Source: Macrostomum lignano (taxonomy: Eukaryota). From it: a stretch of DNA of 64,000 bases. The notes below the pieces were generated by a model, which was not told where the DNA came from, ran no database searches, and was given only the letters and a program-made list of their open reading frames with translations. Below, one piece after another: positions 1-64,000 of the stretch; the first letter of the stretch is position 1, and every line of letters starts with the position of its first letter. The position numbers and the translations under genes are program-made. The stretch spans positions 62,001 to 126,000 of the forward strand of contig NIVC01001813.1 in assembly GCA_002269645.1 (NCBI GenBank), written 5' to 3'.

Positions 1-440
1 GAGATTGGGAGGGCAGTGAGGAGATTGGGAGGGCAGTGGGGAGATTGGGAGGGCAGTGGGGAGATTGGGAGGGCAGTGGGGAGATTGGGAGGGCAGTGAG
101 GAGATTGGGAGGGCAGTGAGGAGATTGGGAGGGCAGTGAGGAGATTGGGAGGGCAGTGAGGAGATTGGGAGGGCAGTGAGGAGATTGGGAGGGCAGTGGG
201 GAGATTGGGAGGGCAGTGAGGAGATTGGGAGGGCAGTGAGGAGATTGGGAGGGCAGTGGGGAGATTGGGAGGGCAGTGGGGAGATTGGGAGGACAGTGGG
301 GAGATTGGGAGGACAGTGGGGAGATTGGGAGGACAGTGAGGAGATTGGGAGGACAGTGGGGAGATTGGGAGGGCAGTGAGGAGATCTGGAGGGCAGTGAG
401 GAGATTGGGAGGGCAGTGAGGAGATTGGGAGGGCAGTGGG
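1..440. repeat. 20-bp minisatellite (GAGATTGGGAGGGCAGTGRG), probably intronic in the LIM gene
   Basis: About 22 near-perfect tandem copies read directly, running off the window start. Confidence 0.95.
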
Positions 441-521
441 GAGATTTGGAGAGCAGTGACTCGCTCGTCTCGAACTTGCATCGGGAGGATCTAAGAAACG
501 CACTCTCCCCATCGATTCAAG

Positions 522-2786
522 CTCATCTTCTCGGTGGAGCTGACCCGCTCCATGGAGGGCGACCATCACACGGGCCACTTCGCCTGCTCGAACTGCGACA
601 AGTCGCTCACAGGGCATCGGTACATTCTGCGCGAGGAGAAACCGTTTTGCATTCAGTGCTACGAGGACATCTTTGCCAACACCTGCGAACAGTGCAAGGA
701 CAAAATAGGCTGCGATTCTAAGGTGAGAGGCTGTGGTCAGTTTCTAAGTTCATGAGTTAATGAGTTTTGTGAGTCCGTGAGTGGGTGAGTTTGTGAGCTC
801 AGACTGCCCCCCCCCCATGAAACCCACCGCACCCGCAGGACCTGTCCTACAAGGACCGCCACTGGCACGAGCGCTGTTTTAAGTGCAGCTCCTGCAGCAC
901 CAGCCTGGTTGACAAGCCATTTGCCACCAAGGAGGAGGCTCTGTTCTGTTCTGACTGTCACGACGAGAAGTTCGCCGCCCGCTGCGACGGTTGCAGCAAG
1001 GTGAGATTGACATTGGCGCTTTACCTGCAGACTATCAGTGCCACGAGTTAAGCGGCATCTGCCAGCAGCAAAGATGTATAGAATGCCATGTGCTGAGATG
1101 TCAAAACTTATGGGGGAATTGCTGTGGCTCATGGGAAGGGTTGCTCAGATGCCAAGGGTCCATTGGGAGTTTTTGGTAGACCAAGGATTAAAGGGATAGT
1201 TAGGGTTCAGCCATGGCAGCTGCGACTCAAGGTCAGAGCATCACCACGGCCAGATCCTCCAACAACCCGCAGGTGTTTCGCGCCGGCATGCGCAAGTACG
1301 AGTACCGCGGCAAGCAGTGGCACGAAGAGTGCTTCCTCTGCCTGGAGTGCCGCCTGCCCATCGGCACCAAGTCCTTCATCCCGCGCGACCAGGACGTCTG
1401 CTGCGTGCCCTGCTACGAGGAGAAGTACGCGCAGCGCTGCTCCAAGTGCACTCAGGTGATTAAACGGGGAGGAGTCACCTACAAAGGCGATCCGTACCAC
1501 AAGGAGTGCCTGGTGTGCGCCAATTGCACCACCCAGCTGGCGGGGGTGAAGTTCACCAGCAAGGACGAGAAGCCCTACTGCGCCGAGTGCTACGGGCAGC
1601 TGTTTGCTAAGAAGTGCTGCAGGTGCACCCAGCCAATAACTGGTGAGTATCACGCGTGCTTATGCATGTTAAGGCTTGTATAATTTTCTAGTTGGAGTCG
1701 CTAGTCGAGTGTTGCCAGCGGATTTTTCACCGGCGCTGCAGGTAAGCATAGTACGTCGTGTACTTTGTACAGTAGTTTTTTTTATTAGAGGCAGGGGGGT
1801 TGGTGCACCCTGGCGCACTTTATGCGACATAGGCACACAACCGGCGAGAGGCATTATTGCCCATTCCGCCGACTCCTCTGAGCAGGCATACAAGCGCGCG
1901 GATACGTACGCAGGCACACACTCACACAGGAGTGTACAGCGGCCCAAACTTTATATTATCGTTAGGCATGTACACTTCACTGCGCCTTGGGGGGTTGGCC
2001 CTCAAGGCCGTTAATTGCACGAGCAGAGCCAAGCCGAGATTCCAATTCAGCCCCAAATCAATGTGACTGCACTTGGAATCGAGCCTGGGTCGCTGGCACA
2101 CCAGAGCAGCTGCACTACCGCTGGGCTACGGCCCCCGTACTTTGTAGTTATTACGCAGATATGAAAAGGCTTGCTTAGACTGCCAAAGCAAATTTAGCTC
2201 TGAGCTGCAGTTCACCCCTGGTGGGACAAGATGGCAGCTCTGAGCTGCGGTAGAACAACCCGCGCGCAATTACAGAGACTGCGCCATTGGCTGTACACCT
2301 GACTATCTGCACACCTGGCTAGGTAGAGCGGCTTTTTAGCGATGCCGAGAATCAAGGCGACATTCGATTCACAGAATGCGATGAGGCAAGCAGTCATACT
2401 CGTTCCGCTGACCCATTAGTGCTCACACATGGACATAACATGTAGGCGGATGTCAAGTAGTGCACGCAGTCGCCTTTGGGTTGGGTTGTTGATATTCGTG
2501 GCGTGAATCGCAGAAGTCATTCCTGAGTTTCCGAGAGAAACTCTCAGAGGCAATATGCACGTTGTGCCAACAGACTGGCGCAGCTGAGTCGCCAATGTAG
2601 CGGCATGGATCAAGCAAATATTTATCGCACACACACGCAGGTTTCGGAGGCTGCAAGTTCATCTCGTTCGAGGAGCGGCACTGGCACTCGGAGTGCTTCG
2701 TGTGCTACAAGTGCGACATCAACCTGGTTGGCAAGGGCTTCCTCACTGATGGAGACGAGATTCTGTGCCCGGAGTGCGGCCGCTGA
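522..2786 (+). CDS. FHL2: Four-and-a-half-LIM / Limpet-like protein, 3' part (5' exons outside the window)
   Basis: Exons 522-722, 839-1000, 1273-1642, 2641-2786 with AG/GT junctions in matching phase. Consecutive LIM domains (HFACSNCDKSLTGHRYIL...; WHEECFLCLECRLPIGTKSFIP...; ISFEERHWHSECFVCYKCDINLVGKGFLTDGDEILCPECGR*) match the FHL2/Limpet pattern. Confidence 0.9.
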
Positions 2787-3469
2787 CTGCGGTGAGCAGC
2801 TGCGAAGGACTGTCGGGAACGAACGCGTATTAATTATTTGCTCATCAAAGTGCATGCGTACTAATGAGATCAGATTTTTTATTTCAACAAATAATTTTTC
2901 TGCTTACAGCATGCCCGCTGCCTGTAACCCGCCTCCTACCCATGCAGTAAGGCAAACGCCACTAACTGTAGTGATTCTACTGGAGCCTGTTGCAAATCAA
3001 CAGAGCTCCAACTTGGTTACCGTACCAGCACAAGCAGCCAATACTTATTTTTTACCTGCCAGCCAGGAGCTGCAGAAACCGCTAGTCTGTGATTTAAAAA
3101 ACCCGAGGCTCCTGAACTGCTGTAACTGCACGCTGCCTCAACCGATGGCATAATTTACTCCTCCTACATTACTCCCAGCAACCGAATGCTTGAACCGCAT
3201 GCAGCATCATTTTTTTGTTCAAACCGACTCACCCGTCTGCTCACCCTGCGCCTCATTGCTTAAATCCGAATGACCCGCTTTGACCTGAAGTTAATTTAAC
3301 CCAAAGTGCAGCTGATGCGAAAATACACAACAGCTCGGAATCAATTTGACTGCAACTTGACTGCTAATAAGACATCCCACTTGCTGCACTTGTGCTCGTT
3401 ATTTATTGCCAAAAACTCTGCATTCTTGTCACCAGTCTTGGCTTTTGCGATGGCCAAAACAGTAGGCTA

Positions 3470-3960
3470 AACCACAGCCCACACCATGATCCAAACCACG
3501 GCCCACTAGCACAACCTAAACCACAGCCCAAACCACGGCCCACAGCACAGCCTAAATCACAGTCCACACCATGATCCAAACCACAGCCCACACCACAGCC
3601 TAAACTACAGCCCAAACCACAGCCCACACCATGATCCAAACCACGGCCCACTAGCACAACCTAAACCACAGCCCAAACCACAGCCCACACCACAGCCTAA
3701 ATCACAGTCTACACCACGATCCAAACCACGGCCCACAGCACAGCCTAAACTACAGCCCAAACCACAGCCCACACCACAGCCCAAACCACAGCCCACACCA
3801 CAGCCCAAACCACAGCCCACACCACAGCCTAAATCACAGTCCACACAACGGCCCACACAACGGCCCACACCACAGCCCACACCACAGCCCACACAACGGC
3901 CCACACCACAGCCCACACAACGGCCCACACCACAGCCCACACAACGGCCCATACCGGAAT
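3470..3960. repeat. CCACA-rich degenerate minisatellite (~12/24-bp subunits)
   Basis: Tandem CCACAGCCCAAA/CCACAGCCCACA units between the convergent FHL and PSMD7 3' ends. Confidence 0.9.
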
Positions 3961-4461
3961 AAACCAGAAGCCACACCCCAGAGTAAACCAAAGCACACAC
4001 GACATAATATGCAAAAATTAAACTTTAATTCGCAGGCAGTTTCACGAAAAAATTGCAAGCTTGGTAATTATATAATAAGCGAAACTTGTCTGCTCGTGTA
4101 TTTGTGTGCCGGCATACCAATTAGTAGATTTATATTTAGTATAGGAAAGCTACCCGGATGTCTTACATAGCTGGATAATTATTAAACCTTCAGAATGTTC
4201 CATCACTAGTGAAATATTATCAAAGTTTTACTACTTCAAGTAGGACGTCAATGTCGCAGGTTATGTGCTGTAGATTAAAAAACTGTTTAACTGCAGCAGG
4301 TGGGCATGAAATTCACTGACAAGCAATCAATTTCTTGTCCAAAATAAGACGAACCCGCGGCAGGCGGGAGGAGAAGCAGAGCCTGGAGAGAGAGACAGTG
4401 AGGAACAAAGTACACAATGTTCTTTTGACGGAGAGGCGACCGATGACTCGCGGCGGCTGCT

Positions 4462-5918
4462 TCATCGCTTCTTCTCGCCGGAGTCGGGCTTGTCGGAGGA
4501 AGGCGGCTGGTCCTCGGCCGGCTTCTTGCCGTCTGGCGCAGCGGCCGCTGAGGCAGCGGCGGCGGCAGCTTTGGCCCGGGCCGCCTGCAGCTGGTCGGTC
4601 TCTTCTTTCTCTGTCTCCCGGTTCTGCAGCTTGTTGTCGATGAGGTCGTCCAGAGCCAGGATGGAGCGCAGCATGGAGGACAGGTAGATCACCAGGGCCT
4701 GGTCGTTGGTCTGCATGTACAGCGCGCGGACGAACTCCGGCAGGGATATGTCGGGCAGCAGGTTCACCGTGTCCTGCGGGCGGCAGGGGAACAGGGGGGC
4801 ACCGGTGTCTGATGGGAACTCACGGGCGGTGCTCACAAACCGACATCACTCAAATAGCATTTGAAATGGCCGCTTCTACGATTAATGACGCCAGAGTCGA
4901 GGCATACTAAATCAGTCAACTAAAATTTATGACCTTTTGTAGGATGACCCTTCCTAGGACACCTTAATGAGCCTTCCTAGGACACCTTAATGACCCTTCC
5001 TAGGACACCCTAATGCCCCTTCCTAGAAAACCTTTAATGAAATTTCCTAGGACACCCTTAATGACACCAATTTCATGACCTTAGATGACCTCTCTAAAGA
5101 CAGCAAAACATGAATTCATAGAGGCCACTGCCCCAGGCCTCACCTGCAGTCGATAGGCAATCTGGTGATTGATTGGTAGCCGACCGGAGATGACGTCCTC
5201 TAAGTAGGCGTTGATCTCCTTCAGCTGGGCGTGGAAACCGCGCAGGCCGCTGCGCTGCGAGGCGATCCTCTGGGACAGGGTGCCAACCGTGGAGTCTTTG
5301 ATGTCGCGGAGCAGGTGCTCCACGCCGACCTCCTCGGCCTCCTCGGCGCCGATCTCGCTAGCCAGGTGATTCCAAGTCTTCGACGGCGGCCGGCCATCGT
5401 CGTGGACCTCCTCGATGGCCGTGTAGGCCTCGGTTGGCAGGCCCTCGTCTCCTTGATGCTGACGATGACCAGAACGGGGCTGCCGCTGACGCAGAATTTT
5501 CCAATCAGCTCGTTGATGCCGATGTCGTTCTGGCAGAGCCGCGGGCCGCTGTGGTACCAGCCGACGATGCGCTCCTTGGCGTTGACCTTCTTGAACATGC
5601 CGAACATGGTCTCCAGGTAGTCGTGGTCCAGGAACCACACGGACCGGTCGCGCGGGTCCTCCTCGAACGGGATGGCGAAGCTGTTGCTGATGTCCAGTAC
5701 GTCGCCTTGGCGACTGCCAGCAACACGCCGATGCAGCGGCGATGCCCGACGCTGACCTTCTCCAGGCGATTGTAGTGATCCACCACGGACAGCAGCACCA
5801 GCGGGTGGACGATCACCTTCGTGATGGGAGGCGGCCCGGGGTTCAGGGAAGGCGGCAGCGCCTGCGAATCGTCAGCGGCTGCGCCAGCCGCGGCTGTGGC
5901 ATCGGCGGCCTGGGACAT
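4462..5918 (-). CDS. PSMD7: 26S proteasome regulatory subunit Rpn8 (MPN domain); two apparent 1-nt deletions in this sequence
   Basis: Exon 1 5918-5144 ([18 protein letters not shown]...[32 protein letters not shown]...[19 protein letters not shown]), exon 2 4773-4462 ([22 protein letters not shown]). Frameshifts near 5717 and 5449, each repaired by one G. Confidence 0.93.
4944..5065. repeat. ~23-bp degenerate repeat in the PSMD7 intron
   Basis: ATGACCCTTCCTAGGACACCTTA, about 5 copies. Confidence 0.8.
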
Positions 5919-6059
5919 TGCGGCGATGAGGATTTAGGATTTTTCTGGCGCTTCGGCAATGGGAATCAGACAGCTGTTAGGGCTGGGAGGCTGCTTGTCA
6001 TCAAAGTTGGACGATGGGAACGATGACGGGCGAGTGAAATAATCACATAGACCAGCGAT

Positions 6060-6500
6060 AATCACTTGCTGGAACTATAATCATTTCTCACTAGCATGAC
6101 AATCATTTTTCACTAGCATGATTATCATTTTCTAGGTAGCATGATAGTCATTTCCTAGTAGCATCATTATCGTTTCCTAGTAGCATGATAATCACTTCCT
6201 AGGTAGCATTATAATCACTTCCTAGGTAGCATGATAATCATTTCCTAGTAACATGATAATCACTTCCTAGGTAGCATGATAATCACTTCCTAGGTAGCAT
6301 GATAATCATTTTTCACTAGCATGATAATCACTTCCTAGGTAGCATGATAATCACTTCCTAAGTAGCATGATAATCACTTCCTAGGTAGCATGATAATCAC
6401 TTCCTAAGTAGCATGATAATCACTTCCTAGGTAGCATGATAATCACTTCCTAGGTAGCATGATAATCATTTCCTAGTAACATGATCATTACTTCCTACGA
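6060..6500. repeat. 23-bp minisatellite (AGCATGATAATCACTTCCTAGGT)
   Basis: Tandem copies between the UTP14 stop and the PSMD7 start. Confidence 0.92.
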
Positions 6501-7381
6501 GCTGACAAATAATAATCATTTTCTAGACAGTTGACAGTCATCCCCTAGACAGTTGACAGTTGATATACCTATGATATGCCCTATTATAGAACAGATAATC
6601 ACCTCTCAGACCAGAGACGAAGATTTCCTACACAAACGAGTCTGTGACAATTAATTAATACCTGTTAATTAAGCGACAAAAACAGAATTCCAAAGCTTCA
6701 AACAATGCCGATCGCAGATCGTGGTTCACGCGATAGACGGGCAACATTTTATTAATCCAATAGGCAACAAAAATTGACAAGCAAAACCAATAGAAGAAAA
6801 TGCATACAAAAGATATCTAATTGCATTTATTAGTTTATTTGATGTCAACGCTTCCACGAAAGTGCATACCCCAAAGGGGGGCTGTGCGTCTAGTCACACT
6901 TTCTAACACAGATGCTGGGCATAGAGCACAGATACTAGACTTACTAGATGGGCAACTCAGCAAATTTGCATGCAAGCTACTTTCAGTTCAGTAGTAAGTT
7001 AAACTGAAGCATTTTAATTTTTTTTAGACAAGACTCTTACCCCCCAAGCTTAAACCCCTAAAGTCCACACAGAACCTCTACCCCTGCCCGCCACCCAATT
7101 TTTATTGCCTTCCTCGGTTGTTCCAGCCAAACTCTGCCATGTACATTTCAGTGGCCAATGTACATTATTGCTAAACCGATTAGCAAGCTGTTTACGCCTG
7201 CAAGCTTGGCTTCTAAACTTATCAAAGTCATCTCAGCTGCCTTTATTTTAAAAAAAATAGCTAATGTATTCTTCTTTGCTACTGAACTGAAAGTAGGAAG
7301 CTTTTTGCTAGGTATACCCTAATGGGTAAAATAAAAACTTGCAGGCATGCGCGCCTGACTACTGTGAGTAGTTGGCTATGC

Positions 7382-10300
7382 CTATTTCCCTTTGACAATA
7401 TCGGCGCTGGTCCGCTGGGCCCGCTTCCTGCGCAGGATGGCGTCCTTGGGCACGGGGCCGATGCGCCGGCCCATCAGCACGGACACCCGCGGCGCGGTCA
7501 GCCGTTTGTGCGCCTGGATGGAGTTGAACTCGCGGCAGACCGGGGCTCGCATCGCGCCCTCGAATTGCTCAGCGTTGGCGTAAGGGAACGGCACGCCTTT
7601 GACCAGATGGCGGCGCAGCGCCTGGCCTGCGCCCAGCCGCTCCCGGATGATCACGTGACCGTGGGCTGCGTCCCGGCGCTGCCGGCGAGGCGCCTTGATG
7701 ACGAATTTCTGGCGGCGCTCCTCGGACACTGGCCGGGTGCCGGGGCCTGTCCAGGTGTTCCAGCCGGGCAGGAACAGGTCCACGTCTTTTGGCTGCTCCT
7801 GGAATCGAGTGGGGTGGACTGGAATGGACTCGGCTGGATTGCTTTGAGCAGCTTTGGGCAGTAGCTATGAGCAGAGTAGCTTTGAGCAGAGTAGCTTTGA
7901 GCAGAGTTGCTATGAGCAGAGTAGCTTTGAGCAGAGTAGCTTTGAGCAGAGTAGCTATGAGCAGAGTAGCTTTGAGCAGAGTTTCTATGAGCAGAGTAGC
8001 TTTGAGCAGAGTTTCTATGAGCAGAGTAGCTATGAGCAGAGTAGCTATGAGCAGAGTAGCTTTGAGCAGAGTTTCTATGAGCAGAGTAGCTTTGAGCAGA
8101 GTAGCTATGAGCAGAGTAGCTTTGAGCAGAGTTTCTATGAGCAGAGTAGCTTTGAGCAGAGTAGCTATGAGCAGAGTAGCTATGAGCAGAGTAGCTTTGA
8201 GCAGAGTTTCTATGAGCAGAGTAGCTTTGAGCAGAGTAGCTATGAGCAGAGTAGCTTTGAGCAGAGTAGCTTTGAGCAGAGTAGCTATGAGCAGAGTAGC
8301 TATGAGCAGAGTAGCTTTGAGCAGAGTTTCTATGAGCAGAGTAGCTATGAGCAGAGTAGCTATGAGCAGAGTAGCTATGAGCAGAGTAGCTTTGAGCAGA
8401 GTTTCTATGAGCAGGGTAGCTATGAGCAGAGTAGCTATGAGCAGAGTAGCTTTGAGCAGAGTTTCTATGAGCAGAGTAAGCTATGAGCAGAGTAGCTATG
8501 AGCAGAGTAGCTATGAGCAAAGTAGCTATGAGCAGAGTAGCTTTGAGCAGAGTTTCTATGAGCAGAGTAGCTATGAGCAGAGTAGCTATGAGCAGAGTAG
8601 CTTTGAGCAGAGTTTCTATGAGCAGAGTAGCTATGAGCAGAGTAGCTATGAGCAGAGTAGCTTTGAGCAGAGTAGCTTTGAGCAGAGTTTCTATGAGCAG
8701 AGTAGCTATGAGCAGAGTAGCGGGGTTACAGCGATCGCACCTCGTCAGCCACGGCGGCCTTCTCCCGCTCAAAGTCGGCCTTGGCGTCGGCTTCGGTCTC
8801 GGCCACCTCCTCGGCCAGCAGTTCGTCGGTGCGCAGGCGGGCCAAGCTCCGCCTGGACGAGGCGGCCTCCAGGGCGTCGCCGTCTTCGTCTCCGGCGGCG
8901 TCGACGGTTGGCAGAGAGGGCATGTGGCTGAGGTCGAGTTCCAGACTGCGCTGCTGCTGCTGCCGCTTCTGTCCGGCTGATGAGGCAAGAGTTGATGAGG
9001 CCGCGCTGAGTCTGGAGGGGAAGCGTCAATATGATAGACAGTCAAACAGAAGAATAAAAGCTCAATATATAATTATCCGCTGTCTATTGTCCCATCTACT
9101 CCATACCATCCTATCTAATCAATACCCTGCCATCAACTCCCTACTCTCCCATTCACTCCCTACTGTCCCATCTACTCCCTACTGTCCCATCTACTCCCTA
9201 CTGTCCCATCTACTCCCTACTGTCCAATCTACTCCCTACTGTCCCATCTACCCCCTACTGTCCCATCTACTCCATACCTCCCATCTACTCCATACCCTCC
9301 CATCTACTCCCTACTCTCCCATCTACTCCCTACTGTCTCATCTACTCCCTACTGTCCCATCTACTCCATACCTCCCATCTACTCCATACCCTCCCATCTA
9401 CTCCCTACTCTCCCATCTACTCCCTACTGTCCCATCTACTCCCTACTGTCCCATCTACTCCCTACTGTCCCATCTACTCCATACCTCCCATCTACTCCAT
9501 ACCCTCCCATCTACTCCCTACTCTCCCATCTACTCCCTACTGTCCCATCTACTCCCTACTGTCCCATCTACTCCCTACTGTCCAATCTACTCCCTACTGT
9601 CCCATCTACCCCCTACTGTCCCATCTACTCCATACCTCCCATCTACTCCATACCCTCCCATCTACTCCCTACTCTCCATCTACTCCCTACTGTCTCATCT
9701 ACTCCCTACTGTCCCATCTACTCCATACCTCCCATCTACTCCATACCCTCCCATCTACTCCCTACTCTCCCATCTACTCCCTACTGTCCCATCTACTCCC
9801 TACTGTCCCATCTACTCCCTACTGTCCCATCTACTCCATACCTCCCATCTACTCCATACCCTCCCATCTACTCCCTACTCTCCCATCTACTCCCTACTGT
9901 CCCATCTACTCCCTACTGTCCCATCTACTCCCTACTGTCTCATCTACTCCCTACTGTCCCATCTACTCCCTACTGTCCCATCTACTCCCTACTGTCCCAT
10001 CTACTCCATACCTCCCATCTACTCCATACCCTCCCATCTACTCCCTACTCTCCCATCTACTCCCTACTGTCCCATCTACTCCATACCTCCCATCTACTCC
10101 ATACCCTCCCATCTACTCCCTACTCTCCCATCTACTCCCTACTGTCCCATCTACTCCCTACTGTCCCATCTACTCCCTACTGTCCCATCTACTTCCTACT
10201 GTCCCATCTACTCCCTACTGTCCCATCTACTCCCTACTGTCCCATCTACTCCCTACTGTCCCATCTACTCCCTACTGTCCCATCTACTCCATACCTCCCA

Positions 10301-12135
10301 TCTACTCCATACCCTCCCATCTACTCCCTACTCTCCCATCTACTCCCTACTGTCCCATCTACTCCCTACTGTCCCATCTACTCCCTATTGTCCCATCTAC
10401 TCCCTACTGTCCCATCTACTCCCTACTCTCCCATTCACTCCCTACTGTCGAATCTACTCCCTACTCTCCCATTCACTCCCTACTGTCCAATCTAATCCCT
10501 ACTGTCCCATCTACTCCCTACTGTCCCATCTACTCCCTGCTCTCTCTACCTACTCCCTACTCTCCCAGCCTACTCACTACTCTCCCCTCTACTCCCACCC
10601 TACCAGCCACTCACCCCGTGGACCTGGCGGGCCGCAGGCTGGCTGGCACAGTCTCGTCCTTGTCCTCCTCCGCGGTGCCGTCATTCCAATCGTCAACAAG
10701 ATCCTCGGGAAGCTGGACGGCGGCCTCATCGCCGCTAGATTTGGCATCGCTATCCTCGCCGCTGCTGTCGCCATTGGCATCGCCGTCGGTCTTCTCGGTG
10801 AGCTCCTTGCCCCGCTGGATCATGTCCTGCACCGCCTGCCTGGCCGCGTCGTCAAACTTGGCCCGCAACTTCTGCTGCCTGGCGAACTTGCTGCCGCCCC
10901 GGTGCCGCTGGCTGATCCGCTCGTCTGCGCGCGCCCGCTCCAGCGCCGCCATGCGCTCGGCGAACGCGGCCGGGTCCGAGTCCTTCAGAGCGGTCAGCTC
11001 GGCCTCCTCCTGCTTGAGCTTGGCCCGGCGAGCGTGCTTCCTGTAGGATTTGGATTTAATCCGCGACTGGCGCTTCAGCTTCTCTTCTAAGAAATGGCGC
11101 CGAGCTATTAGGCGCCGGTTCGAGGCCAGGCGCTCGCGAACTTTGGCGCCATCGAGCTGATTTGGGTTTTTCTGCTGCTGCTGCGGATTCCCGGCGGCCA
11201 GGCCGGCAGCCTCGGCGATGGCCGTCTGGTTGTACAGCCGGCGGTACAGCCGACTCTCGAGGTCGTCGACGACTGGCGCCGACGTCGTTGGAGCAGCGCC
11301 AGATTCGCCTTTGGCGCTGTCAGGATCGGCGCTCATTGCAACGGCGATGTCGACGCGGGCCCGCTGGCGATAGTCGGAGACGGACTGCGGCCGCGGGGCG
11401 CCGGTGGCGGGCAGCGGGAAGCTCACCTCCTCAGACAGGCGATTCCGCTCGACGTAGCCATACCAGCGGCCGAGGTCCTGGGAGGTCACACGCAAATCTT
11501 GGTAAGGAGCTTTGGCGCTGGGCGCACCAATCTTGGAGGGACTTAGAGGGCGATTCTCAATGGGGAAGAAGGCGATTCTTAATGGGAGAAGAGGGCGATT
11601 CTCAATAGGAGGGGGAGATTCTCAATGGGAGGAGATTCTAAATTGGAGAAGAGGGCCATTCTCAATGAGGGTAGAGTCTAGTAGGCGAGTTTCAAGTGCC
11701 GCCTCGAACGGCTAATGCAATTCTCAAAGATCCGAGCCTCACCTTATTCGCTCTCTCATATGCCGCGATCCGCTGCGACTTGGCCTCCGTCAGCTTCGCT
11801 GGCGCCTCCAGCACCCGGTGCCGCCGTTTGGCCGCCCGCAGCTCCTGGCCGACCGCCCGTTTAGCGGCCTTGCCGCCCAGCGCCGTGGCCAGAATCTGCC
11901 GCATCGAGGACGCCGCGCCACCGGCCGAGCGCAGTCCGTGGACGTCCATGGCCGATGACGGAGGTCGGCGCTCCGAACGTCGGCGTCCATCCACTTTGAG
12001 GGTGCGGCGCAGGCCGCTCAGCAGGGCCGCGTGATCCTCCTCTGGTGCATCCGCACTGGCCTCTTCTCCGGCAGACATTGTTGCTTCTGCTTCTTCTTCT
12101 AGAGGGTCATCGTCGCTGTCTTCACGATTTTTCAT
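7382..12135 (-). CDS. UTP14: U3 snoRNA-associated protein 14
   Basis: Exons 12135-11743, 11477-10615, 9011-8741, 7798-7382 with consistent phases (0,2,0). Motifs DLGRW...RNRLSEEVSFPL, SRIKSKSYRK, ERISQRHRGGSKFA, PKDVDLFLPGWNTWTG, VPFPYANAEQFE match UTP14. Start ATG inferred. Confidence 0.88.
7862..8720. repeat. 15-bp minisatellite (GAGCAGAGTAGCTAT/TTT) in UTP14 intron 3
   Basis: More than 50 tandem copies; source of the spurious SRVAM/EQSSY ORFs. Confidence 0.96.
9150..10560. repeat. ~19-bp C-rich minisatellite (CTACTCCCTACTGTCCCAT) in UTP14 intron 2
   Basis: Long tandem array with higher-order variants; source of the 769-aa spurious ORF. Confidence 0.96.
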
Positions 12136-12204
12136 CTGGGATTTCGTTCTGGAGAGTGCATTTGAGTCCAATTAGAGCTGAAGCAGATTGCTTTGAATTG
12201 AGTT

Positions 12205-12460
12205 GGCGATTCTGAATGGGAAAGAGAGTGATTCTGAATGGGATAGAGAGCGATTCTGAATGGGATGGAGAGCGATTCTGAATGGGATAGAGAGCGATTC
12301 TGAATGGGATAGAGAGCGATTCTGAATGGGATAGAGGGAGATTCTGAATGGGATAGAGAGCGATTCTGAATGGGATAGAGAGCGATTCTGAATGGGATAG
12401 AGAGCGATTCTGAATGGGTTATAGGGGGATTTTTAATTGGTTAGAGGGGCGATTCTGAGA
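12205..12460. repeat. 22-bp minisatellite (GATTCTGAATGGGATAGAGAGC); related degenerate copies at ~11530-11670
   Basis: Tandem copies just upstream of the UTP14 ATG. Confidence 0.9.
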
Positions 12461-12855
12461 ATAAGAAATGAATGAACGACAAAATAACGATTCCCTGTAC
12501 TGTTAAGCCCTCGATAACACTGAAACATTAACAAGTTTACTTAACAAACAATACACTGTACATACTACTGAACACGCATTTAAGTAGATAAAATGCTCAT
12601 ATATTGTTTATTTGGATAATATACCCTAAATAAAATTATTAGAAAACGTTCAATTTTAAATTATACAAAATCAACTCATTGAAATTAAAGCAAATACAAT
12701 GGATACATTTTCATTTTTTTTAATTCCCTACAATGACTCTGAGTGTCAGTTTAAAGTCCTATGCGATATGAGAGTACACAATTACTAAAATATGCAAACA
12801 TATTACATAGCCAATAAGTCGGTTACCGGGTGAAAATTTACTGTCTACTGTCACA

Positions 12856-14016
12856 TTAACGCCCAGTGTTAATCATGTACGCGTCGAGTTCCTTATCCAG
12901 ATCGTCTTTACTTGGGCCGCCGCCGCCGCCGCCGCCACTGCCGCTAAAGGAGCCGCCGCCGCGGCCGCCGCGACCTCTGCCGATACCGACAGCCCCGGCA
13001 GCAGGTCTTTGTGGCTGCTGCTGCTGCTGCTGCTGCTGAGGTCTGGAGTTGCCGGGCCTGATGCCAAGCCGGTTGGTGACGGGGCCTCTGAAAGAGAGAA
13101 TGAAGCATGATGATCTTCATTTTATATCCTCTTCATTTAATGCCTCTTAATCATCGACTGTATATTGGGTCAGGGAGGGTGCAAAACCAATGAAATCAGA
13201 GGGTCAGGGAGGGTGCAAAACCAATGAAATCAGAGGGTCAGGGAGGGCGCAAAACCAATGAAATCAGAGGGTCAGGGAGGGTGCAAAACCAATGAAATCA
13301 GAAGGTCAGGGAGGGTGCAAAACCAATGAAATCAGAGGGTCAGGGAGGGTGCAAAACCAATGAAATCAGAGGGTCAGGGAGGGTGCAAAACCAATGACAT
13401 CAGAGGGTCAGGGAGGGTGCAAAACCAATGAAATCAGAGGGTCAAGGAGGGTGCAAAACCAATGAAATCAGAGGGTCAGGGAGGGTGCAAAACCAATGAA
13501 ATCAGAGGTCAGAGAGTGCATCAAAATTACTGCATCAAACAGTGGTAAAGTGCGGGCGCACCTTCCCCGGCCGCGGACTCCAGCAGCGCCGCCCGGCTGC
13601 TGGGCTCCAATGGCGATTTGGGCAGCGGCGGCAGCGCCGACCGCGGGCTGCTGCTGCCCGACTCTGCGCTGAATTCGGCCGTCAGCGACGCCTTTCAGAG
13701 GGCTGCGCTGGATGCCAAAGCTGCCGATGCTGCCGCCGCTGGTTCTGGGGGCGCCGGGCAGAGCGGTGGCCTGTCTTTGCTGTGGCTGCAGTTGCTGCGG
13801 CTGCAGTTGCTGCTGCTGCTGCTGCTGTAACTTTTGCAGCTGAGTGAACCTTACAGAGATGAAAGTTGGATCCAGTCAAATACTTGCTCACGTGGACATG
13901 ACAATATTTTAAATTATAGCATGCTTTAAAACCTTTTAATCAACTCACCTGTCATTGAGGGTGACCTGAGTGCCATGGCCCAAATTAATCTTGACAGGTA
14001 GCACGTTATTCATCAT
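12856..14016 (-). CDS. CHTOP: Chromatin target of PRMT1 (Fop)-like protein with RGG region and C-terminal UAP56-binding motif
   Basis: Not in the ORF track; spliced by hand: exons 14016-13949, 13849-13562, 13087-12856 (phase 2,2). Translates MMNNVLPVKINLGHGTQVTLNDRFTQLQK...GVRGRGRGPVTNRLGI...GRGRGGRGGG...PSKDDLDKELDAYMINTGR*. The LNDRFT start and LDKELDAYM end are CHTOP-family hallmarks. Confidence 0.8.
13168..13510. repeat. 34-bp minisatellite in CHTOP intron 2
   Basis: GGGTCAGGGAGGGTGCAAAACCAATGAAATCAGA, about 10 copies. Confidence 0.95.
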
Positions 14017-15669
14017 GCAAATAGTTTTATGACATAAAGTTTAATGCAAAGGGGTTCACCTTTAAAAGGTTAGATCACAATAATAGAAAATTCTCCATAA
14101 GAAATACATAAAAAATATTCTAGGGTCAATTAGACTTCAAAATATCATTTGAGAGTTAACACTAATATCATATACCATGAGGGTGGCTATCAGTCACTTT
14201 AACAACAAGACATCAATGATAGACACTTTAATGACAATAAATGAGGTATAATTTTATGATTACAGATTTATGTAAAATGAATCCATTATTAAATAGTTTT
14301 AAGTAATTACTATAAATTCCAAAAACAAAATTAAGCAGCAAGGCAGAATTTAAGACGTAAGTGTTGGTAGCAATGCACACTTATACTAGACAATCTTAGG
14401 CCAAGGACTACTCTAGTAGGATGGGAAACCTTGTTTCTTAGAAAATGTTAAGAGGCTTGTTTTTCCAAAAATGTACTATAACCACACTTGGATCATGTCA
14501 TTTGTGCTAGAAATTTCTATATACATTTGTGACAACTGGCAATTACAGATCTAGAAATTTTTTAATGGGGATGCAAACTACTAAAGTGCATGTTTATGCA
14601 TATCATGTACATATATATGTACCTAATAATGAGTATTTACTATATAAAAAATAAATAATCAAAATATGCACCCTTTCTAAATCCACTACTAATAGCTAGA
14701 GCACACTTGGTGCACATTTTTGTGAAGTCTCATGGTGCATAAAGGCCTGAATTTTGGTATACAACATGCATTATATGGTGAACATACACTTATTCTTGAT
14801 CTAGAAAAGCCTACGTCACATTACTATTGTTTATAAAAGAACAAAAATCATGCATTTAAGTTATAAAGTTTTAATATTTTAAAAAATGAAAGCTTATATA
14901 GTGTAAAGTTGTGAGTATATAGTTAAGCAAATCTTTTGTAAATACATTATAAAATTCATAAAGGATAGGCCTAACAGCTTAATCAAAAAAACATTGAACA
15001 TTTTTTTCAATATAAATTTTTATGTTGATACTAGAGTAAACTAAGGATCAAGAACTTTAAGACTTGCCCTATAGGCCTAGTTTAGATCATGCTAAGTGCA
15101 TGTCTGAACAAAAATTGAATAGTTACAACTGCATGTCAAAAATTTAAAATGCACACCAACACTCTCAAATCTAGGCTAGTATTGCAACAATGAATGGCCT
15201 TTTTGCATTGCATAAAAGACCCTTTTTGGTAGATAATTAAGTTAATTATTAATCTTTCTTGCTTATACTATTTATAGCAGAAAATTCATACGCTTAAACA
15301 TTTGTTTTAAAGTTTTTTTATAAGCTTAAATACCCAAAGCTTGAAATTTATACTATATTCTTAGGTGTCATGCATGCCAATTGTATACACCTAACTTTTG
15401 GCATGCAAGGCCAATGTATGCCAAAATTTTTGGGTGTATAGGGCCTAGGCCCTGGGAGCCTATTATATAATCTGGAATGTGGGACTTGCTATTGGAAAAT
15501 ACAATGCACTAGGGCCTACTGCATTTTGCCTAGTATAAGCCTACCTGGTAGCTAGTGCATAATTGAAAATATTTGTGGGGAATTAGAACATATGTAATAT
15601 TAATCAAATCCTGACTATAGTATTATAACCATAGGGATAAGAAGATTTCATTGATATTTTTGGAACAAA

Positions 15670-16185
15670 AATTGTCATTGGCATTGCTTTTTTTGATAGG
15701 AGGCAAACCCAATGTTCATCTGTTGATAGGGCCTATTATTGCTTTTTATAGCTCTATTAATATTCATAAAGCTTTTTGTTCAGAAAATTAGGATTCTGTT
15801 AGGCCTATTTTTTATTCTAGGCATGTATACAATTGTATGTCCTTAAATGTCTAGAAACCATTAAAATTGCATGCCTCAGCTTATTCTTGTTGGCTTTTTT
15901 TATCTACTTTACCATTCTTAGCTATTTGTGTAGCAATATGTATAACAGAGATAACAAAATAGATTCATAAAACCAACAAGCCAAGTGTTGCCAGGCATTT
16001 TCATTTTTTTTGTAGGCCTACTACAGGGAATGTTTAGAGTAAAATAAAAAAATAACATAGTCACAGAATCCTAAATTTCTAAACAAAAAGCTTTATGAAT
16101 GTCAATAGATCTATAAGAAAGGCAATTCAAATCAAAATATGAACATTGGGTCTACCTCCTATCAAAAGCAATAACAATGTCCGTG
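15670..16185. mobile_element. Degenerate foldback/MITE-like inverted repeat (~150-bp arms)
   Basis: 15670-15820 is an imperfect reverse complement of ~16040-16185 (shared ...TTTGATAGGAGG..ACCCAATGTTCAT...CATAAAGCTTTTTGTT..GAAA.TTAGGATTCTGT). Confidence 0.6.
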
Positions 16186-17748
16186 CTGAAAAAATGAGAA
16201 CTTCCTATCTCCGTAGTGTATTTTTTCGATAAAAACCTGCCTCCTAAAATTTCCAAGAAACGAGGTTTCCCGCTCTGCATGAGTAGTTCTTGCCTCAGGA
16301 CCCAGCTATACACATTACTTTGAATACTTCATAATAAGATTTTAACACGCATTCGAGTAATTATCCGTGCGATCTCTGATGCCTGATGTGACTGGTGTGA
16401 CGATGTCACTTTCTTTATTTTACTTTTCTTTCTTATTTTGTATCGTACAGCATAACATTCATTCTACTTTATACTTAAATTTTACTTTCTTCTTTAGCGT
16501 TGACGTATTTTTGTTAACCGTATAATTCACAGAAATATTTAGCTGTAGATAAAAAGTATTCAAATCTATTTACTCTCTCCCACGCGTTCTCGCTGATCTC
16601 TCTCTCTTTCACACCGTCTCATTGCTAGAACTATTAAGCTACGCTCGTGCTATCTTTTATGTTAGAAGTAGATTATTGTCATTGTTAATTTATTGAATAA
16701 ACGATCAGCTTGCTAGTTGCGCACCATATCGGCATCGACATCGTCATTATTAAATGATCTAAATTCTAAATTCGTCACACTCTCGTGCGATTGTAACTTG
16801 ACCAGAATTGAATGTTGATTGCTTCCCAGAAAACAAAGTAAGATTATTTAAAACAAATAGCTTTTCACTCTAATTTAAAAAACTTTTTTCTCTACTTGTT
16901 AGAGATTTTTAATGTTTTATTAGCGATTTTCTTTTCTTTTCGTCCAAAGGATTATAATATATAAATTTTGTTTTGTATGAAAGTAACAAAAAGTACTGTA
17001 GTAAATGTGATATTGTGTTTAATTTAGAGCAAAAAGACACTTTAAAAGAATAAAAATATTGCCTCAATTCAACAATTTACACAGTAAGTCATTTACTTTT
17101 GTACGCTTAACAGGTACGGTACTTTTTGCGCTTTTTTTAAAGCTCTTTGAATCGAACGAAGACGTCCTGCCCCACCGCAGCTCATCGGACCAAAACTTAA
17201 TGGTCCTTTGCTTGATTACTTTGCAAACACATTTACGCGTAAATAAATTTTGGAAGACTGTTTGGAACATCAAACGTGTAAGAGCTGTTATAAACGCAGT
17301 TAAATAACACAGACAAGTTAATTTGGTATACCAAAAGCTAAAATAATTCTAACAAACAATTTTGCGTCGTAAAAAAGTTTCTGCTACCTACACGCATATT
17401 TTTGTAAATTTTCCATAGTAGCACTGTCCATTTTACCATTAAATATTTGACATTATGCAGTTTCGGTTGTAACAATTTTTTTGTCGATGCAAATATTATA
17501 TTGCGTGTAAATCGGCGCGTCAATCATTTGTTGCACGTTATAGTAGGGAATATGTTAAAGGTTCGTGTATTTAATGTAGTTATAAACGCAATCAACCACA
17601 ATCTGTAGAAATGCGTAAATACTGATATAAACTAGTGTTGGGAAAGTGATGTATTTCAGTAGTTTTGATATTTAAAACTTGTGTCGCTCCATCGCATTTG
17701 CAAAATTGTATTGAAAGCAACTGTCGAAAACTGCTATTTTTTCAGAGA

Positions 17749-18672
17749 ATGGGCGATTCGGCTAATATAGTAAGGATTGGAGAATTAACCACAGAGGACA
17801 ACAACGTGGAGTGCATAACTGTCTGCTACGACACCGTCGGGTTCTTCGTCGACACCTCGGCCTGTGTGGTGCCCGCCGACTCTTCGCATAGCAGCCACGC
17901 GTCGCTGCCCAGTCCTTGCATCATTACCAAAATCCAGATGAGGGACGAACTTCTGTTGCTATCCGTGGACGATAGCAGGAAGATGCATTGCCATAGCAGC
18001 GACATTGACTGGAACCTGGCTATCTGGCGACTTCACTGCGAACGTCAGGAGGTTTTCGTTGCTCAACCGTCTGAATTGACAATTGTGGACTTGAGCGGCC
18101 GCCTGATCGATCGAATCCGACTAGACAGTTTTGGCTGCATCAGGGGATTCTTCCGCGGCGACGGTGACCTACTGGTCGTGGCCGGGGGCAGCAGAATCGG
18201 AGCATTCAGCCGGTCCACCGGCCAGCTGCAGACGGTCTTCGATTTGGGTCCGCAGCTGCCAGATTCCGACTTCGGCTGCCTCACCGTCTGGAATAACCGC
18301 CTGTTTGTGGCTGAAAGAGAGCAGGGCCGCGTGGTGGAGGTGTGCCTGCAAACCCGGGCCCTGGTTGCCGTGCACCCTACCGAACGCTCAGGCCTGGAAA
18401 TGTTTGATTGGCCGCACGATATCTTGGTTGACAGCAGGGGTCGCCTCTTTGTCACGGAGTTCTCGGGTCACACAGTGCGCGCCGTATCGCTAGAAGATGG
18501 CTCCCTGCTGTGGACGGTGGGCATTCCTGGTGTGTTCGGCAAATCGGAAACTCCGGATGTCACCGTTCTGTGCTATCCCAGTGCAATGGATCTGTTCATA
18601 CACTGGGGCGCGGAGCACCTGCTCGTTTCTGATGGGCGAAACAATCAGATTTTGATCTATATGCTGTGCTAA
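17749..18672 (+). CDS. Intronless NHL-repeat beta-propeller protein
   Basis: GC-rich single ORF; NHL-like repeats FDWPHDILVDSRGRLFVTEFSGHTVRAV and LCYPSAMDL...LLVSDGRNNQILIY. ATG preceded by a TTTTTTCAG acceptor. Confidence 0.7.
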   Translation: MGDSANIVRIGELTTEDNNVECITVCYDTVGFFVDTSACVVPADSSHSSHASLPSPCIITKIQMRDELLLLSVDDSRKMHCHSSDIDWNLAIWRLHCERQEVFVAQPSELTIVDLSGRLIDRIRLDSFGCIRGFFRGDGDLLVVAGGSRIGAFSRSTGQLQTVFDLGPQLPDSDFGCLTVWNNRLFVAEREQGRVVEVCLQTRALVAVHPTERSGLEMFDWPHDILVDSRGRLFVTEFSGHTVRAVSLEDGSLLWTVGIPGVFGKSETPDVTVLCYPSAMDLFIHWGAEHLLVSDGRNNQILIYMLC

Positions 18673-18674
18673 TT

Positions 18675-19345
18675 CAGCCACACCCAATCAGCTGATTCCT
18701 CCTCACTCAATCAGCTAATCCAGCCACACCCAATCAGCTGATTCCTCCTCACTCAATCAGCTAATCCAGCCACACCCAATCAGCTGATTCCTCCTCACTC
18801 AATCAGCTAATCCAGCCACACCCAATCAGCTGATTCCTCCTCACTCAATCAGCTAATCCAGCCACACCCAATCAGCTAATTCTGCCACACTCAATCAGCT
18901 GATCCATCCACACTCAATCAGCTGATTCAGCCTCACTCAATCAGCTAATCCAGCCACACCCAATCTGCTAATTCTGCCACACTCAATCAGCTGATCCATC
19001 CACACTCAATCAGCTGATTCAGCCTCACTCAATCAGCTGATCCATCCACACTCAATCAGCTGATTCAGCCTCACTCAATCAGCTAATTCAGCCTCACCCA
19101 ATCAGCTGATCCAGCCACACCCAATCAGCTAATCCAGCCTCACCCAATCAGCTAATCCAGCCACACCCAATCACTCAATCAGCCTCACCCAATCAGCTGA
19201 TCCAGCCACACCCAATCAGCTAATACAGCCTCACCCAATCAGCTGATCCAGCCACACCCAATCAGCTAATCCAGCCTCACCCAATCAGCTAATCCAGCCG
19301 CACCAAACCAGCTAATCCAGCCGCACCAAACCAGCTAATCCAGCT
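18675..19345. repeat. 22-bp minisatellite (CAATCAGCTGATCCAGCCACAC family)
   Basis: Tandem array starting at the NHL stop codon. Confidence 0.93.
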
Positions 19346-19799
19346 ACATCCTTTCAGCTAAATTAGCTGTACTTTTTGCATGAAAGCGATCAGACATTTT
19401 TCATATGATTTATAATTTATTGACTCAAAAATGTTTCTGCGTACTGTTTAGTTACTGTCAGTAGACAACAAAGGATTATTCGCATTTTCGCGATTTTTGC
19501 TTCGATAATTCTTGGTGTGTTTATAATTTCAAATTTCATGCATAGGTATCCGCCTACAACTGCAACCATTTTACTTGCGCTTCAAAACATGAAATACACA
19601 AAACTATTGGCAGCAAGGTGTTGACCGACCAGGCCGGCAGGGAGCTGTCACTTAAAGTACAACTCAAATTTCTCGAGGCCTCGGCAGGTTAGAACCCGGA
19701 ACTGCCTGGCGGAGAGTTGGGGATAATGGAGCCCAGACTCCTCTCTGCACTGGGCTCTGAGAATCCGAAACTGGGCCCGCTTCGATTTTGTTCAGCTTA

Positions 19800-20642
<843 letters not shown>

Positions 20643-21054
20643 TAATATTTTATAGTTATCTATAATCGAGAAAACAACGAAGAAAACTAAAAATAAAATT
20701 TGAACAGCCAGATAAATTTGCATGTTCGCAGATTGCAACTGAAAGCAACGACGAGCTTGCCCTTGAGTCCTGCGGTTTTCTGCTACAAAAATTTGCCTGA
20801 CATTTCTAGGAAAAATAAAAAAGAAATATTTCTAAATGTTTGATTCCGACCGAGAAAAATTGTAGAGAAATGATTTTTAGATCAATTTGATACAGTCTTC
20901 TTAAATTCGAAAAACACTGGTAACTTCTTTTGCATGTTTAGCTGTCAGCTTCCAATTCAAACAAATTTTCGATAATTCTACAAAAAATCCGGTGAGTTTT
21001 AAGATTTTACTTCTGCCTGAATTGTCAAATAGTGTGCCGTTAACGCTACCGTTT

Positions 21055-22050
21055 TCGAGAGTGAAACTCGCTTCCAGACTCTTCCGAGAGTGAAACTTTG
21101 CTTCCAGACTCTTCCGAGAGTGAAACTTTGCTTCCAGACTCTTCCGAGAGTGAAACTTTGCTTCCAGACACTTCCGAGAGTGAAACTCGCTTCCAGACTC
21201 TTCCGAGAGTGAAACTTTGCTTCCAGACTCTTCCGAGAGTGAAACTTTACTTCCAGACTCTTCCGAGAGTGAAAATTTACTTCCAGACTCTTCCGATAGT
21301 GAAACTTTGCTTCCAGACTCTTCCGAGAGTGAAACTTTGCTTCCAGACTCTTCCGAGAGTGAAACTTCGCTTCCAGACTCTTCCGAGAGTGAAACTTTAC
21401 TTCCAGACTCTTCCGAGGGTGAAAATTTACTTCCAGACTCTTCCGAGAGTGAAACTTTGCTTCCAGACTCTTCCGAGAGTGAAACTTTGCTTCCAGACTC
21501 TTCCGAGAGTGAAACTTCGCTTCCAGACTCTTCCGAGAGTGAAACTTTACTTCCAGACTCTTCCGAGAGTGAAACTTCGCTTCCAGACTCTTCCGAGAGT
21601 GAAACTTTACTTCCAGACTCTTCCGAGAGTGAAACTTCGCTTCCAGACTCTTCCGAGAGTGAAACTTCGCTTCCAGACTCTTCCGAGAGTGAAACTTCGC
21701 TTCCAGACTCTTCCGAGAGTGAAACTCGCTTCCAGACTCTTCCGAGAGTGAAACTTTGCTTCCAGACTCTTCCGAGAGTGAAACTCGCTTTCAGACTCTT
21801 CCGAGAGTGAAACTCGCTTCCAGACTCTTCCGAGGGTGAAACTCGCTTCCAGACTCTTCCGAGAGTGAAAATTTACTTTCAGACTCTTCCGAGAGTGAAA
21901 CTTCGCTTCCACACACTTCCGAGAGTGAAAATTTACTTCCAGACTCTTCCGAGAGTGAAACTTCGCTTCCAGACTCTTCCGAGAGTAAAAATTTACTTCC
22001 AGACTCTTCCGAGAGTGAAACTTTGCTTCCAGACTCTTCTGAAAGTGAAA
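21055..22050. repeat. 30-bp minisatellite (TTCCGAGAGTGAAACTTTGCTTCCAGACTC) with some 29-bp units
   Basis: About 33 copies between a candidate donor (~20992) and acceptor (~22186), so probably in a 5'UTR intron. Confidence 0.93.
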
Positions 22051-22229
22051 AAATTGCAAGAAGACTCCTCCATCAGTGAAACTTACCTTCCAGAATCTTC
22101 CAAGAGTGAAGAGACACTTTCAGACTTTTCCAAGAGTGATTCTTCCAGCGTGAAACCTCAGTTGTAGAGGCAATTTCACAATTTTAGGAACTGTCAGAGC
22201 AGCGGAGCTCGGATTGCCGCAACAGCGAA

Positions 22230-35546
<13,317 letters not shown>

Positions 35547-35679
35547 CTGACCAGAATATACGGACAAATTCTACTTTTAATAGATAGATTTCTGGACGCT
35601 TCAGTAAATACTGATACAGGTGAAATTACTTAATCCTTGATATTTGACAAATTCCTTTGAAATCTATTAGTGTGAGCTG

Positions 35680-35870
35680 AGCTCATTAGACACGAGAATC
35701 AGTGTGAGCAGAGCTCATTAGACATGAGAAACAGTGTGAGCAGAGCTCATTAGACATGAGAAACAGTGTGAGCAGAGTTCATTAGACACGAGAATCAGTG
35801 TGAGCTGAGTTCATTAGACACGAGAATCAGTGTGAGCTGAGTTCATTAGACACGAGAATTAAGTGTGAGC
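35680..35870. repeat. 32-bp repeat upstream of ferritin copy 1 (also 50175-50335 upstream of copy 3)
   Basis: GACACGAGAATCAGTGTGAGCTGAGCTCATTA, about 5-6 copies at each site. Confidence 0.9.
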
Positions 35871-36257
35871 AGAGTGAAATCTGACCTGTCCACCGCAGAG
35901 CAAAGTTCCCTTAAAGTGCAAGGCGATTTGAATAACACGCACTGAGCCCAGCTGGCACGCAGAGCAGTGTCAATGACGCAAAGCCGTTGCCAGGTGAGTT
36001 GCAGGGTCGGAGAGAGTCGTGAGCAGCGAGAGGCGTCTGTGAAAGTTGTCAGCAAAATGCAGAATTCAACCAGAGGCCACGGCGATAACAAGTTTCCTGT
36101 GCTGGCATTTCTTGCCCTACTGATAAGACGGTCTCTGACTTTCAATATGAATTGGCTGTCACTTCGGATTTTCGTTAGTTTAAATAATTTAAAGGACTCT
36201 CAATTCTTACCCAGCCAAGTTTACTTACTCTTTGACACAAAACCAACACAAGCGACA

Positions 36258-39200
36258 ATGGCCCGGTTATCTCTGCTCTCAGCGATTCTGCTGCACCTGG
36301 TGGTTGTCTCCATGCAGCAGGGTGACGATGAGACTCTCGGTGAGTTGCCACTGTCCGGCCTTCGGTGCTACTTGTGATCTGGGATATCGCCACCTTCACA
36401 TTATTTTATGATTCGAAGGCCGATTTTGATAATTAGTGAGATAAGTTATTGCATGAAGCTAAAATGAAATCCTAATTTTAGCCTCTAGTAAGTTTTTACT
36501 CAGATCGATTGACTCGTGAAAATCCCTTTTATAAAGCGCATAACAAACGTATAATTCTCCGATGAGTATTGAGAAGCCAAGCAGTGGCCAGAGAGACAGT
36601 GAGAAGCCAAGCAGTGGCCAGAGAGACAGTGAGAAGCCGAGCAGTGGCCAGAGAGACAGTGAGAAGCCGAGCAGTGGCCAGAGAGACACTGAGAAGCCGA
36701 GCAGTGGCCAGAGAGACACTGAAAAGCCGAGCAGTGGCCAGAGAGACAGTGAGAAGCCAAGCAGTGGCCAGAGAGACAGTGAGAAGCCGAGCAGTGGCCA
36801 GACAGACAGTGAGAAGCCAAGCAGTAGCCAGAGAGACACTGAGAAGCCGAGCAGTGGCCGGAGTGACACTGAGAAGCCGAGCAGTGGCCAGAGAGACAGT
36901 GAGAAGCCAAGCAGTGACCAGAGAGACACTGAAAAGCCGAGCAGTGGCCAGAGAGATGGTGAGCAGCCGAGCAGTGGCCAGAGAGACAGTGAGAAGCCAA
37001 GTAGTGGTCATAGAGACAGTGAGAAGCCATATCTTCCACCACTGGAGCAGAAACTTCTTACACAAGATTTTAAGCTACTCAGCAAGTAGTATAAACCATG
37101 CATAGCCGTTGCTGAACCCCCGCAATCCGCAGACATTCGACAGCGATTCAACAGCACCTCGGTGTCGATGATCAACGACCAGATCCAAAGAGAGTTCAAC
37201 GCCATGTACCTCTACGAGACAATGGTAAGTCTTTCCTGATCCCACGCATTGCCAAGGTCGCCACCCAACCAACTTAATTATGTTAAACCCTACGGAGCGT
37301 CATACTCTGGGGGTACCTTGAGCTCACGCCCACTTCGCTCGTATTCAAAGTTCATGGTAATTTTTATATTGTTAATTTTATTAAAAACTCCACCACCGTG
37401 TGGATCTCGATCAGTTGAACCCCAGGGTTTTGACGTCGGTTTCTTTCGATCCAAATCCCTGGCTCAAATTCTAAAACCCGAGTTTGCCAACCGCCACGCC
37501 CGCAGGCCAGCTACTTCGGCAGGCCCAGCGTCGGTCTTCCCGGCTTCAAGAAATTCTTCAAGAAAGCCGCCGACGAGGAGCGCGAGCATGCACACAAACT
37601 GATCGACTACCTCAACATGCGGGGCGGCCACGTCAAGCTGAAGCCAATTACCGTGAGTGCCTGGTCACCTGGTCAACTAACACTTGGTCAAGCAGTCTAC
37701 CTGATCCCCTGGTAACCTGATCCCTGGTCACCTGATCCCTGGTCACCTGATCCCTGGTAATCTGATCCCTGGTCACCTGATCCCTGATCACCTGATCCTC
37801 TGGTCACCTGATCCCTGGTCACTGGATCCCCTGGTCACCTGATCCCTGGTCACTGGATCCCCTGGTCACCTGATCCCCTGGTCACCTGATCCCTGGTCAC
37901 CTGATCCCTGGTCATCTGATCCCTGGTCACCTGATCCCTGGTCACCTGATCCCTGGTCACCTGATCCCTGGTCACCCCTTATCCCTGGTTACCTGATCCC
38001 ATGGTCACCTGATCCCCTGTTCACCTGATCCCTGGTCACCTGATCCCTGGTCACCCCTTATCGCTGGTTACCTGATCCCCTGTTCACCTGATCCCTGGTC
38101 ACCTGATCCCTGGTCATCTGATCCCTGGTCACTGGATCCCCTGGTCACCTGATCCCTGGTCACCTGATCCCTGGTCACCTGATCCCTGGTCACCTGATCC
38201 CTGGTCACCCCTTATCCCTGGTTACCTGATCCCATGGTCACCTGATCCCCTGTTCACCTGATCCCTGGTCACCTGATCCCTGGTCACCCCTTATCCCTGG
38301 TTACCTGATCCCCTGTTTACCTGATCCCCTGTTCATCTGATCCCTGGTCACCTGATCCCTGGTCATCTGATCCCTGGTCACCTGATCCCTGGTCACCTGA
38401 TACCGGTCACTTAATCCTCTGATCCCAGTTCCCGGTCAGTATAACAATTTGATATTTATTTTTCAAACTACAGATTAGGCTTCAATGTAGCCCAATAAAA
38501 TGATCTTGTTGCAGCCTCCCAGCAAGTTCGAGTGGTTCTCCGCCCTTGACGCAGCCGAGACGGCTCTTGGCGCCGAGAAGAACATCACGCTGGAGTTGTA
38601 CAGACTGCGAGATCGGGCTGACAAGGAGAGCGACCCGCATGTGAGTCCTGCTGTAGATGGCTGCTCTGATTGCTCTCTTAGTTGCTAAATTAGCTTACGA
38701 AAATATGAGCGCCATTCCCTGTGAATATTGGGTGCCATTCCCTGTGAATATTGGGTGCCATTCCCTGTCAAAGCAATTAATTCACTCTCGTAGTTCGAGG
38801 GTCTTTTCGCCTTCACGCATTGTTCTAATGGCTCATCCATCAAACCCAAACGGTGTCGAAACGGTGACTGACTGACAGCAGGTCACCTGATCCCCTGGTC
38901 ACCTGATCCGCCTACACTCTGACGCACGTCATTGATTGGCTGGTTGGGTCAGCCCAGCTGACTCACCCCCAACCTCCGCCCCGACGTTCCAACCACCAGT
39001 CAGCCAATCAGCGACTTCCAGAATTTTTAGCAGACTATTATTCTATCATGTTATTTTATTTTCTGCGAAAACTCACCTTTAGCTTAATAGCAAATAACTG
39101 TGCGCGTGGTATTCCTCATGGTATTCCTCAAATTGCTACTCAATTCTTGAACTTTCAGCTGGTGGACTTCATCGAGTCCGAGTTCCTGACCGAGCAGGTG

Positions 39201-39293
39201 ACGGGCATCCGGGATCTGCGGGAACTCATCGCCCGCCTCAACAAGGCTGGCAGCGGCCTTGGCGAGCTCATTGTGGACAAGGAGCTCAACTAG
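36258..39293 (+). CDS. Secreted ferritin copy 1 (signal peptide, intact ferroxidase centre), 202 aa
   Basis: Exons 36258-36339, 37106-37224, 37506-37652, 38515-38640, 39159-39293: MARLSLLSAILLHLVVVSMQQG...INDQIQREFNAMYLY...KAADEEREHAHKLIDYLNMRGG...ALGAEKNIT...SDPHLVDFIESEFLTEQV...GLGELIVDKELN*. Confidence 0.92.
36570..37025. repeat. 30-bp repeat in ferritin intron 1 (about 15 copies here, about 5 at 50938-51080, 1-2 at ~45580-45620)
   Basis: GAGAAGCCGAGCAGTGGCCAGAGAGACAGT. Confidence 0.93.
37700..38430. repeat. 15-bp repeat (GGTCACCTGATCCCT) in ferritin intron 3; paralogous arrays 46250-47120 and 51795-51940
   Basis: Read directly in all three paralogs. Confidence 0.94.
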
Positions 39294-39864
39294 AGACTGT
39301 GGAGGAGAGGACTGACGCAAAGTCTCATAGGTGTAGCTGATTAGCCTGACTTCAGGACCAGCATAATGACGCTCAAGATTTCAGATTAAATATCGACGTG
39401 ACTCCATTTTCTGATATCGGCGCTTTAACTACGAGCGTATTATCCGAATTCATTTTAACTATCAATGATTTGAACAAAATAATCTACGGCGAGTCACTCC
39501 AGCATAGTCGTATTAGAAGATCGACTTTACTACAATGGAGAAAGCATATTTTCATTTATTCACCAACTAGTAACGAAATAAACATCTGATTTTACTTCGA
39601 TGCGTCGCTCGAACATTTTCCGGCTTTGAAAAAAAACTTGCATTCAAAATTGCATTCAGTAGAAGTTGTGTTTTACCCTTAACTGGAAATTAAACTTGGA
39701 TAAAAAATTTTGGGAATTGAACTGACTAGATTTTAGAATCACGTGACTTTTTGCTTTAACAACCTCAGATATAACAAAACGAGTAGTATACTATTAGAAA
39801 CATATCACAGAAAACAGCAACGCAATCGTATAAAAACAGCATCGTCACAAGTAGAGACAAAACA

Positions 39865-40920
39865 GCATGACAGCATAGAAAACAGCATGACAGTATAGAA
39901 AACAGCATGACAGTATAGAAAACAGCATGACAGTATAGAAAACAGCATGACAGTATATAAAACAGCATGACAGTATAGAAAACAGCATGACAGTATAGAA
40001 AACAGCATGACAGTATAGAAAACAGCATGACAGTATAGAAAACAGCATGACAGCATAGAAAACAGCATGACAGTATAGAAAACAGCATGACAGCATAGAA
40101 AACAGCATGACAGTATAGAAAACAGCATGACAGTATAGAAAACAGCATGACAGCATAGAAAACAGCATGACAGTATAGAAAACAGCATGACAGTATAGAA
40201 AACAGCATGACAGTATAGAAAACAGCATGACAGTATAGAAAACAGCATGACAGTATAGAAAACAGCATGACAGTATAGAAAACAGCATGACAGTATAGAA
40301 AACTGCATGACAGTATAGAAAACAGCATGACAGTATAGAAAACAGCATGACAGTATAGAAAACAGCATGACAGTATAGAAAACAGCATGACAGTATAGAA
40401 AACAGCATGACAGTATAGAAAACAGCATGACAGTATAGAAAACAGCATGACAGTATAGAAAACAGCATGACAGTATAGAAAACAGCATGACAGTATAGAA
40501 AACAGCATGACAGTATAGAAAACAGCATGACAGTATAGAAAACAGCATGACAGTATAGAAAACAGCATGACAGTATAGAAAACAGCATGACAGTATAGAA
40601 AACAGCATGACAGTATAGAAAACAGCATGACAGTATAGAAAACAGCATGACAGTATAGAAAACAGCATGACAGTAAAGAAAACAGCATGACAGTATAGAA
40701 AACAGCATGACAGTATAGAAAACTGCATGACAGTATAGAAAACTGCATGACAGTATAGAAAACAGCATGACAGTATAGAAAACAGCATGACAGTAAAGAA
40801 AACAGCATGACAGTATAGAAAACTGCATGACAGTATAGAAAACAGCATGACAGTATAGAAAACAGCATGACAGTATAGAAAACAGCATGACAGTATAGAA
40901 AACAGCATGACAGTAAAGAA
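39865..40920. repeat. 20-bp minisatellite (AACAGCATGACAGTATAGAA)
   Basis: About 52 highly homogeneous copies. Confidence 0.97.
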
Positions 40921-41445
40921 AGCAACATGAAAATAATTGCGACAAAGGAAGCCAATCAGGTAAAAAACAGTGTCAAGCAGCTTGTTCCAGCATACTCCAT
41001 CAGCATGTGCTTTTAGTTTTGGGCCTCGTGCCATGCTCTGAAGCACGGCTCAAGGCACAAGCTTGGCTGCCCGTTGCAAGCAGCGCAGAGAAAGACAGTT
41101 CGCTTCTGCAGGCCAGCATTGCAAATTCGACAGTGCTTTGTTGGGTGTCGCTGTGTGGTAGTTGCTGGCAAGCGCGTTGGTGCTGCTGCTGCTGCTGCTG
41201 CTGCAGGAGCCTTCCACCTCGCAAGCGCCCAACGCCGGTATCGCAGACTGAAATTCGCTGACATACTTCTAAAAAAAAGTGCAAGAACGTGCGGGAACCG
41301 CCAATGTGCTTATAGGCTATAAAGGAGTTGCGAACAAATTGCAGCAAGAGATAGGAGGCCAGCTTGAAAAACTACTTCTGTGTTCTTCTACTTGTCTTGT
41401 AGGGCTCACAACTCAATCCTGTCCACTCCTCCCATGCTTTGGTTG

Positions 41446-42357
41446 TGAAGTACTTCTCCTTCTCGGGCTCTTGAAGATGTTCCTAGAAAATAGAACCCGC
41501 TGCTCCTGAAGAAGCTAGATAGCAACGCAGTACTACCTATCGATTTGCCTGAAAATGAACCTAAAACGTTGCCGTGACTTGGTAGGGTTGCTGCCACCTT
41601 GGTGTGTGGACCCGACGCGTCGGCAGAGTTGTCTATCCGTCACCTGAAAGAAAAATAACAAAGTCGCTCGGAGCAAAGGCAAATCTGAAAAAAAAAGTCT
41701 CGACAGTTGATCGTCTTAGTAGAATGCTGCTCGAACCTGAAAACCTGTAAAACCTGAAATGAGAGAGGAGAGCTCGGAGGAGAGTTCCCGAGTCAGCCAC
41801 GATGCTCCGCGAGACGACGCAGACTGGAGAAAAATGGCTCGCAGATGCTCCGTATTTATAGCCGAGCGGACCCCCAAAAGTCACGTGAGTTTCATGCGGT
41901 GAGCGCGTGAAACTTCCTTATTCGGGCATTGGAATCATGCGAGCGACGCGTGATCCAAGGCCAACTTCCAAATAAGGCAACCCTGTCACGCGGCAGTGGC
42001 GTGACTCAAGGTCAGTGGCCACGCACAGAGTGCGTGCACAGTCACGTGCTTAGTCTGTGCTAAAAATAGAAACGTGGGCGGATGAGTCATCCTGTTTACT
42101 CCCTCTAGGCAGCCCTTTCACTCCGCGCAGGTGATGAGTCACCCTGCAACGCCTCCTCAGCGCGAGTGGGAAGACATTAAGTGTGGCTGCCCGCGCCCGC
42201 TCAGGCGATGAGTCATTGGGCAGTAAACACATAGGCCCAGCACAGGGTATCTCTCTCACCAGATCAGGTGGACTGAGCTACTGTGCAGCGGATCACAGCA
42301 CTCTCTAGGAAAGCTAGTGAATGCTGCTGAATAACCAGTTAGCAGCCAGTCACTACA
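41446..42357 (-). mobile_element. 912-bp solo LTR inserted in the piggyBac transposase
   Basis: Minus-strand termini TGTAG...CTTCA with 4-bp TSD (GTTG at 41442-41445 and 42358-42361). Removal restores GAC TAC AAC CAA AGC ATG GGA GGA GTG GAC (DYNQSMGGVD). Confidence 0.85.
41853..42215 (-). promoter_or_regulatory. LTR promoter: TATAAATA, two CACGTG E-boxes, four TGASTCA AP-1 sites
   Basis: TATA 41853-41860 (minus); CACGTG 41882 and 42043; TGA(C/G)TCA at 42002, 42083, 42135, 42209. Confidence 0.6.
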
Positions 42358-42754
42358 GTTGTAGTCTAGAGCTGTCTGAGATTTCAGCAGGTGCTGCTCC
42401 TGACCCCCTCGCTGAACCCTTGTAACTTGCACACACAGTGCCAGCACTGTCTAGCATGTACACGGTCTTTAGGCCAGAGGCTCGCCGATCCACAATCTTC
42501 ACAGCTAGCAGCTCCCCACGCCTAGAAAAGGCGTTGGATGGTGGGTGCAACACCTGCTGCTTCAGAGCCGCAGCGGGAACACCGCATTGTGCTCGCACTG
42601 TGCCTGTCAACAGAGTGTCTCTGGAGCAACCAGTCAGTGAGCCGTGCCGAGCAAAACCAGGTGCCACAAAAGATCCTGAACCCGAGGTCCAAGATGTACC
42701 GAGACAGTTCTACGATGATGCGTTCCGACAGCGACAGCTACTGCGCATCCTGGC

Positions 42755-43190
42755 CCAACAGGTTGTTTTGGGCTGCAGTGGAGTGGATCAGAAAGTTCCA
42801 ACATGTTGTTTTGGGCCGCAGTGGAGTGGATCAGAAAGTCCCAACAGGTTGTTTTGGGCCGCAGTGGAGTGGATTAGAAAGTTCCAACAGGTTGTTTTGG
42901 GCTACAGTGGAGTGGATCAGAAAGTTCCAACAGGCTGTTTTGGGCTACAGTGGAGTGGATCAGAAAGTTCCAACAGGTTGTTTTGGGCTACAGTGGAGTG
43001 GATCAGAAAGTTCCAACAGGTTGTTTTGGGCCGCAGTCGAGTGGATCAGAAAGCTCCAACACGTTGTTTTGGGCTACAGTGGAGTGGATCAGAAAGTTCC
43101 AACAGGTTGTTTTGGGCTGCAGTCGAGTGGATCAGAAAGTTCCAACAGGTTGTTTTGGGCCGCAGTGGAATGGATCAGAAAGTTCCACAA
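42755..43190. repeat. 43-bp tandem repeat derived from transposase coding sequence
   Basis: Unit equals the minus-strand codons for (W)NFLIHSTAAQNNLL, about 10 copies. Confidence 0.9.
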
Positions 43191-43909
43191 ATAGCCACTG
43201 TTCGATTCGGCTGGACAGTACAGCTTGATGCCGAGCTTTGCCTTTTTGTTGGGCATGTACTGAAGAAAGTGGAGCCTACCTTTGTAAAGTAGCAATGACT
43301 TGTCAACAGAAATATTTTGAAGTGGCATGTACTTATTTTGACAGATGGACTGGACTTTGTTTAAAAAAGGTCGATCTTGCACAGCGGATCAGCTTCTTTA
43401 ACCTCCGTGCAATCGTAGCAGCGAAACCAGGTCATGGTGAGATGACTCATGGTGGAAGTCCTGATGATGCATAAGATCAGTTGACCAATGCATGCTAATA
43501 TCTGGCTTCTGTACTACTCCCATGTGCAGCAGAATCCCGATAAACTGCATTTCCTTCAGGCTGCATGCAGGCTTCTAATTTAGGAGCTTCCATGGCAGCT
43601 CTCCGTTTTCTTGTTGACTTTGCGTAACAGCCCTGTTTGCTCTGGCGGTTGTCCAGGCGCACAAACTTTGCAGAAGACTGTCGGGAAGTAATTGACCAAG
43701 GATGGCAGCCATGCAATTTTCAATGTTGTCCGGCACAAGAAATCCGGATGCAGACCAGGCACAGACCAATAAGTATAACTAGACTGCGCATGTGGGGCAA
43801 GAAATGTGTGCCTCTTTCCAAGTAAGATAAATGGGGTCGCCATCATAAACCCGAAATATCACAAACCCGAAATATCATAAACCCGAAATATCAGGTTGTT
43901 TTGGGCCGC

Positions 43910-45020
43910 CTCAGGTGGATTTACACTGCCATTGTTAGACCGGCCATCTCCTTTGCCGGCTACATTTGGAACAGTGCCCTAGAGGTGAAAGGGCTTCTTG
44001 AAGCTCCTAATAGGGTGCAAGGCCGCGCTTCTTGAGCTATCATGAGCGCGACTCCCTCTACGCCCTTTGCTGGCATGAACTCCTTTCTGGACCTTCCCAG
44101 TGACCTCTTTGTCAGAGGGGCGGCAGTAAAGACCACCCGCCGTCTGCTCGACGTGGGTGGCCCTCATCCAGAAGCAGTTCGCCTTTAGAAAGTGGAACCT
44201 CCGGCTAAAGCTAGTCAGAGAATAGCGTGAAGGCATAGAGGGGGCGTACACTACAGGGTCCCAAATCAACTCCGCCTCTGACTACGGCTACTGCATCGCA
44301 TCTGGAGGGAGAACTGCGGCGACCTTCTCCCAGCACACCGCGGCACCTGCTCCACCGTTTCTCAGAACGAAGTTCTCGCCATCAGCTCCTGCGCCATTGA
44401 GATGTACAATCAGCGTGTCTGAGGTAAGGAGATTACCCTCCACTCAAACGTTCAGTGGTGATCAACGCGCTTGAGCGTAGTAACACCTGCTCGACTGCAT
44501 CGGGCAGCTTAACCGCTGAGGTGCCTCTAACAAGGTGTCCGCGGGCACTCGGGCTACCCCGGCAACGAGTTGGCCGATCTCCTGACTGTTCTGTTGTTGA
44601 ATTAACGACCGCAGAAACAAGATAGATAATTATCCGGGCGCTCAGTGGCACCAAAAGAGGGCTTGGCCAATAGGATGCTGTTTTGCCAGGCATCGCCACC
44701 TCCAGGAAAAAATCCGTAGCGAAGAATGATGCCCTTTCTGCGTCTCCGGTGTCGAGAATGCGGAGCACTTCATCTGTGAATGCCCCGCCTTTACTCAGGA
44801 CAGGCTCGCCTACCTCGGCCCAAAACCGGACCTCTCCGAGGTTTTTAGGCCCGAAAATCTCCTTTTTAGGCTCTCCGGAGGGGGACTGCGCTGCGGACAC
44901 CGGCACCACCGGATCTCCCTGCGCGACACCGCAGCACCAGCTGCCCGTGGTCGCCAAGGGGTTAGGGGAATCGCCACCCCGCTGTGTCCGGATGCCCGGA
45001 GCGCCCTGCAGCTGAGTCAA
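43910..45020 (+). mobile_element. Decayed 3' fragment of a LINE related to 28888-33006
   Basis: VQGRAS*AIMSATPSTPFAGMNSFLDLP, VSQNEVLAISSC, CPFCVSGVENAEHFICECPAF; 3' end GCCCTGCAGCTGAGTCAA matches the intact copy. Confidence 0.8.
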
Positions 45021-45281
45021 AAGGTGTCAGCTAAGGCCGGCAGGGTCAGAGAGAGCCGTGAGAAGTAAAAAAGTAACCAGCAAAATTCAAAATTCAACCG
45101 GAGGCCAAGTTGATACGAGTAACAAGTTTCCTGTGCTGGCCTGAAATTTCTTGCCCTACTGATAAGACGGCCGATATGAATAGGCTGTCAGTTCGGAAGT
45201 TGCTTTTCCTTCCTTTAGAAGACTCAACTTTTACCAAGCCAAATTGACTGATCCTTCGAAAGAAAACCAACAGAAGCGACA

Positions 45282-47922
45282 ATGGCCCGGTTCTCTCTGC
45301 TTTCAGTGATTCTCCTGCACCTGGTTGTTGTCTCCATGCAGCAGGGCGACGATGAGACTCTCGGTGAGTTGCCGTTGTCCGGCCTTCTGTGTAACTTGTG
45401 CTCTGGGCTATCGCAATCTTCACACGACCTGGCGTATTTTTATTTCATGAGGTCAAGAAGCTAAAGTTAAATCTAGTTTAAGCTTAATTTTGGCCTCTAG
45501 TAATGCTTTTAATCAGATCGACTAACTCGTGAAATCCCCCTGTAAAGCGCATAACTAACTTATAATGCTCAGGTGGGTATTGAGAAGTCAAGCAGTGGCT
45601 AATAGAGACAGTGAGAAGCCATATCTTAAACCACTGCAGCGCTGCAAAATCTTCAGACAACATTTTAAGCTACTAGCAGGTAATACGAGCGCATAAAACA
45701 TGCACGTTGCTGAACCCCCCGCAATCCGCAGACATTCGACAGAGGCTCTGCAGCATCTCGGTGTCGATGATCAACGACCAGATCGAAAGAGAGTTCAGCG
45801 CCATGTACCTCTATGAGACAATGGTAAGTCTTTTCTCTGATCCCACGCATTGCCAAGGTCTCCACCCAACCACCTTATTTCGTGCTAAACTCTGCAGAGT
45901 GTCTTACTCAGGGAGTACGAGCGTATTTTTCTATCAATAATTTTGTTAAAACAAACTCTTAGCCCTCGTGTGAAACTCTATCCGTTGAACCCCGGTTTTA
46001 ACCTCAGTTTCATTCAATCCGAATTCCTAGCTTAAATTGAAAACGCAAGTTCGCCGACCGCCACGCCCGCAGGCCAACTACTTCGGCGGGCCCAGCGTCG
46101 GTCTTCCCTGCATCGAGAATTTTTTCAAGAAGGCCGCCGACAAGCAGCGAGAGCGCGCGCACAAACTGATCGACTACCTCATCATGCGGGGCGGCCACGT
46201 CAAGCTGAAGCTGATTATTGTGAGTGCTTGTTCACCAAGCCACTTCACACCTGGTCACCTAACACCTGGTCACCTAACACCTGGTCACCTAACACCTGGT
46301 CACCTAACACCTGGTCACCTAACACCTGGTCACCTAACACCTGGTAACCTAACACCTGGTAACCTAACATCTTGTCAACAACACCTGGTCACCTGATCCC
46401 CTGGTCACCTTATCCCCTGGTCACCTTATCCCTGGTCACCTTATCCCTGGTCACCTGATCCCTGGTCACCTGATCCCTGGTCATCTGATCCCTGGTCACC
46501 TTATCCCTGGTCACCTGATCCCTGGTCACCTGATCCCTGGTCATCTGATCCCTGGTCACCTTATCCCCTGGTCACCTTATCCCTGGTCACCTTATCCCTG
46601 GTCACCTGATCCCTGGTCACCTGATCCCTGGTCATCTGATCCCTGGTCACCTGATCTTCTGGTCACCTGATCCCCTAGTCACCTGATCTTCTGGTCACCT
46701 GATCCCCTGGTCACCTGATCCCTGGTCATCTGATCCCTGGTCACCTGATCTCCTGGTCACCTGATCCCTGGTCACCTGATCCCTTGTCACCTGATCTCCT
46801 GGTCATCTGATCCCTGGACACCTGATCTCCTGGTCACCTGATCCCCTGGTCACCTGATCCCTGGACACCTGATCTCCTGGTCACCTGATCTCCTGGTCAT
46901 CTGATCCCTGGACACCTGATCTCCTGGTCACCTGATCCCCTGTTCACCTGATCCCTGGTCATCTGATCCCTGGACACCTGATCTCCTGGTCACCTGATCC
47001 CCTGTTCACCTGATCCCTGGTCATCTGATCCCTGGACACCTGATCTCCTGGTCACCTGATCCCCTGGTCACCTGATACCCTGGTAACCTGATCCACTGAT
47101 CACCTGATCCCTGGTCACTTGATCCTCTGATCCCAGTTCCCGGTTATTAGAACAGTTTGATATTTATTTTTCAAACTACAGCTTAAAGCTTCAATGTAGC
47201 CCCATAAACGTATCTTTGTTGCAGCCTCCTGGCAAGTTGGACTGGTCCTCCGCCCTTGCTGCAGCCAAGATGGCTCTTGACGTCGAGAGGAACATCACAC
47301 AGGAGTTGTACAGACTGCGAGATCGGGCCGTCGACATGGGGAGCGACCCGCATGTAAGCCTTACTGTAGATGGCCGCTCTGATTGGGTACTGAACTAGCC
47401 TGTCAAATATTGAGTGCATTCCTGTCAAATCGATAAATTCATTCTCATGTATTTGGGGCCTTCTTGGCTTCACGCATAGTTCTAATGCCAACAAAACACC
47501 AGCCAAAATGCTACGCTGTGAGGCACCTCGCTGATTGGCTGGCTGGCTCAGCCCCAGCTGACTCACCCCCAACCTCCGCCCGAACTCCCTACCACCAGCC
47601 AGCCAATCATCAGCGTCAGTATTTTTTCAAGAGACTATTATCCATATACTAAAATATACTAAAAATTCTATCTAAGTCTTCCATTTGCTACAAAAATGCT
47701 CACCTTCAGCTTAACAGAAAATAACTGTATATGTCTCTATGTCTACGTGCACTCTACAAAATTGATACTCGAGTCTTGAAATTTCAGCTGGTGGGCTTCA
47801 TCGAGTCCGAGTTCCTGACCGAGCAGGTGACGGGCATCCGGGATCTGCGGAAACTCATTGCTCGCCTGTCTAGGGCTGGCAGCGGCCTTGGCGGGCTCAT
47901 TGTGGATAAGGAGCTCAACTAG
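45282..47922 (+). CDS. Secreted ferritin copy 2 (ferroxidase ligands substituted; exon-2 acceptor altered, possibly a pseudogene)
   Basis: Exons 45282-45363, ~45690-45823, 46073-46219, 47225-47353, 47788-47922. Helix B reads KAADKQRERAHKL. The CATAG|CC acceptor of the other copies is missing. Confidence 0.75.
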
Positions 47923-48159
47923 AGACTGCGGAGAGGTCGGAGAGGACCGACGCGATTTCATGCGTGTAGCTGACTTGCCTGACTGCAGGACCAGCATTAT
48001 GACGCTCAAGCTGGGTTTCAGATTATCGATGACTCCATTTTCTGATACCAGCGCTATAATTACGAATTATAGTATCGTATAGTATCGTTATCCGAATTCC
48101 CTGGTCACTTAACACCTGATCAATCTTGTCCAACGGCACCTATGGTCATCTTGTACTAC

Positions 48160-48320
48160 TGGCGCCACACGAAAGACCCACATGAGCAAGCGTGACAGCA
48201 ACACGCCGAAGCGGAAATATTCATGTGTAGGATGCCAACCTCGCTTGGTTTCGGGCACGCCTGTCGTCAACAGGTCGGCGCTCGCTTGCCTGCCCGTGCT
48301 TGGTCCTGCAGCTGCATGGC
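48160..48320 (+). mobile_element. Interspersed repeat starting TGGCGCCACACGAAAG, second copy at ~55947-56110; possible LTR-retrotransposon PBS/leader
   Basis: Two similar copies in the window. TGGCGCC start resembles a tRNA primer-binding site (inference). Confidence 0.45.
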
Positions 48321-48999
48321 CGCCGCTGCAGTAAAGTGCATGCGGTTTTTACTGTATTTTGTCTTGATCAATTGATAAAGATAAATTTAAGTTTGCACCT
48401 GTTTGTAAATAATTTTTCAAATTGGTTCAGTTTTCTATTAGCAAAAACCATGAATGAAATAATCCAGGCAGCAACAGTCTAAACCGTCACTCTAGACCAA
48501 GATGTCAAGGGGGGAAATGGCTGAGATGTCGGTCAGAAGCTACATGTAGTTTATTGAATTTTCATATTCCATTCTTCGTTGCCGAGTTTGAGGACGAAAG
48601 ACGTCAGACTGTTGGGGCGGCGCTGATTGCTACAAGTAGTTTTCATTCTGAAACGCAGGTATCCGGCTGAAGTGATACATTTTTGGCTCAACAAATTGAA
48701 TGAAGGATAGCCGATCCCCTCCCTGCAACAGACTGAAGCTATCAGTTCGCCGGAACAATAAAACCTTACAACGAACTTGAGCTAATCGAGCTTCTTATTT
48801 AAACACCCCCTTCATATTATAGCTCATATTCTCTGTTAGCATAACCGAGATTGCTAACATCAAATACAGTGGCCTCTAAATTAACATTCCTTGTGATTGC
48901 GTCATCAGGAAAAGTTTGTAGAATCTGCCGCCTTAGTTATTTGTCCCTCTAACTGATAAAAGAAGCTATTCATTCACAGAGCCGTAGTAGTGAGAGTCC

Positions 49000-50150
49000 A
49001 GAAGACGTAGGACACCCCCATAATAAAATATTTCAGCTTCTTCACCAGCGGGGTTGAAACCGCTCCGTCTTCTTGACAAGCCGCCCCTGGTTGGTAGAGA
49101 GCTCAGTGTTGGCAGTAAGTGCCGGCTGCTCAGGCGCCGGCTGATTGCCGAGATGCAGTGCAGCCCCCATGTCGGAAATGCTCTCAGTGTCTCCCAGGTC
49201 ACTTTCGAAGAAAGAAACGCCGAACTTGCGAAGCCAGATGAAGCGCCGAAAAGCCTTGCAGCTGTCCGGTTTCCGTGCGCACCCAGTACAAGCTCGGACA
49301 GTCGCCCACCCTAGCTTTCCATCTCAGCAGCCACAGAGTCCCAGCGACCACGCTGAAGCCAGACTGGCTGGCCCGCTGTCAGATGCTAAGCGGACGTGCA
49401 CCGCAGTTGTACATTTGTACTGCTCGGATCCGCTCTTTCTAAAATGCTTCGATGCTGTCGTGGACGTCAGCCTCTCGAGGTCGCAGCAGGCCCTGCACAG
49501 TTGTGGGCAGGTCGTATCCAAGCTTTCGGCCGAAGGCCATCCCAGCCGGACTTGGGAAGCCGCTGCCGGACAGGAGTGTTCCGGTAGTGCAGGAGTGCCG
49601 TCTCCAGGCTTTGGCCAGTCTCCTTGCACTTCTTCATCCGATCCTTCGCTGTTTGCACTTACCGCTCTGCTCTGCCGTTCGACTGCGGATACGGTGGGCT
49701 TGACGTCCTGTGCTCGACTAAACCTCGTAATCAGTTGACGGAGCTCCAAATCCGAGAAGCCGTCGCTGATAAGCTTCTCATGCACACCGAAGTTCTGGAA
49801 GTGGTCCTGCAGTAATTGCACTACAACCAGGCTGTACACCAGGTAGGAGGCGCCGCTGTACTCAAATCGATCAGACGAGTAGATTTAGAAGGGGAAGTCG
49901 GAATCTCCACGGACGTCAGAGCCTCTTTTATGTTCCGCTGGCAGGCTTCGCACTGGCTGACTGTGCGCTCGATGCAGTTGTGCATGCCAGGCCATGGTAG
50001 AAGTAATCCCTGGCATTCAGGCCCATCTTCACGATGTAAGGGTGCCCCGCGTGCAGGATGTTGAGGATGGAATTCCTGGTGCTGTCTTCGCGCACGTAGA
50101 TGCTGTCTTTCAGACATAGAAGCCCTGAAACGAACGTCAGATCGCACCGG
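49000..50150 (-). mobile_element. Ty3/Gypsy integrase relic
   Basis: ILNILHAGH...WPGMHNCIERTVSQCEACQRN (HHCC zinc finger), KLISDG, QTAKDRMKKCKETGQSLETALLHYRNTP; frameshifted. Confidence 0.75.
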
Positions 50151-50613
50151 AGATCCTAGAACGAGACAGACAACTAGACACGAGAATCAGTGTGAGCAGA
50201 GTTCATTAGACACGAGAATCAGTGTGAGCTGAGCTCATTAGACACGAGAATCAGTGTGAGCTGAGCTCATTAGACACGAGAATCAGTGTGAGCTGAGCTC
50301 AATAGACACGAGTATTAGTCTGAGCTGAGCTCATCGCATGCAAAGGTGTAGCTAGGTGAGGCCGGCTGGGTCAGAGAGCCGTGAGAAGTAAAAAAGTTAT
50401 CAGCAAAATGCAAGCAAGAATTCAACCAGACGCCAAGTTGATAACAGGTTCCTCTGCTGGCCTGGAATCTCTTGCCCTACTGATAAGACGGCCGATACGC
50501 TTGAATCTGAATGGGCTGTCACTTCAGAAGTTGTCAGCTTACTTCCTTAAAAAGGCTCAATTTTGGCCGTGCTAAGTTGACTGATTCTTTGACACAAACC
50601 AACAGAAGCGACA

Positions 50614-52665
50614 ATGGCCCGGTTCTCTCTGCTTTCAGCGATTCTCCTGCACCTTGTGGTTGTCTCCATGCAGCAGGGCGACGATGAGACTCTCGGTGAG
50701 ATGCCATTGCTTGGCCTTAGGTGCTTCTTGTGATGTGGGCTATCACGCATTTTTTATGGTTTGAAGACCGGTTTCATTTATTTGTGGGATGAGTTCTTGC
50801 ATGAGGCTAAAATGAAATCTACGAGTATTTTTTTATTTAAATCTGTAGTAATGTTTTTAATCTGCTTTCTTGTAAAAAGTCTTAAAATCTGTTTACAAGG
50901 CGCAAAACTAAACTATAATAATGCTCAGGTGAGTATTGAGAAGCCAAGCAGTGACCATAGAGACAGTGAGAAGCCAAGCATTGATCATAGAGACAGTGAG
51001 AAGCCAAGCAGTGACCATAGAGACAGTGAGAAGCCAAGCAGTGGCCATAGAGACAGTGAGAAGCCAAGCAGTGAGCACAGAGACTCAGTGGTGAGTCTCC
51101 AGCACTGCAGCAAAAACTTCTTACATGAGATTTTAAGCTTACTTGTCAAGTAGTACAAGCCATGCATAGCCGTTGCTAAACCCCCGCAATCCGCAGACAT
51201 TCGACAGCGATTCGGCAGCAGCTCGGTGTCGATGATAAACGACCAGATCCAAAACGAGTTCAACGCCATGTACCTCTACGAGTCAATGGTAAGTCTTTCC
51301 TGATCCCACGCATTGCCAAGGTCGCCACCGACCCAACTTTTTAATGCTATGTTTATGTTGAACCCTGCGGAGCGTCAGGGAATGCGAGCGTACCTTGAGC
51401 TCACGCTCACCCTCAAGCTTGTTCAAAGTTTGTGGTTGTTTTTCTAAATACGAGCTAATTTTGTTGTAAGAAAATCTTAGCATCGTGTGGGTGGACTCCA
51501 GATATTTTGACATCTGTTTCATTCGATTCAAATCCCTGGCTCAAATTCCAAAGCGCAACTTTGCCGACCGCCCGCCCGCAGGCCAGCTACTTCGGCAGGC
51601 CCAGCGTCGGTCTTCCCGGCTTTAAGAAATTCTTGAAGAAAGCCGCCAACAAGGAGCGAGAGCGTGCGCACAAACTGATCGACTACCTCAACATGCGGGG
51701 CGGCCACGTCAGGCTGAAGCCAATTACCGTGAGTGCCTGGTCACCTGGTCACCTAACGCTTAGCGATAACTTAACACATGATCAATCTAATCACCTGGTC
51801 ACCTGATCCCTGGTCACCTGATCCCTAGTCACCTGATCCCTGGTCACCTGATCCCCGCGTCACCTGATTCCCTGGTCACCTGATCCCTGGTCACCTGATC
51901 CCTGGTCACCTGATCCCCTGGTCACCTGATTCATGGTCACTTAATCCTTTGATCCCAGTTCCCGGTCAGTATAACAATTTTATATTTATTTTTCAGACTA
52001 CAGATTAAGCTTCAATGTGGCCCCACAAACTCATCTTTGTTGCAGCCTCCCAGCAAGTTCGAGTGGTTCTCCGCCCTTGACGCAGCCGAGACGGCTCTTG
52101 GCGCCGAGAAGAACATCACGCAGGAGTTGTACAGACTGCGAGATCGGGCTGACATGGAGAGCGACCCGCATGTGAGTCCTACTGTAGCTGGCTGCTCTGA
52201 TTGGGTGCAGAATTACCATGTCAAATATTGGGTGCATTCCCTGTCAACTTACTAAATTTGTTCTCATGTGTTCGGGGCCTTCTTGTCTTCACGTATTGTT
52301 CCAACGGAGCTCATTAGTAAAACCCAAACGGTCAAAACGCTACGCTCTGAGGCACGTCGCTGATTGGCTGGGTGGGTCAGCCCTCAGCTGACTCAATCCC
52401 CTCCCAGCCTCCGTCCCGACGTGCAGCATGTCTTCCATTAGCTACAAAAATGCTCACTTCGGCTTTACCGAAAAGAATTGCATATGCACATATTTTATGC
52501 AAAATTGCTACTCAAGTCTTGAACTTTCAGCTGGTGGACTTTATCGAGTCCGAGTTCCTGACCGAGCAGGTGACGAGCATCCGGGATCTGCGGGAACTCA
52601 TCGCCCGCCTCAACAAGGCTGGCAGCGGCCTTGGCGAGCTCATTTTGGACAAGGAGCTTAACTAG
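50614..52665 (+). CDS. Secreted ferritin copy 3 (E61K/H65R-equivalent substitutions), 202 aa
   Basis: Exons 50614-50695, 51170-51288, 51582-51728, 52046-52171, 52531-52665, all canonical. Helix B reads KAANKERERAHKL. Confidence 0.9.
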
Positions 52666-53684
52666 AGAATGTGGAGATGACTGTGGCAAAGTCGTAGCTG
52701 ATTTGCCTGACTGTACGAGCTAGGACCAGCATTATGACGCTCACGGTTTCAGATAATCGATTATTCAAATTTTCTGATATCAGCGCCATAATTACGAGTG
52801 TATTAGCCAAATTACATGTACTATTGATTGTCGATTATTTGAACAAAATAATCTGCGGCGAGTCACTCCAGCATAGTCGTATCATAGGATCGACTTATTT
52901 CTAATAGAAAATGCATAATTTTTATTCACCATCTAGTAACGAAATAAACACCTGATCTTACTTCGATGAGTTGATAATTGTTGTTGGCCCGCATTCAATA
53001 GAAGTTTTTTCACCCTGAACGTGATGCAATGCAAATTGATCGGTTTATTAGTAACAGAACAGCTGTGTTGATGACATGGCTTTTATAATGTGATTTGATG
53101 TCTCAATTTGAAAGGTCCAGGTGTGTAGCAAAAAGGGATCGAGCCATGTTTCCTCATTAACATTCTGAGGTGGAGCTTATGGGTTATGCTTTTGGTAAAC
53201 TCCACACCTTACGGGAATTTCTAAAGATCACTATATCCATACCTACAGTAGAATAGCATCAACAGAGGTTCATAGACACAGTTATTTGCTCCATTTAGCA
53301 GGTCTTAAACAAAGTCGGCTGCGTTAGCCAGTAGGTAGTCCAATGCCACGGCGTCTTCGAAGTCAATGTCAGATCGTCTGGAAGCGCGGTTGAAGCGCGG
53401 GTTAACGATGGCGGCAAAGAACTCGCGCAGCCTATTTCTGAGCGATCGTTCGCAGACTCATCACCCGCCGGTTTAGCGAAACGCGCGGCCTGTTGCCCTG
53501 CCAGGGCGTGAATGGCGGACAGGCCACGCGCCCTCGGGCATCGCGGACACTGTAGCAGAGACAGCATATGACGACCATGCACTGTCATGCTGTGACGCTG
53601 TCTTCACCTGCATTCACTGATCTGTTCAAAGAAGACTTTAGTTTTGAGCTATACCAGAGTGGGTGGCAGGAGGCGCGGATCGAC

Positions 53685-54965
53685 ACGCAGACAACAACAG
53701 CAACAAACAACAAAATACGCTGTCAGGATGGCAAAAGTCAGCGTCACAGGGCGCGCTTCATGGCTTGGGCGCGAACAAAAGCCGCGCCACCGGCAGTGTC
53801 CGGGGCGCCGGCGTCAGCCAGCAGACAGTCAACGTAACGCCGAGTTCGCGCTTGACCTCGACGGTAGGGTGCCTGCAGCGTGAGTAGCAGCACCTCCTGC
53901 ACCGGCTGTTGGCAGTACGACTTGGCGCGGATGAGATGGCCTGCGAGCTGGAGTCGCCGACGGCGCAGTAGATCGCTTGGACGTGGCAGGCCAGCGCGGC
54001 GATAGAGTGCCGCGTTGTTGACTCGCTCGACGCCGATGTTGAAGGCGGCGCGCAGCAGGCCAGCGTGCGCCGCATCGACTTGCTGTTCGAGTGAGTCCGT
54101 CAGCGTCCAGGTCTCGGCGTTGTAGAGCAGGACGGTCTCGATTACCGCCTGGAACAGCGCCGCCCTCTTGCGGTCCGGTAGGGCCTCGGACTGCAGGACT
54201 GCCCTCACAGAACGAAAGGCAGCCCAGGCAAGCCCGCGGCGGCGTCGCAGGTCCTCGCGAGCGTCTGGAACCAGACCGCCGAGGTAGACGAACTGCTGAC
54301 ATCGCGGGAGCTCGGTCGCCTGCCCGTCAGCGCCTCGGCAGAAAATTTCAGCCTCGATGTCGTCCGGCACGCAGAGCACAACGGTCTTCTGCGTGTTGAC
54401 CACCAGGCCGACGCTCGCTGCAACGGCAACTAACCTGTCCAGCTGCCGTTGGGCGCCCTCGACGGTCGAGGACAGCAGGGCGTGGTCGTCGGCGTAGCCA
54501 AGCACGCTGAGCCGCTTCTCCGGTTGACGTCGACCCACGCGTCGCCGCAGCAGAAAGCCGTCGTCGTCGGTAGGAAGAGCAGTCCGCAGCACCCAGTCAA
54601 GCACCAGGACGAACAGGAACGGCGCCAGCATATCTCCCTGAAGCACTCCGGAGGAGGTCTCAAAGGAGTCCTATAGGCCGTCCGGTGTTGTCACAGCAGC
54701 TGTCGTATCACGGTACATCGCCATGATGGCGGAGATCAGCTGCTCAGGCACGTTGTACGCGCGGAGCACCATTGGAAGCACGGCTCTGACAACCGAGTCG
54801 AATGCCTTCTTGAAATCGATAAAGATTAGAATCAGGATCAAAGCCTGAGGCGCGCAGAGCAGGTGCAGAGCATTCGTTCCGTTCGCGAAGCTGGGTGTTG
54901 ACCAGGGGGTTCATGAGAATCGCCTGCAGACGAATTGCCCGCCGAGATTTGCCCGCAGGAGATTT
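53685..54965 (-). mobile_element. RTE-clade LINE, 5'-truncated RT/3' fragment
   Basis: FIDFKKAFDSV, GVLQGDMLAPFLF, LGYADD, GLVVNTQKT, FVYLG, VLLYNAETWTLT, RRRRLQLAGHLIR; (TTG)n-like tail. Confidence 0.9.
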
Positions 54966-54969
54966 GCCT

Positions 54970-55655
54970 GAATGCTTTTTCCTGTAGCGCATTTAGCCAT
55001 GCGGCAGATTCTGTCTGCATCAGGGGCGTCACCACCGGGGAGGACAGGGGGGACATTGTCCACCCCAGTAAAAGTTATGGCGGGGGCCATGCCAATGCTT
55101 TGTTCCCCCTCCCACCTTTGTTGACCTGGTACGTTATGGAAATCAATAATTTTGCTTCAGGGCAACAAAACATAATGCTTGCGGCGCCAGAATGAATGCC
55201 TGCGGCTCTAAAATGGTGCCTGAGGCGCCAAAATGATCGCTGACAACACCTACAATATGATTCTGAAACAATGTACATGTACTGTAGGAAATATGTCATG
55301 TACATGCACATGTACAATTCTTGGCTTTATCCCCCCACCATAAAATCAATGGCGACGCCCCTGGTCTGCATTGCCCCCTAAAATGCTTAGTAAGTCTTAT
55401 AAAGAGATTTAGGAGACGAAACCGATCCCCATGGCATATGCAGAAATTACGTCGTAGCTCACCGATGTACCCCCTGCATGTGAGTTTATATAAAAATGAA
55501 AACCTACAAGAAAAATCTGAATTTGATATGCAATTTACTATCGAACTGTTTTGATCGGGTAAATCTCATTAAGACTTATTAAGCATTGGGGGGGGGGGGG
55601 CAATGCAGACAAAATTTGACCCGTGGCAAAATGCGCTGCACGGAAAAAGCCTTGA
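54970..55655. mobile_element. Foldback element with ~120-bp imperfect inverted repeats
   Basis: 54970-55020 plus 55364-55420 is an imperfect reverse complement of ~55555-55655. Confidence 0.6.
55021..55363. mobile_element. hAT-type MITE (343 bp)
   Basis: TIR CAGGGGCGTC(A/G)CC and a perfect 8-bp TSD GTCTGCAT (55013-55020, 55364-55371). Confidence 0.88.
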
Positions 55656-57384
55656 TGTGTACAGTAGCAAGAGCTTGGACTTGCGCTCAACAACAAGTCC
55701 CCACAGTGAATTCCCGGGTCGTGGCCTTGGTAAGAGCAAAGAACTTCTTGACTATAGTGTTCCCTGAAATGAACAAGTGGCGTCACCACACGTATCTCGC
55801 CAGACGGCCTTGAGCTAGCGAGAGAGTGTGGCTGGAGTTCAATGGCTCGACCCGAAGCGTGTCCTATATGATGCATGCACAACTGCGAGCTAGATGAAGC
55901 TGAGACTCACTGCAATATGAACATGCAGCTCTTACAATATACTATTTGGCGCCACACGAAAGCCACATGGGCAATTAGTATATAGCGTGGCAGCAGCACG
56001 CCGAGCGGAAATACACATATAGGATGCCAATCTCACTTATTGGTTTCGAGCACACTTGGCGCTCAACACGTCGGCGCTCGCTGTCTGTCCATGCTTAGTC
56101 GTGCAGTAGAAGACTCAGCGGTCGCCTGCAGCAATACTTTGTAGCTTCAGCAATAACTATAACAATTGCCGCAGCTTTTCTAGACAAGTCACAAAGCTTT
56201 TAGGCTCCAAATCATTGTGGCACAGCCGTTTAAAAAATATATTGCTGAAGATGTTGCTTGCTCCTGGCCTGGCAATTGCTGGCAACCGCTGAGTAAAAGA
56301 GTTATGTTTTAACGTACTATAACAAATGAAGTTTTATTTTTAGCTCTAGAATAGCTAGTCCAATTATGTGCCAAAAATTTGACCAAGATTTTTAGCATAT
56401 TTTTAGAGGATAGTAGTAATGGAGAGATAGGCCTAGTGGATAATTGCCATTGCAATAATTTTTCCACTTATTCAACCGACCGAACCAACCAAAATTCAGG
56501 ATAGTGCGAATTGAGATATTATATAAAATTAAAACCTAAAATACATTTTGAATGTCCATGATTGCCAATGCCATGACAATCCTTTGGCTTTGATATTTTA
56601 GAACCTGCGATGGACAATATTTTAATTATATTTTATTTAACTCCCTAATCATAGGAAAATAATTTTCAATCAATCAAAACTTTTCAAGCAATCAAAATTT
56701 CCTATGATTGCTTTTTTATGACAATGACAAAACACAAAATTTGCCAATCAATTTTTTATACTAGGTGGCCTATGCTACTCTATTTACTATTATGAAATAA
56801 ATTATAGCTATAGGTCTAGAATTATTAAAAATATAGAAGGTAAAATTTAAAGAAGGTACATTTTAGGGCCTAATTTATTTGTGAGATTAAGAATTACTAT
56901 ACATATAGTCATATATCAAACAAAAAGCAAATCATAATTAGGCCTATCTTAGGTGAATTTAAAAGTTGTAGCTTTATAATAGGCCTAGAATTTTATATGT
57001 AGGCCCCTAATATCATTGTATGTTTTATAATTATAAGCTAAGTATTTAAATAATTCATTTAAATATTAGGCCTATAGGCCTAGTTTATATAATAGCCAAT
57101 AAATATTTTTGTTATAAGCTAGGCCTGGGGCTAGGCAATAGGCCATATATAGTCTAGGCCTAAGGCTATTTCTAGGCTTATATTGTCAAATTTTACTAAT
57201 GACATTTATTATTATTTTATTAATTTAATTAATTAGTTATTATTTAATATTTTTATAGACTAATAAGCTTATATTAGGCTTATTTATTTGCATTTAATGG
57301 GGTGTTAGTTTGTTGTTGTCTATTCTAATAATTTGTCTATTAGAGCCTAGGCTAGGCAGACAAAGTTTTGTCTTTCAAAAACTA

Positions 57385-58372
57385 TGAGGGATGTCCAAAA
57401 AGTAGTGATACTTTTAACCGTAGCTCTCATTCTATAGCTTCCTGTGATTAAAAATTTTATGAACTGATAGCAGCAAATCTCTTCTACAGACTAATTTTTG
57501 AATTTAAAAAATTGATACTAGAGAACAAAAGTTATACCCATGAAAGTAACAGTACCTGCACTAGAGAGTTACACAAATTATAGGCTGAGATTCACGAGAT
57601 CCATGCCAAGTAAGCTTCAATGAATTGTTGATTTTGGCTTGTCCAACCTGTTAGCAATCTCTCTAATGGTCATTTGGGAGTCCTCATCAAGAAGATCCAG
57701 AATGGAGTCCACTAGTATATAAGGTCAATAAATCTATGGCCATCCCATCCGATGCTGATCTGCCAAGTCAGTCCTTCCCTTGTTGAACTGCTCAATCCAT
57801 TGATAAACTGTCATTTTGCTAACCACAGAGGATCCATGTGCAGAGCAAAGTTTAGTGTGAATTTCTGAGGCACTATGGCCAGCGCCCCAAAGAGTGAAGA
57901 TGGTACTTTGCTAAGCAACAACTGAGTGCACATCCATGTGTTGTTGTTGAGTATGGGCAATGATGAATGAATCGCAAAATGCAAGCTACTCTGTTTGCAA
58001 ATAAAGTAATGAATTTAATGCTTTATATTTCTGCATATGATTCCATCCATAGACAAATTTCAGTCAGTCACAGTGAGCATCATTTTGCAATTGGGCTTTG
58101 ATATTGCTTAAACAAGACATTTATTGATGCCTACTTAATGAATGAGTGCAGAAGTTGACTATTATAAATCTCAATATAATTTGTGTAACTCTATGGTACA
58201 GGTACTGTTACTTTCATGGGTATAACTTTTGTTCTCTAGTATCAATTTTAAAAATTCAAAAAGCAGTCTGTAGAAAAGATTTGCCGCTATCAGTTCATAA
58301 AATTTTAAATCATAGGAAGCTATAGAACAAGAGCTACAGTTAAAAGTATCACTACTTTTTGGACACCCCTCG
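57385..58372 (-). mobile_element. Internally deleted mariner element with ~175-bp TIRs
   Basis: TA-flanked; TIR (C/T)GAGGG(G/A)TGTCCAAAAAGTAGTGATAC...; internal relic SASEIHTKLCSAHGSSVVSKMTVYQWIEQFNKGRTDLADQHRMGWP (mariner N-terminal HTH). Confidence 0.87.
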
Positions 58373-58836
58373 TATAAGCCTGTTAAATATTAAGAAATGG
58401 GGATAAAGATATAAAGTAAAGTAGAGAGCTGCCCAATAGCTTCTAATTATTACTTTTGTTAAAATGCTATATAGCTATAAGGATATTGGTTTCTTTGAAA
58501 CTATGCTATAAGACCTAGGGCCTATTGAGAAAAATTTTTTTAGAAAAGAGATATAATATGCAACAATGTCCAGGGGATAGGGGGTGTATCCCCCCCCTCT
58601 TAAAGAGCCTGACCAAAACTTTTTTGTTGCCCTTTGTTGCTATACATGCTACCATGTGACTCTGTCATAGCACTTTGACCTTGGTGTATCCCCCCATAGG
58701 AAAGTTTGCCAGGTTGCCCCTGCCTCTAATAACAAATGCAATTATCTGTGAGCAAGCTAACACCCCGTGCACATTACTTGATTGCATGCATTAGCATTAT
58801 CTCTGCCAATAGAGCTCACTCTGTACACTTGAAGCC

Positions 58837-61021
58837 ATGCTCAACCGCTGTCGCCTTGTCGCCGCCACCGCTGCTCGCCTCGGCTGCCGTCGGGGCCTGT
58901 CATCTGGCGGAGCTCCGCCGCCACCCCGGCCCTCCCGCCTGCTGCTGGCTGCCGCTGTCGGCACCGCCGCTGCCGCCGCCACCGTCGCTTTTGTTGATCA
59001 GCGCCGGCGCCTTGCCGCCCTGCCCGGAGGCGCCCTGACCGCCGTCACCGCCGCTGCCGCCTCGGACAATGTCCAGCCAACTGTCTACAGCGAGACCAAG
59101 GACCACGCGCTGTACCTCACCATCCATTTGGACCCTCGCGCCGATAAGCGGGAGGTGCTTCGCGTTGCTGCCAATCTGCAGAAGCTGGTGGACAAGGTGG
59201 GTAAAGATCTTGGGTGCATTCTTTTGATGTGCCGCCGCATTGAAGTTCTTAGTCCATCACAGTCCTTTGATGTGCCGCCGCTCTCAAATTCATCACAATT
59301 CTTTGATGTGCCGCCTGATGTGCCGCCGATCTCAAGTCCATCACAAAGTCCTTTGATGTGCCGCCGCTCTCAAGTCCATCACAGAGCCCTTTGATGTGCC
59401 GCCTCTCTCAAGTCCATCACAGAGCCCTTTGATGTGCCGCCTCTCTCAAGTCCATCACAGAGCCCTTTGATGTGCCACCGCTCTTGTCTTAACCTTCTTT
59501 CACACCCCCACCCATCCCAGGTGTGCCCACCGGATCTGCGGGACGAATCTGACGAGACCTGGGCGGGCGTGGGCTTCGGCTACAGCTTCTACCGGGCCGC
59601 TGTCGGCCAGTCGGGCAGCGCCGCCTCCGTGGACTTCAGCTATCCGCACAGGCGCGGGGCTCTGGGCGAACTGCCGAGCACTGGCGGCGATTTGTTCATC
59701 CACGCCAAGTCTAACCAGGTGCGTTTCTCTGCTGTCACTGGGACAGAAATCACCAGATAATTCATTTGTGTGGATTTATAAAGTCCTTGTTGCACTTTTA
59801 GCTAAGCAGACACTGTATTCCACTAGGGAGCCAGTGAGAGTGGCCATTGGGGATGAAAATGGTACAGTTAATTTCTATCTCGGCTGCACCCAGGTGAGCA
59901 AGCTGTTTGAGCTGTGCCAAGCCGTGACGGCCGCCATGCCCAAGGGCTCGGTCCGCTCATTCGAGGACATCTACAGCTTCGTGTACCGGAACGGGCGCGA
60001 CCTTAGCGGCTTCATCGACGGCACGGAGAACGCGGCTGACGAGGAGAGTCGCAAGCAGATCGCTGTGGCCCGGGGCGGCGGCAGCTTCGTCATCACGCAG
60101 CGCTGGATTCACGACCTGGCCAAGATCCGGGACTCCAAGCCGGCCGAGCTGGAAAGCTTCGTTGGCCGGGACATCACGGACAGCACCGAGCTGCGGCGCA
60201 AGTCCATCTCCTCTCACGTGGCCAGGATGACTGGGGGCAACGCCTTCGAGCAGAAGAAGCAGTTCGAGATTGTGCGCCAATCCATGCCTTATGGGTGAGG
60301 ATTGACGGCCATGCTTGGACCCGCTTCTCAGGGCGATTCCCGATTGGTGTCAGGGTGATTCCTGATTAGTGTCAGGGCGATTCCCGATTGGTGTCAGGGT
60401 GATTCCCGATTAGTGTCAGGGCGATTCCCGATTAGTGTCAGGGTGATTCCCGATTAGTGTCAGGGCGATTCCCGATTGGTGTCAGGGCGATTCCCGATTG
60501 GTGTCAGGGCGATTCCCGATTGGTGTCAGGATGATTCCCGATTGGTGTCAGGGCGATTCCCGATTGGTGTCAGGATGATTCCCGATTGGTGTCAGGGCGA
60601 TTCCCGATTGGTGTCAGGGTGATTCCCGATTGGTGTCAGGGCGATTCCCGATGGGTGTCAGGATGATTCCCGATTAGTGTCAGGGCGATTCCCGATTGGT
60701 GTCAGGGTGATTCCCGATTAGTGTCAGGATGATTCCCAATTGGTGTCAGGGCGATTCCCCATTGTTGTCCGGCCGATTCCCTATTCTCAGTCGCACCTGC
60801 AATCGCCAAGCCGCTCCCCAACCCCCAGCACGGTGTCCGGCGAGTCCGGTCTGTTCTTCATCGCCTACGCGGCCAGCCCGGACAACTTCAACTTCATGCT
60901 GGACCGCATGGTCGGCAAGGGCAGCGACTCGCACTCCGACGACATCATGCGGATCACCCGCTGCGTGGCTGGCAACTACTGGTACTTCCCGCCCACCTCT
61001 GAGCTGGCCAAGTTCGCCTGA
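58837..61021 (+). CDS. Dye-decolourising (DyP/YfeX-type) haem peroxidase with predicted mitochondrial presequence, 383 aa
   Basis: Exons 58837-59196, 59521-59718, 59894-60294, 60829-61021 (phases 0,0,2). DyP motifs STGGDLFIH, DLSGFIDGTEN, SFVITQRWIHDL, SHV (proximal His), IVRQSMPYG (distal Arg), GLFFIAY, GNYWYFP. Confidence 0.9.
59225..59480. repeat. 38-bp degenerate repeat in DyP intron 1
   Basis: TTTGATGTGCCGCCGCTCTCAAGTCCATCACAGAGCCC, about 6-7 copies. Confidence 0.88.
60330..60760. repeat. 22-bp minisatellite (GATTGGTGTCAGGGCGATTCCC) in DyP intron 3
   Basis: About 19 tandem copies. Confidence 0.94.
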
Positions 61022-61054
61022 GTGAGCTGGGCGAGGCTGCAACCTGATACTGGA

Positions 61055-61135
61055 TAGAGATAGAGAGAGATAGAGAGATAGATACATAGATACATAGACA
61101 CATAGATAGATACATAGATAGATAGATGATAGATG
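61055..61135. repeat. (GATA)n-like microsatellite in the DyP 3' region
   Basis: Read directly. Confidence 0.85.
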
Positions 61136-64000
61136 ACCTTGCCACACCAAGGTCATCAGAGAGAAATGCCCGCACTTGGTTGCTCCTCTGCTAACGAATA
61201 GTTTCTATCAACAAAAAAAACTATGAATTAGTTTGCTGATTGAAAAAAAAACATTTCTGGGAATAGATTATTATATTTATTCTTAAATATTCACACACTT
61301 GTAATCGTTGCGACATTCTATTGACACTGTGTCTGCTTGCTCTTATTCATCCAGCTATAACGTACTCTCTGTACTTTATACTGCAGTGCCGCAGCGAATC
61401 GAAACGGTAAAAAAAGAATAGGATCCTCTGTCTTCCTTCAGCTCTGCGCTGCACTGGGTTTTTATAGTTTTATTAGTAATCTGATTCCGCATCTGATCTC
61501 TATTTTTTGCTATAATACTTTTCCAAATGACTAGTTTGTTATAATAGTAACAGTTCCGGTGTTAATGATTGTTATAGCTATCTTAAAGACGAGGCACGTC
61601 GATTTCGTTTTTCATCTTGTTCTTCGATTTTGTTGCGTAGGTTTTCTATAGGAATAAATCAATTGTGCTCTTTCTAAAGACTTCACATTCGCTTCTCTGA
61701 ACGTATTAGAAACATTAAAGCTGAGATATTGTTGTTTTTTTCTTTCAGTTTGCTTGGCTTTCTTGCTAACTCGAGTGTTGAGTATTATCTTATTGGTGCC
61801 TGAATTGGTGCCGGTGCCGCGGTGCGTCACTGGCCAAGCCTGGTAGATCTCTCTCTACATTTCCTTTCCTAGGTCATTATCATTGCAAGCTTATCATAGT
61901 TGCAGCGTGACAGCGTTGAAACTTGACTGTGTAGTTGCCTGTGCATTACCTGTGTATTGCTGCTGTGCATTGAACGATTACAGATCCGAGAATTTTCTCA
62001 GTCTGTGTAAATGATATCTGCAGGTTTCTTTTATATGAGCTAGTGTGTGCAGCGTTCCTTGTTTTATGCCTGCACATGAACAATCTAAGCCCAGTAAAAA
62101 GTTCTGTGTACATGTAGTGCAGGGGCCCCGAATACAGAACTGTTTAGAAATATTGAAAATATCTGACACTCCTGACAGCTTTATGTTCTACAAAAGTTGA
62201 TGCAGCATGTACCAAATATCAAAGATGAGTATTTTGCGAGTCGTAGTATAAAAAACGTGAGATGCATATGTACATGTACGAGCTATTTTTGTGACAAACG
62301 AATAAACGAACCGCATCGTGGAACGTACAAATTAAATTCCTATATTTATCAATTTAAATGACCCATCAAATGCAAATGTACATGTAATGTCATACTGTAT
62401 GTTTATTATGACTGTGCAAATAAGAAAAAACTCATTGAACTAAACAGGCGCGAATCCAGAAATTTTTGGGGGGAGGTAGCTACCAAGCACCACAACCCAA
62501 ATATAAGATATTACACTGTACATGTATAATGAGACCTGGCCAGTTGCAGCCAAAAAAGTATGTGTGGCCTAATTTTTTTTGGCCGCGGCTGACGGGGGGC
62601 CATGGCTCCCTTTCTGGATCCGCTCCTGGAACTAAACATGTACATATGTAATTGCATGCTTATAGTGCCTCTCCCCGGTTCCCCCGAGAGCAACGCTGAG
62701 CTGGCGGCCCGGATCGACCCGCGTGTGCATGCACCCCTGGGTCGCACTTTACAGAGGCGACGGCAGCAGGTGTTGACGCCACTGCCTGCGGTCCCCATGC
62801 ACACATGAGGCACTGGGCCCCCGCTCGCCGACCTGCTGCTCAGCCCCGCCTTGTGGGAGAATCCGCCGAGGCCAGGGCGCTGCACCATGCCTCTGGACTG
62901 ACACTCCTCACTGACTTGCAGGCTCTAGTAGCCGCGCCTTACCCCTCAGTCTGCAGCTAGGCTGGACTCAGATGTTTTCCACCAGCGGGTGCTTCGCTCA
63001 CCCCTGCACCAGCGTCTGTTTAATAATAATTTTGAAAAAGAATAAAAATGCTTACAGAGCTCTCGTTTTTTAAAGATGATAATCATTTACGCTAGAAATG
63101 AAGCTAGATATCTCGGAAATTAGTGTAGCCACTTAATAACGGCCATTAAATTGTATGCAGAAAGTTCTGCTAAAAGTTAATCAGTAAAAACTTAAACTCT
63201 CTTATATAAATTAACTTGTTTTAAATAGTAAATAGCGAAATTTTAATTTTCGCTTTTTTGTCCTCGATCGTCGATCGACAACTATAGACATAGTGACGTT
63301 CAAGTGATAATGTCTAAATTGACTTCATCGCCCTTTTAGTCATTAGAAAGTTGAGTTGAGTTTTAATAAAAAAAATATATTAGATACCGAATAGTTCATT
63401 GATCATGAACAAGTCAACTTGAATAGACAAATTCATTTGACATTTCATAACGTAAAAGTAAAGTACGTAACTTAACGTAAGCGACGCGTGTAACAGTAAC
63501 ACGACAGGCAGAAATAGACTGACGCTATTAATATTGCGTTAGGTTAGCTAGATCTAGCACTAATCTAATTATTCATGTGGCTGGAATGGGAAACTGGAAA
63601 CAAGTCACTGGAAATGGGCCTAAAGTCGTAAAGATTTAGGGTCTACTATCTTTCCCTATAATAGGCCTATGACACTGTTGATAACTCAAATGATCAGTTG
63701 ATAAATTTATTCTATTTGGCAATGGCTACAGTTATTCTGTTCTGGCACTACCAATACCAATAAATACAAAATAGCTAAAGCTAATGACAATGTAGGACGT
63801 AGGTTTGAAATTGAATTTCCAATAATTTGAACAGTATACAACATATTGTATTAATAAGTTAAAGATGTACACACAATCCAATTGAAACACTGGATGGATG
63901 GCTTCCATGCCCATACATACAAGCTTTCTATTTTATTTATCAAACAAAATAATACAATTTTATTAGTAGGCCTAACAAAAATAAAGAATTTATTACTAAA

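Follow-up and report, generated by a model that had tools for sequence, protein, structure and literature searches.

DyP-type peroxidases (DyPs) have been noted in invertebrates since 2009. The animal enzyme for which biochemical data are available is EmDyp (EmuJ_001133900) of the cestode Echinococcus multilocularis. Recombinant EmDyp binds haem, oxidises DAB and luminol and is active as a catalase; its expression rises under aerobic conditions, cestode genomes lack catalase, and its N-terminal hydrophobic helix was read by the authors as a secretion signal (bioRxiv 10.1101/2022.11.07.515413). The view taken in the original prediction, that no functional characterisation of such proteins was known, is outdated by this work. 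EmDyp and the Macrostomum lignano protein described here belong to the same animal clade, are both from flatworms, and share a domain of about 300 amino acids with all catalytic residues; the long EmDyp isoform also carries a hydrophobic helix. They differ in that EmDyp occurs as long and short isoforms through alternative 5' splicing, whereas exon 1 of the Macrostomum gene fuses the N-terminal module to the domain. At about 43% identity, the cestode sequences have diverged much further, and P0121, a cestode protein related to EmDyp, has a shortened form of the same N-terminal module.

Among the enzymes with solved structures, the bacterial class B/P DyPs KpDyP of Klebsiella (6fks), YfeX of E. 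coli (5gt2) and VcDyP of Vibrio cholerae (5de0) have the same compact domain of about 300 amino acids. A predicted model of the Macrostomum protein superimposes on them with target-normalised TM-scores of 0.88-0.90 and rmsd values of 2.5-3.0 Å, with the GxxDG aspartate, the proximal histidine and the distal arginine aligned. These three share only about 31-36% identity with the Macrostomum protein; they are enzymes of the cytoplasm and have nothing that corresponds to its N-terminal module of 79 residues. The solved eukaryotic class B enzyme DyPA of Dictyostelium discoideum (7o9j) is a recognisable match (E 3.9e-30), weaker than the enterobacterial ones (28% identity, TM 0.79-0.80), so that on those scores it is not the closest relative. 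About 95 residues of its chain precede the position matched to query residue 171, which leaves no room for an 80-residue extension; the amoebozoan sequence that does have the module, unlike DyPA, is P0274 from Echinamoeba.

For the N-terminal module, the relevant comparison is one of analogy only. Yeast cytochrome c peroxidase (Ccp1), cytochrome b2 and Smac/DIABLO, which reach the intermembrane space by stop-transfer, have a hydrophobic sorting segment behind the presequence and mature by two-step proteolysis, and the sorting segment of Ccp1 is Ala-rich like that of the window protein. Ccp1 is likewise a haem peroxidase that removes H2O2, but its fold is unrelated and belongs to the peroxidase-catalase superfamily. 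The analogy carries no claim of homology. Cleavage by PARL or Pcp1 takes place within Gly/Ala-rich segments (PMC8061763).

Gene structure and catalytic domain

The gene lies in a 64,000-nucleotide stretch of M. lignano DNA (the window), and its features are listed in Table 1. Splicing of the four exons gives a coding sequence of 1152 nt for 383 amino acids followed by TGA. The encoded protein is identical over its entire length (100% identity, 100% length) to M. lignano UniProt entry A0A1I8HSY2, annotated as "Dyp-type peroxidase". The splice model is colinear with orthologues from five other phyla and gapless across the junctions. A spliced transcript contig of a close relative (L007, SRR28338164) matches the window in four separate stretches, each corresponding to one exon. 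This transcript is trans-spliced and bears the Macrostomum spliced leader. Together with the neighbouring features in the window, among them a LINE element and NHL and C-type lectin ORFs, this argues for an animal gene and against contamination.

Table 1. Features of the DyP gene in the window (positions count from the first nucleotide of the window).
Feature	Position	Strand	Basis or remark
Gene, four exons	58837..61021	+	
Exon 1, codons 1-120	58837..59196	+	
Putative matrix-targeting presequence, codons 1-21 (MLNRCRLVAATAARLGCRRGL), predicted MPP R-3 site R19-G-L/S22	58837..58899	+	5 Arg, 0 acidic; predicted cleavage
Pro-rich basic spacer, codons 22-34 (SSGGAPPPPRPSR), adjoins hydrophobic segment	58900..58938	+	basic residues and Pro before the core in most orthologues
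Ala/Gly-rich hydrophobic segment, codons 35-53 (LLLAAAVGTAAAAATVAFV), putative stop-transfer/sorting segment or membrane anchor	58939..58995	+	mean Kyte-Doolittle 2.17, 19 residues
Linker, codons 54-79, ends AAAASDNV, the local form of conserved [VL]-x-A-A-x-x-P-x-x	58996..59073	+	possible second processing site, putative cleavage
Start of DyP catalytic domain, codons 80-120 (QPTVYSETKDH...), to end of exon 1	59074..59196	+	TIGR01413 match residues 80-379; pLDDT >90 from residue ~80
Intron 1, 324 nt, phase 0, GT..AG, lineage-specific position; mostly 38-bp minisatellite (59268-59484)	59197..59520	+	
Exon 2, codons 121-186	59521..59718	+	
Intron 2, 175 nt, phase 0, GT..AG, lineage-specific position	59719..59893	+	
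Exon 3, codons 187-320 (last codon split), holds the catalytic set	59894..60294	+	KpDyP alignment; residues invariant in 43 homologues
Asp228 codon, GFIDG	60017..60019	+	
His294 codon, SHV	60215..60217	+	
Arg314 codon, IVRQ	60275..60277	+	
Intron 3, 534 nt, phase 2, GT..AG, lineage-specific position; 86% is a 22-bp minisatellite, 20.8 copies (60328-60785)	60295..60828	+	
Exon 4, codons 320-383 and TGA at 61019-61021	60829..61021	+	no C-terminal extension, no SKL-type ending; protein ends ...AKFA

Profile searches assign the protein to the DyP superfamily (Pfam PF04261/PF20628), with matches to Pfam Dyp_perox_C (2.4e-30, 105.9 bits, cutoff 20) and to TIGR01413 (6.6e-40, 137.4 bits, cutoff 100.5), the latter covering the whole profile (1-323). 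The GxxDG motif is present as GFIDG (residues 225-229) and contains Asp228, while His294 lies in SHVARM and Arg314 in IVRQS. In the alignment, Asp228 and Arg314 correspond to D143 and R232 of KpDyP, positions that are altered in the mutant entries 6fl2 and 6fkt, and His294 to the conserved histidine of the KpDyP SHLSRV motif, the proximal haem ligand.

In the AlphaFold model, residues 80-383 are predicted with pLDDT >90. A Foldseek search with this predicted model matched more than 40 DyP chains with probability 1.00 and TM-scores of 0.86-0.90. The best matches in both sequence and structure are all class B enzymes, and the domain formed by residues 80-383 has no large insertions. With class B/P defined by a compact length of about 300 amino acids without the class A Tat signal and without the long insertions of class C/D (V), the protein is a class B/P (YfeX/KpDyP-like) DyP with an intact catalytic set and a predicted two-domain ferredoxin-like α+β fold. 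As such the gene is unremarkable: it belongs to a known family and its product already has an annotation.

These results bear out most of what had been read from the DNA. Every coordinate in the original prediction was exact, the three spliceosomal introns of an animal gene are matched by the spliced transcript of the relative, the catalytic set is complete, and the YfeX-type assignment agrees with both sequence and structure. The GC-rich codons that it described are confirmed, with a coding sequence that is GC-rich against AT-rich flanks (37-39% GC), but the gene is more extreme than its neighbours: GC3 is 0.84 as compared to 0.59-0.74 for the other domain-matching ORFs of the window.

Two C-terminal signals were considered and dropped. 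A peroxisomal PTS1 does not agree with the ending ...AKFA or with the KKLE, KKLR or AKLK endings of orthologues, and an encapsulin-cargo extension, as found in some bacterial class B DyPs, is absent, as the chain stops a few residues past the last aligned helix.

The N-terminal module

Ahead of the catalytic domain, residues 1-34 contain seven arginines and no aspartate or glutamate. R19 is conserved in at least 90% of a 35-sequence alignment, and R19-G20-L21/S22 fits the R-3 pattern as a sequence match. The helical hydrophobic moment of residues 1-24 shows no excess over shuffled sequences (0.577 vs 0.584); across the family, the median z is 1.2 and 93% of the members are above 0. The hydrophobic segment (residues 35-53) is directly preceded by RPSR and has DQRRR on its other side, and with basic residues on both flanks the topology is not readable from charge. 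The linker that follows is of low confidence in the AlphaFold model.

The module is shared by 100 of 120 homologues, which span animal phyla and include protists, and sequences from Echinamoeba, Mucochytrium and MMETSP show the same layout. Preceding QP[ST]V, it consists of about 33 acid-free, Arg/Ser-rich residues with R-x-Φ-S, a Gly/Ala-rich hydrophobic segment of about 19 residues, and a linker ending in Ala-Ala. The region before the segment has a median of seven Lys/Arg and zero Asp/Glu (15% Arg, 15% Ser, 0.6% Asp+Glu), and R-x-Φ-[SA]-[ST] occurs in it in 47 of 82 full-length homologues, five-fold above the 9 expected from shuffles. The segment itself starts at a median of residue 34, with a median Kyte-Doolittle value of 1.3 and a content of 23.5% Ala and 19% Gly. 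In 76 of the 82 homologues AA or AS is found in the last 14 residues of the extension. The Arg-rich, acid-free N-terminus followed by a hydrophobic stretch, from which a bipartite mitochondrial presequence had originally been proposed, thus has the composition and layout of such a presequence.

The hydrophobic segment might instead be an ER signal peptide or a type II signal anchor, giving a secreted or surface enzyme that acts on external peroxide, which is how Ulrich and Brehm read EmDyp. In their preprint an N-terminal transmembrane helix is predicted in the long isoform and called a signal peptide, although the study reports no secretion experiment. The family does have a secreted member, the paralogue P0126, with a classical signal peptide, and a signal anchor may sit at any distance from the N-terminus. 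However, ER signal peptides have a short n-region, an h-region within the first 20-25 residues or so and a small-x-small site 3-7 residues after it. P0126, which starts MSKLTIPCFFTLLVLLTLANC/Q, is an example with a short n-region and looks unlike the module. In the window protein the core begins only at residue 35, after 34 residues with the seven arginines and no acid, close to the median start in the family, and the nearest Ala-rich motif lies more than 18 residues downstream. Family-wide, the conserved Ala-Ala is found 15-30 residues past the core, beyond the range of signal peptidase, and the median hydrophobicity of the segment is low for an ER anchor. The amino acid composition before the segment and the enriched R-x-Φ-S are traits of presequences. 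We therefore regard a secretory protein as unlikely, and the module, judged by its sequence, is closer to a bipartite intermembrane-space presequence than to an ER signal peptide.

The presequence evidence is identical for a matrix enzyme, for which the presequence would direct import and the Ala/Gly-rich segment would not arrest translocation, so that the peroxidase works in the matrix. The moderate hydrophobicity of the segment in most orthologues (the median of 1.3) and the proline often found at its edge agree with this. On the other hand, the segment and its basic flank are kept from animals to protists despite free sequence drift, which is hard to explain without a sorting role, and the window segment, at 2.17, exceeds the usual transmembrane threshold of 1.6. 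A matrix location is, in our judgement, also improbable.

Littorina, Tubulanus and Echinococcus also have short isoforms without the module, which fits a removable targeting module. A spot identified as DyP in 2-DE of Mytilus gill has a mass of 30.4 kDa, as compared to about 42 kDa for the precursor. A mass of about 30 kDa fits loss of the whole extension, and a short cytosolic isoform fits equally.

Proposed sorting route and enzymatic role

This nuclear gene encodes a class B/P DyP of an old, eukaryote-wide clade, and the explanation that we consider probable is that the N-terminal module of about 80 residues directs the precursor to the mitochondrial intermembrane space. From the sequence features we infer the following route. 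The Arg-rich, acid-free presequence would direct import of the precursor via TOM/TIM23, after which MPP probably cuts the presequence after L21. The Ala/Gly-rich segment (residues 35-53) would halt translocation in the inner membrane, so that the domain (residues 80-383) faces the intermembrane space. A second cut, near the conserved Ala-Ala or inside the segment, may free a soluble enzyme of about 33 kDa. A stop-transfer route of this type and bipartite signals have been described (PMC8061763). A literature search on mitochondrial proteomes and the intermembrane space found no paper on a DyP in mitochondria.

At its destination, the haem enzyme would reduce H2O2 with some electron donor, using His294 as the proximal and Asp228 and Arg314 as the distal residues, and perhaps have some catalase activity, as EmDyp has. 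Cytochrome c as the donor for this DyP is pure conjecture.

The enzyme could also belong to the haem pathway and, like E. coli YfeX, mainly oxidise porphyrinogens (coproporphyrinogen, protoporphyrinogen) instead of scavenging peroxide. The O2-dependent steps of haem synthesis (CPOX, PPOX) take place on the face of the inner membrane that is turned to the intermembrane space, a placement that suits such a role. Against it, schistosomes have retained and even expanded the family and cestodes have kept it, and both groups are reported to lack de novo haem synthesis. YfeX, a porphyrinogen oxidase according to one report (PMC3215433), ranks with the closest relatives of known structure (E 1.2e-35, TM 0.88), and one source labels a homologue "porphyrinogen peroxidase". 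The lack of catalase in cestodes, as given in the EmDyp preprint, and the aerobic rise in EmDyp expression point away from porphyrinogens, and we consider it quite unlikely that they are the main substrate. Oxidation of porphyrinogens and removal of peroxide are not mutually exclusive.

Age of the lineage, history of the Macrostomum copy, and implications

Orthologues with about 60% identity are found across many animal phyla, at least ten, and the family occurs in Placozoa, many spiralian phyla, Priapulida, clade-I nematodes and Hemichordata. N-extended relatives are also present in Amoebozoa, Heterolobosea and a stramenopile. The identity of the window protein decreases from about 60% with animal orthologues to about 40% with protists and about 30% with bacterial-like sequences. 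Trichoplax, Saccoglossus, Priapulus, Lingula, Aplysia and Schistosoma rodhaini, representing six phyla, have 5-7 intron positions and phases in common. With this wide spread in animals, the shared introns and the N-extended protists, any bacterial origin would predate animals.

A neighbour-joining tree of 70 sequences separates the eukaryotic N-extended proteins from bacterial-like proteins of about 300 amino acids with 100% bootstrap, and groups the animals with Lapot at 86-92%; usable support is confined to these two groupings and to small clades. In a neighbour-joining tree of 130 sequences, the deep nodes have 1-25% bootstrap. Flatworm monophyly receives 0% in the 70-sequence tree and the parasite sequences are on long branches, which makes the tree unreliable on the place of Macrostomum within the animals. 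Two scans of bacterial and archaeal genomes with back-translated patterns yielded no named closest relatives, because the patterns were too animal-specific. For this reason, the bacterial-like group is defined by length and the absence of the N-extension, with only P0158 tied to bacterial-sized contigs, and the named bacterial comparators are the PDB matches.

Animal DyPs are therefore an ancient eukaryotic lineage and not a recent bacterial import. The suggestion in the original prediction that the gene was possibly acquired laterally is not supported, given the orthologues in many phyla, the shared introns and the N-extended protists. Of the combination that it had set against itself, ordinary vertical inheritance with an already characterised function, the inheritance is what we find, and the function has been characterised in part. 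The EmDyp preprint cites a hypothesis of HGT for invertebrate DyPs, with reference to Zamocky et al. 2015 (bioRxiv 10.1101/2022.11.07.515413); in the passages of that review that were consulted, HGT is discussed only for fungal DyPs.

None of the three Macrostomum introns is at any of the positions shared by the six other species, which include the flatworm S. rodhaini. The Macrostomum copy is unusual in this respect: it lacks every ancestral intron and carries three new ones, two of which are taken up by minisatellites. The mismatch suggests that introns were lost and regained in the Macrostomum lineage, and is no sign of a position outside the N-extended clade. With the loss of the intron between targeting module and domain, exon 1 came to fuse both.

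A recent bacterial transfer into Macrostomum, or bacterial contamination of the assembly, could be argued from the mostly bacterial and fungal occurrence of DyPs, the absence of all ancestral animal introns, the high GC3 and the cited HGT hypothesis, but it is virtually untenable, being contradicted by the identity ranking, the nesting of the window protein among animal sequences in the neighbour-joining trees, the three spliceosomal introns, the animal-type N-terminal module, the animal neighbours and the spliced leader of the relative's transcript.

A more far-reaching proposal, which we put forward tentatively and regard as doubtful in its entirety, joins these strands. From amoebae to hemichordates, a DyP placed in the intermembrane space by a Ccp1-like bipartite signal would be an H2O2-removing haem peroxidase, possibly fed by cytochrome c, and a functional counterpart of fungal cytochrome c peroxidase, lost in vertebrates and arthropods; the Macrostomum gene would trace back to a retroposed copy without introns, into which three introns were later inserted at AG/GT sites, two of them now minisatellite-filled.

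What is new here is the recognition of animal DyPs as an ancient lineage, and an N-terminus of 80 residues that resembles an intermembrane-space sorting signal, in contrast to the secretion reading of EmDyp. If this localisation is true, many invertebrates, including schistosomes and tapeworms, would own a mitochondrial haem peroxidase without a vertebrate counterpart. This would matter for the handling of peroxide from the respiratory chain, in animals of which the cestodes are stated in the EmDyp preprint to have no catalase, and for the suggested use of the enzyme as a drug target. The localisation hypothesis is testable, and since M. lignano is ready for transgenesis, such a test is feasible in this animal.

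Gene structure and family assignment

We read 58300-61600 of the window and joined four open stretches at GT..AG boundaries. The resulting coding sequence has 1152 nt (383 codons plus TGA), with an in-frame stop codon eight codons ahead of its ATG. From end to end, the encoded protein matches UniProt A0A1I8HSY2 ("Dyp-type peroxidase", Macrostomum lignano) with 100% identity. The window thus belongs to this free-living flatworm, and an annotation of the gene already exists. A 1487-nt transcript contig of a close relative (L007, run SRR28338164) codes for P0002, 89% identical to the window protein; its four blocks of alignment with the window begin and end at the exon boundaries of the model. 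Positions 1-22 of this contig, CGAAGACTCAATTTATTGCATG, correspond to the 3'-terminal 22 nt of the 35-nt spliced leader (SL) published for M. lignano, and SL trans-splicing of the relative's DyP gene follows from this. Because the 5' UTRs of L007 and the window fail to align, the SL acceptor site was not located in the window. Downstream, a (GATA)n microsatellite of ~21 copies (61053-61134) begins 32 nt past the stop codon, and the earliest AATAAA is at 61653.

Coordinates of the DyP gene and of repeats in the window
Feature	Position	Strand	Remark
Exon 1	58837-59196	+	GT..AG joining
Intron 1	59197-59520	+	324 nt, phase 0
Exon 2	59521-59718	+	GT..AG joining
Intron 2	59719-59893	+	175 nt, phase 0
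Exon 3	59894-60294	+	GT..AG joining
Intron 3	60295-60828	+	534 nt, phase 2
Exon 4	60829-61021	+	GT..AG joining
Non-LTR retrotransposon region	27873-33492	-	including flanking arrays; strand is that of the element
RT + RNase H ORF	29036-31399	-	of the non-LTR retrotransposon
APE endonuclease ORF	31461-33032	-	of the non-LTR retrotransposon
Additional RT fragment	53744-54646		
Minisatellite arrays	1-459, 7860-8721, 9084-10596, 21056-22110, 39859-40930, 46250-47125		examples

That the product is a DyP, as originally predicted, is practically certain. It matches Pfam Dyp_perox_C (2.4e-30) and the entire TIGR01413 profile (6.6e-40), and its best solved relatives are of class B/P, namely Klebsiella KpDyP (2e-37), E. 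coli YfeX (1e-35) and Vibrio VcDyP (5e-35); Dictyostelium DyPA matches more weakly (4e-30). D228 and R314 align with D143 and R232 of KpDyP, H294 aligns with the conserved His of the KpDyP SHLSRV motif, and all three residues are invariant among 43 homologues. The codon positions predicted for this Asp, His and Arg (60017, 60215 and 60275) were exact, and the observation as a whole was fully confirmed, introns included. An AlphaFold model built on the above alignment has pLDDT >90 for residues 80-383 and <60 for residues 1-79, and DyPs were its only Foldseek matches (target-normalised TM 0.88-0.90).

Distribution and intron history

Homologues at 50-64% identity occur in molluscs, a brachiopod, bryozoans, a nemertean, annelids, trematodes, Priapulus, three hemichordates and Trichoplax, with more distant ones in cestodes, acanthocephalans, Trichinella and Trichuris. 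Relatives outside the animals (35-48% identity) are found in Echinamoeba (Amoebozoa), Naegleria and Willaertia (Heterolobosea), Mucochytrium (stramenopile), Lapot gusevi and marine protists. Exon structures were mapped exactly for seven species. Five to seven intron positions, identical in phase, are common to Trichoplax, Saccoglossus, Priapulus, Lingula, Aplysia and Schistosoma rodhaini, and these introns were therefore already present in the gene of the placozoan-bilaterian common ancestor.

In a 70-sequence neighbour-joining tree, a distance-based method only, all eukaryotic sequences were split from the bacterial-like ones (a group set by ~300-aa length and absence of an N-terminal extension) in 100% of bootstraps, and animals grouped with the Lapot sequence in 86-92%. 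Deep nodes of a larger tree were unresolved. The window protein is ~60% identical to animal, ~40% to protist and ~30% to bacterial-like sequences, and its gene has neighbours typical for an animal genome (a LINE element together with NHL and C-type lectin ORFs). The lateral acquisition that had been considered is not borne out, given homologues in many animal phyla, the shared introns and the eukaryote/bacterial-like split.

Some individual sequences deserve comment. Lapot gusevi P0120 (EukProt) sits among animal sequences, beside Trichuris, a position that may be due to a contaminated Lapot transcriptome. P0122 (Trichinella zimbabwensis) is probably a merged gene model, because this 917-aa protein, named for a Na/phosphate transporter, holds a full DyP match at residues 53-353; P0080 (Schistosoma mansoni), which opens with a second C-terminal DyP fragment, is probably merged too. 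Cys-rich molluscan paralogues of 375-431 aa (P0117, P0124, P0125 and P0129, including Aplysia and Plakobranchus) have an altered GxxDG motif (FLDNRTN, FYDCRTN), and P0125 has lost the distal Asp entirely (SGFRMLTN). These are possibly non-peroxidase derivatives.

None of the three Macrostomum introns occupies an ancestral position (compared with loci L001-L006), while Schistosoma rodhaini, also a flatworm, has kept five. All three sites read AG/GT or GG/GT. Introns 1 and 3 are mostly minisatellite, with 4.4 copies of a 38-bp unit and 20.8 copies of a 22-bp unit, respectively; neither array recurs in the rest of the window. Loss of all ancestral introns followed by gain of new ones suggests that the gene may descend from a retroposed copy. 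Across the window there are over 20 long minisatellite arrays, with periods of 12-43 bp and as many as 80 copies; they account for its extreme GC-/AT-skew blocks and most long "ORFs", e.g., 8781-11090 and 39805-41046. One 17-bp minisatellite lies on both sides of the non-LTR retrotransposon (27873-28891 and 33007-33492), as if the element had inserted into the array.

The N-terminal module

The predicted presequence-like N-terminus, rich in Arg, free of acidic residues and followed by a hydrophobic stretch, was upheld by comparison: a three-part layout precedes the domain in 100 of 120 Met-starting homologues (median length 80 residues). In the first part (~33 residues) the median counts are 7 for Lys/Arg and 0 for Asp/Glu; over all sequences pooled, Arg and Ser each make up 15% of it and Asp+Glu 0.6%. 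The second is a ~19-residue hydrophobic stretch (23.5% Ala, 19% Gly), for which the Kyte-Doolittle value is 2.17 in the window protein versus a family median of 1.3. The third is a linker that in 76/82 sequences ends in [VL]-x-A-A-x-x-P-x-x directly ahead of QP[ST]V.

Mitochondrial processing peptidase cleaves at an R-3 pattern. Upstream of the hydrophobic stretch, R-x-Φ-[SA]-[ST] was found in 47/82 sequences, against 9 expected by shuffling (200 trials, maximum 16). The window protein has it as R19-G-L-S22, with R19 conserved at ≥90%, a predicted site that matches the R-3 pattern. A weak point is that the helical hydrophobic moment of residues 1-24 of the window protein was no higher than in shuffles.

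The module is also present in Echinamoeba, Mucochytrium and MMETSP sequences. The annotated Trichoplax adhaerens protein (L003, DS985241.1) is partial, with 298 aa and no 5' end; an unannotated upstream exon (L003 ~4315-4509, GT at 4510) encodes the module (...ARRLPVIIGTAVGLCAGGLLYEYNRRK...AATTENHQNS) and would join VISLTKEH in phase 0 at a conserved intron position. The Met-bearing first exon was not found at L003.

Localisation and function

Bipartite presequences of this layout sort proteins to the intermembrane space by the stop-transfer route (PMC8061763). Judged from its presequence-like N-terminus, the window DyP is probably mitochondrial; placement in the intermembrane space has about even chances. 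The protein would be made as a precursor and imported, with the catalytic domain probably left at the inner membrane facing the intermembrane space, where a second cut might free it. Ulrich and Brehm (bioRxiv 10.1101/2022.11.07.515413) described two 5' splice isoforms of Echinococcus EmDyp, one with a hydrophobic helix at its N-terminus that they read as a secretion signal. Secreted DyPs do exist in this clade, since the paralogue P0126 (327 aa, from Logan contigs) has, instead of the long module, an ER signal peptide of the classical, cleavable kind (MSKLTIPCFFTLLVLLTLANC/Q), which is of textbook type and starts at residue 5. The mitochondrial reading, backed by conservation of the module across eukaryotes, contradicts the secretion reading of EmDyp in the one functional study. 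Proteomics found DyP at 30.4 kDa (pI 6.0) in Mytilus gill and at 27 kDa in Dreissena, near the domain alone (~33 kDa) rather than the precursor (~42 kDa). Such sizes would fit either a protein that has lost the entire extension or a short isoform; Littorina and Tubulanus have annotated short isoforms without the module.

The family is better characterised than first thought: EmDyp has been cloned and shown to bind haem, has peroxidase activity on DAB and luminol as well as catalase activity, and is induced under aerobic growth; cestodes are reported to lack catalase (Ulrich and Brehm, bioRxiv 2022). Fitzpatrick et al. (2009) noted an expansion of DyPs in schistosomes and their absence from vertebrates. 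The window DyP is most likely a haem peroxidase removing H2O2. Cytochrome c, suggested by the analogy with yeast Ccp1, is a candidate electron donor; so are porphyrinogens, which YfeX was reported to oxidise (PMC3215433). The window DyP is an annotated member of a known family, and the proposed localisation is the sole new element. Parasitic flatworms are not known to synthesise haem. That they have kept and expanded the family argues for peroxide removal, not haem synthesis, as its conserved role.
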